Below are positions 1-64,000 of a stretch of DNA of 64,000 nt, piece after piece. This stretch comes from Anthoceros angustus (Eukaryota; Plantae; Anthocerotophyta). Made by a program: the position numbers and the translations under genes. The stretch's first letter is position 1. Each line of letters opens with the position of its first letter. The notes under the pieces are model-generated. The model was not told the DNA's origin and did not search any database. It was given only the letters and a program-made list of their open reading frames with translations. The stretch lies in assembly GCA_010909165.1 (NCBI GenBank), contig MU008202.1, positions 124,001 to 188,000 on the forward strand. The letters are read 5' to 3'.

Positions 1-26
1 TTGCCACAAAAGTGGCTTGTAATGGT

Positions 27-419
27 AAATTTTGCCCTCTACATTATAAAAAAGATTAAAAATTATAACCAATAGATTTAGTCAAAACTCAATAGAATCC
101 TTTAAAATGCTTACAAACGCCTCAAGAAATTGGAGCCATTACCACCTGAGTACTCATTGGATGGTCCGAATTTTAGCCTGTTAGAAAGGCTTGTTTGTGG
201 ACTATGTACTTGTTTTTGAGAAAAAGATAAAAATATTTTTGAGTCTAAGAAAAGCCCTTTCCAACACACTCAAAAACTCTACCATCGATCAATATCCCCG
301 TACAATGGCTTCCGTTTCTTAAGGGGTTAAAGTTTTTTAAAAGATTCTTTCACGTTTCGACCAGATATATTGGTCAAAATTTTTCAATTATTTTTTTATA
401 ATGTAAAGGGCAGAAGTTT
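27..419. repeat. Degenerate ~400-bp palindrome (foldback / MITE-like), centred near 220
   Basis: 27-54 AAATTTTGCCCTCTACATTATAAAAAA is an imperfect reverse complement of 393-419. The match continues inward (TCAAAAC..AGAATC..TTTAAAA..AAGAAA..GAGCCATT versus 304-360; GATGGT..TTTT..TGTT.GAAAGG versus 255-295). No TSD was identified. Confidence 0.65.
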
Positions 420-529
420 CACAGAAGGCCATCTTAGTTAACATGAATTAGTGTCATACAAAAGATATGCCCAGTGTTAAAGAACATGGATTAAAAGACT
501 TGATTTGAGTAGGTCGAACAGGATGAGGT

Positions 530-960
530 TAGTTGATGTCTAAGATGAAGAAAATTTTTACTCAATTCAGAGACTTTATAGATATTTCAAAGTATACATC
601 AAAGTCCCGCACTAGGTTTATTTTATAGATATTGTAAAGTATACCTCGAAGTCCCGCACTCGGTTTTTTGTCTGGAGTAACCCGATAGGGCACTAACAAC
701 TGGCGGACGTGGGTTTACTTTATAGATATTTTAAAATATACATTGAAGTCCTGCACTGGGTTTTTGTATCTGGAGTAACCCCATAGAGCACTAACAACTA
801 CCGTGGGTCGGGCAATACGAGGCTAGTTGCTGATGTCTAGGATGAAGAAAACTTTTCCTGAATTCAGACACTTTATAGATATTTCAAAGTATATATCGAA
901 GTCTCGTGGGTCGGGTCCTACGGGTTAGTTATTATCGTAGGAGCCAATGGTTTTGGACGA
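530..960 (+). repeat. Cluster of degenerate direct repeats (TTTATAGATATTTCAAAGTATACATC.AAGTCCCGCACT family)
   Basis: The motif recurs at ~576, 622, 718 and 870, with a further copy at ~1590-1635. GATGAAGAAAA..TTTT..AATTCAGA.AC recurs at ~544, 841 and 1567. Confidence 0.7.
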
Positions 961-2936
961 AATTTAATTAATTATAGCAACTATCAAAATTTTAAAAAAT
1001 ATTGAAATGAGTGACGAAAACTAAAATATGCAAATGGTAAGAGCCGAAAACATGCTGGTGTGCACATACCTCGGTTGTGAGGAGCAAGAGAGTGCACATC
1101 TCGGCCCAAGGAGGGGGAGAGTGCACTCCTCCGCCACTGAGATCCAATCTCCCGGTAGCACAGCAAGATTGGATTCAATTCTTCGAGGGGTCCTGGAATC
1201 TTGTGCAGCTAAAGCCTATGTTGCAGTATATTCTACACCTCTACTTAGGTACCCATCTATTTCATTTGGTATTGAAACCTAGGTTATGAGCCAGTCTTAA
1301 AAGGCTAAGATTAGGTAAATAGATAAAAAAAATTATAATATTTATTCATTATCTTTTCTATTCATTTATAAGTTATGATGTATTATAAAATTATATAGGA
1401 AGATATATTATTCTATATATTTAATATACTATTGAAATATAAAACATCAATGTATATTTTGTTAAAAACTAAAATTATAAACTCATACAAGTTGAATTTA
1501 TTTTTTCAAAAAACTAATTATTTGACATTAGGGTGTCCAAACCGGTGGCTCTTCGGTAATGTGTAAGATGAAAAAAATTTTACAAAATTTAGAGACTTAA
1601 TAAATATTTCAAAGTATACATTCAAGTCCCGAGGTTTTTTATGAAGAATGCCCAGCACACGGGAGACGAGGGCATGATGTTTGCGGCCATGAAGCGAGGG
1701 GATGAGTGATAACCCATCCAAACATTGATCAGTCCCAAGGACGCTGAAGTTCCGATGAACTCATGGAGTTCTAATATACTCATGTTTGGATGTAAAAACA
1801 TGAACAAAACTTGCTAGAACACTAGCATCCCAACAACATGACAACATACGGCAAATGTTGTAAGGCCAAGTCTTCCTCACCAAATTTCAATCATTCAAAA
1901 CTGTAAGGGTTGAAGAACAACGCGAGAATGAAAGTACGGGAGGGAAGATGACAAATCTTAATGGATTTAGAAGCACCTGTAGTTTGAAAATGGGCGATTG
2001 CGAGAGCTAGTCCCAACACGGTATCTTTCGAAGGGGGTGAATATTCACGAAGGGGGTTTTGTGAAATTTATCTCCTGAAGGGGGTTTCACATGGGTATTG
2101 AACTCGTGGTTTTGAGGTATGGGTGAATGTAAGGCAAAAAAGAAGGGTGAGAATTCATGTGAACCAGTGATACAAGGTCCATTTCAGGCCAGCGAAGGGT
2201 TATGGTGCAAGAGGTAACCTTATTTGGGGTGCATTTAAGACCCATGACAAGGGCCATTGCTGTCGGTCACTGCCGGTCTTTCTCGTACAACAACCCTAAA
2301 GACTCGTAAAAAGCACGGTGATCAGAATTGGATGACATGTTAACCTCCTGACAGTCGGGGAGCAAAGCAGGTCTGAGGAGAAGGGCACCGGCCGGCCGGC
2401 GCCCTTTTCCTGGCATTACGATGATGCCTTGCGAAAGGCGGAGAGTAGCAGGCCCATAGTGGGATGTGTGTACCAAAAGACTTTGGGTGTGGGGTGGGTA
2501 GGTAGCTTCTGCACACCCTCAATTGTGCCCGCAAATATAATCACATGGTTCAGTCCCACAGAGTGCAATCGATGAACGAAAAAAAGTGTGCGACAACCGG
2601 TTCTCGCCGACATATCGCACAGTAAAACATGCCCGCAAGGCTCATCGTGTGTTGCCTGTTGGTATGCCGCAATGGCAAGCGCGCAACTACCGCCACACTC
2701 CCCACATGTCCTTCCGCATGTAATGGAAAAAGGCTTGAACATTGGAAGCTATTAAGCATGTGAAGTCTACAACGGCACACAGAGAACAACCAAAACCAAA
2801 ATCCTATCATGGGCCTAGATTCTTTCCATAAATATGTACTGCGCTTGGAAATGTGCACTCCGAACTACAGGAATTGATCTTCACGCATAACCTCACCAAT
2901 TGCCCGTCGAAGATGACCTAACATTCATAGGGTTTC

Positions 2937-3150
2937 CTACTCTTCGCCAGACTCCATGCCATCATCTTCGTTGGGCACGGCATCATGACCATCATCTTCA
3001 CTGTCCTCGGTGGCACTTTGGCTCGCTGGTTGAATAAAGCCTCGCAATTCAATTTACTTATCCTTGATTGCCTTCTTATCTACAGCGTACAAATGTTTCC
3101 GCCATCAAGTTGAACTCATAATAGAGGATGACCGTTTGGTGAACAAAAAC
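2937..3150 (-). pseudogene. Element gene A, C-terminal remnant
   Basis: Translates as EVFVHQTVILYYEFNL / RKHLYAVDKKAIKDK*IELRGFIQPASQSA..E*, with one frameshift and one stop. Homologous to 16400-16632 in copy 2. Confidence 0.75.
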
Positions 3151-3863
3151 CTCTACTTACACGACAGTCTATTTCTACGCCTCAAAGTAATGCTATGCTT
3201 CACGTTTGGTGCACGAACATGCCCATATATTCTTCGAGAACGAAGCTACACATAGCATAGTATGAATGAATGAATGAAAACAGGTCCATAGGTGTTTTGG
3301 AAAATGCGTGCAACCATGGCATGAGAGGAGTTTCAATATACGCATCCATAAAGAGAACGGGCCGACGCCTTCCCCAACAAGCCTTGTACAGGGCGCCTTG
3401 CCAAGCTCCCCATGGGCGCAGGCCGGCCGGCGCTCTCCCCATGCATGTTCTCCTCATGGGCTGCCATTGATAAAATAGATAATTAGTGCTTCACACCTTG
3501 TTTGAGGGATAGTTAGTCAAGTGGTTTGTAAACAGTTTGAAAATCAATAGGATAGTTACTCAAGTGGTTTATAAATAGTTTAATAATCAATAGGTTGTGG
3601 GTTCAAATTCTCAAGAGGCTTAATAAACCAACTTTGTTGATTTTATGGGCGCATGGGCACGGGCATTTAAGGGCGCTAGCATGCCCATATATTGAGGCTG
3701 ACTTGATCCATGGGTATGAGGTTTTGCCACATGCTGACGAAGGATTGACATTCGAGGCCCACCGCAGAGGATTTGCGCAATTCTGGGCAAAGGAGGTGTG
3801 TGAGGACTCTTTGAAAGTGCAGGTGGTTTCTTTCAATACTCGTTGGCTGAGGACCAAAATTGG

Positions 3864-4010
3864 GGAGGACTGAACGAAGACTCAGAGGCTTTGGGCGAGA
3901 ACGATGGCTTCGATGAACGGGAACTGGAGCGGATTCGAAATTTGGTCATCATGATGGATTTGGAGTTCGCTCGAGCACCCGACGAGTCACACGTTAGCCA
4001 TAGAAAGTAG
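3864..4010 (+). pseudogene. Element gene B, C-terminal remnant
   Basis: NEDSEALGENDGFDERELERIRNLVIMMD aligns without gaps to NEYEQALEENDSFDAEDMDRLRNLAVVLD at 14082-14217 (-), 14/29 identical. Confidence 0.7.
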
Positions 4011-4706
4011 GCTTACGGTTCTGTAGGCACCTAGATGTGCCTCTTCTCTGTGTTCGTAATAACTTTTGGACCCGTTGCATTGAGGCAATTGATGATTTCA
4101 TTTTCCCCTCTTCCTCAAAAACGAAGCAAAGGCGCCGGTCGGCCGGCGCCTTTGCTTGGATTTGTTGTCTTTGTGTGTTGGAAACGGATTTTCATGATAA
4201 CTACTCGTTGGAAAACGGTCGACCTTTCTTGAAAACGAGGTAAAACGCATCTTTCGGGACTGTCGGGAATGTGCTAAGACGGTTTCCATGTCACAAAAGG
4301 GGGTTTGGATATTCACCCCCTTCGAAAGATACCGTGTTTCCCCTTTGGCCTAATGCCTCCTTGAGGGTTGGGGCCATTGCGGGGAGCTAGTCCCCTTGGC
4401 CCTGTGCCTCCTTGAGGGTTATTCCCCTTGAGTATAGATAATTTTCTCATCCCTTTTCACTACATAAAGTCTCCGTTAGTAACGGTATTGGTGAAATAAG
4501 GTAGAAAGGTGAAAAATTAAAAGAGGTAAAAAGCTAGTTTATTAGCTGCCCTGTTAAGAAGATGCATGTGTTGCTTGCTTCATGCAATCTCCTATTAGAG
4601 AGGAATTGCTAAAGCCACAAATGAAGAGCTACCTAGAGAGGACTCTTGTTGATCAGTGGTCTGTAAGAATCCCTAGATTTAACAGCTGCCTAGTTGAGGT
4701 CATGGC

Positions 4707-5219
4707 GGGATATATAAGGGCTAGAGCAAAGGCTTCTTAGGCCAGGTTGCAGGATATATTAGGGCTAGAGCAAGGGCTTCTCAGGTCAGGTTGTGGGATA
4801 TATAAGGGCTAGAGCAAGGGCTTCTCAGGTCAGGTTGTGGGATATATAAGGGCTAGAGCAAGGGCTTCTCAGATAAAGTTGCGGGATATATAAGGGCTAG
4901 AACAAGGGCTTCTCAGGTCAGGTTGCGGGATATATAAGGGCTAGAGCAAAGGCTTCTCAGGTCAGGTTGCAGGATATATTAGGGCTAGAGCAAGGGCTTC
5001 TCAGTTCAGGTTGTGGGATATATAAGGGCTAGAGCAAGGGCTTCTCAGATCAAGTTGCGGGATATATAAGGGCTAGAGCAAGGGCTTCTCAGGTCAGGTT
5101 GCGGGATATATAAGGGCTAGAGCAAGGGCTTCTCAGGTCAGGTTGCGGGATATATAAGGGCTAGAGCGAGGGCTTCTCAGGTCAGGTTGCGGGATATATA
5201 AGGGCTAGAGTAAGGGCTT
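4707..5219 (+). repeat. 44-bp tandem array, ~12 copies (GGGATATATAAGGGCTAGAGCAAGGGCTTCTCAGGTCAGGTTGC)
   Basis: Unit starts at 4707, 4751 ... 5191. Each unit carries TATATAA. Confidence 0.95.
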
Positions 5220-5290
5220 TGAGAAGGAGACACTCACTCTTTGAGAGAGCAGGCAAGTGTGCGCTGCAAGCCTTGTGTTGAGAGAGGTGT

Positions 5291-5390
5291 GGAGAGCTAG
5301 CTAGTGAGCTTGTCTGGAGAGCTAGCTAGTGAGCTTGTCTGGAGAGCTAGCTAGTGAGCTTGTCTGGAGAGCTGGCTAGTGAGCTTGTCT
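5291..5390 (+). repeat. 25-bp tandem array x4 (GGAGAGCTAGCTAGTGAGCTTGTCT)
   Basis: Units start at 5291, 5316, 5341 and 5366. Confidence 0.95.
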
Positions 5391-5837
5391 TGAGGTGCAA
5401 GGAGCTGGGCGTAGATAGCCGTGCTGGGCGAGATAGCCGAGCTGGGCGATAGCCGTGAGCTGGATGCAATAGCCAATAGCTAGTTAAGCGTAGATAGCCA
5501 GATTCCATCGTTGTTTTCTTTTAATAAAGAGCAGCACCTCGAGGAGGTGGCCTGCGTCAGTGGACGGCGGGCTACTTGGAGCCTAGTGCTGTGTTGTGAG
5601 GTTGAGAGCGCTGAGAATCGTGCAAGTCTCTTGTGGAGTGAATTGGCGAGGTCCTAGACCGCTAGGAAGCCAGCATTTGTCGCTTCCTTACTGGCTGCGC
5701 AGTGAGGGGTGTTACTTCGTTAGCTTTACTGGCTGCGCAGTGAGGGGTGTTACTCTGTTGGCTTTAGAAGCTACGGCGAAGTTTTTGGATATGGAATTGT
5801 CACGGTAGGCCGGCGTTTAGGTAATACAACATTGCTC

Positions 5838-6025
5838 AGATAATACAAGATAGCTTAGATAATACAAGATAGCTTAGATAATACAAGATAGCTTAGATAA
5901 TACAAGATAGCTTAGATAATACAAGATAGCTTAGATATTACAAGATAGCTTAGATAATACAAGATAGCTTAGATAATACAAGATAGCTTAGATAATACAA
6001 GATAGCTTAGATAATACAAGATAGC
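5838..6025 (+). repeat. 19-bp tandem array x10 (AGATAATACAAGATAGCTT)
   Basis: Near-perfect units from 5838 to 6009+, with no spacers. Confidence 0.95.
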
Positions 6026-6756
6026 GGGCCCGTGAACGAAGGCACACATGGAAGAAAGAGGTGAGGGGACAAGAGAGTACAATAAAGATACATAACGATC
6101 TTCATGGGGTTAACCCTAAAGGACGAACCTCCTCAACTTGAGTGGTTTTAAGTGCGTCATTCGGGATGTTTTCTACATCGATTCATCATCTTGGACCTCT
6201 CAGCATATGTGCCTAGCAAATTGGGGATATGATAGGAGTTCTCGGTGAGCGGGTGCGCCATGTAGGAGATAGTTTGTATAAGGTGTCCGAGATCCGCCAG
6301 AGGGCGAGGCTGAGGCCGAGGCCGAGGTCGTGGCAAAGGACCAGTACCCACACACTCTGACAATCCTATTGAACATATTTTCATTGGAGAAAGTTCATCT
6401 ACTCAAACACCTGCAAGAGGTAACAGCAAGAGTGGACGAATTTGCGGTCACTTCCCGAGTCCGACGGGATCTGCTCCTCCACGGATTTAGGGGTACCTGG
6501 ATTCCAAAAGGAATCCCGGTTTATAAGAGCCCTGTCTAGTCCCTTTGGTCGCAAATTGTGTGTATGGCACCAATTGATTTCTAATGTGCATAGTGTGCTC
6601 AACATAACTTGTTCTTGGTATCATTCTCATCGCTTGTCTGCAGTAGGGCAGGCGAGACGTAGAGAGGTGAGGTGTTTGTCTTTCCGGCATATTTGTTGCC
6701 GTTGTCATGGCCTGCAGCTGCTCGGAGCATCTAACATGTGGGGTCTTTGTCCTTAG

Positions 6757-7304
6757 GATAACCAACGGTGCTTTCTCCGGACTTGTTGGGAGGTGGGTAA
6801 AGTCCTTGGACAGCTTTTGTGTGGCCTTAGTAGTGATTTGGTTATGTGGGATATTGAACTGATTTGCCACCCATTTTTCTTTGGCCAGCTTCGCCTACTC
6901 GCATCGGAATGCCTTTGGAAGAAATCAAAAGCTCAACATTTCACTCGAGAGAGGGCAAGCCATAGCGGTGGCTCCTCACAACCTGAATGAATCTGGCCTG
7001 TTGACGTGAGATTCTACTAAGCTGTGCTGTTCTTCGCAGAGGGGTTGGAGCTCGTGATGACAAAGGGCAACCAAAATATGTGGATATTTTCTAAAGCCCC
7101 CTGACATTCAGGTGTGCCTGGTAGTTTTTGTGACGCTGCAGATATGCTACTGCACTAGCAGTCTGCCTTTCGAATTTTGTCTCTGACATGCGGTCTCTTC
7201 ATATTGCAGTGGCCGAGGTTATGATGACATGAGCTTATGATGACATGTTAGGGGCAAAATTGGAGACTCTTTACACAGATTCTGGTGACAACGGGTCGTC
7301 TCAA
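6757..7304 (+). pseudogene. OEP80: Internal fragment of OEP80/TOC75-V (Omp85 family) with introns retained
   Basis: Exons ~6757-6792, 6889-~6958, 7040-7111 and 7210-7304 translate as ITNGAFSGLVGS|[23 protein letters not shown] ... GVGARDDKGQPKYVDIF*SPLTF|GRGYDDM(dup)LGAKLETLYTDSGDNGSSQ. These match plant OEP80 motifs ([26 protein letters not shown]; AKLES.YTGSGD.GS). There is an in-frame TAA at ~7092 and a 16-bp duplication that shifts the frame. Confidence 0.85.
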
Positions 7305-8222
7305 GTGAGTAGTCTTTCTCATTTTCCTTGTCAATGCTGCTTCCCAAGTGAACGTACGTCCTTTGATGCTTTTTCATGCTTGATGCAATTTTGATTTCCT
7401 CAGTTTCTTCATTCGATCCGCGCCAGCTTGTCGCAAAGAGCTTGGCTCTGGCTCATACCTGGGAGCCATGTTACAGAGGTCTGTATGGCGCGGGCTCAGC
7501 AAATGAGTCGAGGTAACAATTCAACCTTTCACATGTTAAGGCCCTTGGAAGCGTTTCCTCGTCCCCAACGTTGCAGAGGACGAGGAAGGAGTGCCGAATA
7601 GCAAGTGAACATTCTGCTTATGACTTGTCCCTAGACGTATTGAAATCTTATGACTTCTCCCGAGACGGATTGAAATCGGCACGAAATAATAGAAGTAATA
7701 TAGGCTTGTTAGGTGGTCATCTTACAGGGTCATCCCACTGGACTCAAGACTCAAGCTCACGAAATGCGACTGGGTAGGTCTCTTAGAGCAAACTGCGGTA
7801 CCGGAAGATTTTGTTCCTACAAATAAATGCAAAAAGTAGAGGAGTCAACCAGTATCATCCTCCCATACACAGGATTCGCTACTTCACGCACCAGAAGGTA
7901 GAAGAAGAAGTAAAGAATTCTGTCATACAGTGCCTAAGCTACTCGAACCAGGGGCATCCACTCCCTCTAGGCACCCAGTCTAAGTACCGATCAAAGCACA
8001 GGATGCCTAACAGCGTTCATATACTACGACATGCAACTGACTGGGTTTGGTAGGCGGCTGTTGGGGGTTGGGGCTGTGGACGTCGGCCAGGTACGTGGCC
8101 GGGCGCCGGTGATGAACTAATACTAAGGGGTGGTCTTCGTTACAGTCCAGCACCACCTGTACGCTGAAGCTGAAGCAGGTCACATCATTGGCAGGACCAC
8201 ACTCAAGAATAATCTACATAGA

Positions 8223-11200
8223 CTAAAGAATAACAGGCGCATCCGCTGGGCACAAGTCCAAGTTGCGTAAAACGATCTTCGCAAAAACTTTAGCCTGCAC
8301 TTGGGCACTTGCGGCTGCGGCAGCAGACCGCAAAACCCGCGCTGCCCCTGCCTTGTGCAGAAGGCTTGCATGATGCATTGCATGACGCCCTCCCGGCATT
8401 GTGAACTACAGCAAACACGATCAAGCACTCAGTTCTACGAGACCGTCACATACCTTCTTCACGTTCTTTGTACCCAGAAGACAAAATCGAGCATAGAACC
8501 GGTAAGGTAAGCCTGTCTACCACGAAGTTGAAAATCATTACCTGAAGAAGAGCAAATGCGGCACAAGCCCGGAGAACAGGTGAGCAGTTCCGAAGCATAG
8601 TAACAAACCTCCCCACCTCAGCTCCACTGAATGTAACAAGATCAGCTGTTAGCACAGTTCCTTGTACCATTCTGAATACAGAAGAACACCGCAGCAAGGA
8701 AGTCCATATACTACCTGCACCGCAGGTGGCCAGCCTCTGTTATGCGTGCTGAGTCGGCCACCTGGTGAAGGAGCGCAGGTGTCCAAGAAGAAGCAGCCAG
8801 GGCAAGAGAAGCCGTGTCGGAAAATGCCTGGACGAAAATTTCAATGTGCTTGAGAGCCATTTTCCTTGCTGCTTCGAGACCTCCATTTCAGTGAATGCTT
8901 CACAGTGGGCACCAGCGGAGACCACTTCATCCATTCTGCTAAAACAAATCAGACATTAACACCCTCCACAGACACAAGATACACAACCTGAGACTCAGGA
9001 CGACATTTCCTGAGTTTCCAATTCTGGAGGACGTGGAAACAATTGCCACGTCCTCCAAAACATGTCGTCCTCCAGAAACTGACGAAGCCAGACTGCGAAA
9101 AGCAACGAACCTTCCATCAAACATATATGCCAGAGCAAGGGCTGCCATAAACCGTGCCATTTTTGACCCAGAATTGGAACAAAGGTGGACTAATGCAGGT
9201 ACACCATCTTCCTCCACCATGCGCAAAGCATTCCCTGCGTTGAAGGCTAGATTCCACAATGCACCAGCCGCGGTTTCATGAACATCCTGAAAGAGGGGAA
9301 GACCGAAACAGACGTTTCAGTCCAATCCTTGATCCCATCATTTCCAGTGTGGCTACAGTCACAAGATGATTCATTTGACCTCTGCAACAAACCTGTTGCC
9401 CTCATGGTGCAATATGGGATCTTACCTCAGAATCTGACCGTGCCAGGGCAATAAGAGGTGCCACGCCACCTTCCGTCCAATTGCAATGCTGAAAACCCAG
9501 AAAATTCATTGTTTCACCAGATGCAGGCATGTCCTCGTCAACATGAAAGCTTTCAGGAACCTACAAGGGCTTGAGAGAAGGCCAAGCATGATGCAAGCTC
9601 GGACAAAAGGGTCATTCAATCTCACCTGTTGGCTTCAGATACTGAGAGACCCCAAAGAGCTCCTGCTGCCCTCTCTTGCAATCCCTGAGAGCCATTACTA
9701 CAGCTTTGAGCCAAAGCCACCTGTACCAACCAAGACAACCTTCACATTTTAGTTGATCTTAACACAGGGTTCCACAGCACAGCGACAGAGTCTGAACAAA
9801 GGACTTCACTTTGACTACACTGGCTACTAGCACTTCATATGGACATTACCAATGCTTCCACTCCCCAGCAGCCGCAATTGCCTCACGGTTTCTGTCGTCA
9901 AAGAAAGATTCCACAGAGCTCCTGCAGCCTCCTGCCTGCAATCCACATAAAAGCGGAAGAGAGAATCAGTGTCTACATGGACAATATCAACTGAAGCGAT
10001 TGCCAGTCATTCAAAACTCCCTCACGGCCACTTACGGACACCTTCATGATGTGAGCAGGTAAGCTGCACAAGTGCATCAAGAGCCCCGTCCTCCCGGCCT
10101 ACAGCAGCATTATTTCCGTTACTGTCACCATGTGCTGCTAGATTAGCTAGTGCACGAGCTGCCTGTGTTCAATAATAACAAGTCTCTGTCAGCCCAAGTG
10201 TGCAAATGAAATCTGAGGCATTGCACAGACACCACTACCTATCAAGGATGATTGTAGCTTGGATTGGCACAATGACTTTACCTGTTCTTGGACACCTTCA
10301 TTCTTGCAAAATCGAGCAAGCATTACAAGTGCATGAACACCACCAGCCATAGCTACTTCCATGCTGCATTTATCATCTGCAGCAAGATTCGCCAAAAGCT
10401 CCAGCAGCACGTTCCTGAGATAGGAACAACTGTGCTTAGTTCCTACTCCAACGAACTTCCAACTGCACCCTTGGGAAGAAAAGGCAAAAAGAAAGAGTAC
10501 CAAGACTCCCTCCCGCCTGATGGCCACTTGAAAGCTAAGTCCACCAAAGCCTCGATAGCACCAGCCTCCGCTATGGCACCCTGAATTACATATGTGCATA
10601 CATGAGACAAACATGAGAATCAGATAGACGCCAACATACGAGCATCTAGGGAGCTCTTTTCAAAGGTATCCACCTCGATAATTACCTTATGCTCATCACC
10701 AACCGAAAGATTCCAAAGACCACCTGCAGCCTCCTCAGCTACCCAGCGATTGGGTGACCTGGCTAAGGCTGCTAATATACTGATGCCTCCCTCCATTGCA
10801 ACTGTCTTAGCCACTTCTGTGTTTACCGATAGGTTTGCTAGCGCCTGCAAGGAGCAAACGTATAAGAGAGGAATGCAAGACATCCAAGACATACAATGTT
10901 CCAGGAGCTGTGTGTCGTGAACCAACAAAAAGTACAATACCTTGGCTGCTTCTGACTGCACACCCTCACGGCTGGACTTGGCAAGGTTGAGAAGATAAGC
11001 GATGCCACCACCATTCATCACAGCTTCAGCTCTGTTCAGGTCAACTGTTGCATTTTCATCATCAATAACAACAAATGTGGCAAGCGCAGTTGCACCCCTT
11101 TCCTGCACTTCCTCCTGAGAGCTTTTCACAAGACTAAGCATCACAGCAGTGCCTTGCTTAAGCCAAAAGCTGTCCAGTCCTGGGAGATTACTTTCTGCTA

Positions 11201-12356
11201 TCCGCAATAAAGCATGAGACAACACCCACTCAATCCAGTCGCTCAGCTCCAGATTTTCTGGTCTTGCAAGCTCATGCTTTTCGACTTTCTCCAATCCAGA
11301 AAAGGGTTTTCCTCTTCACACCGCACACAGTCCTGCCGGATGCCTGGGATAGAGACTCAAACGAGAGTGAGGCCAGGCCCTTGACAAGATCCGTAAACCG
11401 GGCCAGCAGGATCTTGGTGTGAGAATTATAGGACACGTTGTCGCTGCCGTCCTCAAGCAGGGGACAATTAAGAGCGCAGAGGACCTTCAATTGCGGCGCT
11501 GCCAGAAACGCGGACGCAGCCGAGGGTGTAATCTCCGTCCGCGACACATCCACAGCCACCAGATTAGGCAGCTGCTTCGCCCAGAGCTGTGCTGCGCTGG
11601 CCCATGAGATGCTTCTGGATCCCGCCACGGACAACAACCGCAGACTGGTGGCGGTCCCCAGGGCACCCTCGTGGACTGAGCTGCAGTCAAGGAGACCCAA
11701 TTCGCTGAGGTCCGGGCACCCCTTCACCAGCGCCCCAATGGCCTCGGCGTCGACCTCCCTCACCCCCGACAGGCGCAGCCGCTTCAACTTGGGGCAGCAC
11801 AGGGCCACCACCTTGATCGCGTCGCTGGTGATTCTCTCGCAATCCGGCCCAAGCTGCAGGCTTTCCAGCGCGTCGTGCTTGGCAGCCAGCCACGAGAGGT
11901 GGGCATCCGACAGGTCCCTGCATGCGTCCCGCACAGTTCCCGTAACTCTCTGGCCTGCAGCGAGACGATGACCCCGGTTGCAGCGCCCCGGAACCTCAGC
12001 CGCTCCAACTTGGCACATCTCCCAGAAAGAGCCGATGCCATAGCCATATCCAGCGAATGCGCACGGAGATCCAGCGACGTCCACAGACACGGGGACGATG
12101 CCAACCGCCTCCATGCCCGGCACACCGACGCCAAACTGGACCTGTCTCTGTAATTTAGTAAACCGAATAATTGAATGAGCGCATCATCGGGCAGGCTGGT
12201 CCACTCCGCGTCGTATTGCCCTCCCACGCACACAATTTCCTCCTCCTCCTCCTGCGCAGCTTCGTACACCGCCTCCAGCGGCCTCTCGGGAGCCCTCTTG
12301 CTGGCCGTCGGCTTCACCGATATTTTGATTGCCTTCCGGCGCACTCTGCGAATCAT
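8223..12356 (-). CDS. ARABIDILLO: ARABIDILLO-like F-box / LRR / armadillo-repeat protein, multi-exon (copy 1, complete 5' and 3' ends)
   Basis: N-terminal MIRRVRRK; F-box WTSLPDDALIQLFGLLNYRDRSSLASVC; LRR region; ARM repeats (EEAAGGLWNLSV, ANLAADDKCSMEV, ARFMAALALAYMFDGR); last exon FTMPGGRHAMHH..AKIVLRNL with stop at 8223-8225. At least five 1-bp indels lie in short runs and are in frame in copy 2, so they are probably consensus errors. Confidence 0.85.
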
Positions 12357-13199
12357 GGCTCCCGCCTGGCAGCTGCCACACTGAATTAGCCCCCAAACCT
12401 AGGCTCCACCACCTCCCTCAAGGCGCCTCCAGCCCGGGCACGGGAGCCACAGCCACAGCCTCGAGAGCGCCCCTCCCACGGCAGCCACAGCCACAGCAAG
12501 ATCCCGGACTAAGGCGCCCCGACCCCGGCCCCGGCCCCGGCCTCGGCCTCGGCCTGCGACAGCAAATGCGAATTCGGCCCTGCCGGACCCCAATTTGCCC
12601 CAGCCCCTCCGTCCAACATAGTCGCAGCTCACGGAAGCCCTCCCTGGCATACATAACCCGGATTCAAGATGTCTCTACATATCTCCACCATGGCCAATTC
12701 CGGCATGTGCCATTCGCCATGCTGCCATCACAATTATGCGCTGCCCGCTGTTGCTGCTCGCCCGCCTTTCATCGGCCTGCAAGCCACCGGAATGCAATAT
12801 CATCTTTCACCACGCCGCTGCATCACATCCGTCGCATACCAGCCCGCCCCACCCCAACGCGACGCTCCCTGCGACTGAGCTCGAAAGATCGCGATACTAA
12901 TAGGGCTACCAACCAGGGCACACCTACGAAACCTCAATGCACTTATGCGACCCCGCCTCCTAGACGAACTCTACCTAATTAACATAACACCATGCATACC
13001 ATCCTACGCTATCGTTATTCTTTTATAAAAGAATATCCCGCATTATTTTTCCAAGGCAGCCGATTTCAACAACTTTTTTCTCCTCCTCCAACCGTCCCAC
13101 ACTCTTGAAGGCAATGGGACGATGGCTCTTTCCTTGCTAATTCTCCCAAACATTGTTTGCCTTGATTTAGTTCGACTCTTTCTCTCTTCCAGCTTGATC

Positions 13200-13685
13200 A
13201 TATCTCCTAGTATTTTCCACGCCGGTGAAGACTATGAATTGGGGTTCTCATCTATGCTACGTACTCTAGCCTTCATGAGTATTGTTCATGCCAGGTCTCC
13301 AAGTTCTCTTCGCCTGTTCAGTCATGCTACACATTATAGCCACCATGAACATTCTTCCTACCAACTCTTCTAATACTCTCTTCATGAATGTTGTTCATGC
13401 AAGTTTTCTTCGGCTTTTCGTACATGCTACATATTGTGGCTACCATAAATAATATTCCTGCCAACTCTCTCTGTACTCTTGGAGAAGGTGAAGACTATGC
13501 ATCAGGGTGTGGCTACCATAAATAATGTTCCTGCCAACTCTCTTAGTACTCTGTGAGCATGAGCAGGTGAAGACTGTGCATCAGGTTTTCGTACATGTTA
13601 CATATCGCGGTCACTATGAATATGATTTCTACCAAGACCCTTTGGAAGACAATGGACAAGTGTTGCTGGAGCGAAGGCGATGAAG
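13200..13685 (+). repeat. Degenerate ~70-100 bp repeats (GGTGAAGACTATG / GGCTACCATAAATAATGTTCCTGCCAACTCTC), block X
   Basis: The motifs recur several times between 13220 and 13600. The segment 13438-13685 plus 17037-17068 is copied at 31092-31368. Confidence 0.75.
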
Positions 13686-14081
13686 AACATGATAATTTTT
13701 GAAGGGGGGGAATATAGTAAGCTCCTTCGGTCGAAACAACACCCCCTTGTCACAGTTTACACCCTTCCTACGATAGCATATCTGCCAAGCTTTGATAATC
13801 GGCACACCCTTTATGAGTCCATACCTTTGATAAAAGACACACTTTCAATTCTACACCCCAGAACTAGAGCACTGTAGGGCGTGGGCCCGTGTGCATTTTT
13901 GTAGAATGCACAGTGGGCTGCTATTTGCATCTGTTTATTACTGCTGAAAACGTTTACTTTTCAAGTGGTGGAACACGATAAAAATCATGCTTCTACTTGC
14001 GAGAGTCTCCTTTCAGTATTCGTGAAAACCTTGCAATAAACAATTGCTAAAGGAGGAAGTGGTCATCAGCATCAACAATAG

Positions 14082-14217
14082 TCATTCAAGAGGGCGGCCT
14101 AGCAACTTGTCCATGCCTTGCGCCGATGCTGAGTCAAGGACCACTGCCAAATTCCGAAGGCGGTCCATATCCTCGGCGTCAAAGCTGTCATTCTCCTCCA
14201 ATGCTTGCTCGTATTCA
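14082..14217 (-). pseudogene. Element gene B, C-terminal remnant
   Basis: NEYEQALEENDSFDAEDMDRLRNLAVVLDSASAQGMDKLLGRPLE*, homologous to 3864-4010. Confidence 0.7.
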
Positions 14218-14581
14218 TTAGTCTAATTCTTGGGCTGAGCTTACAACGGTGCTGACTGCCATATAACATTTAGGATCTGCTGACCTTCATCTAATAGCTC
14301 GCTAGTCGTGGTCTTCAACCTTCTGGCACTCAATGCAACCACTTGGACTTTAAGGCAATGCCAGCGTCCTTAAAATGAACAAAGTTGGTTAACCATGCGC
14401 CCATGCCCGAGTCCTTAAAATCAATAAGTTGTTTTGTGATGCTAGTAGAGGTTTTGTACTCAAAACCTATTAATTACCGCACTTTTTCTTCAACTACTTG
14501 AGCAACTACCCCAAATTACATGCATCTTGAACCGCTAACTATTTATTTTAACCAAGATAGCCTATGAGGAGGACAGCTATG

Positions 14582-14770
14582 GGGAGGGCGTCGGCCGGCC
14601 GGCGCCATGGGAAGGGAGAGCATCTTTGGGGAGGCGTCGGCCGGCGCCATGGGCGTGGGCGTCTTTGCGGGAGGGCGCCGGCCGGCATGCGGGCGTCTTT
14701 GCGGGGAGGCCTCGGCCGGCGCCATGGGCGTGGGCGTCTTTGCGGGAGGGCGCCGGCCGGCATAGGCCGC
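14582..14770 (+). repeat. GC-rich GGCCGGCCGGCGCC / GGGCGTCTTTGCGGG repeat core of element copy 2
   Basis: Several nested copies. Related motifs occur at ~2385, 3360-3440 and 4130 in element copy 1. Confidence 0.85.
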
Positions 14771-14811
14771 TAGCACCACCCGTCGGTGCATGCGGTGGAG
14801 CTAGGGGAGGG

Positions 14812-16632
14812 GACAAGAAGAGGCAGCGGTATCCTATCACCGACGAAGGTGTGGCCCATTTGCGGGAAGGGTTAAAAGATTTGCGTCCATAGGTGACTCA
14901 AGAGTACAAGTGGTGGGAAGCCTTTTGGTGGACCAAGGAGATTCTTGTCATTGTGGAGAAAACATCGAGCTAGTGCTAGAGCGCCCTTGGAAGTGGTTTT
15001 CACGTGCGTAAGTGGATCATACCACCACTTCAAGTCTTGGATGACGCTTTCTTTGGATGAGGCATTATTGAGAGACCTCCACAGCGTGATATGTACTTGG
15101 GAGCATATCAAAATGCGAAGGCAACAGCGGGAAATGACACGGATGAATGAGGACATAACCAATCCGGAAGGGATGTTCTGGCGGTGCCGTGCACTCACCA
15201 TAACAGTCATTCGGATTGGGAAGGTCATTGACTGAAGCTAAATGCACCACGACCTCACTTTCTTATCCACTAGTATCGGACCGAGCACATTACCCAAAAT
15301 GCATACAAGAGGTATTTGTGAATGAACAAATATCCCAGACATGGGTTTGTATTGAGCGACGGAAACATTTGTATGCGGTGGACAAAAAGCGGTAAGGGAT
15401 AAGCTTTTGCAGTTGCGCGGACTTCATGACGAGTCAAAGTGCCGTTGAAAATTGCGACAATCTTTGGAGAAGCTGGACCAAGGAGATTGTCATTGTGGAG
15501 AAAAACATCGAGCTAGTGCTAGAGCGTCCTTGGAAGTGGTTTTCACGTGCAGAAGTGGATCATACAGCCCGACCACTTCAAGTGCCGGATGACGCTTTGC
15601 TGGATGAGGCATTATTGAGAGACCTCCCACAGCGTGATATGTACTTGGGAGCATATCAAAATGCGAGAAGGCAACAGCGGGAAATGACACGGATGAATGA
15701 GGACATAACCGAAATCCGGAAGGGGATGTTTCTGGCAGTGCCGTGCACTACAGACACGCATAACAGGTCATTCTGGATTGGGAAGGTCATTGACGCGAAG
15801 CTAAATGCACCACGACCTCACTTTCTTATCCACTAGTATCGGACCGAGCACATTACCCAAAATGCATACAAGAGGTATTTGTGAATGAAACAGTCATCCT
15901 GTATTATGGGTTTGTATTGAACGTACGGAAACATTTGTATGCGGTGGACAAAAAGCGGTAAGGGATAAGCTTTTGCAGTTGCGCGGACTTCATGACGAGT
16001 CAAAGTGCCGTTGAAAATTGCGACAATCTTTGGAGAAGCTGGACCAAGGAGATTGTCATTGTGGAGAAAACATCGAGCTAGTGCTAGAGCGCCCTTGGAA
16101 GTGGTTTTCACGTGCGTAAGTGGATCATACCACCACTTCAAGTCTTGGATGACGCTTTCTTGGATGAGGCATTATTGAGACCTCCCACGCCGTGATATGT
16201 ACTTGGGAGCATATCAAAATGCGAAGGCAATGGAAATGACACGGATGAATGAGGACATAACCGAATCCGGAAGGGATGTTTCGGCGGTCTGCGCACTACG
16301 TATAACGACACCGTGTCATTCGGATTGGGAAGGTCATTGACGCGTGCTAAATGCACCACGACCTCACTTTCTTATCCACTAGTATCGGCATTACTACCCC
16401 AAAATGCATACAAGAGGTATTTGTGAATGAAACAGCCATCCTGTATCATGGGTTTGTATTGAACGTACGGAAACATTTGTATGCGGTGGACAAAAAAGCG
16501 GTAAGGGATAAGCTTTGCGAGTTGCGCGGCTTCATACAGCCTACGAGTCAAAGTGCCGTTGAAAATTGTGACGACAATGCTGGAGAAGCTGGACCAAGTG
16601 ATGACGAAGGATTGAACTATGGGGATGAGTAA
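14812..16632 (+). pseudogene. Element gene A 3' part, internally triplicated (~550-bp unit) and frameshifted
   Basis: DKKRQRYPITDEGVAHLREGLKDLRP*..WWEAF; IRKGMFLAVPCTTDTHNRSFWIGKVIDAKLNAPRPHFLIH*Y; EVFVNETAILYHGFVLNVRKHLYAVDKKAVRDKLCELRGFIQP..GDE*. Unit starts (GGACCAAG) at 14930, 15475, 16041 and 16591. Confidence 0.75.
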
Positions 16633-17320
16633 AACTCAAATCACAGTTTGTCCCGAGGTCCCAGAGTGAATGTTGTACGTTCGGTTCCAGATGTTACCGT
16701 GTTTTGGAAGTATCATGTCCGTGGCTTTTGTTGTGTCCTTACTAAACCATTTTCCTTCCAAAACTGAATTTACGGTCATCCCTTCCCGGCAAAAACGGCC
16801 TTCCTTACAGGTCCCACTTTGCATTAATCCCATAGGTTCGAGTTTGCGACCACCATTCGACAGAAACATTGCTGGTTGGAAAGTAGTAATTTTACTGGGT
16901 CACACCCTTTTTTTCCAAGATGTTTTCCGGAATGACTAATAAACGCTGTTTTAGGGCCCATCAAAAACCCCCTTCAGAGATTATGTATGGAAAACCCCCA
17001 TCGAGATTATTCACCCCCTTCAAAAATTATGGTGTTGAAGATAGTTGTAGTGTATTCCTACATGGATTTTATGTGTATGGAAACTAGATTAGGATAGGTA
17101 GTTTATTTTAATATAATATATTTGTTTCATCGAAATCTGGATCTCTTTTAGGTGCGGTATTGCTTAGAGCGAAAAAGCTCTTACCAAACCATGTAGCTGA
17201 ATATGTATGACTACCTACATAGCACCGGGTGAGTCGAAGTTGTTGGTAGCATTGCAAATGTGTGTTTGGATTCATGTCCCAAAGTGCGACCCCACCTCCT
17301 AGACATCTGGAGGCAGACAT

Positions 17321-17514
17321 TGTGAACTTTCCTAATGTATAGAAAATAGCGGAAGCATGAATTAGAAAAGATTAGAAAATTCATAGGTTAGGGGCCCTTT
17401 TATAGGGGACCCGGGCACCCCTTCGTAGGGGCTGCGATCGTCGCTAACGAGCTAGGTTAGCCTAACTCGCCTCGACTATTGGCTAGGGTTATGTAACTCT
17501 TACTAAACTTAACA
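17321..17514 (-). repeat. 3' LTR of the Copia-derived element
   Basis: TG..CA termini, adjacent to the PPT, nearly identical to 20751-20937. Confidence 0.92.
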
Positions 17515-17642
17515 CCCCTCTTAAGGGTAACATAACCTAAGCTATGACTCTTGTCGGACGTAACGACCAGGGTGGAGACTATCTTCCATGGAGCGACGCC
17601 TCGTGGCGCGCCTCCCTCCGAGCTAAGTCTTCTCTCTGGCAG

Positions 17643-18902
17643 TCAGGGATGCCGGGCTACGAGGGTGGCGGCGGGTCCACTCCTCACGGTGAATGAGAGC
17701 CCCGCACAGCCGCCTTGAGGCACGGCTGTGAAGAGGCCCAAGTCAGGATTTGTTGTCCTGAAAAAGCGACATGACTCCCTTGAAGCAAGCATCTCGAGAT
17801 CGCCTTCCTTCAGAAGCTGAGTCATAGACACCAGGTTTTCGCCTATTTGCGGGACGGGGAGCACAGGCTCCAAGGTGGCCGAACCATCCTTGAGGAGGAA
17901 GTTCGCAAGTGCTTTGTCCCATGATTGGCGGTGGTTCGCTCTCATCACCAAGTAACACTCTCTCCTTGAGTGCAGTGTCGGCTTGGTGAATAGAGTATGA
18001 TCGTTGCATATGTGGGCGATGGCTCCTTTGTTGAGTACCACCCCGCATCCTAATGCACACAGGTGTTGAGGCAAACCGCAAGTATCTTCACGGTCCTTGC
18101 CTTCACGTGTTGGCGTTCCCTCAAGCTGCGGCCTGGCAGTCGGCGTTCTGCTCTCTTGCGGCACTCGTGCCCAATGGCCGCCCGCACCAATTGCGCTCCG
18201 GCTCGAGGAGGCGCAGAGGTTGAGTCACCTTTAGGGGTGAAATTCGCCTTGCCCTTGAATTCCTCCGGGCTTGAAAGCGGGTGGAAAGCGCTCTGCGCAT
18301 CGGGCTTGGACCCTCCTGAGAGGCGCTCCTGTCGCCGGCCGATGATGTCCTCCACCGCCGAGAGGAGGTTGAGCCGGTGGTGCATGGTCGCCATCGGTCA
18401 GTGACGAAATCTTGGTAAGAATCAGGAGACTCATTAGGAGTTGAGCGTCGACCTCGGTCATCGTTGAGCCGAGAGGCTAGCGCCCTCGCAATCGCCGGAA
18501 CTTAGATGTGTGAGCCGCCACCGTGTCGACTCCTTCATCTTGAGGCGTTGAATTCACATGTCGCTGTACAAGGTTAGAACATTGTTAACGTTATGCGTGT
18601 TTGATAGTCCCGGATGGCGGAAGCCTCGTAAGGAACTCCTGGCAGGCACCGGGCTTGAGTCAAGTCGATCGGGGCGCTGCAATTCCGTTCGTATTCCACT
18701 TCTCGATATCTGCTGAGAGGAGGAGGAGTTGTAGTGGGGTCGCTTTGGGTTGCGTCAACTATCTTCCAAACGCCGCCGATGAGGTCGACTTCATCCGGAC
18801 TCGCCATCTTGGATAATGCTGGCCGTTGAACCGGTCTTTCTCCTTGATGTGGTCGGTGAAGATGGGTATGGCACCGGGGTCAGTCGAGGTCCTGCTGGCC
18901 AT
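17643..18902 (-). pseudogene. Copia gag-protease remnant, frameshifted
   Basis: DRFNGQHYPRWRVRMK (Copia gag N-terminus), AQLLMSL, and a protease-region segment GAIAHICNDHTLF..VLPVPQIGENLVSMTQLLKEG. Confidence 0.8.
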
Positions 18903-19414
18903 CCTCGTTGGCGTGTTCAAAGAGAGTGAGCTCAAGCTGCGGATCGTCCACAAGGAGTTGTAACTTGTGGTCATAAAAGGCGGGCCTAGGAGGCGATCGG
19001 CTCCCTCGCTCCGGCTCGCTATTGCGCAGACGGTGGACCAGATCCATGAGCTCGTCGCGGGCCGGTGTAATAGCCTAGAGTGCCCACCTCACTGCCATCA
19101 TGGTTACACGAAGCTCAAGGGTCCATCCTCCATAAGTGCCGACAGGATATCTCGGAGGAAGTGAGTATCCCTCTCTGGCTTACTCTTGATTTCTTCTGTG
19201 AGAGTTCTCCCTTGTTGTGTCTTCTTTTCTTCTTCTTTTTGTTGGTTTCTCCCCTCCCTTTCTTTCTCCTTTCGCTCCGCCGGGGCTTGCTTCCTCTTTT
19301 TCTTCCTTTATTTCTTCTTCTTCTTTCTTCAGCGAAGGTTCCCCGTCTTGGCCCTAATCGAGCACCAGAGTGCTTAACTCCCGAGTTTGGATAGGAGCTC
19401 TGGTTTGCAACCAA

Positions 19415-19485
19415 AGTGAATTGGTGTAGTGGTTGGTGCTTCCGTGTGCCGGCAGCAGGTCGCGGGTTCGATCTCCGTTGGCGCG
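19415..19485 (+). other. tRNA-derived (SINE-head-like) sequence with Pol III A and B boxes
   Basis: A box TGGTGTAGTGG (19422-19432). T-arm GCGGG-TTCGATC-TCCGT (~19462-19478). The acceptor stem does not pair, so this is not a tRNA gene. Confidence 0.6.
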
Positions 19486-20738
19486 TCCGTCTGAGTTTTG
19501 CGGAAGAATAAAAAGATAAGGGACGGGTAGAAGGCCGGGCCGCTTACGGTGCAGGGGGCGGTTCGGCCGGCCCGCCGTCCACGCAGGCGCCCGCCCGCGG
19601 CGCGCCGCGCGCGCGAGGCGCGCGCCCCCTCGCGGCGGGTGCGCGCTGTCGCGTCTGTGGCGCCGTGCCGTCCCTCGGCCGCGTCCGCGGTTCTCGGGGC
19701 GCGGCCTCGCGGCGCTCGGGGCCTCCGTTCGTGCCCGCTCACGCTCCGCCACACGCCGAACGGTCTCGGCCTTGCACTGGGGATCTCAGGCGCCCGCTCC
19801 TCAATACGAGGCACAATCCCGGCCAAGGTTGGGGGCGGATTGCGATCCACGTGGCGCGATCCCTATGGCGCTCCCGGATTGCGATCCACGTGGCGCTCCG
19901 TGCTCCTTGCTCGGTTGGGATGCGGTGGGCGTGTCTCGTCGGGAGATCCGGCCCGCTGCGGTCAGATTCCGATCTGGATGAGGGCGCCATCAACTCCAAC
20001 GGTCGGATCTGGGCGTGCCCGCCTCCACGCTCCGCGCTCGGGTTGGGAATTCCTCCATCCGGTGGCCGAGGCGGAGGGATCTGATGCCGGCGCCTCCGCC
20101 AGCGCTTGCAGCTTGCAATTGTTGGATTGCCTCCAAAGATGCTGGAGGAGAAACGGTTCTCCTAGTGAATTCTGCGGGGGTCATGCTCCGGCGCGTCTTC
20201 TCCCCAGTTGCCGGGGAGTCACGGATCGGGGGCGCCCCCCCGCCTCAGGGCCTATTGCAGATCCGTGATGAGGCCCTCCTCGCTCGCGTGTTGGGGTCAA
20301 TCTGACGAGAAGCGGCGAGGAACAAAAGAAGAAATGAACAATTTTTTTTTTTTTAAGCCCATGCACGCATGTCGCTAGATATGTAGAAAACTAAAGCAAT
20401 TGTTTCTCAAGTGGAGGTGAGGGGCGGTGGCGAGGCTCCCATCGAAACTCCGCTATGAGCGCCTAGTATGGATTAGTACCCGAGTGGGGGACCGGTCCCG
20501 CTGATTTTTGTTGTTGTTGTTTTTTCTTGATGGTGCGGTCTTGGGAAAGGGAAAAAACAAAGCTACCTATCCTAGAGACATAGGATACTAGTTTTTTTTT
20601 TTCCTTCTTCTCCTCCTGCAACAAGAGGACTAATCCCTGCGGACTAATCCGAGTGAGAGAAAGAAAGAACAAGGGAGGGGTAGGGCGCCATGGGCCAGCC
20701 ATGGCGCCCTTCCGGCCGCAGGCCTCAGTGGAGCCTGG

Positions 20739-20750
20739 GCTCTGATACCA
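20739..20750 (-). promoter_or_regulatory. Primer-binding site complementary to tRNA-iMet
   Basis: TGGTATCAGAGC on the minus strand, immediately internal to the 5' LTR. Confidence 0.95.
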
Positions 20751-20937
20751 TGTGAACTTTCCTAATGTATAGAAAATAGCGGAAGCATGAATTAGAAAAG
20801 ATTAGAAAATTCATAGGTTAGGGGCCCTTTTATAGGGGACCCGGGCACCCTTCAGAGGGTCGATCGCTTAACGAGCTAGGTTAGCCTAACTCGCCTGACT
20901 ATTGGCTAGGGTTATGTAACTCTTACTAAACTTAACA
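20751..20937 (-). repeat. 5' LTR of the Copia-derived element
   Basis: TG..CA termini, adjacent to the tRNA-iMet PBS. Confidence 0.92.
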
Positions 20938-23383
20938 GACATCATCTTTCCAATCGTAAACAGCGAATGGGTAGCACCCATTGTCGCAGCCCAAGAAACA
21001 AAAGAAGGATGATCCGTGTCTATTAGGATTGGAGGAAACTCAACGCCGCCACCGAGAAGGACCATTTCCCCATGCCCTTCGTGGACGACATCGACAGGGC
21101 GGAGTGGAGTACTTACTCCTTCTTGGATGGGTACTCGGCCACAACCAACCGCACCTAAGGGAGTTTGACCGATAAGACAACGCTCACCACGGAGTGGGAA
21201 CGCTAGCGCCTTTGGGATGACAGAGCACCCGGATCATTCATGCGGATGGTGACCAACGTCTTCAGGGATTTTCTGAGGGACTTCATGGAGGTATTCCTGG
21301 ATGACTTCTGTGTACATGGAGAGGAAGACAAGCACGTTGGACACTGGAAGTGCTTGAGCGTTGTAAGGAAACACGTGTTCACATCCCGAGAAATGCTACT
21401 TTGGAATGACGGAAGGAATTCTGCTGGGGCATCGTGTGTCGGCGCGAGGGATAGAGGTGGACCAAGATAAGGTCAGGGTCATTCAGTCCCTACAGCCGCC
21501 CACGAATCTGAAGGAATTACGGGATTCCTCGGCATGGTAGGTTATTACAGGCGGTTCATTCAGGACTTCGCAAAGAGGGCCGCCAAGCTAACGGAGTTAC
21601 TCAGGAAGGAGGAGGAGTGGACCGGACGTAAAGGAACGCGGCATTCGTAGATCTTGCATCACCCCGATAAGCGCCCATTAAAAGGTCCGGACTGGAGTAA
21701 GCGGTTCCATGTGTATGTAGACGTGTCGGCCTTCGCCATCGGAGTGGTGCTCAGTCAAAAAGATGACAAGCGGAGGGATCATCCAATCTACTATGCTGGA
21801 AGACAGCTCACGCATGCGGAACGGAAGTACACTACTACGGAGCGAGAGGTGTTGGGAATGGTATACGCGGTCAAGAAATTCAGACACTACCTTCTGCCCA
21901 ACGAGTTTGTGTTCTATGTTGATCACTTCGCGCTCAAGCATCTGGTGAATAAGGCACTGTCCGGCGACCATGCGAGGTGGATTCTGCCTGTGAGTTCACC
22001 TTGAGGTGGAGACGGCAAGGAGGCAACACCAAAATGCTGACTTCTTATCCAGATTGAAGACGGAGCCGACCCTGCGGGATCAGGAGGATGACTTCCCGGA
22101 CGAGGAATTGGTGGCAGCGGTGGAGACACAGGAGGAGGAGCGCAGCCTAAAGAACCCCAAACTTGTGGACAAAGTGAAAGGAATGGAAGGGGAGCACGGC
22201 CCACCCATGGAGTTGGAACTGCACTGTGGAGATGGAGATCCCAAAGGAGTTAAACCGTGCCCAACAACAGGCCTTCGTACACTACGCTCGGCCCTTCAGG
22301 ATGTACAATGGATGCATCTTTAAGGTGGGCCCGGACGGTGTGGAGCATAGGTACCTTCAACAAGCGGAAACGGAGGTGGTCATAAAAGGGATGCATGAAG
22401 GCCTGGGCGGTGGTCATTATGCAGCACAGGTCACCACCAAGAAAATCTTGGAGGCTGGGTACTGGTGGCCCACCATGTATGGGGAAACGCACCAATTTGT
22501 AAAACGATGTGATACTTGTCAGAGGATCGGGAAGCCGACTTCCACGACGCAATGGCCACTGGTGCCCATACTCGCACTGGCACCGTTTGAGAAATGGGGT
22601 ATCGACTTCGTCGGACCTATATACCCACTAAGCACATAAGAGGTACATCTTGGTGGCAGCGGACTGTGTACCCGTGGTGGAGGCGGCGCAACAAGGACGG
22701 ACTCCAAGACCGTGGCAAAGTTCCTCTATGAGAACATCATCACGCGGTATGGGTGCCCGTTGCAGTTGGTAAGTGATAGGGGAACTCATTTCCTCAATGA
22801 TGTGATAAGCGCAATGACGGACTATTTTGGTATAACCCATCGCAAGACGGCCCCATACAACCCAAGGCCAATGGGTTAACGGAGAAGACCAACGGACTTA
22901 TCGCCGATCCTCGAATAAGCGCTTAACTATGCGCACGATCGATACAAAGCTACCATCCGCTATGGGCCTTGAGCGGAGAAGGTAACTACGCAGCGAACTC
23001 CGTACTACTTAACCTATGGGCATTCGCCAGTTATGCCGGTAGAGTTTGAGGTGCCAACGCTCCGAGTCATGATGGAGGGACGCTTAACGGATGAAGAAAG
23101 CCACCGGAGCGTTAGGGTTTGTCCAAAGATACGAGGATGAGAGGAGGCGACCAGAATCGCGTACAAAACCGGAAGCTATGGCATCGCGGCCCGCAAGGTG
23201 AGTATGTGAAGGAGGGAGATCCGCCCTTTCACGACAACCGCCATATGCACTTCCGCAAGCTTCACTTACGATGGATGGGCCTTACCGGTAGTGCAGTCCA
23301 CGCGAATGGGTCCGCTCCCCGCGCTTAGATGGTGAATCGCTGCCCACCCGGTAAACGGGTGGCGGGTGAAGTATCATGCTTAG
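20938..23383 (+). pseudogene. Gypsy pol remnant: RT - RNase H - integrase
   Basis: PFPMPFVDDI..YSFLDGYS; VFLDDFCV; RFHVYVDVSAFAIGVVLSQ..AERKYTTTEREVLGMVYAVKKFRHYL; HEGLGGGHY..GYWWPTM..CDTCQR; FEKWGIDFVGP; KLHLRWMG-PY (GPY/F). Many frameshifts. Confidence 0.92.
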
Positions 23384-24046
23384 TGTTGGCGAGACGCCAA
23401 TGTATGAAGGGAGTATGTGGACGCAGGACTTTGGGGTTGGGAAATAAGCGGGTTTGTTTTTTTTTCGTAGGTATGGAGTGTAAAATAAGGCGGAAAAGGA
23501 GGAATAAGCACGGACGACCGGATCGTGCTCGAGTACTCCCGACTCGAGGTAATAACACCAGGGACCCCGACACGCACCGAGTATCGGATAAGTCCGGACC
23601 CCACCCGGTCAAAACAGATAAGTACGCCAGGAAAGTAACTTAGAAGTTGGGCGTGAGTTAGGCAGGCGGCGCCACGTGGACGGCCCCGAATGGAAGACGG
23701 CATGCAGCAGCCAGACCGTAGTTGCCTATAAGGTATTCACGCCCGCTGCATCGCGGCTGAAGGCCGAGTAGGCGGAAGCGTAGCAGAGTAAGCCATGCAG
23801 CTCGACGCCACGGACAAAGAAGAGCCACCCTCCGCCGACTGCATTCGACGGCGAGAGGCAAGGCGAGGTCATTCTCCCAAGCAACTTCAGCGATTCGCCT
23901 CGCCTCGCCGACACCTCCGGGCGTTGTCTTTGTGATCGCCAGCACCCTCGGCGCCGGCTTCGCGAAGGAAGCAATTGACGCCGCGGCCAAGGAGCGGACG
24001 ACTGCGGAGCCTCACACTCCAACAACGGGACAGAAGGAGCGGGAAG

Positions 24047-27000
24047 ATGGGACCCAAGAAAGCGGGAGGTGTGGGAGCCATGGAGCTTGGTGGAGCGCAA
24101 CATCGTCACCAGGCGCTATCCGGACTTCGGGCCGTGGCTGGAGGAGGCGGGGAGCTGGTCAAGGAGTGGCACCGGACGCTTCCAGTCAGATGGACTGGCC
24201 AGCCTAGTCCGGAGTACGCCAAGATGTTGGCAGCGCCAACAAGGAGGTTCTCTAAGAGCCTTGAGAGGACCCTAGGAGGTGGACCGTGAGGTCCCGAGGC
24301 GGTACAACCGCCGGAGGAAATTGGGGGCGAGTCCCGAACCTCTCAAGGCTAGGGAAGATAGGCGGCAAAGGCCGCCCGCCGAAGCTGTGAACGCAACGAA
24401 CAACCAACGGCCGGTTGATGCCTGACGGCCGGAGGAGGAGGCGTGATCATTGTCCACTGGAACATGCTCACCAAGGTAGATCACCTTGGTGACAATCTGC
24501 TGGTGTTCCTGCATGCGCTGCAGAGAGGAAGGAGGGCAGACTGGGGAAGGATCATCTTCGCCAGGATCAATCAGGAGGCTCACAAGCTGAGGTGTGAGAA
24601 GCCCCCTCCGTCGGCGTTATCGCCGTTCTTAATTCATGTGTGGGGGCACGCGAACCTCCTGAAGGAAGGAGAAGAGGAACGCGACCGGAAGGGGCCGCCG
24701 CCTACCGGAGGCGGGAAGAACCTGAGGTGGAAGCCCGCCCGTCCGAGCAAGAGAGCGGGAGGAAGACGATCGAGGGAATCCACCCATACGCTTGAGCGGA
24801 CTCCCTCGCCACCAAGGGAAGTGTGGGAGGACATCCCCGCTTCCTCCTCCCCGGTGCCCCCACCGAGCAAGAGAGGAGGCGGCCGTGGAGGTCCGAGAGC
24901 CCAGCCCGACAGACCCCACCCACGGCAAGCACGAGCCGACGGACTGCCGGGACCAAGAGGCGGAAGACGGTGCCACCCGCCAACGCAGCACCGGACGGCG
25001 CCCGTGCCCTTGCCCCTGCCAACGGAGTGGCAAGAAGCTGAAGAGGCGGTGAGAAGGGCGGAAAGGGACGCCGCCCAAGGAGCGGGAGGCCACTGGCAGC
25101 AGCCCCACCCGGAGCCGGTCCTGTCTCCGACGGGGAGAGGCAAGAGGGTCAGCTCCCGAACCCCCTCACCCCCTCCGAGCCCCAGGAGAAAGAGGGCGAA
25201 CAAGGAATTGGCGGCCAAGAGGGCCAAAGAAGGTGAGGCTGGACGACTGTGACCTAAGGGTCCCGATTAGGTCCGAGAGCCCAGCCCGACTCGCCTCCGG
25301 ATCAAGGTATGGAGGTCCTTGGCGGACCGAGAGATGCCCGCCCCCACAACGGACTTCTTGGGGGCCTCACTGCGCGCCTGTGGAAGAGACACGGCGGGTC
25401 ACAGCTACCGTCATGGACGGTATGCTGGGTCTGCGGGATGGCCGAGAAGACCTGTGGAGGTGGAGGCCACAAGGAGGCGCATGGTGCTCCTCCAGAGCAG
25501 ATGGAGGCGCCTGTGAGGCGAGGAAGAAGGCGGAAGCCCTCGGCCGCATCGAGGAGGGCCGGAGGAGGCGGGGAGTTGGTCAAGGAGTGGCACCGGACGC
25601 TTCCAGTCAGATGGACCTTCGGCTGCCTAGTCCGGAGTACGCCAAGATGTTGGCAGCGCCAACAAGGAGGTTCGCTCTAAGAGCCTCGAGAGGACCCTAG
25701 GAGGTGGACCGTGAGGTCCCGAGGCGGTGTACAATCGGCCGGAGGAAATTAGCGAGTCCCGAACCTCTCAAGGCTAGGGAAGATAGAGGCGGCAAAGGCC
25801 GCCGCCGAACGCAACGAACAACCAACGGCCGGTTGATGCCTGACTTGGCCGGAGGAGGAGGAGAGGCAAAGGGCTGTGATCATTGTCCATCGAACATGCT
25901 CACCAAGGTAGATCACCTTGGTGACAATCGGTGTTCCCGCATGCGCCGCAGAGGAAGGAGGCGACTAGGGAAGGATCATCTTCGCCAGATCAATCGTGAG
26001 GCTCACAAGCCGAGGTGAGAAGCCCCTCCGCTTGCCATATCGCCGTTCTTAATTCATGTGTGGGGCACGCGAACCTCCCAAGGAAGGAGAAGAGGAACGA
26101 CCGGGCCGCCTACCGGAGAAGGAAGAACCTGAGGTGGAGGCCCGTCCGAGCAAGAGAGCTGGAGGAAGACGATCGAGGGAATCCTGACTCCATACGCTTG
26201 AGCGGACTCCCTCGCCACCAAGGGAAGTGTGGGAGGACATCCCCGCTTCCTCCTCCCCGGTGCCCCCACCGAGCAAGCAGGAGGAGGCGGATGGGCGGCC
26301 GAGGCGGCCCAGCCTGACAAATCCACCACGGCGCCAAAGCCCGACGACCTCGGGACCAAGAGGTGGAAGACGTGCCACCCGCCAACGCAGCACCGGACGG
26401 CGCCGTGCCCTTGCCCCGCCAACGAGTGGCAAGAAGTCAAGAGGGCGAGAAGGGCGAAAGGGACGCCCAAGGAGCGGGAGGCCACCGCGCAGCCCCACCG
26501 AGCCTGCCTCCGACGGGAGAGGCAAGAGGGTTAGCTCCTCAACCCCTCACCCCTCCGAGCCCTGTGAGAAAGAGGGCAACAAGGAATTGGCGCCAAGAGG
26601 GCCAAAGAAGGTGAGGCTCCGACTCGGACTGGACCTAAGGGTCCCGATTAGGTCCGAGAGCCCAGCCCGACTCGCCCGGCCGCGGTATGGAGGTCCTGGC
26701 GACCGAGATGCCCGCCCACAACGGACTTTGGGGGCCTCACTCACTGTGGAAGAGACACGGTCCTGCCACTATGGACAGATGCCTGGGGTCTCGCGGATGG
26801 CCGAGAAGACCTGTGGAGGTGGAGGCCACAAGGAGGCGCATGGTGCTCCTCCGTGAGCGATGGAGGCGCCTGTGAGGCGAGGAAGAAGGAAGCCCTCGGC
26901 CGCATCGAGGAAGCGCCGGAGGCGAGGGAAGTCCGTCCATTCGACAGATCGACTAAGTTTCTTCACCGTGAGGTGGAGGAGGCAGTGGGAGGCCCAAGCA

Positions 27001-28077
27001 CGGGCCGAGGATCTCGCAGACCGAGGAGGCAGCAGGAGGCGGAGAGGGCTCGCGACCGGCCGAGGCGGCCCGGCCGCCCAACATCGACTCCGAGGCTCAC
27101 CGGCTGGCATGAAGCGGGCCGCGGGCGAAGGTCGACCGGGATCACTATCGACGTGATCGGAACCGTGGAGGGAGACGGGGTAGCTGCGGCCAACTCAAGG
27201 CCGAGCGAAGGAGCAAGCACGGCCGAGCCGTGAGGAGGAGCCGGAGGTCAAGACCCGGAAATAGGGGACCTCCGGGTCTGCAGGAGGTAGAAGGCGGAAG
27301 GAGGCGGAGGAGAGGCAAGGATACCTTGGAGCTGCAACTCCAAGACGCATTAGAGCAGCAAGGGGGTTCTCAACGAGAGAATCCAAGACTTCGAGCGGGA
27401 GATAGAGCGCCTCCAGCTTCGCTTGAAGACGGAGGAGAATAGGCGATGGTCCAAGGAGTTCGACGTCGCGAGGCTGCAGCAGGAGGTGGAGGAAGCCAGG
27501 AGTCGGACGGGGATACCGGCCCGCCTGGAGAAGGAAGTGGCGGACCTCCGGGAAAGGATAGACGGAGGGAAGAAAGCACTGGAGGAGAAGCGGTGCTCGT
27601 CCGATTCTGAAGCGAGAGGAGCTCGGCTCCATGGCCTGGCGGGCTGGAGCCAGCGACGGAGGAGGAGAGCGTCGGCGGCGGCGAAAGGCTGCGAAGGAGG
27701 AGCCGGAGGCGCCTTGGCGGCATCAAGGAGTTCGCTCGGCTACGGTTGGTAAGCAGCCCGCGGAGGCGGAGGCGGGCGGACGGCTTTATGCTTTCATTGG
27801 GAGCACCTCGGAGGAGGGAGTCTGGGTGCTCACAGGCTCTCATGGAGGCGATTCAACAAGTCGATTCGACTTGCCTACTACCACGCAGAGCTCCTCAAGG
27901 CTCTGGAGGTCTTGCGCCACCCAAGGCAGGAGGCGGACTTCGGGTCGGAAGGAGGAGCGAGGAGGAAGGACCCGACAGTGGCGCGACTTCTTGGACGGCC
28001 ACCGCGCACAATCCCGTGTCATTGTAGGAAGGAGTCCGTTCCCAAGGGAATGGTCTCGTGCTTATTCTGAGCTCTGA
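24047..28077 (+). pseudogene. Extra ORF 3' of pol (plant-transposon-protein-like domain + Pro/basic low complexity + coiled coil), containing a 1.42-kb tandem duplication
   Basis: ATG at 24047 (MGPKKAG). LVFLHALQRGRRADWGRIIFARINQEAHKL..SALSPFLIHVW. Coiled coil LELQLQDALEQQ..EFDVARLQQEVEEA..LEKEVADLRERI. Duplicated units start at 24140 and 25561. Confidence 0.6.
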
Positions 28078-28439
28078 CCCTATCGCTGAGCGGACTTCAT
28101 CGGGTTGGGTCCGGCTCCACAACCCTAAGTGTGTGCCCCTCCACAACTCGTCGGACCGGAGCGCGACCAGGACCTTCCCACAAACCCGCCCGGTTCTCGA
28201 TTACTAGGAGCGGGTTTAACGCAGCGTTCGCTTCACGTACTCTAGCGCCCCAGCGCTCCTCAACTCTGTCCGGCCACAACTCCACCTCAACACACACGCC
28301 GTAACACGACCCTTCTCCCTTATCCATTCCCAGCTAGTAGTCACAACACCAACACGCCGATGTATTCACACCAGGCCGCCTTTGCCCCTTCCTACCGCTT
28401 CACGCTCATGGAGAAGTAGCTTTGCAAACAACCCCATGC

Positions 28440-28770
28440 CACCGTTCAGCCTCCAAGGATGGCTTCCGCCCGGGTCACCCCAAGCGCCTCCTAATCCTCC
28501 GCTTCACTGTCTGCGGAGAAGTGGCTTCACTGCATCCCCACTCCCGTTCCAGCCTCCAAGGATGGCTTCCGCCATGAGAGTCACCCCAAGCGCCTCCTAA
28601 TCCCTGCTTCACGTTGCGAGAAGTGGCTTCACTGCATCCCCGACCTCCGTTCGTGACCTCAAGGATGGCTTCCGCCAGGTCACCCCAAGCGCCTCCTAAT
28701 CCCCTCACTTCTCATGGAGAAGTGGCTTCGCACTGCATCCCCACGACCTCCGTTCAGCCTCCAAGGTTAG
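28440..28770 (+). repeat. ~105-bp degenerate tandem repeat x3-4
   Basis: CCTCCAAGGATGGCTTCCGCC..GTCACCCCAAGCGCCTCCTAATCC..GAGAAGTGGCTTC recurs at ~28446, 28548, 28655 and 28753. Confidence 0.85.
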
Positions 28771-29109
28771 TCTCGCACCAGAAATCACCCGCGAAAGCAC
28801 CTCACGAGCTCAGTCCGACCCGTGCGCACCCATCAAGCGTGTTGGCGGAGCTCGTCACGAGCTCTAAACACATCCCTCTACCACCAATTAATCCCGCACG
28901 GTGACGCAGAACTCACTCCGCTCCTCGAGCACCAAGGCAAGAGCACACGGAGCGCCAAGATGGTACCCGGATAGTCTGCGTCTTGGGCGCCGAGCCTTCC
29001 TATACTCCCATACCCCAACCTAACCCGCCTATGTATGTATCCTAACCCTGTGTAACCGCCGGGACGTAGCTCATCACCGCGACTTCTTGCACCACCGCTT
29101 CCCCGCCAA

Positions 29110-29500
29110 ACAAGAGATCCATGCCAAGATGCCCACCAAACTAAACCACCCGGCGAGACCACTCCGTCGGACCTCGCCGGGCAGACCACTCCGCGACCTC
29201 TCAAGGGCAGACCACTCCATCGGACCTCGCCGGACCAGACCACTCCGGACCGCAAGGACGGACCACTCCATCGGACCTCGCCCGGACGACCACTCCGGAC
29301 CGCCGGACGACCACTCCGGACCTCGCCGGGCAGACCACTCCATCGGACCGCCGGACGACCACTCCGGACCTCGCCGACGGACCACTCCGTCGGACCTCGC
29401 CGGACGACCACTCCATCGGACCTCGCCGGACGGACCACTCCGTCGGACCCTGCCGGACGGACCACTCCGTCGGACCTCGCCGACGGACCACTCCGTCCTC
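29110..29500 (+). repeat. Degenerate ~20-27 bp minisatellite (ACCACTCCGTCGGACCTCGCCGGACG)
   Basis: More than a dozen CCACTCC/GGACCTCGCC modules. This explains the repetitive ORFs in all frames. Confidence 0.9.
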
Positions 29501-29580
29501 CAACGGACGAGGTCTAGGGATTGCACCTTGTAAGTGCAATCGGCAAAATGGCCTTATTGGCTAACTCCTCCTATCCCTCT

Positions 29581-31081
29581 TGATGTGACCGAAAAAAGCA
29601 AAACAAGCCGCCAAGAGTACGGACATCGGATTTGGCACTCCACAACAAGACCCACGGGACCACAGAGCGCTGTTTGATAACAGCAGCGACGAGGAGAGCA
29701 AGCGTGAGGCGGGCAGACGGAAGAAGGGTCACTGCACCGGAGGTAAGCACTCTACACCTCCGCACGGAAGGAAGGGAGGAGGGCCCTGGGGAGGCCGTGG
29801 AAGGGGCGCAACCGGGCACTCGGGAACCAAGGGAGGGCTCAGTGGATGAGCCCGTGATCAGCCCAGTGAGGAGGCAGAACCAGGAGCCCGTGGGTCCGGA
29901 CTTTGTCCGGACTCCTGAGGAGAGGCCGAAGCTCCCGAAGTCCGGCCCCCTGAAGGAAGTCTGGACTTAGAGGTCCAGACTCTAGTGACGAGACCGGACC
30001 CTGAGGTCCGGACTCCAGGGGAAGGGTTGGGCCCAGAGGACCGGACCCCAGAGGCAAGTCCGGACCCCGAGGTCCGAACTCCAGAAAGAAGGCCGGACAC
30101 AGAGAACCGGACCCCAGAGGGAAGGCCGGACCTAGAGGTCCGGACTCCGGAGTCGAGACGGGTCTGAGGGCGGTTCGAGTGGGGAGAGCCACGAACACCA
30201 ACCCCAGATCCGGCCCTTGAGGGCTCGCCAGGGCCCGAGAGTTAAGAGAGGAGGGAGGAGGACTTAGTGGTGGCCGTTGTCGGCCGCCGTCGCGGCTGCA
30301 CAGAGACCCTCGGGAGAGGTAGGGGTCTCGCCTCGCGGATCATCCGATTGGGTGCGCCTGCAATCGTCAGGCTCGGCTTTGGGCCCGTGATTTGGAAGGC
30401 TATCATCTCCCCACCAGGCGGAGATAGGAGGAATAGGGAGAAGAGTAGGCGGCCGATTAGGGCGCACTGAGCTGGCCCTCAGCTCAGAATAGAGGTGTAA
30501 TAAAGGCGCCGACCTTCGGCGTAGTATAAGAGGGCTGAGGCTGCTCTGAGTAAATCATCTTTTTCTTGGTGTTGATGCCGCGTCTTCTTGCAGGCCCTTG
30601 TGTGCCTTCTTGTAACGCGAGTTCGAGTCAGCAGCGGTGGCGGCCGGGCCCGATCAAGGTCTTGGTGACGGACCCTAACGTGTGTGGTGTGTGCAGGGAA
30701 TAGCGCCTAGGGACCCTTGCTGCGTCAGGCGGCGGATGTTGGACGGACGGGCAGCGTGAGCCGGAGGAACTCCGGAAGGGCGTGCAGAGCCCAGTCGGAG
30801 AGGCCTGGCAGAGCGGCGGAGGAGGTCTGGACTGCGCAGCCACTCGCGATTTCTTCCGAGGACGATGAGGGTAGTGTGAGTGGTGAGAGGAACGGACTAG
30901 AGCGGAGAGTGACGACTTGAACGACGCGGACGCGAACGGGTCCTTAAACGTTTTGGCCACACCGGGCCTGTTCGGTGAACGTTGCGGGTAAACAGGCATA
31001 AAACGATGAATATGTGTTGAGAATGAACGGTTGCTAAGTGAGGTGAGAAATGAGTGAAACACGGCAAAGCGGAGCCTATCA
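29581..31081 (+). repeat. Candidate 3' LTR of the Gypsy element (~1.5 kb) with ~33-bp CCGGACCCC.GAGGTCCGGACT repeats at ~29880-30160
   Basis: TGAT..ATCA termini and a TATA-like GTATAAGA at ~30524. No clear PPT and no partner LTR for comparison. Confidence 0.4.
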
Positions 31082-31091
31082 TTCTCTTGGG

Positions 31092-31368
31092 AGGCTACTA
31101 TAAATAATGTTCCTGCCAACTCTCTGTGTTTCCTTGTAGAAGGTGAAGATTATGCATCAGGGTGTGGCTACCATAAATAATGTTCCTGCCAACTCTCTTA
31201 GTACTCTCTGAGCGTGAGCGGGTGAAGACTATGCATAAGGTTTTCGTACATGGTACATATCGCGGCCACTATGAATATGATTTCTACCAAGACCCTTTGG
31301 AAGACAATGGACAAGTGTTGCTGGAGCGAAGGCGATGAAGATAGTTCTAGTGTATTCCTGCATGGATT
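31092..31368 (+). repeat. Second copy of block X, lacking the TIR element (empty site)
   Basis: Matches 13438-13685 joined directly to 17037-17068 through a single GAAG. Confidence 0.9.
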
Positions 31369-31370
31369 AT

Positions 31371-32049
31371 AGTTGATAGAAACACGTTGATGCTAACCTT
31401 GAAGGGCAGGGGGACAAAAGAGGACAAACTCAGGTTGGCAATTGTGGATCTGCTCTCCATGGAAGCGACACCACCTGCAGACGTTGAAGCTATAGAGTCT
31501 GTTCTTCGGGAGGAGCAGATAGACGTTGCAGCATTTGTTTACGTCAAGCGAATAAAGTCCTTGAATTTGAACCTCCCTCCTGCAAATGCAGCAAATGCTG
31601 CAAGTAAAGAAAATCTCCTGGATTGGGCTGACAAACTCTATGGGCAAACCCTTAGCTCAGTGGCGGCAGTAGCTGCTCAGGGAGTTAAGAATCTACTTGC
31701 AGGAGGGAGGCAGCTGGCTGTCCCAAGGGCCGTGGAGTCTCTGATGGATTCCAAATCTCCAGACACAGAGGCGTATTTGACTTTTGATCCTAGAAGCCCC
31801 AAGGGGGCAGCGGTAGGTGATGGCCTATCCAAAGGGCCTTTCAAAGAAGCCATTGTGTTCATGATCGGTGGCGGTAACTATGTCGAGTATGGAAGCATCC
31901 AAGAACTTGCACAAAGACGACAGCCAGCTAAGAACATCATATATGGCGCTACAGAGATTTTGACAGGAAAAGATTTTGTTGATCAGCTGACACAGCTAGG
32001 AAGTGGCATGAACCGCAATGCCAGTGCAAACCTTACAACCACAAATTAG
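31371..32049 (+). pseudogene. SLY1: Duplicated 3' third of SLY1
   Basis: Colinear with 38338-39016. Open frame from ATG 31390 (219 aa) with several amino-acid changes (Y>D, G>E, S>A, G>D, F>L, Q>R). The 5' two-thirds are missing. Confidence 0.9.
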
Positions 32050-32449
32050 AATCCACCTCATTGGCGATGGACTGGAGGTCCCGTCGCAACTAGTGCACAT
32101 CGTGTTTTTAGTTTCAGACATTTGTAGCTCTTTGAATCTGCATAGGTACATTGTTGCTCTAGGTTCGAGCATCAGAGCTTTTTTCTATTGATAAAATTCC
32201 AAAGAAGCTTTGAGCCTTTACAGGTTCAATTCTCACATTCGCTTGGCGGGCTACTGTTTAAAGAGTTGGGCGCTGGCTTAGGTTCCTTTCAAGTGCTGCA
32301 ACTGTGGACCTATGTCTGTGTGCTCTACAGAAGCAAAACTTGCTGCTCTCCACAAGCAAAACTTGAAGCAAGACACTGGAATCTCCCGCCGTCTCCGGCT
32401 TTGTTCCATGACTGATATATTCTGTCATCGCACGGAATGCACCAGCAGA

Positions 32450-33007
32450 CTATGCCAGAAACTTCTTCAACGCGGAGACATCCAGTGCAGGGAACTGCTC
32501 AACAATGCTCAGCACTGCAGAGCCCAGTTTCCTAGCAGCTTCTTGAGACGGTGCCTGTCATCCAATATCACCAATATCATCCAATATCCAATCCCATTGA
32601 CAGTTGCTACGCACAACATCCAATGTCGGAATTTACTTACTTCAATGTTCAATGGAAGAAGGGATCATGGAGGGACACTCTAAGCAAAAACCAGCCGCCG
32701 TACCCAGAAACGCGGACCTACGAACAGAACGAATGCTTCGAGTTCACCGAATCCGTGTGGTAACCACGAGTCTTAGTTTGTGCTCAACCTTAATTAGCAA
32801 ACAAAGGCTGGGAGTCAGCCATACCCCTTCATAATTCACAGCAGCCTTAGTGCTATCAGTCGATTGCGGTTTATCTCACGTCCATCTGAATCTATCGCAG
32901 CAGCCCTGGAAGAAATGCTTTTAATTATTCTTGTGCTTACACTCTAGAAACTCATCCCTACAGCAAGAATACAAAAGTCCGATTCAGCTTACCTGTCCAC
33001 ATCAGTG
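32450..33007 (-). pseudogene. Duplicated fragments of the PGM/PMM-like gene (last exons plus one internal piece)
   Basis: 32450-32848 matches 39416-39810 and 32849-33007 matches 40795-40953, joined across a 984-bp deletion. Confidence 0.88.
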
Positions 33008-36000
33008 CGGCACAAAACCGGAGAACAAGTGAGCAGTTCCGAAGCATAGTAACAAACTTCCCCACCTCAGCTCTGCTGAATGTAAAAAGATCAGCTGTTA
33101 GCACAGTTCCTTGTACCATTCTGAATACAGAAGAACACCGCAGCAAGGAAGTCCATATAATACCTGCACCGCAGGTGGCCAGCCTCTGTTATGCGTGCTG
33201 AGTCGGCCACCTGGTGAAGGAGCGCAGGTGTCCAAGAAGAAGCAGCCAGGGCAAGAGAAGCCGTGTCGGAAAATGCCTGGACGAAAATTTCAATGTGCTT
33301 GAGAGCCATTTTCCTTGCTGCTTCGAGACCTCCATTTCGAGTGAATGCTTCACAGTGGGCACCAGCGGAGACCACTTCATCCATTCTGCTAAAACAAATC
33401 AGACATTAACACCCTCCACAGACACAAGATACACAACCTGAGACTCAGGACGACATTTCCTGAGTTTCCAATTCTGGAGGACGTGGAAACAATTGCCACG
33501 TCCTCCAAAACATGTCGTCCGCCAGAAACTGACTAAGCCAGACCGCGAAAAGCAACGAACCTTCCATCAAGACAATATGCCAGAGCAAGGGCCGCCATAA
33601 ACCGTGCCATTTTTGACCCAGAATTGGAACAAAGGTGGACTAACGCAGGTACACCATCTTCCTCCACATGCGCAAAGCATTCCCTGCGTTGAAGGCTAGA
33701 TTCCACAATGCACCAGCCGCGGTTTCATGAACATCCTGAAAGAGAGGAAGACCGAAACAGACGTTTCAGTCCAATCCTTGATCCCATCATTTCCAGTGTG
33801 GCTACAGTCACAAGATGATTCATTTGACCTCTGCAACAAACCTGTTGCCCTCATGGTGCAATATGGGATCTTACCTCAGAATCTGACCGTGCCAGGGCAA
33901 TAAGAGGTGCCACGCCACCTTCCCGTCCAATTGCAATGCTGAAAACCCAGAAAATTCATTGTTTCACCAGATGCAGGCATGTCCTCGTCAACATGAAAGC
34001 TTTCAGGAACCTACAAGGGCTTGAGAGAAGGCCAAGCATGATGCAAGCTCGGACAAAAGGGTCATTCAATCTCACCTGTTGGCTTCAGATACTGAGAGAC
34101 CCCAAAGAGCTCCTGCTGCCCTCTCTTGCAATCCCTGAGAGCCATTACTACAGCTTTGAGCCAAAGCCACCTGTACCAACCAAGACAACCTTCACATTTT
34201 AGTTGATCTTAACACAGGGGTTCCACAGCACAGCGACAGAGTCTGAACAAAGGACTTCACTTTGACTACACTGGCTACTAGCACTTCATATGGACATTAC
34301 CAATGCTTCCACTCCCCAGCAGCCGCAATTGCCTCACGGTTTCTGTCGTCAAAGAAAGATTCCACAGAGCTCCTGCAGCCTCCTGCCTGCAATCCACATA
34401 AAAGCGGCGGAAGAGAGAATCAGTGTCTACATGGACAATATCAACTGAAGCGATTGCCAGTCATTCAAAACTCCCTCACGGCCACTTACCGGACACCTTC
34501 ATGATGTGAGCAGGTAAGCTGCACAAGTGCATCAAGAGCCCCGTCCTCCCGGCCTACAGCAGCATTATTTCCGTTACTGTCACCATGTGCTGCTAGATTA
34601 GCTAGTGCACGAGCTGCCTGTGTTCAATAATAACAAGTCTCTGTCAGCCCAAGTGTGCAAATGAAATCTGAGGCATTGCACAGACACCACTACCTATCAA
34701 GGATGATTGTAGCTTGGATTGGCACAATGACTTTACCTGTTCTTGGACACCTTCATTCTTGCAAAATCGAGCAAGCATTACAAGTGCATGAACACCACCA
34801 GCCATAGCTACTTCCATGCTGCATTTATCATCTGCAGCAAGATTCATAAAAGCTCCAGCAGCACGTTCCTGAGATAGGAACAACTGTGCTTAGTTCCTAC
34901 TCCAACGAACTTCCAACTGCACCCTTGGGAAGAAAAGGCAAAAAGAAAGAGTACCAAGACTCCCTCCCGCCTGATGGCCACTTGAAAGCTAAGTCCACCA
35001 AAGCCTCGATAGCACCAGCCTCCGCTATGGCACCCTGAATTACATATGTGCATACATGAGACAAACATGAGAATCAGATAGACGCCAACATACGAGCATC
35101 TAGGGAGCTCTTTTCAAAGGTATCCACCTCGATAATTACCTTATGCTCATCACCAACCGAAAGATTCCAAAGACCACCTGCAGCCTCCTCAGCTACCCAG
35201 CGATTGGGTGACCTGGCTAAGGCTGCTAATATACTGATGCCTCCCTCCATTGCAACTGTCTTAGCCACTTCTGTGTTTACCGATAGGTTTGCTAGCGCCT
35301 GCAAGGAGCAAACGTATAAGAGAGGAATGCAAGACATCCAAGACATACAATGTTCCAGGAGCTGTGTGTCGTGAACCAACAAAAAGTACAATACCTTGGC
35401 TGCTTCTGACTGCACACCCTCACGGCTGGACTTGGCAAGGTTGAGAAGATAAGCGATGCCACCACCATTCATCACAGCTTCAGCTCTGTTCGGGTCAACT
35501 GTTGCATTTTCATCATCAATAACAACAAATGTGGCAAGCGCAGTTGCACCCCTTTCCTGCACTTCCTCCTGAGAGCTTTTCACAAGACTAAGCATCACAG
35601 CAGTGCCTTGCTTAAGCCAAAAGCTGTCCAGTCCTGGGAGATTACTTTCTGCTATCCGCAATAAAGCATGAGACAACACCCACTCAATCCAGTCGCTCAG
35701 CTCCAGATTTTTCTAGTCTTGCAAGCTCATGCTTTTCGACTTTCTCCAATCCAGAAAAGGGTTTTTCCTCTTCACACCGCACACAGTCCTGCCGGATGCC
35801 TGGGATAGAGACTCAAACGAGAGTGAGGCCAGGCCCTTGACAAGATCCGTAAACCGGGCCAGCAGGATCTTGGTGCGAGAATTATAGGACACGTTGTCGC
35901 TGCCGTCCTCAAGCAGGGGACAATTAAGAGCGCAGAGGACCTTCAATTGCGGCGCTGCCAGAAACGCGGACGCAGCCGAGGGTGTAATCTCCGTCCGCGA

Positions 36001-36807
36001 CACATCCACAGCCACCAGATTAGGCAGCTGCTTCGCCCAGAGCTGTGCTGCGCTGGCCCATGAGATGCTTCTGGATCCCGCCACGGACAACAACCGCAGA
36101 CTGGTGGCGGTCCCCAGGGCACCCTCGTGGACTGAGCTGCAGTCAAGGAGACCCAATTCGCTGAGGTCCGGGCACCCCTTCACCAGCGCCCCAATGGCCT
36201 CGGCGTCGACCTCCCTCACACCCGACAGGCGCAGCCGCTTCAACTTGGGGCAGCACAGGGCCACCACCTTGATCGCGTCGCTGGTGATTCTCTCGCAGTC
36301 CGGCCCAAGCTGCAGGCTTTCCAGCGCGTCGTGCTTGGCAGCCAGCCACGAGAGGTGGGCATCCGACAGGTCCCTGTATGCGTCCCCGCACAGTTCCCGT
36401 AACTCTCTGGCCTGCAGCGAGACCATGACCCCGGTTGTCCCCGGAACCTCAGCCGCTCCAACTTGGCACATCTCCCAGAAAGAGCCGACGCCATAGCCAT
36501 ATCCAGCGAATGCGCACGGAGATCCAGCGACGTCCACAGACACGGGGACGATGCCAACCGCCTCCATGCCCGGCACACCGACGCCAAACTGGACCTGTCT
36601 CTGTAATTTAGTAAACCGAATAATTGAATGAGCGCATCATCGGGCAGGCTGGTCCACTCCGCGTCGTATTGCCCTCCCACGCACACAATTTCCTCCTCCT
36701 CCTCCTGCGCAGCTTCACACCGCCTCCAGCGGCCTCTCGGGAGCCCTCTTGCTGGCCGTCGGCTTCACCGATATTTTGATTGCCTTCCGGCGCACTCTGC
36801 GAATCAT
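33006..36807 (-). pseudogene. ARABIDILLO: ARABIDILLO copy 2, 3'-truncated
   Basis: Near-identical to 8557-12356. Lacks the last exon (fused to a PGM fragment at 33006). In-frame TAG at 35713-35715 where copy 1 has CAG. Net 2-bp and 4-bp deletions in exon 1. Confidence 0.88.
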
Positions 36808-37016
36808 GGCTCCCGCCTGGCAGCTGCCACACTGAAGTGTTACATAACTTGACCTAGCTCTGCTTGGCCGAGTGAGCAGAAACAAGCAAGCAAAAAGAGA
36901 GCTGTTGCAGCTCAAGGCGATGCAATTTTGGCATACTGCACGGGGAAATGAAGCTCGTGGGGACGTAAGTGGCTTGGCGACCTTGATCGTGTGCCGACCT
37001 CGGTCTCCCGCGCAGC

Positions 37017-39016
37017 ATGGCCTTCTCTCTCCGGCAAAAGCAATTAGGTGAGCTGCTGCATCTTGGATGTGTGGGTGGATCCGGCGTGTCTTGGAAGATC
37101 TGTGGAGTCGGGTTTGACGTGGCCGCTGTTGCCTGTTTGCAGACGCTGTGATCCGCATGCTCAACCTGAATCACCCGGTTCAGAGCGGGGGTACTGCCGA
37201 CGAGGAGATCTACAAAGTGCTAGTCTTAGATCCTTTGACCCGGGCTATATTGTCACCGCTGATCCGCGTGAATGATCTTCGCAAACATGGAGTCACGCTG
37301 TATATGATGATCGACAATGAGCGGCAAAACATCCCTGACGTGCCGGCCATCTACTTTGTTCAGCCGAGTGTGAAAAATGTGGACAAGATTGCACTTGATG
37401 CTGCTCGAGGAGTGTATGAAAGTTTCCACCTCAATTTCACCTCCTACCTTCCCAGGCCACTGTTGGAGAGACTTGCTGGAGAAACTCTGAAGACTGAGAG
37501 CCTGCATCGGATATCAAAGGTTTTTGATCAGTATCTTGAGTTTGTGACTCTTGACCATCGATTGTTTTCACTTGCACAGCCACAAACGTATCTGCAGTTG
37601 AACGATCCAGCTGCTCAGGATAAGGATGTGGAGGCAGTGGTTGAAGGCATCGTTAGTGGTCTCTTCTCGGTGCTGGCGACCCTTGGTGTGGTTCCTATTA
37701 TCCGGTGTGCCAGAGGAGGGGCAGCTGAGATGGTTGCTTCTCTTTTGAATTCGCGGCTGAGGGACCACTTGGTGTCTAAGAACAATCTTTTCACAGAAGC
37801 AGGGCACTTTGGGAGCTCTTTTCAGCGTCCTCTATTGTGTCTGTTCGATAGAAACTTTGAGCTCTCTGTGGCTGTGCAACACTCGTTCAGTTACAGACCT
37901 TTGGTTCATGATGTATTGGGTCTGAAGCTGAACAAGGTCACAGTGCAAAGCTCTGAGGCATCTGGGCCTCTTGTAAAGGGAAAAGGTGCCGGTACCTCGT
38001 ATGAGTTGGATGATTCAGACAGTTTTTGGGTAGCAAATGGGTCTGCTCTTTTCCCTAAGGTGGCTGAGGAAGTAGAGGCCCAGCTGAACAGATATAAGCA
38101 GGATGTGGAAGAGGTTAACAGGCGAACAGGTGGGGGCAAAGATCACTTTGATGAGCACCAGCTGCTTGGAAACACAGCAAGTCTGATGAATGCTGTCAAC
38201 TCGCTACCAGAGCTGACGGAACGGAAGAAGATGATAGATAAGCACACAAATATTGCCACTGCTCTCCTTGGAGAAATCAAGTCAAGATCATTGGACAGTT
38301 TCTTTGCTACAGAGGAGGATATGCTATCTCGGGGCACAGTTGATAGAAACACGTTGATGCTAACTTTGAAAGGCAGGGGGACAAAAGAGGACAAACTCAG
38401 GTTGGCAATTGTGTATCTGCTCTCCATGGAAGCGACACCACCTGCAGACGTTGAAGCTATAGAGTCTGTTCTTCGGGAGGAGCAGATAGACGTCGCAGCT
38501 TTTGTTTACGTCAAGCGAATAAAGTCCTTGAATTTGAACCTTCCTCCTGCAAATGCAGCAAATGCTGCAAGTAAAGGAAATCTCCTGGATTGGGCTGACA
38601 AACTCTATGGGCAAACCCTTAGCTCAGTGGCGGCAGTAGCTGCTCAGGGAGTTAAGAATCTACTTGCAGGAGGGAGGCAGCTGGCTGTCCCAAGGGCCGT
38701 GGAGTCTCTGATGGATTCCAAATCTCCAGACACAGAGTCGTATTTGACTTTTGATCCTAGAAGCCCCAAGGGGGCAGCGGTAGGTGGTGGTCTATCCAAA
38801 GGGCCTTTCAAAGAAGCCATTGTGTTCATGATCGGTGGCGGTAACTATGTCGAGTATGGAAGCATCCAAGAATTTGCACAAAGACAACAGCCAGCTAAGA
38901 ACATCATATATGGGGCTACAGAGATTTTGACAGGAAAAGATTTTGTTGATCAGCTGACACAGCTAGGAAGTGGCATGAACCGAAATGCCAGTGCAAACCT
39001 TACAACCACAAATTAG
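37017..39016 (+). CDS. SLY1: SEC1/Munc18-family transport protein SLY1; join(37017..37047,37143..39016)
   Basis: Spliced N-terminus MAFSLRQKQL-DAVIRMLNLNHP matches plant SLY1 (MALNLRQKQTECVIRMLNLNQP). GT-AG intron of 95 bp. A 622-aa open frame ends with AIVFMIGGGNYVEY..IYGATEILTG. Confidence 0.96.
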
Positions 39017-39415
39017 AATCCACCTCATTGGCGATGGACTGGAGGTCCCGTCGCAACTAGTTCACATCGTGTTTTTAGTTTCAGACATTTGTAGCTCTTT
39101 GAATCTGCATAGGTACATTGTTGCTCTAGGTTCGAGCATCAGAGCTTTTTTCTATCGATCAAAAGCCAAAGCAGCTTTGAGCCTTTACAGGTTCAATTCT
39201 CACATTCGCTTGGCGGGCTACCGTTTAAAGAGTTAGGCACTGGCTTAGGTTCCTTTCAATTGCTGCAACTGTGGACCTATGTCTGTGTGCTCTACAGAAG
39301 CAAACTTGCTGCTCTGCACAAGCAAAACTTGAAGCAAGATACTGGAATCTCCCGCAGTCTCCTGCTTTGTTCCATGACTGGTATATTCTGTCATCGCACG
39401 GAATGCACCAGCAGA

Positions 39416-42400
39416 CTATGCCAGAAACTTCTTCAACGCGGAGACATCCAGTGCAGGGAACTGCTCAACAATGCTCAGCACTGCAGAGCCCAGTTTCCTA
39501 GCAGCTTCTTGAGACGGTGCCTGTCATCCAATATCACACCTTCAATATCCAATCCCATTGAAAGTTGCTACGCACAACATCCAATGTCGGAATTTACTTA
39601 CTTCAATGTTCAATGGAAGAACGGGATCATGGAGGGACAATCTAAGCAAAAACCAGCCGCCGTACCCAGAAACGCGGACCTACGAACAGAACGAATGCTT
39701 TGAGTTCACCGAATCCGTGCGGTAACCACGAGTCTTGGTTTGTGCTCAACCTTAATTAGCAAACAAAGGCTGGGAGTCAGGCATACCCCTTCATAATTCA
39801 CAGCAGCCTTTTGCAGGTCCGGATCTGTTGGGAGCTTGGCCTCCAAAGCCTTCAGTACTTGCTCTCCGTACTCCCTGAAAGAGCTGTGATGCAATAGTAT
39901 ACATGTCGTTAGGGAATGCTGTCTAGCATGATAAGTTTGCTGAACGCAAGTTGGCGAGAACTGACCCAGATCCCAGATCAGGATGTTCCTGATTGATTTT
40001 GAATCTCAGTTCTTTAGTAACCTCCGCTTCTTCAAGCTCTCCAATCATATTGGTGAGCACTGCACTTCCCTTGCCTTCACCAGCAACTTTTGCAGCAGCA
40101 AGCTTGATAAGAAGTTTTACCTGCCACAATATTCCTGAGACTGAAGACCACTAACGAAGAAGACATGTTGCTCGCATATCTGGTGGACATATCAGACACA
40201 GCTTGAGGTAAGGCTACGGACACTGACCATTAGATATGCTCCATCATCAAGCCAATGATTTTCTTGTAGTGCACCATGCCCACTTGTCTCAATCGCAAGG
40301 TGGGTCTCTTCACCGCTACCATTCTGCATGTCAGCGGAATGGCATTACAGTGGAGCAGAGACGGTCACACACCGGCTATCAATAACATGTGACAGCCTAT
40401 AAAATCCCTTACCAGTCGAATGCCCTCATCAATGACATTCCTGTAACCTCTTTTGAATCGATGATGCTTTCCACCTGAGAAACAAGATAGATACAGTAAG
40501 AACCTGTTACAATATCCTTAGAGTACACAATGGAATCCAACGCGAGGATCAAGCAGGCTGGACATTCTACCATAATAGGGATGCAGGAAGATGAGCAGTA
40601 CCAAGCTTTTGCTCTATGAAAGCTGTCAACCCATCGGATGTGACACTGTCAGTCACAATGGTTGTTCCTGGATGCTACAGGCAGAAACCACAGTTAAAAG
40701 CAAATACAAAATGGTTCTCGATAGAACATAGGGGCTGGGTAACAGATACACTCCAGGCATGTGCCCTACCTGATCCAGAACTATTGCAGCCATTAGTGCT
40801 ATCAGTCGATTGCGGTTGATCTCACGTCCATCTGAATCTACCGCAGCAGCCCTGCAAGAAATGCTGTTAATTATTCTCGCACATACACTCTAGAAACTCA
40901 TCCCTACAGCCAGAATACAAAATTCCGATTCAGCTTACCTGTCCACATCAGTGTCAAAAATGATACCCAAATCTGCCTTCTGGTCAAGAACTGCTTTGGT
41001 AATAGCTGCCATAGCCTCCTTATCTTCCGGATTTGGTATGTGGTTGGGGAACATTCCTGAAGACAGCATCCCATTCCAGTTGTGGAAGCGTGAAGCAATT
41101 CCGTACTCTGAAGCGCAAGACATTGTAACAGCAGAGGCCACATCTCAAAAGTTTGCAAGTAGCTAACCAACCATCTGGCTCAAGAAACTGGCTTCCCACA
41201 GTCTTCACTCCTAACGGTTCCAAAACTTGTCCCTGCATACGTCGCATTGCCAACATTCATCTACAATTATTCAGGTTGGGGGTCTTGTACCAAAACCTGA
41301 AACTAAACTCTTGAGTGAGTTTTGTCGAAAAAGGAAGCTAAACTATGCCTTACTGCAAAAAAGCCACCAGCACCATTTCCTGCATCCACAACTATGTGAA
41401 AGCCTTCCAGCGGCTTCTCTGCACACAAGCAGGAAGGCAAACCATGCTTTAAGACTCAGCTCACGGCAAGGAGGATGGGCTGATAAACATTACAATAAGC
41501 TTCAAAACCGGTGCTTACCAACACCTCTTGCCCCTTGCCGAACTGCCTCAACAAGATCTCGAGAATACTGATCCATGTAGTTTACCCTCCTTGACACTTT
41601 TTCAGCAAGGGCAGCTGACTCCTTTATATTATCCTCTGATAGTTCAGCATATATCTTCGTTGCCCTCGACAAAATGTCACTTATGTCGCCCTTACCAAGC
41701 CCACCAGCGTTGGTAAAAAATTTAAGTCCATTCCGGTTGAAAGGGAGGTGACTGGCTGTAGATGCATAATACAGAAGTAAGCTACGCTAGCTCCATATGG
41801 CTGATGGACAGTGCTTCCAACCGACCAGACCTAACATGCTGACTTCCTTGAATGTTTGCATCAGCTTGCTACATGCTAGATACACGGAGCTTTAGTCCCA
41901 CCTGTAATCATGATTGATCCATCGACAGGGCATAACAGACTTGCACTGTCCGTTATGGTGCTGTTGAACATAGCTGGTGTAGATGCCAACCTGCCAGAGA
42001 ACGAACACCCTGAGGATCATGAGATCCATGTGTAGCCTACAAATTCGTCAGGACCAGCTCGGAACTTACCCATACAGCACAACATCCAACCCTGCCCTGG
42101 CAATACCTCGGGCTGCAGCTGCCTGCAGATGCGAAGTATATGTAAGGAACGCTTGAAAGACCTTCCAAGGTGGCCTTCAGAAATGTAACGAGGGCATGCA
42201 AATGAGATGGGAGTACCGAAAGAGAATCCGCTGATATCCGGGAGTCGTGCCCTACAGAAATTCTGTGACGTCTCGACCCATCAGCTTTCTTCTTGTCCAA
42301 GAGCCACCCTGCAAAACCAGCAGCTATAGCCTCTGCTGCAGGCTCTGTGAGATTGACAGGCTCCCCCTCCACACCGTCAACGGCAATCCCCCGAATATCA

Positions 42401-42898
42401 CTGTACAAACACAAGAACAAGGAGATAGCATGTGCTGAAAAGCCATCCGACAAGACCATTGGGCAAATTCAACATTCCACTTGAATAAGCAAAACAACGG
42501 TCTGCAAAGCCACGGACCTGCCGTTCTGAAGCTTCTTGAAATCGACCTTGTCCAGCATCTTGGCTTCACTGCCAGCCGAGACAGCAGCTGCTCGCAGAGC
42601 ACACACACGCTGTGAGCACCAAGCATCAATTACGAGCTCTGGATCACATGCAATTGGAAGCTGTGTGCAGGATCATCCTGTGGTAACCTGCGATAGTCAG
42701 TGCTCGCTTTCCTTGACGTTGAATTGGAGCGGACTTGTTTATTTGTTGCCAAGCAGATCTTTTGGCAGTCCAAAAGTCAGGTACATTCAGTCTGACGCTC
42801 ACTGACGGTGGCATTACCAAGTGCGCTCCTCTTCCATCGCTTTTCGAAGAGCAGCTTGCAATGTCTGAGTGCCATGCAAAGGCTGCACGAGAGCTCAT
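39416..42898 (-). CDS. Phosphoglucomutase/phosphomannomutase-family protein (At5g17530-like), probable plastid transit peptide, multi-exon
   Basis: KLQNGS|DIRGIAVDGVEGEPV..ISVGHDSRIS; GMFPNHIPNPEDK..DLGIIFDTDVDR; FREYGEQVL..VNYEG; GYGGWFLLRLSLHDPVLPLNIE. Stop at 39416-39418. ATG 42898 (CCGCCATG) is inferred. Confidence 0.92.
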
Positions 42899-43139
42899 GG
42901 CGGAAGGCGGAGCTCAGACGTGTCTACGCTTTCCTGGCAGAGCTAACGAGGAAGCCGATGTCTACACGTAGACATAGGCAAGTAAGGAAATACTATTACA
43001 TATGTAGAGAACGCGGGCAGGCAAATCATTGCCAGGGACTATCGGGACGCCCAAGTACGATGCCCGCGTGGTAATGCCTGCAGCAGAATGTCGATCTCTG
43101 CATTGCCATATTTGGCGTGCAGGTGCCCGTGAGGACTAG

Positions 43140-46100
43140 ATGCGAAGGGCTTCAAGGGCGGCCGCAGTGGCAATCAGGGAAACAGGAGCTCGGAGCTATG
43201 GGCAGCCTCTGGTTAGCAGCAGCGGCAGGGGAGGATGTCTCTGCTTTGCAAGAGACGTCATTGGATGCTCTGTCGTGAGGTTCTCAGCTGCGTCCGCAGA
43301 GCCCAGAAGCGCAATAATTGTGGGTGAGTGGTGGTTTTGCTCGACTTTCTGGTGTTCTGGGCAGTGTGGTGAGGGTCTTGGTGGTGTGCAGATAGCCGGG
43401 TAGCAGCGGGGGCCGACAATTTGCATTGGTCAGGCAGGAGGCTGAGTAAGGTCAGAGAGTTGCAGCTGGGATCTGAGATGGGTTGTTGTTTCAGTCTCCT
43501 CTGCTCTGACACCCTGTCTTGGAAACATTCAGGGGTGCAAGGCCGACGAAGATTCTCCCCACAGTTTTGATAGTGTGAGCAGGCTGGTTGAGCAGGGTCG
43601 GCTCGATGACGCCGTTCGTGCTGTGGAGACTTCATGGGAGCAGGGGACGCCTTTGTCCACCAAGGCGTTGTATTGTCTGCTCCAGGCATGCTGCAGAGCC
43701 AGAAACCTACAGGTCGGGAGGAGAGTGCACTCCCTCGTTGTCAGAGGCAAATTGGAGGGAAATGTGTTTCTTGGGAACCACCTTATCCGCATGTATGCTT
43801 CTTTGGGGCGGCTGGTGGAGGCCAATGAGGTGTTCAACCGGCTTGCTGCACCCAACGAGTTTGTTTGGGCTAGTGTGATCTCGGCTAATGCCAATCATGG
43901 GGAAGCTGATCGGGCTATCAAACTGTACTTCCAGTTGGTGGACTCCAAGGTGAAACGCGACGAGCACATATTTGTGGCTGTACTCAAGGCTTGTGCCAGG
44001 GCATCTGCATTGGCAATGGGAACGATTGTCCATTCCCATGTTACAGAATGTGGTCTAGAATCTAACCTTTTCGTCGGAAGTGCTTTGATTGACATGTATG
44101 CCAAGTGCGGAAATGTGGAGAAGGCTCATAAAGTGTTTGGGGGACTGTCAGCGAAGGATATTGTGACATGGAATGCTTTGGTTTCTGGGTATGCTGAGCA
44201 AGGGGATGGGCAGGGAGCACTGCAACTGTTCCAGGAAATGCAGCAGGTTGGCATGCGGCCGAACAAGGTGACTGTCCTAGGCATCCTGAAAGCATGCTCC
44301 AGCATCGCAGCTCTCGACGATGGCCAGCGTGTGCATGCCTACATCCAGGATAACGGATTTGAGTCAGACGTGTGTGTTGGCAATACCCTCGTTGACATGT
44401 ACTCAAAGTGCGGGAGCCTCAAGGATGCCCGCAGCGTGTTTGACAAGTTGCCGTCCAGGGATCTGGTTTCCTGGACAGCGATGATCACAGGGTATGCTAG
44501 GGAAGGCGATGGCCAGGAGGCATTGAACCTGTTCCAGCAAATGCATCACGAACGTGTGCAGCCAAACAGTGTGACACTCATGAGCGTTCTCAAGGCATGT
44601 TCTAGCGAGGCGGCCTTGGATCAGGGCAAGCTGGCCCACGCCTACATCAACAAGTATGGTCTCCAGTCGGACGCGTTCATCTGCAGCACCCTGATTGACA
44701 TGTACGTGAAATGTGGTGGCCTGCAGGATGCACGCAGTGTGTTTGATGGACTATCAAGCAAGGATCCTGTATCATGGACTGCGATGATTGCAGGATATGC
44801 CCAGCATGACGACGGTGAGTCGGCTCTGGAACTCTTCCAACAGATCATGAAAGAGGGGATGCAACCCAACAAGGTCATGCTGCTCAGCGTGCTCAAAGCT
44901 TGCTCCATCACAGGATCCCTGGACGAGGGCAAGCTGGTGCATTCCTGCATTTCACGAGGTGGGTTCGAGTCAGATGTGGTGGTTGGCAGCACCCTCATCG
45001 ACATGTACGTGAAATGTGGCAGCCTGAGCGATGCACGATCGGTGTTTGACAGGTTGGGCACAAGGAACCGGGTATCATACAACGCCATAATCGTGGGATG
45101 CGCCGAGGCCAAGAGCAGCGAGGAAGCAGTGCAGCTGTTTCAGCAGATGGAACAGGAGGGCATCCAACCGGACAAGGTGACCCTTCTGAGCATGCTGAAA
45201 GCATGTGGCAGTCTGGATCTGGGGCAGTTTCTCCACGCCCGAGTCACAGAATGCGGCCTAGAGTCTGATCTCAGCCTCTCCAACAGCATTATGGACATGT
45301 ATGGCAGGCTGGGAAGGGTGGAAGATTCACGAAATGTGTTTGACAAGATGCGGAAAAGGGACCTGGTTTCATGGAGCACCTTGATCGCAGGCTACGCTGA
45401 GCAGGGCTGCGGCCAGGAGGCCCTGCTGCTCTTCCAGGAGATGGTCGAGGAGGGGATGCAGCCGGACAAGGTGACAGTGCTGGCCATCCTGAAGGCGTGC
45501 TCCAGCGTTGCATCTCTGGAACAGGGCAGGCAAGTCCACGCACACGTCACAGGCTGTGGCCTGTCCGAGGACGTGTTTGTGAGCAACACTCTCATCGACA
45601 TGTACTCCAGATGCGGGAGCCTGGACGATGCCCGCCGGGTCTTCCACCGGGCCCCCTCCAAAAACCTAATCTCATGGACCGCCATGATCGCGGGATGCGC
45701 CCAGCACGGCCGGGCGCAGGAAGCCCTCCAGCTCTTCTCCAGAATGCAGCAGGAAGGTCTGCAACCTGACTCCAAGGTCCTCATCTGCCTGCTCTCCGCG
45801 TGCCGGCACGCGGGCCTGCTGGAAGCCGGGCACGAGGTTTTCCGCAGCATGACCCTAAAGTTCAACATCGCCCCGGACGTGGAGCACTACGCATGCATGG
45901 TCGACCTCCTGGCCCGCGCCGGCCATCTCCGCGACGCCGAGGAATTGGCGACCCGCATGCCCGTCCCTCCCAACATCTTCCTGTGGACATCCCTGCTCGG
46001 CGCATGCCGCACGCACGGCAACGTCCCTCTGGCCAGACGCTGCTTCGACGCCGTCCTGCTGCTGGACCCGTGCAACACCGCCGCGCACGTGCTCATGGCC

Positions 46101-46343
46101 AGCATCTACGCGGCGGCCGGCCTGCCGGACGAGTGCGCCCAGATCCGCGGCAGGATGCACACCTCCGGCAGCAGGAAGGAAGCCGGCCGTACCTGGATGG
46201 AAGTGAGCAGCCAGGTGCACTCCTTCGTGGTGGACGACACGGAGCACGCGGACCGGAAGCAGATCCTGGCCATGCTCAGGCATGTGCGGCAGAGCATCGA
46301 GCTGGAGTCCATCGAACAGGGCGGGCATCACCTGGCTCGCTAG
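43140..46343 (+). CDS. PLS-class pentatricopeptide repeat protein, E/E+ subclass (no DYW); model join(43140..43323,43495..46343)
   Basis: 922-aa ORF from 43575 with repeated P-L-S triplets (seven xMYxxxG S-type motifs), E motifs and a PG-box-like RKEAGRTWMEV, ending before any DYW domain. The first exon (MRRASRAAAVAIRE.., targeting-peptide-like) and the phase-1 intron are inferred. Confidence 0.9.
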
Positions 46344-47725
46344 ACGCACGGGAGTGCCAGCCACAGCCTCCAAACATTCGTACATCGCTTGTTTACATTT
46401 CGATCCAGCCAGGACTTGTTGAATTTGTTCCACTGCACTCTCTGGCAAGCTTGGAGGTGTGTCTCCAGTGATGACGAGGAAAGAGTGATGGCCCCATGAT
46501 GAGCAGACTGACGGGTTGTTGGCAGGGCGGCCAATGCGTGAAGCGAAGCTGTCATGGTGTGGATCACACAAACACCTCCTTTTGCTCGGAACGCGGGAGA
46601 GAAGGGAGGAACAAGTGATAGACGAGAGACGATTGTACTTTCTTGTCAGCCATCCCCCTGCTGCGCATTTATGTATTCGTCTGTCTGTTTGGTAGCATTT
46701 GCATACATATATATGTATACCTGCTGCCGGATCCGCACGCGGGATCGGGTGCGGGTGCGGGTCGTGAATCTGGCAGATCCTGGTGGGCCCCGCGCCGAAA
46801 CCAGTTGTAACGTGGCGGCGACTGATAGCCGCAGGGTGCGGAAGGGGGCGCTGCCATTGCGGCTCGGCGCCTCGAAACTCGTGAGCGCCGGGACTGCGGC
46901 TACACGTGTGCTGCCCTAACCGGGCCACCCGGTTCGAACCTCATCTCGGTTACAGCGCGACAAATATTTTTAGCTGGCGCCCCTTTGCAGATGCTATTGT
47001 GGGGAGGGGACGACGTTGATGCAGATGCACCCGGGCAGTCCCCACATCTATGCCCGCATTGATGGAGTCAGAAAAGCAGGCAGCATGGAAAGCCACGAAC
47101 AATTCCACGCTTGCGGAAAGCAGCAGTGAAGGAGTGAAGGAGTGAAGGCAAGGCAGGAGCTGCAGCTTGCGCTCTCCACTGGGCAGTCCAGCGCATGTGC
47201 GGCTTTCTGGGGCACGGGGACCAGGAGGTGCAGCTGGGGCGCCGCCGCGGGTGTCCGATGCGGGCATGGGGAGTGATGCTTGCTTTGTGATGCGACCCGG
47301 CATGGGGAAGTGTCGCTGCGATTCCGGCCTGGCTGGGGGCTGCCGCGGATTCATGCCCTGGGATGTCGGTCAGGGTGAGGTTGCGAGGCTATCCGCTGCA
47401 CGGCCAGATCTGGCCGGGATTTGGAATTGTGCGGATTTCGGCTGTTGTTGGTTTTGTGGGTTGTAGTCCCCGGGGGGGGCGAGGCGCATTCCGACAGGCG
47501 TTGCATTCTGGGTGTTTCGTTCTGAAATCTGTAGAGGGATTTGGGTGCTGGCCTGGCAGATTAGCCATATGCAGGGGCGCAGCCCGGAGGGATCCTTGTG
47601 GATCGGAGTGTGGAGTTGGCAGGGGCTCGGCTTCCGGGGGAGTGGAAATGGAGCAGGATTGGTAGCAGGAGCAGGACAGGCTTGCTTTCCTGTTGGAGCC
47701 CGGAAGGGTGTCGGATGCTGCCGCC

Positions 47726-50700
47726 ATGGCGCAGCTGCACCACCGCCAGCCGCGTCATGACGTAAATTCTTTTTTCACCGTCTCTTCCCCTACACCCTGC
47801 GTCCCGTGCCGGGACGTTCGGGAGTGGATTCGGTCCAGACGCAGGACTCGGGACTGGGCCCCGGACCTGGACCAGGATGAGGAGGCGCCGCCTGACGACC
47901 TCCACTGCTTCGCGTGGCCCAGGAAGCGCGCTCGGTCGTATTACTACTCCATCTTCGCGGCGCGGCTTGCTATCATGGTAGGTGCTGTGCTGCCTCCGGT
48001 TTTGGTCGCTCACGGTGTGCGCTGTACTGAATGCAAGGGGAGCTCACGTTGCTTGCTCTGCACTCGGCAGGTCATGTTGACAATTTTGATAGGCCTGCTC
48101 ACCATTTTGACATGGCATTTCACCACCGTCTACACCACTCGCTCCATCAAGAGCTTGGCCTTTGGCCTGCGCACGGAGATACTACAGCGTCCTATATCTC
48201 GAATGTGGAATCTCCTGAATGTCACCTTGGACACTACAATGACTCAAGTCAATTTGTCTGGGTATGTTATTGGACAGTATCCCTCGATTGTTAGCGGGAA
48301 GGGCCAAGATCAGGTATGCCCAGCCTTGTGTCTTGGTCTGCCCTGCAACCCATCGCTTGGACGTTTGTTGTAACCTCAGCCCCTGTGTCTTTGGTCTTCC
48401 CTGCAACCATTGCGTGGGAGCTTTGTCCTTAGCCGCTCGCCCCTGTTGTGCGCAGTTGCAAGATGTTATGCGGAATATCACGTGGGCAATTTTCACCAGC
48501 CGGAAAGCTGTGAACACTATCTGCATCGTTTATCGCAATGGCAGCATGCAGGGTTTCGAAAGGGATTTCAGTTCCCAGCAGACTTTCTACACCTACTCGG
48601 TGCCAGGAAATGGAACCGTGTTGCCACCTCCATCAGCAACTGGCGATTTCGATCCTACGCTCACTAGTGGCACATGGGCCTGGTACAGGGAACCAGTTGA
48701 CCGCCGCACAGGTCAACCAGTGTCAGCTGCCATCCCTATGAGGCCATACAATCTCACACGGGACTTGGGTGGGGCTTCTCTCCTACGAGATGGGAATGCA
48801 GTTTGGCATGTAACTGTCCACGGTTCTGCGGGTGCCCCCTTTCTTGCTTCCGGCTCTCCTGTGAGGCACCCTGATACTGGAGAGGTGTTAGCCATTGCCG
48901 GGGTCTCGCAAGCGCTGAGTTCTATTAGCTCACTCATGCGGGAACTAGCTGCCATGCACAGTGGGACCTTGTACCTTACGAATGAGCAAGGCTTGCTGCT
49001 GGCATCTTCCACCTCTAGTCCCTTGCTGAAGAACACCTCGGATGGGCCTTCACTTATTCTAGCAGAGGAGTCCACTGATCCCATCATCCAAGCCGGTGCA
49101 GATTGGCTGCATCAAAAAGTTGGGAGGTCTATAGATTCTCTGCAGTCTGTCCATGCCGAGGACATTGTGCTAGAAGGACGGAGGTATTATGTTGACACGT
49201 TTGTGTTGAACTTGACTCAACTGCCGCTGGTGAGTTGGCCTTGGCGAGTCAGTGCCGTCCAAGCGTAGGCAAACTGGCGTGCTGCTACAGCGTCTTACGC
49301 GTGCACAGTCTTGCTTTGCAGTACTTGCCTAAAGCTAAGAGTCCATTGGCTCGCCTTCTTGCCAGGTGGGCGTCATTATTACTCCACGTTCCTATGTACT
49401 GGGTGCTGTGGATCGGAGAGGCCATGCCACTCTTGCCATCCTTATATCGATTTCTGCTTGCATTCTTCTTGTTGGTTGTGTGTTCACCCTTATTTTCACA
49501 AGTGGTGTCTCAACTGAGATGCGACTACGAGCAGAACTTATTGAAAATCTTGATGCCAGACGACGGGCTGAGGCATCTAGCAACTACAAAAGTCAGTTTC
49601 TGGCTAATATGAGGTATGACTGGCTCACAAGTAGGTACCATGCTTGGCTTTTTTCAGTCAGGTCGCAGTGTCTCCACAAATGAGGGCTTACACATCGTGT
49701 TGTTTACTGTTGAGCAGTCATGAATTGCGAACACCAATGGCTGCAGTGATAGGGCTGTTAGATATCCTACTCTGCGATGAATATCTTTCATCAGAACAAG
49801 TAGCCATGGTCTCCCAAATACGGCATTGCTCTACTGCCTTGCTTCGTCTCCTCAACAACATTCTCGATCTTAGTAAGGTATGCTATATCCGGGTTTTCAC
49901 CCTAGGTACTTTTCACACCCGGGTCCCTGGACAGCACCTAGCTGGCATGGCCATGGGTCTATGTATTGGTCCAGTGAATTTATTGGCAGTGATCAAAGGC
50001 TGCTTGTTTTCCAAATATGCAGGTTGAGTCTGGCAAGCTGGTTCTGGAGGAGGCAGACTTTGATCTCCGAAGGGAGCTCGAAGGTCTTGTGGATATGTTT
50101 TCCGTCCAGTGTGTTGACCATAGCATCGATTTTGTCCTGGATCTGGCTGGTGAGAGTCATTCCTGTGCCATCACTTTTTTCATACTTGGGAAGTTTTTTT
50201 TTTGCCTGGAGAAAAGATACTGGCTTACTGTTTGTGCTGGCGCTCTCCATCATCTTCTCATGTTGATAGCAGGGTTGACTGAACTGTTTATTGTACGAAT
50301 CTGGCATTTAGATGACATACCCCGCTTGCTAAAAGGAGACTCTGCCCGAACAGTCCAAATATTTGCGAACCTTATTGCAAACTCTATCAAATTTACCTCA
50401 TGTATGCAACGGAAAGCTTTCAACTCTCTTTAGTGAATCACATCATCTGACTGCAAGTCGTTTTCAGCATCATTTTGAGACAAACCTGACCTGCATATTG
50501 GTTTGAGCAGCTGGACATGTTTTACTGAGAGGCTGGTGCGAGTGGGGCACTGGCGAGAAAAGTGGCCTTCTGTTTGCCAAGGACGTGAATAATCCTTGGC
50601 TACCAAAAACAGGCCAGGGAGTACACGACATTAGTTCACGAGACGGAGAGAAGCTCTATTTATGGTTTGAGGTTGACGACTCGGGTTGTGGTATGTTGCT

Positions 50701-53179
50701 TTCTACCTGAAGACTGTCTAGATCTGCTTAATCTCCTCCAAGCCCCCTCTTCCATCCTTGGTGCATATGCTGACTAGCTCTTACTGGTACAGGTATTGAT
50801 CCGAGCAAGTGGGAGACTGTTTTTGACAGCTTTGTGCAAGCTGATCCATCAACTACTCGAACGTAAGTTTATATCTGGTTGTATACAGAGATAATTACGC
50901 TTTGGTCCAATACCTATTTACATTGAATCAGACATGCAGTCTAAACTTTTCGTGTCTAATCTCTTGTGTAGTTATGGGGGAACGGGCCTTGGATTGTGCA
51001 TTGTTAGATCCTTGGTACGTCTCAGGCTTTGATCTGAACGGGCTAGCGATTTCTGGCGCCTTTTTTTAGCTGGCTTAAGCCATTGCATTTGTGGTTGATA
51101 TTGAGTCGGTGGACAATCCGTGCCTGCAGGTGAATAAAATGGGAGGCGAAATCAAAGTGGTTAGGAAAGATGGACCTGGGACCTTGATGCGGCTGTTTTT
51201 GGTGTTCAAACAAACATCAAATTACACCTCCAAGAATTTCAGTGACTACTGTGACCCCACACTCACTTCAGATACATTGCAGGATTCACGAGTAAGTTTA
51301 TCTCTAGACTTCTGTGTTGGCTGCTGCTCTCCTTCACGGGGTTCTGGCTGACTCTATTTCATGAATCAGCTTCTTCTGTCAATGCAAGGAGATAAAGGGA
51401 GATCAACGATGGCCAGGTGGATGAGAAAAAAGGGTCTTAATGTATTCGAAGCGTCAACATGGGAGAGAACTATGTCGGAGCTTGTGTGCATGTTGCAAAA
51501 CGATAAGGAAACTACAGTGTCATTGGGTTCAACTCTCGACCGTGGTTCTATGGACGGCTGTGAGACGGAAACGCAGCCTGTCAGGAGTATGCTTGTTGTG
51601 ACAGAACCCAAGGAAGCAGGAAGTATGCCCAGACTCAAGGTGATTCCAAATACCAAACTGATAGCCCTGTTGGATATAGGACTTTTAAGGAATATGAGGG
51701 ACCTGAAAGAGCTGGATCAATTCACTAAGCAGGGTGTGATGATTGCTTGGCTTTTGAATCATGATACATCTAGCCTACTCAAAGGAGATTTGAGAAAACT
51801 GGGGTTCTCCTACATGGTCAACAAGCCTGTATACAACTCAAAACTTGTGCAACTTCTTAGGGTGATGGTAGGTCATGTCAAGGATTTAGAGTCAATTGTT
51901 GTGGATGTAGGAAGGAAAGATGCCTCTAAGTTTGATATGGAAGTGCGGGATGGGCTCAGTCCAGGATCTGGGCGGATGGAGAAGGTGGCCAGGAGAGGAT
52001 CTAGCCTACCTGAGCCACAGGGCACATCCAAGCTGGAGAGATCGCAGTCAAGTCAAAGGCTGGATCAAATCTTGGAAAGTCCACGACACGGTGAACACAG
52101 TGGATGCATGCAGAGCCATTGTGGCCGTCCTGGGCAGTTTCCTGTGTACAAGGCTACCAACTACTTGCAAGACCTGTTAGGGGAGGCTGGCAAGCTAGGT
52201 TCTTTGGTCGCAGGAAAAGAAGAACCTTCTTTTCCCAAGGGTCTTATAAATTCTGATCCTCAGCTAGATGTGGCAGCAAGAGCCGCTCCCGTGGGGACAT
52301 CAGACTTGGCTCCAAGTGACAGCTATCAGTTAACACAAGGAACTGCAGCCGTACTACTAACCTCGGCTGAGCAGCAACGAGTACGCGACAGGATAGAAGG
52401 TGGAGAAAGAGGAGAATCAGAAGTATCACACCCCGTCCTTGCAGACAACGGGGATGATTTTGGAACTTCCGTGGCTGATTCCAAGCACATGGATGGTGTT
52501 GACAAGGTTCCTGTTCCTGAGCCTGTCACTTTGCCACAAAGTGTGCCGGCTAGGCGCGTAGAAAAGCTTTCATCTAACCGGATTGGACCCCATGATGCTT
52601 TGAAGGGTATTAGAATCCTTCTTGCTGAAGACACCCCAGTCCTCCAAAGGGTGGCAACTATAATGCTGGAGAAAATGGGTGCAAAGGTTGTTGCCGTGGG
52701 AGATGGGCTACAAGCAGTTAATGCACTTACGAAAATTGCAGAGCGCCAAGTTGGACATCTTGACAGGGAGACGGAAATTCCTGACAGCGCAACTGATAAC
52801 CGAGAACTAAAGTTGCCAGATGGAGGGTTGGCTTTTGATCTGGTACTAATGGACTGCCAGGTGAGAACCTCGCTGTCGTGCTGCGCACTAACTTTGATGA
52901 AAAGTACCAGTAATGCGTACTAATCTGTTTTTGTGGTGTCAGATGCCAAAAATGGATGGGTATCATGCAACCAGAGCGATTAGGGAAGCTGAAGCAGGTA
53001 CTGGCTTTCATATCCCGATTGTAGCGCTAACAGCACATGCTATGTCGTCCGATGAGGCAAAATGCCTTGAAGTCGGAATGGATGCTTATCTCACCAAACC
53101 TATAGACACGAAACTTATGGTATCCACAATTCTGTCGCTCACAAGTATCAAATGTGAGCGGCCAAAGGATAGTTCATAG
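47726..53179 (+). CDS. AHK1: AHK1-like hybrid sensor histidine kinase, multi-exon
   Basis: [14 protein letters not shown]|[18 protein letters not shown] matches AHK1. Second TM segment; H-box QFLANM|[15 protein letters not shown]; HATPase [42 protein letters not shown]; receiver [22 protein letters not shown]|MPKMDGY..YLTKP. GCCGCCATGG start context. Confidence 0.95.
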
Positions 53180-53419
53180 CAGTGAAGTAATTTCCGAATT
53201 CTGGAAATCCTCATGAACCCATGTGGGTTTGTAATCTATCCATAACTTGAGGAATCAGACAGTTTGCTAGGATTTCAATTACAATTGTTGCAGAAGAATG
53301 TTTCCAATCCGCATCTCAAAATGGCACACATTTTTTCGTTGTGCCAATTCGGAAGAGTGGGCAAGCACGTTCACTTGTTATTATAGTACATTCAAACGCA
53401 ACAGTCCGCTGACGTATCT

Positions 53420-55979
53420 TCATTTTGCTGCAGTGTTTTTGGCACCTTTCGTCCTATCTAAGCTTGACTTCCGTGAGCTGGACCTCCGGTTTGTTACAGC
53501 CTCTTCATCTGAGTCAGAGACCACCTCCTGCTTGATCACTTTCCCCATCATTGCGAAGAACCTTTCCAGAGCTACGACCTTCTGCTCAGTCAGTGGTTGT
53601 TTCTGACTGGCAGTTGGGACCTTCTCCTCTTCGATCTTCTCCTCGTCATCGAGATCGGAATCCTCAGCACCCTTTGCAGCCTCTTCCGCTTTAGTGCGTT
53701 TCCTGCTAGCAGCCCTTCTGGGCTTGCTTTTCCGACTATCTTCCTCTACCAAACGAACCCGGAGCTTCGCAACTTCGTCCTCCAAGCATCGTACCGTCTC
53801 TCTTGCCTCGAGCAGCTGTGCCTGTTCAACATCTCTCTCGTTCTCTAGTACTTTGAACCTGGCATTCACACTTGCAAGCTCTTCCTGCAAAACGGCCTTC
53901 TCTCTGTTCCATCTTTCGCGCATCTCCTCCACAAGTCTCTCTTTTTCCTCCAGCTCTCGAGTAAGAGACCACGCCCTTCTCTTGGCTTTAACAAGCTCCG
54001 CTTGAACTTCCTCCACGGCTGCGGTGATGGCAGCTTCCATTTCCTCCTGCTTAACTCTCGAGGCAAGCTCACCAGTGAGCTCGGCAACCTACAACACAAT
54101 CAAAGGTCTGTAAGGCCAAGAGAAAACGGCAGGGCAGTAAGGACAAGTGAACTATACATCCATTCCCTTCAACACCTCGGACCTTTGCCAGCAGCCTTTC
54201 TTGTTCACCCAGTAGCTGCTTCTTCACCGCGTCCAGCATCATCTCTTTCTCTTTTGCTTCAGTTGTCATTTGTGTTACCTTCAGGCGGGCTTCTGCCAAG
54301 GATTCCCTGAACTTCCGAATCTAATCACACAAGAATGTAAGCCACAACTGGCAGAATCTTTCGTACTAAATCCCCGCCATGACCTATATACAGATCGATG
54401 AAGTGAAGACCACGCTTAGGTTCAGCTAACGTACCGTCTCCTCATGGACGTCTGCTGAGATTTTCTGAGATAATTCCGCAGACAAACTGCGTACTTGAGC
54501 CTCTGCGACTTCGGCTCTTACGCTCGCTGCCTTCACCTCTGTCTGAAACCGGACCATGTCCACTCTCAACCGGTCAACTTCGGCAGTCCTAGCTGTGCCC
54601 TCAGCTTGCGCTACCTTTGCTCTCCTTTCGACCTCCTCCACACTGCAAACGGCAAGTCCACCTGGCACTCTTCATACTGCATTGGAAAAGAAGCTCACCA
54701 CCACTACAACCCCGCAGCAAACAAGATCACAAACCCGATAGCTGCTGCATCCAGAGGTGCTTGGGCAGTTCCTCCGTACGTGGATCTGCCCTGGAGTGAG
54801 AACTGCCACAAGGAAATTTTCATGTTACCATCAGTTGTCACCAAATTCCAGAAACTCTCTCTCCTATTGCAAGAATCCTAACCTCCACTGGTAGCGCTGA
54901 AGCTCCTGAAACGGCAGCCCCGCCATCTGCAGGAGCTTTGGATGTGGATCCTCCAGACGACCCACTCTTTTTGTTCAGCAGCTGAGGATTGCCACGGCAC
55001 ACATGAGCCACCGGTCACTTCTTGCCTTCCCAACATTTTCCCAAAGGACTGCATGCAGGTATGGCTTCCCGAGACTACCTGTTGAAGCACCCGCTTCTCG
55101 ATCTCAGAACGAAATGATGCTAGCGGAGAAGACCCCTGAGACACAGTCCTGCATGTTAGACTTCTCAGAATGCGGAAAACCCACAATCGCCCATCAGACT
55201 AAACAGGAGGAGGAGAGAGCGAAGAGTTGCTCACAAAAGCAACCGGTGAAGTCATCACGTAGGAGACCTCCTTCTTTGGGGGTGTTGGCAAGTTCACCTC
55301 CTCCACATCACTCTGCCTCACGAGAGTCTGAAAAGCCGACATTTTGGGCGATTCGTCCTCCAGAGGCATAGGTTCAGGGGAAGCATCCTGCTGGGCATCC
55401 AGCAGCGGCCCTGCATCTAACGCCTTATTCACGATGTTTTCCAGGGAGACGTACTCTCTCTGCATAGCCTGAAACGAAACAAGCAGCGCAGTGAGAACCA
55501 AGGCCAGCTTCCCCAACACTGCGACCTGATTAGCACCTTCACACGGAATGGATAGGCGGATGAATTACTCTCAGAGTAGCAATGAGCTGCGCCGGAATGC
55601 GAGCCCCCGGTGCCTGCTCTGCGGAATTCCGCAGCAGCTGAACCCGGTCGTAAAGACGGTCCACCCTGTCCCGCATGTCCGGCCCCACTTCCCTGTACCC
55701 CTTCCTCACAACCAGCTTGAGCGCCAGGAGCTGGTCGGCCAGATCGGAGAAATCGTTGAGGGTGCAGGGATTGCAGTCCTCCCGGGGGCCCCCTGCCGCA
55801 GCTGCTGCGGCACGCACAGAAAAGAACGGCCTGCCCTCCGCGCCCTGCCATTGCCTGCCGTCCCAGACGCAATGCCCTCTTCCCCGGGCTCCCAGTCGGA
55901 AAACCGCCCTCTCCCCGGGCGGCGCAATCCGGACGTGGTGCAGTGCAGGGCCCGGCAGGCCGCATTTCACAGTCGGCAT
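53420..55979 (-). CDS. Uncharacterised long coiled-coil protein with transit-peptide-like N-terminus, multi-exon
   Basis: Exon 1 55979-55569 (..FFSVRAAAAAAGG..LIATLR), 100-bp GT-AG intron, exon 2 from 55468 (AMQREYVSLE). Heptad-rich exons at ~54430-54670, 54190-54300 and 53420-54070, with an acidic/basic tail. Family not recognised. Confidence 0.72.
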
Positions 55980-56713
55980 GGCGGGTGGTGCTGCTTTGGC
56001 ATTTCACGGCCTGCAGCGGACGCCAGCATTGGAAGCCTGCTCCGTCGCAGGCCGACCCATTGCAACCCACAGCCCAAAAGATCAACCCAAATGTGCGAGG
56101 CAGAGGCCGCAAGGTTTTGGCGACGAGCCTTCTTTGTGGCCCACACTGATAATCCCCCAGATTATTCCCGACCGCAAATATCTACTCGTCGCCCCGGGGC
56201 CCAATCTGAAGAACGTCCTTCTGATTTCATGCTGTTTGAGAGGTGGGATTTAGATAAGTGCAGATGTAAGGTCAAGCCCGCGAATCCTAAACAGTGGCGA
56301 GACTACTACAGAGCCTGATGACGTGATACACTTGTGCACATGAATAAAGCCCATCAGCTTTTAAACCTCAGCTTATGTCTCATCACTGCCAAGGGAGTGT
56401 GCAAGTCAAGGTCCAATGCTTCGGCCATCGCCAATGTTACAACTACATATGTATGTAGAGGGTGTAAATGTGACCAGACAAGCAAACGAACTGCGCCTTT
56501 AGAGGACGGCCTTGGTCATTAGCGGCAGTACTTTCTTGCACCCCACTTCCCCATCATTACATTACTTTTATACATACCATAACATCATGTAGTCTACCTC
56601 TCGCGTTTTCATCAGGGCATCTTTCCGCCTTCCTTCAAGTTCTCTGCAAGACCGATCCAAACAGGCGCCATCATCGCCTAGCGTTTCGCAGGACGTTTGG
56701 AGCCGGCAGTTGT

Positions 56714-58220
56714 TCATCTCTTTGAATGAGATTTTTCATACTCGGCCACCACTTCGTCTGCAATATTGCCCTCGGGCTCCCAGGTGTTCTCTTCAGAATC
56801 GGCCCACTTCACCAGGTATTCCACCTTCCCATTCACCTCCCTCTTGTCCAGAGCCATCTCGGCTATGCCGTATTCAAGCCCTTTCTCATAATCACTCACA
56901 AGGTCTTCTCCTACATCGCTGGCGGGAATCCAAGTATCCTCAGAGCCATCACTCCATTTCACAAGGTACTCAATAATATCACGCTCCCCTACCCGCTTAT
57001 CCAGAATCTGCTCCACTTCGACAGTTTCAAAAATTGCTTCGTCCAGAAGCTTGACAACCTGCGATGACACTTCGGATCAGTGGCCAGAAGCAAGTGGCAA
57101 GCTCAATACATAGTCTGCTACAGTGATGACACCAAATTTGCTCAAGTAAGGTGTAAGTAGTCTGCGGCACCTGATCAAGGGCTAATCTCTTGGCGAATAG
57201 CATGGGATTCGTCTTAGGCATTCCGTTGAGAAGGTCCTGAGCAAGCTTCAGTGATGATCGGCCCTTAGCGTCTTCTAGCTCTGGGTCAGCTCCGAGCTCC
57301 AGTAAAGCTCGCACTACGCTGGTATGTACATAGCCCGAGGCGATGTGAAGAGCGGAGTAGCCATCCTTGTCCTGCCAGTGGACATCAGCCCCCGCTTCCA
57401 CCAGCTGCCTCACACACCTGCATTCACGTGGACCTTGAGTCAATACAACGATGACAAAAGCCGTCCCAGTGTTAAGGAGACAGCCTCACAACTCCACTGA
57501 GCCTTCTACTCCATGACCAACTACCTCTCAGATCCCATGCCAGCAGCAAATAGTAAGGCCGTGCGCTCATTCTCATCAATAGCATCTACATCTCTCCCGT
57601 CATCCTGCAATAATTCACCCAGCTTTTGATCCTCTGCTTTGCGTGCAGCTTGCCACCACACAGATTCGTACTCACTTAGCACATCCCTAGCTATGTTATC
57701 GGCAGGTTCCCAGGAGTCAGGATGATCGTCCTTCCACTCTATCAGGTACTGCGTTTTCCTGTCAACCACACGGCTCCCTAGTATCTTGTTCACCTCCCCG
57801 TACGTCTCCTCTCCTTCATTCTCCGAGGAAGCGCCATCCTCCCGCACACCTTCCCCGTCCCCTGCCCTACCAGCAACACCATTCTGAGTAGCCACGGAAT
57901 CTTTCTCCGCCGAAAGTGTGCTTTCAGCCTGCAAGCACCGAGCCAGAGTCTCCAGATTCCCGACCTGCTGTCCTTTTTGCGAGAATCCCTTCCTGAAGTA
58001 TCTCTGTCCTACGGTACACGCACATTCAGCAGCACAAGAAGTGATCAGAAAACATGGAGCCCGATTCTCCGCTTTGCACCAAGACACGCATACTCCTGTT
58101 CCCTAAGAAAATGCATTTCCTCGCACAACTCCCATCCCTTGGAGTAGAGCTGGCCAAGGATCCTCTCAACGCACCGCAGCACATAGGATGTCGGGGGGCA
58201 AACTCACCCGCAGTGGACAT
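56714..58220 (-). CDS. cpSRP43: Chloroplast signal recognition particle 43 kDa subunit (chromodomain-ankyrin-chromodomain-chromodomain)
   Basis: Exon 1 58220-58094 and an 85-bp intron. CD1 [27 protein letters not shown]; ankyrins [13 protein letters not shown] and [14 protein letters not shown]; CD2/CD3 EYLVKWSDG and EYLVKWAD. Confidence 0.95.
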
Positions 58221-59319
58221 GGACCATCTTCCCTCACACCTTGCGGCAGGACAGCTGCAGCGGGCTCGCACAGCAGCCGTGCCATGGGTGCGGCTGGCAA
58301 TGGATTCTACTCGTCCAGCCCTCGCTAGGCAGAATGGCCTGAATCCATCGGCTGAAAGCCCCTCCTGGACTTTACAAGCCGCCGGGCAGGAGGCAGCCGC
58401 AGGGGCGTGCATTGCTGCCATGCTGCAATGCCCCATTCCTGCTGCTGATCTTGATCCTGCTCCTGCTCCTGCTCAGCCCGTGCCTCTGCTCTCTGCCCTC
58501 TGTTCCTGAGTGTCCCGACTTCAACGGCCTGTCAATGTGTCCCCGTTCTGCCAATTCAACAGGTTCCGTTGCGATCGCCATCTTATCCAAAACCGAGCCA
58601 AGATTCACGGGGTCACCTTTACGGCTTTGTTAAACTGCAGGGCAGCGCAGGCTAGATAAGCAAGATCCCTATAGGTGGCGAATTGCAGCTACCATAATTC
58701 ATCAATGGTATCTATTTATATATAATTTATATTATATATAAATAGAAAAACTTAATAGGTATTATATCCCAGAAAAAACTTATATCATCTTCAAAAAATT
58801 AAAATACGATGTAATATTTCACATTATTAATAATATTTTTTCTTGCAGCACATTGAATGTGTTATAATAAACTAAAAAATATATTATAGTAGAAACTCTA
58901 AACTGTATTTCTAAATGGCTCGTACCCTTGTTTTCGCGGAAAGTATACACCAAAGAAAGCACCAATTTAGAACACGCACTACAATATAGTGATTTAAATA
59001 TTTCAATGTTGTACAATCGAATCATTAGGAAAGCATCATCTATTGTATTTGATAATTTTTGAGATATGTTTGACAACACTTTTCAAAGGGGTAATTATGT
59101 TCAACTACCAACCAAAATTTTACACTAGAACAACATGTTCAAGACATAACAAAGTAATATGATGTGCACTTGCCTTACACGCCTTGGTACGTACATTAGT
59201 TTGAGCTTCAATAGTATCTATGCTCAGGGATCAAGTTTTTTCATTATAATATTAAAATTGACATGGTCTTCAAGTGATGTTATGAAGACCTTGTCTTAGT
59301 TATCAATTTGTATCTCACC

Positions 59320-59790
59320 ATGACTCCGTGTATCTTCAAATGTGTTGTGCTTTTACTTCACATTTTAAACTTCTTTAAAATTGCCAATGGGAAACCATTT
59401 GTATATGATAGACATGGATGTATTCAACCAATATTGGATCCTACAAATATAGCATTAGTTGTTATACGATTCAACGTAGTACAAATGTTACTAGAGATGT
59501 ACAAGCTACCCAAACCGAAACCTAATGCGAATTTCTTTCAGTTTTATGTACATACTAAGTTGCCAGAATTTGAAGGAACACTATTCTGTATGGATAACCC
59601 GTCTGATACACCACAACAATTATTAAATAGGGCAAAGGAATGTCATGCATGTGTAGCTTATGCTGCACAATTGCTTATGGACAATTTATGTAAGTCTTAC
59701 TCTGGTGCAAGTATTGAATTAGAGGAATGCTTTGTGAATTATGAATATGCTAAAATTGGAGGAGATTTTTGTCCAATTCCGAAAACATAA
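59320..59790 (+). CDS. Secreted single-DUF26 (Gnk2-like) cysteine-rich protein, paralog 1 (intronless)
   Basis: Signal-peptide-like MTPCIFKCVVLLLHILNFFKIANG; GTLFC-X17-CHAC-X12-C..GASIELEECFVNYE resembles the DUF26 C-terminal half. Confidence 0.72.
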   Translation: MTPCIFKCVVLLLHILNFFKIANGKPFVYDRHGCIQPILDPTNIALVVIRFNVVQMLLEMYKLPKPKPNANFFQFYVHTKLPEFEGTLFCMDNPSDTPQQLLNRAKECHACVAYAAQLLMDNLCKSYSGASIELEECFVNYEYAKIGGDFCPIPKT

Positions 59791-60145
59791 ATCCAAAGAG
59801 GAGAATTTATATCAATGGACGAATCTAGAAACAGTCCCAACCTTGAATACACAATGATTATAAAGATCTTTATCACAACAAGAAATTTAAAAAATATATG
59901 TTATAAACTTGAATTTAGTCAACATTTATATCATAAAATTTAAAAGGATAGGCGATTTCTTACATAGTTAGTCTAAGATTACCAGTGTACTTTTAGGAGA
60001 ACAAGATTCCACTTCTACTGAGACCATCTCGATCAAAATAAATATAAAGCATATGAGTGGTGGATCTCGGCATGTGAAATGTTGAAAATACTTCGAAATC
60101 TTCATGTTTGAGAGCTTAAAGTTTGCTATCAAGAAATATTGAAGA

Positions 60146-60364
60146 GAAGGTCACATGTAGGCAACATTAACTAGAAGCAGCAACTACCTAGAAGGCCAAC
60201 TAATTATTACAATTTAAGAGAAAGTCACGTGTGAGCGACATTAGCTGGAGACAATAATTACTTAGGAAGCCAACTAGTTATTAAAATTTAGAAGAAGGTC
60301 ACATATGGGCCACATTGGCTGGAAATAGCGATTATTTAGGGAACCAATTAAGTATTACAATTTA
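60146..60364 (+). repeat. 74-bp degenerate tandem repeat x3
   Basis: GAA.GTCAC.T.T..GC.ACATT..CT.GA.....CCAA.TA..TATTA.AATTTA starts at 60146, 60220 and 60294. Confidence 0.75.
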
Positions 60365-60476
60365 TGTGGGTGATCTAAACTCTCTCGACAGAGTTCGGTG
60401 CACTAATAAAATGTTGATCAATGTCCGACGATATTGGTCAGTCCAATATGGGCTTAGTGACCGTGAACAACCTGTC

Positions 60477-60512
60477 AGGCATAGGCATAGGCATAGGCAT
60501 AGGCATAGGCAT
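60477..60512 (+). repeat. (AGGCAT)6 microsatellite
   Basis: Six perfect hexamer units. Confidence 0.97.
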
Positions 60513-61753
60513 AGAGTTAAACAGCCTCGATTCGTGAGATGAATTTGAGATCGTGAGGATGAGATCAAAATTGGCTGTCTTCATTCTCCTAGCACTAGTA
60601 CATGTAGCAGTGTATGGCACACACACCAAGAACATCACAATAACTAATACGGTTTCGCGGATCAACGTTTCTATACCTATTTAAATACCCAAATACCTAA
60701 TTATCGGTGAATTATCTGATTTACCTTGTTTATAAATATTAATCTAGAATTTAGTTAACTGAGCATGTTACTTGTCTTCCCATTCCGGTCTGTCGTCGTC
60801 TAATCCGTCCGACTGTGGGAAGCGAAAAATAGAAGTTTCTTTCTATACCTAATTCAAAGTTGATATAAATCTATGAATATTCCAAATCCAAATCCTATGT
60901 AACTAAGACTTCGCTGAGTTGAGTGATTTCTCCCCATCCCCATCCATTCAACATACTAAATATTTGTGAATAGTGCGGAAATGGTCTTTCTCTCTATAAG
61001 TAGCCGCTAGGCTTGCAATTCCTTAGAGATATTAGTAGGTAGGTATGTCAAATACTTCAACGTAATAATTGTCCAATCGCAGTGTTTAAGAAAGCTTTGT
61101 CGAACGTATTTGAGAATGAAGAAGAAGAAGAATTTTATTTAAGACCACTAAGAATGGATTTCCGTCATGGGACTTGGTACTTAACAACTTGTACCATGGT
61201 ATGCCTAATCTACTTGCACCAAGGGCATCTCCTCCCTTTAGGCACCCCATCTAAGTACCAACAACAACTTTATTTATGTTCACTGGGGTGGAAAAACCAC
61301 CATGAGACAGAACTTGTACAGCCGTAACTTAGATGAAGGAGGGTGTACACATACGTACGTCTGAACTAGAGAAACAGAAACAGGGAAAATAAAAGGCAGA
61401 GGTTTGACAAGAAACTTACAGGGGGCCGAGCAAGGACAACCTGCGATCAAGCATCTCAGAAAGACGTAGAGCAGAGAGCTTGGGAATATGAAAGCTTGGG
61501 AATATGAAAGGGAAAAAAGCGCAGCAGGGAAAACCCTGCACACTAAAAAAGGAGAGAGTATTTGGCCCGGATGTCGTTAAAAGCAGGGCAATAAAAGAGA
61601 GTGCATTTCGCAGTACCGATCTAAGCGCAAGATGCTTAATCACGACATTCTTATAAATGTGTGTCCATTTGGCCTTAGGATAAATGGATGGGAACATGTG
61701 AATGGATGGGATATATTTGTCCATACTTTTCCTGCTATTGCTGGTCACGTCTA

Positions 61754-62260
61754 GAGGAGCGCTGTGAAATGTGGAAGCCATGATGCGATGCTGCTGCTGA
61801 GTGCGTTGCTATGAAGATCCAGAACCGTCAGCTTGATGAGGTTCACCAACTCGAAGGGGATAGTGCTTGTGTGTTCATTCTCTTGTGTGCCAGTCTAACT
61901 CGTGAAGTCATATGGATCTGCAGCCACACCATCATTTCTAGTACTATCACTCCGAAGCTAAACACGTCTGAATCCTCCCGGGCCCCCACTTCGGAGGTTT
62001 CCTGGCATGGATTTAGGAGCCCAGTATCCCATTGTCCCTACGCATTCCTGCACTTGAGGTTAGCCTGACTTGAATCACACAATCCTACAAAGCTTTGCTT
62101 CCAAGGTCAAGTTGCTTCACATGCAGACTACGTTGCACCAGACAGTACTGTGTGTGCACTAACTTGCCCCTCGAGTGACTGTTTGGGAGAGCTTGTCCTT
62201 GTCCATAGCAACTACCAGCCCAAATCACCCAATCGAGGAATAAAGCTGCCTCAGCTGCTG
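61754..62260 (-). pseudogene. LRR-receptor-kinase debris (kinase VII-IX fragments followed by an LRR fragment)
   Basis: RLGD(F)GL-like at ~62220-62240; VGTMGYWAP from 62041; SDVFSFGVIVLEM at 61930-61975; TIPFELVNLIKLTVLDLHSNALSSSI at 61864-61790. Confidence 0.7.
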
Positions 62261-63171
62261 GGTCACGGCCGAATAGACTAGTCAATCCAGGCATGGACGG
62301 TGTTGCGAGCTGCGATTCTTGATGGAAGCTTTTGCGAGAGGGCAGTGGAATTCGGCACTGGGTGGCAGCCCACAACACTCGCCTTCATCTGGCAGAGCTC
62401 TGCGCGCTCACGATAACGAATGTTGAGCCTGAGAGAAATTTGTGATCGATCCACAGGCTCACGTTCTGGCTGTGCTTGCTCCTGCTCCTGACTATCCCAA
62501 CTTCAACGCGTACGGCCTGTCAATGTGTCCTCGTTGCCATATCAATGGGTGCCGTTACGATCGCCATCGTATCCAAAACCGAGCCAACATTCATGGAGTC
62601 ATGTTTCCGGCATCAATCACAGTTTTGAATCTTTATAGGTTAGATTTTATATTATCTGGTAATGAAAAAACCTTATATTTATAAAAAAATATAATATATA
62701 AATAATTTTGAATAGTATGATTTCTTACAGCATAACTAAAAATATTTGAAAGGATACTCTAAATATTGCTTTGTTTACGAGGGTCGAAACTATATGCAAG
62801 GTAGGTATAGAAATTGAAGGGATAGTGCCAGCTACAATAAGTTTGTATGATTATAAATTGTCATTGCGTGTGGTCCTGTATGGCCAATGCATTTGCTCCC
62901 GCAAAAAGTGATAAAAAGCACCAACTTAGAACACGTATTACTAGGCAACTATTTAAAATATTACAGTGTAGTACAAGGCTGCACAATGAAATCATTAAAA
63001 AAATTTTGTCTAACGCTATTCGAGAATTTATGAGAGATTTTACAATACCTTTTCAATATCCATGAGGTTCAACTACCATTCAAAATTTTATCTTAGACCA
63101 ATATGTCACAAGGCATGTCAATATGATACAATGTGTTCTTGATTTGTTTGGTTATCAATTTGTATCTCACC

Positions 63172-63642
63172 ATGATTCCAAATATCTTCAAATTTCTTGG
63201 GCTTTTGCTTCACTTTTTTTACTTTTTTAAAATTACCAATGAGCAACCATTTGTATTTGACAGACATGGATGTTACAGACCTATATTGGATCCTTTAGAT
63301 ATAGGATTAGTTGTTATAAGATTTAATGTGATACAAATGTTACTAGAGATGTATAAGCTACCCAAACCAAGACCTCAACCAGATTCTTTGGAGTTTTATG
63401 TGCATACAAAGTTGCCTGAATTTGATGGAACACTATTCTGTCCGGATAACCCGCGTGATACACCACAACAATTACAAGCAAGGACAAAGCAATGTCATTC
63501 ATGCGTGGCATATGGGGTAGAGTTGCTGATGGACAAGTTATGTAAGTCTTACTCTAGTGCAAGTCTTTTATTCGATGAATGCTTCGTGGCTTATGAATAT
63601 GTTAAAATTGGAGGAGATTATTGTCCAATGCCGAAAAACTAA
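63172..63642 (+). CDS. Secreted single-DUF26 (Gnk2-like) cysteine-rich protein, paralog 2 (intronless)
   Basis: MIPNIFKFLGLLLHFFYFFKITNE signal-like N-terminus; GTLFC-X17-CHSC-X12-C..ASLLFDECFVAYE; colinear with 59320-59790. Confidence 0.72.
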   Translation: MIPNIFKFLGLLLHFFYFFKITNEQPFVFDRHGCYRPILDPLDIGLVVIRFNVIQMLLEMYKLPKPRPQPDSLEFYVHTKLPEFDGTLFCPDNPRDTPQQLQARTKQCHSCVAYGVELLMDKLCKSYSSASLLFDECFVAYEYVKIGGDYCPMPKN

Positions 63643-64000
63643 ATTGTAAGAGGACAATCTATATCATTGGACGAATTTGGTAACCAAGTGGCAATGTTGA
63701 ATACATAATGAACAAAAGATCCATATTTCAATAAAATAAGTCACTTGAATTTTATCAATAATCTAAGTTTTTCCTTATTATTTCAATAATCTAAGGCTGT
63801 CCTTATAATTTTAGGAGACCCAACTTCCACTTTTATGGAGACCATGTACATCAAAACAAATACAAGTGATGTGATAGGTGGATCTCAACTTGTAAAACTT
63901 TGAGCATACTTGCAAAGTCTTCGGATCTTAGGAGTGAATTGTGTACTCTAAGCTTTCTATCCAAGAAATCTTGAAGAGAAGATTAGATGTCAACAATAAC

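Follow-up and report, generated by a model that had tools for sequence, protein, structure and literature searches.

The 2,324-bp segment at positions 2015-4338 of the window (the whole 64-kb stretch of hornwort DNA analysed here) is likely to be a non-autonomous cut-and-paste DNA transposon of the Sola1 type, a deletion derivative immobile by itself, which we call element 1. Its ends are perfect 30-nt inverted repeats (2015-2044 and 4309-4338) that stretch to 33 nt at 97% identity and give the termini AACAC...GTGTT. TCCC directly abuts both of them (2011-2014 and 4339-4342), and the next bases outward yield neither a longer inverted repeat nor a 5-bp duplication. When the 64 kb were searched with the terminal inverted repeat (TIR), allowing up to three mismatches, the two ends were the only matches, while shuffles lead one to expect none. 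The perfect 30-bp TIR and the TCCC duplication described in an earlier sequence-only reading of this DNA are both borne out by these findings. The terminal features of element 1 are as follows:

2011-2014, no strand: left target site duplication (TSD) TCCC, a direct reading, with the same 4 nt at 4339-4342
2015-2047, + strand: left TIR, starting AACACGG, perfect over 30 nt and 97% over 33 nt
4306-4338, - strand: right TIR, ending in CCGTGTT
4339-4342, no strand: right TSD TCCC, a direct reading

Element 1 interrupts one of two neighbouring repeat units of ~51 bp, and the other unit provides a proxy for the empty site:

4371-4420, no strand: intact sister copy of the locally duplicated ~51-bp unit, carrying TCCC once

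Rejoining the flanks of the element with a single TCCC produced a 38-bp match to 4384-4420, which spans the junction at 89% identity with one 1-nt gap (E 2e-4 against the whole window). The split repeat unit and its intact neighbour with a single TCCC had been read correctly from the letters, but what had been called a tandem repeat is merely a two-copy duplication of ~51 bp.

A diverged sister copy, element 2, lies at 13686-17036 in inverted orientation, and patches of it are 71-78% identical to element 1. It ends in AACA...TGTT, with AACAT at its terminus, and is flanked on either side by GAAG (13682-13685 and 17037-17040); the TIR variants of the two elements begin AACACGGTATC... and AACAYSATAATTTTTGAAGGGGG.... 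This second insertion likewise has a paralogous empty site in the window:

13682-17040, no strand: sister element 2 including its GAAG duplications, inverted relative to element 1
31093-31383, no strand: paralogous empty site of element 2, with the left-flank match running to 31340 and the right-flank match starting from 31337

The empty site is 94% identical to the left flank and 85% identical to the right flank, and the two matches overlap by exactly GAAG, which fixes the TSD at 4 bp. The length of 4 previously deduced from the intact unit beside element 1 therefore holds there and, independently, at the sister element; a TSD of 5 bp, which fits element 2 alone and not element 1, was rejected. 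The two different duplications, TCCC and GAAG, support the view of a DNA transposon that is bounded by TIRs with AACA...TGTT ends and duplicates 4 bp of target without sequence specificity. Tandem repeats and segmental duplications abound in this region, which could speak for a non-mobile origin, through local rearrangement or an inverted repeat arisen by chance. Such an origin is extremely improbable, given a perfect inverted repeat that shuffles would not produce and two insertions that are independent of each other and differ in their 4-bp duplications, and it is refuted by the presence of an empty site for each.

No transposase ORF or remnant was found in element 1, in element 2 or in the rest of the window, and because of this the assignment to Sola1 is made from the ends and the TSD only, which render it probable, not proven. 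Pfam contains no Sola model (PMC5751038, PMC12973397). The curated element Sola1-1_Ec32 from the brown alga Ectocarpus has AACCG-CGGTT termini and a TSD of 4 bp (PMC12477816, supplementary file 3), and its best blastp match is Sola1-1_PPa_tp, a Physcomitrella entry in Repbase (PMC12477816). The hornwort elements resemble Sola1-1_Ec32 as TIR-bounded cut-and-paste elements with a 4-bp TSD (TCCC and GAAG, with an empty site for each) and AAC...GTT termini, although the terminal bases that element 1 has in common with it are the first three only (AACAC...GTGTT versus AACCG...CGGTT). The hosts of Sola1-1_Ec32 and Sola1-1_PPa are, as here, non-angiosperm photosynthetic eukaryotes. In size the two differ greatly: element 1 measures 2.3 kb with TIRs of ~30 bp, whereas Sola1-1_Ec32 measures 21.5 kb and has imperfect TIRs of 282 bp.

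A second point of comparison is the published TIR of the insect Sola1_NA MITEs (PMC3845634, Table 1), which are known from Bombyx, Rhodnius and Heliconius and are likewise non-autonomous, with TIRs of ~28-36 bp and a 4-bp TSD. In an end-anchored alignment with no internal gaps, the four ends of elements 1 and 2 match the first 27 nt of this TIR at 17, 17, 15 and 17 positions, counts reached by 1, 2, 122 and 6 of 20,000 shuffles, respectively; this likeness was noticed first and then tested against one published reference only, and it falls short of the Repbase rule, which allows no more than one mismatch in 11 terminal bases. The common core, TTTTGAA.G.GGTG, lies at an equal distance from the end in the insect and the hornwort sequences. 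On the other hand, the insect MITEs are only 0.2-0.7 kb long and, unlike the elements described here, carry no ORF remnants; their three terminal bases are GGA or GAC, not AAC, and their targets are AWWT/AWDT, not TCCC or GAAG. A preference for AWWT has been called a hallmark of animal Sola1 (PMC3845634), and neither hornwort TSD fits it, so that the earlier failure to recognise the target preference was correct. The algal Sola1-1_Ec32 departs from AWWT as well, its target being ‘biased towards ending in A’ (PMC12477816). Taken with the termini and TSD of Sola1-1_Ec32, the likeness to the insect TIR supports the earlier suggestion that the family is most plausibly Sola-related and narrows it to Sola1. 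To call the family poorly described, however, was an overstatement: the superfamily Sola is well established and already figures in lists of the DNA transposons of non-angiosperm plants (PMC9804982, PMC12973397), and a Physcomitrella Repbase entry exists. The hornwort elements are probably further members of it, uncommon but ordinary.

Several other groups of DNA transposons also generate TSDs of 4 bp. PiggyBac and Kolobok are set aside by their specificity for TTAA (PMC9587614), which neither TCCC nor GAAG shares, and Sola2, with AWWT/ATAT duplications and GGCGG...CCGCC-like termini (PMC3627910, PMC12477816), by the AACA ends and GC-containing TSDs seen here. Ginger1 and most Ginger2 elements, integrase-type DNA transposons that are rare in plants, do make 4-bp duplications (PMC2836005, PMC12973397), but they have TGTNR termini, and Ginger1 targets CCGG/CCGT while Ginger2 targets AT-rich RTATAY (PMC2836005); with AACAC/AACAT ends and TCCC/GAAG duplications, a Ginger origin is highly improbable and was excluded. 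It is quite unlikely that the elements belong to AcademX, to a relative of PHIS, to a CMC/Chapaev-like group or to IS481EU. The reported TSDs of all of these include 4 bp, with 3-4 bp for AcademX and 0-4 bp for PHIS (PMC10045372), and the AcademX length is compatible with TCCC and GAAG, although that class is also defined by an Academ transposase with a nuclease. Yet no published termini resembling AACAYG were found for these groups, in a comparison made without Academ termini, and the TIR and terminal matches favour Sola1 instead. IS481EU, moreover, has been reported from parabasalids only, and its likely member Banshee is reported to start with TGT (PMC10045372).

Inside their conserved ends, both elements carry broken remnants of two small diverging ORFs, which we call genes A and B; the two ORF remnants of element 1 diverge as do the two genes of Sola1-1_Ec32. 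In element 1 the remnants are:

2937-3156, - strand: C-terminal remnant of gene A (EVFVHQTVILYYEF... ELRGFIQPASQS... acidic tail, stop), from tblastn against element 2, with blastn patches of 71-74% identity
3556-4010, + strand: broken remnant of gene B in two frames (...NEDSEALGENDGFDERELERIRNLV...), from tblastn against element 2

The greater part of gene A is deleted from element 1, whereas element 2 carries it as a unit of ~550 bp in three tandem copies; the gene B remnant is 42% identical over 38 aa to element 2 at 14106-14219 (- strand). There is no long ORF in the elements, and none of the ten stop-free frame pieces from both had a hit in Pfam, where the best matches, Replitron_C (E 0.15) and 4HB (E 0.18), were at chance level only; because of these two results, both elements are regarded as non-autonomous. 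The same Pfam comparison of frame pieces detected no ParB-methyltransferase remnant in either element, and in this, as in the lack of a detectable transposase remnant, element 1 is unlike Sola1-1_Ec32. HMMER, run with the best piece of gene A against 1.84 billion representative proteins, returned three hits, of which two, P0001 (374 aa) and P0003 (244 aa), are credible relatives; both are unnamed Logan ORFs with no Pfam domain, and the third, P0002, was rejected as a low-complexity repeat protein. A word-index search with P0001 found only itself, so that Pfam, HMMER and word-index searches together gave no similarity of the internal remnants to anything classifiable. ESM Atlas searches, run twice, gave no score above lead level, and an AlphaFold2 model of P0001 from a three-row alignment was unusable (mean pLDDT 36). 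Neither the gene A alignment nor a degenerate TIR pattern matched anything in scans of metagenomes, and Rfam gave no match on positions 1-20000 of the window.

These orphan remnants bear on the possibility that the elements represent an undescribed superfamily or deep lineage, one that has converged on Sola1 in its 4-bp TSD and AAC ends and owes its mobility to an unknown transposase. The window links no transposase to these ends, the TSDs contain GC in place of AWWT, and gene A has two credible relatives only among 1.84 billion representative proteins, neither with a Pfam domain, all of which would suit such a lineage. We nevertheless consider it unlikely: at three of the four ends very few shuffles reach the observed likeness to the Sola1 MITE TIR, and a curated Sola1 element that does carry its transposase is described with exactly AAC...GTT termini and a 4-bp TSD (PMC12477816). 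Gene A itself, at ~370 aa and belonging to no DDE-like family, is not a transposase candidate.

The preferred assignment to Sola1 leads to a possible mode of mobilisation, for which the subterminal sequences of the two elements provide a clue. The window has eight GAAGGGGG sites, of which seven fall within the ends of elements 1 and 2. In element 1, GAAGGGGG(T) occurs on the + strand at 2030, 2049 and 2077, the three subterminal recurrences noted previously, and on the - strand at 4316-4323, in the right repeat. One end of each element bears three direct motifs at almost the same offsets (element 1, 16/35/63; element 2, 16/35/62), and the opposite end of both has a single motif and an inverted copy. 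GC-rich palindromes occupy the interior, and within the window the GGCGCCGGCCGGC motif is confined to the two elements:

2030-2084, + strand: three direct GAAGGGGG motifs at offsets 16, 35 and 63 from the end (16, 35 and 62 in element 2)
4296-4303, + strand: extra inverted AAAGGGGG motif at the one-motif end, with its element 2 equivalent at 13741-13748
2376-2411, no strand: GC-rich palindrome around GGCGCCGGCCGGC, the first of three copies in element 1
3412-3437, no strand: central GC-rich palindrome between the diverging ORF remnants, homologous to element 2 at 14528-14614
4118-4163, no strand: GC-rich palindrome of 46 nt, copy 3

Non-autonomous elements of the Ac/Ds and En/Spm types have undergone internal deletions but keep their TIRs and asymmetric arrays of short subterminal motifs, to which the transposase presumably binds. 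The analogy with the elements described here is one of mechanism only, since Ac/Ds and En/Spm belong to other superfamilies, with other termini and TSDs of 8 and 3 bp. The GAAGGGGG motifs are candidate transposase-binding sites. A DDD transposase of Sola1, encoded at another place in the genome, would act in trans, binding the ~30-bp TIRs and the subterminal motifs, excising the element and inserting it through a staggered cut of 4 bp. Repair of the gaps would then yield the 4-bp duplication, TCCC for element 1 and GAAG for element 2.

More tentatively, and with rather low probability, the two elements could belong to a land-plant sublineage of Sola1 with relaxed, non-AWWT targeting and its own two-gene accessory module, consisting of genes A and B and the GGCGCCGGCCGGC palindromic core. 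Such a module may stand in place of, or beside, the ParB-methyltransferase gene that other Sola1 elements are known to carry, and gene A, an orphan family of ~370 aa, might represent a novel accessory protein of transposons. In a less likely version of this reading, the ends may be served by a transposase other than that of Sola1.

Sola elements are seldom found in plants and have been reported to be absent from angiosperms. In what is otherwise an ordinary transposon annotation, a hornwort family with sharply defined limits and an empty site for each of two copies offers a clean reference for annotating elements with 4-bp TSDs in bryophytes. If the assignment to Sola1 is correct, Sola1-type elements of plants need not insert at AWWT, and the GAAGGGGG motifs, with their conserved spacing, would provide testable candidates for the binding sites of their transposase.

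The element at 2015-4338 (element 1) is probably a non-autonomous, internal-deletion DNA transposon of Sola1 type, to judge from its sequence. Its 30 terminal bases, AACACGGTATCTTTCGAAGGGGGTGAATAT, occur at exactly two sites in the 64-kb window, 2015-2044 (+) and 4309-4338 (-), still only two with three mismatches allowed, and 100 shuffles gave zero matches, which bears out the perfect 30-bp TIR described in the sequence-only reading; the repeat lengthens to 33 nt at 97%. TCCC, already proposed as the target duplication, directly abuts both ends (2011-2014 and 4339-4342). When the flanks are rejoined with a single TCCC, they match the adjacent unit at 4384-4420 over 38 bp (89%, one 1-nt gap), crossing the junction. 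The insertion was thus correctly described as splitting a repeat unit that survives empty next door, but the supposed tandem array has two units only, each ~51 bp. Element 1 lies in a repeat-rich, partly AT-rich stretch, with satellite arrays directly downstream:
4617-5307, satellite array of 44-bp units
5262-5411, satellite array of 25-bp units
5779-6063, satellite array of 19-bp units

A diverged sister, element 2, occupies 13686-17036 in inverted orientation and is 71-78% identical to element 1 in patches. Its ends are AACATGATAATTTTTGAAGGGGG... and ...TGTT, GAAG flanks it on both sides, and its insertion site has a paralogous copy in the window that lacks the element: there, 31093-31340 is 94% identical to the left flank (13438-13685) and 31337-31383 is 85% identical to the right one (17037-17084), and these two stretches share exactly four bases, GAAG. 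Element 2 alone would permit a 5-bp duplication; at element 1 the bases just outside TCCC allow neither an extension of the TIR nor a fifth duplicated base, which rules out the 5-bp reading and leaves 4 bp, the length first proposed, as the one common to TCCC and the GAAG overlap. Since these two duplications are unrelated, the target has no fixed sequence.

The 94% block that is the source of this empty site is older than, and lies beside, a recent segmental duplication (9000-12385 versus 33450-36836, 98.9% over 3.4 kb) carrying F-box/LRR and Armadillo-repeat ORFs; homology of the right flank stops ~48 bp past the insertion point. Just right of element 2, a ~194-bp direct-repeat pair (17321-17514 and 20751-20937, 94%, 3.4 kb apart) may have arisen by local duplication or be the LTRs of a small retroelement.

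With respect to superfamily, the curated Sola1-1_Ec32 of the alga Ectocarpus has AAC...GTT ends, a 4-bp duplication and a transposase nearest to a moss Repbase entry (PMC12477816), and both our elements have the same ends and duplication length; the ends AACAYGATAATTTT have been noted for a family outside the window. In an end-anchored register free of internal gaps, the four ends share the core TTTTGAA.G.GGTG with the TIR of the insect Sola1_NA MITEs (PMC3845634 Table 1), matching it at 17, 17, 15 and 17 of the first 27 nt, values equalled or exceeded by 1, 2, 122 and 6 of 20,000 shuffles, respectively, for a likeness that was seen before being tested, involves one published reference and falls below the Repbase rule (11 terminal bases, at most one mismatch). 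We regard it as good but not formal support for Sola1. A preference for AWWT targets has been considered a Sola1 hallmark (PMC3845634, citing Bao et al. 2009), and TCCC and GAAG both depart from it; because the algal Sola1 departs from it too, we do not take AWWT as defining. Ginger is excluded by its TGTNR termini and its CCGG/CCGT or AT-rich RTATAY targets (PMC2836005), and piggyBac and Kolobok by their requirement for TTAA (PMC9587614), and Sola2 does not match, given its AT-rich duplications (PMC3627910) and the GGCGG...CCGCC ends of the curated Ectocarpus library (PMC12477816). Membership in AcademX, whose duplications of 3-4 bp (PMC10045372) take in the length seen here, is less probable. 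Together, the termini, the 4-bp duplication and the TIR sequence support the earlier idea of a Sola-related family and narrow it to Sola1.

The motif GAAGGGGG(T) recurs subterminally in element 1 at 2030, 2049 and 2077, the three copies of the sequence-only reading, with one more in the right TIR. Measured from one terminus, the first two motifs of this type lie at 16 and 35 in both elements, and the third at 63 (element 1) or 62 (element 2); the opposite terminus of each has one motif inside the TIR and one inverted copy further in, and seven of the eight GAAGGGGG sites of the window fall in the ends of the two elements. Such spacing, kept in copies only ~75% identical, suggests functional sites, and the analogy to subterminal repeats in other TIR transposons makes them candidate transposase-binding sites. 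Also confined to the two elements are GC-rich palindromes around GGCGCCGGCCGGC (12 matches in the window, 0.02 expected):
2376-2411, palindrome in element 1
3412-3437, palindrome in element 1
4118-4163, palindrome in element 1
14587-14761, palindromes in element 2

The palindromes of element 1 sit between two diverging ORF remnants, genes A and B, which flank the central palindrome on either side, and downstream of each remnant as well; in either element such palindromes may act as promoter, terminator or recombination site. Of the two genes, B is broken in both elements, and A is best kept in element 2, as three tandem copies of a ~550-bp unit (14929-16598) that are 87-89% identical to one another and all carry frameshifts or stops. 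The remaining ORFs show the following:
2937-3156, - strand, gene A remnant of element 1, last ~50 codons and stop only
31387-32046, Sec1 C-terminal fragment adjoining the empty site of element 2
37148-39013, Sec1-family ORF, intron-less, full-length, 622 aa
43575-46340, PPR protein with E motif, 922 aa

Frame pieces of both elements matched nothing in Pfam; a Replitron_C hit at 14897-15232 (+) (E 0.15; 12.9 bits, where the cutoff is 27) was judged to be chance, as the element has TIRs and duplications. Replitrons lack both. Searched against 1.84 billion representative proteins, the best gene A piece found three matches. One, P0002, is a repeat protein; the others, P0001 (374 aa) and P0003 (244 aa), are true relatives, both single-contig Logan ORFs devoid of Pfam domains. 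A word search with P0001 gave no further relatives, metagenome scans with the gene A alignment and a degenerate TIR pattern gave no matches, and the AlphaFold2 model of P0001 was unusable (mean pLDDT 36). By these comparisons gene A is an orphan family, with two credible relatives among those proteins and no Pfam domain; its conserved motifs are PWxW, MYLG and FWI(A/G)KV followed by HWW/HWY. No transposase is encoded by either element or present elsewhere in the window, where the large ORFs are ordinary plant genes (Sec1, the PPR-E protein and F-box/LRR proteins); this makes both copies non-autonomous.

We infer that a Sola1-type DDD transposase encoded elsewhere would mobilise element 1 in trans, recognising it through its TIRs and asymmetric GAAGGGGG arrays and integrating it at 4-bp staggered cuts with no strict target sequence. 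Sola is counted among the plant DNA transposon superfamilies, although absent from angiosperms (PMC9804982), and few of the active TIR elements in plants belong to it (PMC12973397). Its presence in plants is thus already known, and the two Anthoceros elements would add a further member.

Follow-up and report, generated by a model that had tools for sequence, protein, structure and literature searches.

The Sola superfamily of DNA transposons and its Sola1 group are credited to Bao et al. 2009 in PMC3845634, PMC10741241 and PMC9033089. Sola elements are stated in PMC10741241 to duplicate 4 bp of target sequence upon insertion, while PMC3845634 and PMC3627910 call an AWWT target a hallmark of Sola1 and note it in Sola2 as well. 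Sola1 is on record in the moss Physcomitrella, as given in PMC9033089. For the other terminal inverted repeat (TIR) superfamilies of plants, the target-site duplications (TSDs) are 7-12 bp for MULE, 2 bp for Tc1, 6 bp for GingerRoot and 4 bp for Ginger1, the latter in combination with TG...CA termini (PMC10741241, PMC6839031). The Sola superfamily occurs in bryophytes but is not known from angiosperms; the host here is a hornwort. The TSD is 8 bp for hAT, 3 bp for CACTA and PIF, and 5 bp for Transib, while piggyBac and Kolobok use a TTAA target. Of the TIR superfamilies on record for plants, Sola alone combines a 4-bp TSD with ends other than TG...CA.

Two elements with such a TSD, copy 1 and copy 2 (Table 1), lie in the window, the 64-kb stretch of DNA that was analysed as a whole. 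In copy 2, the 26/29 match between the TIRs that the initial annotation reported was confirmed by direct reading and by inverted-repeat comparison, and its GAAG duplication is present at both junctions. Of all inverted repeats in the window with arms no more than 6 kb apart, the TIR pairs of copy 1 and copy 2 take the top two places. A degenerate TIR pattern matches only their four ends, where shuffling gives an expectation of 0.00-0.01. The TIR skeleton described earlier as common to the two elements also stands, as 21 of 29 columns are invariant at all four ends, and both elements have AACA...TGTT termini.

At copy 1, TCCC occurs on each side of the element versus once, at 4391-4394, in the adjoining satellite unit. 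The duplication there is compatible with 4 bp only, as a 5-bp reading fails (GTCCC versus TTCCC). A T precedes both GAAG copies at copy 2, so that junction by itself would also permit a 5-bp TSD, TGAAG; 4 bp is the only length fitting both elements. Copy 2 thus has inverted ends, a TSD relative to an unoccupied site and a relative sharing its ends, as expected of a class II TIR transposon.

The two copies are collinear in five blocks of about 66% identity, with the same termini and the same layout of subterminal motifs, in agreement with the earlier view that copy 2 is related to copy 1 but has diverged from it. They had been called divergent subfamilies; divergent relatives they are, but under the usual 80% identity rule for telling transposon families apart, about 66% identity makes them different families of one lineage. 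Copy 2 is inverted relative to copy 1, an observation not in the initial annotation. Exact GAAGGGGGT occurs six times in the window, always at the ends of copy 1 and copy 2, where it forms an asymmetric set. These GAAGGGGGT / GATGGGGGT motifs are presumed to be transposase-binding sites.

Table 1. Features of the two elements and of the occupied and unoccupied target sites (coordinates of the window)
Feature	Position	Strand	Remarks
Copy 1, relative of copy 2, 2324 bp, perfect 30-nt TIRs, TSD TCCC (2011-2014, 4339-4342)	2015..4338	+	Neighbouring satellite unit serves as empty site
X1, left flank of insertion	13438..13685	+	3' part of an array of local, degenerate repeats, each 70-100 nt long (13230-13650)
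Copy 2 left TSD, GAAG	13682..13685	.	Read directly; occurs once at empty site
Copy 2, non-autonomous TIR element, 3351 bp	13686..17036	- (relative to copy 1)	TIRs, TSD, empty site, collinear inverted homology to copy 1, longest ORF 136 aa, no transposase domain
Copy 2 TIR at end B (AACATG...GAATA), 29 nt	13686..13714	+	
Copy 2 end B motif, inverted orientation (CAAGGGGGT)	13741..13749	-	Same arrangement in copy 1 at 4296-4304
GC-rich 34/41-nt minisatellite (GCCGGCCGGCGCC core)	14594..14763	.	Edge of block common to copy 1 (14364-14614 = 3406-3652)
Three tandem units, ~550 bp each	14929..16598	+	Aligned positions 95.5-97% identical, many indels
136-aa ORF in unit 2, remnant of protein-coding sequence (L..PW.W..R...R.MY.G...EI..G..A...FWI.KV)	15426..15836	+	Two orphan proteins, P0002 and P0003, are relatives
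Two GAAGGGGGT / GATGGGGGT motifs, direct orientation with TIR copy	16967..17002	-	Spacing as in copy 1 (2049, 2077)
Copy 2 TIR at end A, 29 nt	17008..17036	-	26/29 versus other arm (reverse complement)
Copy 2 right TSD, GAAG	17037..17040	.	Read directly
X1, right flank of insertion	17041..17070	+	
X2, unoccupied paralogue of target, single GAAG at 31337-31340	31093..31370	+	First piece of microhomology-joined patchwork (X2 / B1 / C1 / A2)

Pfam searches with eight internal ORFs of copy 1 and copy 2 returned no domain and no transposase, and a transposase was found neither in copy 2 nor elsewhere in the 64-kb window. Copy 2 is thus a passenger that cannot move by itself. Rfam gave no match over the whole window, and a search of metagenome contigs for relatives of the TIRs gave 0 matches. 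With no transposase in view, the superfamily assignment rests on TSD length and similarity of the ends. Copy 2 is a non-autonomous class II TIR transposon that inserted into a short local repeat, X1, and it was probably (a probability of about 0.68 for the reading as a whole) mobilised in trans by a Sola transposase, most likely of the Sola1 type.

Both elements have the 4-bp TSD of Sola. Their TCCC and GAAG targets differ from the TTAA of piggyBac and Kolobok, their AACA...TGTT termini differ from the TG...CA of Ginger1, and the 5-bp TSD of Transib, possible for copy 2 as TGAAG, fails for copy 1. The insect Sola1_NA elements are the closest counterparts, as they too have a 4-bp TSD, TIRs of about 30 nt and no transposase, being non-autonomous derivatives. 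In a post hoc, ungapped comparison with the one published insect Sola1_NA TIR, the ends of copy 1 agree at 18-19 of 30 positions (..AC.GT.T.TTT.GAA.G.GGTG.A..) and one end of copy 2 at 15 of 30. The higher match was reached by 5-12 of 20000 shuffles and at 19 of 60000 random window positions (p ~3e-4 to 6e-4). The insect Sola1_NA elements are MITEs of 0.2-0.7 kb, whereas copies 1 and 2 are 2.3-3.4 kb with internal tandem arrays, and the insect termini begin with GGAC where those here begin with AACA.

Sola1 uses AT-rich AWWT targets, whereas the two targets here (n=2) are TCCC and GAAG. That difference and the lack of a transposase here would suit a genuine TIR transposon of another superfamily, and so would a likeness to CMC termini: at three of the four ends, bases 3-5 read CAC. 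The candidates are other makers of 4-bp duplications, namely Ginger1, Academ and, within CMC, Chapaev, as well as an AACA-ended lineage, so far undescribed, without AT-rich target preference. We regard this as unlikely, though it is the most serious alternative, given that Ginger1 has different ends, that Chapaev and Academ are outside the superfamilies listed for plants, and that the ends here appear closer to the insect Sola1 TIR than chance would give.

If copy 2 was moved by a Sola transposase, the enzyme would be a DDD transposase encoded elsewhere in the genome that recognises both the AACA...GAAGGGGG.GAATA ends and the GAAGGGGGT motifs just inside them. It would have excised copy 2 and integrated it at a 4-nt staggered cut, the repair of which would have produced the GAAG duplication. 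The initial annotation held that targeting by these elements is not sequence-specific. Two insertions do not support that claim, and since both targets are all-pyrimidine in common orientation (TCCC, CTTC), there is still room for a loose target preference.

The unoccupied counterpart of the target lies 14 kb from copy 2. When the two X1 flanks are joined, they align colinearly with the 278 nt of X2 across the junction, with a single GAAG, as had been reported. X1 and X2 agree at each of the 74 nt to the left of the junction, and the alignment there is ungapped. The match had been drawn somewhat too far: the part at 31093-31370 holds, but the last ~13 nt (31371-31383) belong to a neighbouring duplicated block, B, with microhomology at the junction. 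As the single GAAG marks a genuine unoccupied paralogue, the simplest order of events is that X was copied first and the insertion came later. In that respect the earlier proposal that the insertion followed the duplication of block X stands, but X2 is no simple duplicated block: it is a 278-nt fragment within a patchwork in which microhomology links three local copies. Two other readings of these surroundings were rejected. Blocks A, B and C are not an LTR-retrotransposon but duplicated host sequence, from an F-box/LRR/Arm gene and from a Sec1 gene (its 3' part), and the extra 976 bp that distinguishes B1-C1 and B2-C2 is not a hAT-like insertion, as it resembles genic sequence lost at microhomology.

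The opposite order, in which the insertion predates X2 and a precise loss created the empty site, through footprint-free excision or a template switch across the two TGAAG repeats, appears improbable. The patchwork junctions X/B, B/C and C/A each have 2-12 nt of microhomology, so template switching at short repeats did occur at the X2 locus, and the TSD offers a 4-5-nt repeat for such a switch. However, the switch would have had to fall exactly at the TSD, next to 74 identical nucleotides in an ungapped alignment, or the excision would have had to be footprint-free, which is uncommon among cut-and-paste elements; copying followed by insertion requires no additional event. Under that plain order, the 278-nt copy of X would have been made and pasted at 31093 before copy 2 inserted, and the date of the insertion is limited only by the 6-8% by which the X copies differ.

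Aligning the X copies to date the insertion, as had been suggested, gave a K2P divergence of 0.06-0.08, which provides a time bound, but a loose one, on the order of millions of years if an angiosperm-type substitution rate, our assumption, is applied. With that divergence, three TIR mismatches and a decayed interior, the claim that the family was recently mobile is overstated.

The interior of copy 2 consists of the GC-rich minisatellite and the three decayed tandem units. It is probably passenger sequence amplified in tandem, with a protein-gene fragment in triplicate. The 136-aa ORF ends inside a conserved domain, and the parts of units 1 and 3 that match it are frameshifted. In an exhaustive HMMER search of 1.84 billion representative proteins, the ORF family had two true relatives, the orphan eukaryotic proteins P0002 and P0003, both unnamed Logan singletons; two further matches to repeat proteins look spurious and were set aside. 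A profile search of a word-indexed protein database with the ORF family recovered only P0002 itself, a PDB sequence search yielded no match, and a protein-based locus search in metagenomes gave 163 pattern matches of which 0 were confirmed. The near-absence of this family from protein sets is more in keeping with a fast-evolving gene carried by a transposon than with a conserved gene of the host. Since the fragment is almost without relatives in public protein sets, it is probably transposon-borne and not host-captured, and a rare protein gene of that kind may have been the source of the triplicated sequence.

The ORF was also considered as the tail of a transposase, and no link was found: the Pfam, word-indexed and metagenome searches were blank, and the AlphaFold2 model of P0002, built from a 3-row alignment, has a pLDDT of 33.7. 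ESM Atlas leads to DUF7869-bearing clusters (0.83 and 0.75) were dropped, as their scores are below the meaningful level. In having a non-transposase protein-coding fragment in its interior, copy 2 is like Pack-MULEs and the gene-fragment-carrying GingerRoot elements (PMC6839031), but these differ in TSD length and ends, and the copy 2 fragment is probably transposon-borne.

That copy 2 still holds working genes in a two-gene, head-to-head arrangement, and so is more than a passenger, is very improbable. In its favour, copies that are otherwise about 66% alike have three conserved blocks in their interiors, one of them GC-rich and CpG-island-like, and one ORF has true protein relatives. But that ORF is the truncated fragment with frameshifted sister units, copy 1 wholly lacks a P0002-like part, and tblastx between the copies scores alike for either strand and for several frames, which places the conservation at the DNA level.

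Copy 2, a passenger probably mobilised by a Sola transposase, is a real but ordinary element, and much of what it offers is routine repeat annotation, apart from some points of use. With copy 1 it documents a DNA transposon lineage with 4-bp TSDs in a non-seed plant, in a cleanly bounded case that was verified twice by TIR, TSD and empty site. Little has been described of Sola in such plants, and repeat libraries built around angiosperms lack it. Masking, and the search for an autonomous partner, can make use of the signature formed by the exact ends together with the GAAGGGGGT motif next to them. Since the targets are not AWWT, there is a slight hint that Sola-like elements of plants may choose their targets differently. 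As a speculative extension, the AACA-ended elements with 4-bp TSDs in this genome might be the hornwort branch of Sola, or a lineage sister to it, and have given up AWWT for GC-containing, perhaps homopyrimidine, tetranucleotides. A P0002-like domain, of which copy 2 holds a fragment in triplicate, would then be carried by the autonomous members.

The second of two related elements in the window, copy 2 (13686-17036; 3351 bp), is a real, well-bounded, non-autonomous transposon with terminal inverted repeats (TIRs). It begins with AACATGATAATTTTTGAAGGGGGGGAATA, and the reverse complement of 17008-17036 is AACACCATAATTTTTGAAGGGGGTGAATA, a match at 26 of 29 positions. Of all inverted repeats spaced within 6 kb, the best in the whole window are the TIR pairs of copy 2 and of its relative, copy 1 (2015-4338; 2324 bp), whose 30-nt TIRs are perfect, and a degenerate TIR pattern matches the window only at the four ends of these elements (0.00-0.01 matches expected from shuffles). 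GAAG forms the target site duplication (TSD) of copy 2. With the element and one GAAG removed, its flanks (X1) align to an unoccupied paralogue, X2, free of gaps at the junction; X2 has a single GAAG (31337-31340), and all 74 nt left of the junction are identical to X1. The TIRs, TSD and empty site proposed in the initial annotation are therefore borne out and the empty-site argument is sound, although the match claimed there holds only through 31370, its last ~13 nt (31371-31383) being part of the adjoining duplicated block B.

A T precedes both GAAG copies, and copy 2 taken alone is compatible with a 5-bp TSD; the TSD of copy 1, TCCC (2011-2014 and 4339-4342), is compatible with 4 bp only. 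The empty site of copy 1 is the next satellite unit, which has one TCCC (4391-4394). A 44-bp satellite (4617-5307) and a 19-bp satellite (5779-6063) adjoin copy 1, which is inserted in a related ~52-bp repeat. As the two TSDs differ, there is no fixed tetranucleotide target. To that extent the earlier view of targeting as not sequence-specific stands, but with n=2 it goes too far, since in the common element orientation the targets, TCCC and CTTC, are both all-pyrimidine.

Copies 1 and 2 lie in opposite orientation and share five collinear blocks of ~66% identity. Over their four ends, 21 of 29 TIR columns are invariant. The exact motif GAAGGGGGT occurs six times in the window, each time at an end of copy 1 or 2, in an asymmetric layout kept in both: the left end of copy 1 and right end of copy 2 have three direct copies ~16, 35 and 63 nt from the tip, while the opposite ends have one in the TIR followed by an oppositely oriented copy. 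Because this layout is kept although only two-thirds of the positions around it are identical, the motifs may be binding sites of the mobilising enzyme. Both elements also contain a GC-rich block whose core is GCCGGCCGGCGCC (3406-3652 and 14364-14614), a possible bidirectional promoter in an earlier reading and expanded to a minisatellite in copy 2.

Features of copy 2, blocks shared with copy 1, and pieces of the patchwork at 31093-36836
Feature	Position	Description	Joint to next piece	K2P
TSD GAAG	13682-13685 and 17037-17040	both sides of copy 2
GC-rich 34/41-nt minisatellite	14594-14763	copy 2 interior
Three tandem units of ~550 bp	14929-16598	aligned positions 95.5-97% identical, numerous indels
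136-aa ORF	15426-15836	tandem unit 2
Shared block	copy 1 1-138 = copy 2 3351-3215	element coordinates
Shared block	copy 1 924-1140 = copy 2 2946-2728	element coordinates; two other tandem units also match
Shared block	copy 1 1392-1638 = copy 2 929-679	element coordinates
Shared block	copy 1 1854-1931 = copy 2 538-462	element coordinates
Shared block	copy 1 2256-2324 = copy 2 69-1	element coordinates
X2	31093-31370	copy of X1 flanks without element	~12 nt imperfect microhomology	0.063-0.076
B1	31371-32848	copy of Sec1 3' part, 38338-39810	GCAGCCTT, 976 bp skipped	0.021-0.031
C1	32849-33007	copy of 40795-40953	TG	0.066
A2	33006-36836	copy of 8557-12385		0.007

The longest ORF inside copy 2 encodes 136 aa, and a Pfam search of the interior gave no domain. 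When 1.84 billion representative proteins were searched exhaustively with HMMER, the ORF had two genuine relatives, P0002 (374 aa) and P0003 (244 aa), with whole-library E-values of 1e-5 and 2e-4 (P0002 against the window by tblastn, 2e-11). Both are unnamed singletons from Logan assemblies, and the conserved positions are L..PW.W..R, R.MY.G, EI..G..A and FW..KV. Pfam, profile and PDB sequence searches, among other attempts, established no tie between the ORF and either a transposase tail or a BAH-like fold. As the ORF ends within the conserved region, its tandem sister units are frameshifted and copy 1 is without the P0002-related part, the interior is part of a rare protein gene that was amplified in tandem and has decayed. 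The scarcity of this family in public data points to a source gene carried by a transposon, not one captured from the host.

While X1 was unoccupied, repair or template switching produced X2 as a short copy of that region. A local, degenerate array of 70-100-nt repeats, extending upstream past the homology boundary, ends in X1; X2 starts abruptly in mid-unit and is the first of four local duplicates joined at 2-12-nt microhomologies. This patchwork looks like template-switch or filler-DNA repair and not simple segmental duplication. Among its pieces are the Sec1 3' end, copied in truncated form, and a second F-box/LRR/Arm gene almost identical to the first (K2P 0.007). The window comes from the nuclear genome of a land plant and carries a PLS/E-type PPR gene (922 aa), a Sec1 ORF without introns, the F-box/LRR/Arm gene and hybrid histidine kinase pieces. 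The Sec1-family ORF (37148-39016; 622 aa, complete; Pfam E 3e-121) is unusual among plant Sec1/SM genes in its lack of introns and may be a retrocopy.

That X2 corresponds to the X1 flanks without the element and with one GAAG upholds the proposed order, insertion after X copying. Alternatively, copy 2 was already present and a template switch across the TGAAG repeats skipped it when X2 was made. Switching at microhomology did happen in the patchwork, but this account demands an exact coincidence of the switch at those repeats and is very improbable. With insertion after copying, the 6-8% divergence of the X copies is an upper bound on insertion age, in order of magnitude a few million years if an angiosperm-like rate is assumed. 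The recent mobility suggested in the initial annotation is not upheld: besides this divergence, the 3/29 TIR mismatches and decayed interior do not indicate a young copy 2.

Other repeats in the window include 27-nt inverted repeats in AT-rich DNA (27-418; 89% complementary, 338 nt apart), possibly a MITE. Immediately downstream of copy 2 are 194-bp direct repeats (17321-17514 and 20751-20937; 94.8% identical, 3.4 kb apart) that may represent short LTRs or a further duplication. A 1.4-kb tandem duplication (24136-26922; 86% identical) is set in GC-rich DNA (63-65%) whose long ORFs have no Pfam match.

TSDs are 8 bp in hAT and 3 bp in CACTA and PIF elements. Among other plant TIR superfamilies, Sola has 4 bp, MULE 7-12, Tc1 2, Ginger1 4 bp with TG...CA ends and GingerRoot 6 bp (PMC10741241, PMC6839031, PMC9804982). 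Thus, among those reviewed, Sola alone has both a 4-bp TSD and ends other than TG...CA, as in copies 1 and 2. Sola1 has been recorded in Physcomitrella (PMC9033089). In a post hoc, ungapped comparison with one published sequence, the insect Sola1_NA TIR (PMC3845634), the ends of copy 1 match at 18-19 of 30 positions, a level reached by only 5-12 of 20000 shuffles and by only 19 of 60000 positions drawn at random from the window, and those of copy 2 at 17 and 15 of 30. This resemblance is supportive of Sola. In contrast, neither TCCC nor GAAG conforms to AWWT, the target described for Sola1 (PMC3845634) and seen also in Sola2 (PMC3627910), and this counts against Sola1 membership. Judged from its ends and target site, copy 2 behaves as a non-autonomous element of Sola type and probably is one, a membership we do not claim as proven; of the known kinds, Sola (Sola1-like) is the nearest, but the target is atypical.
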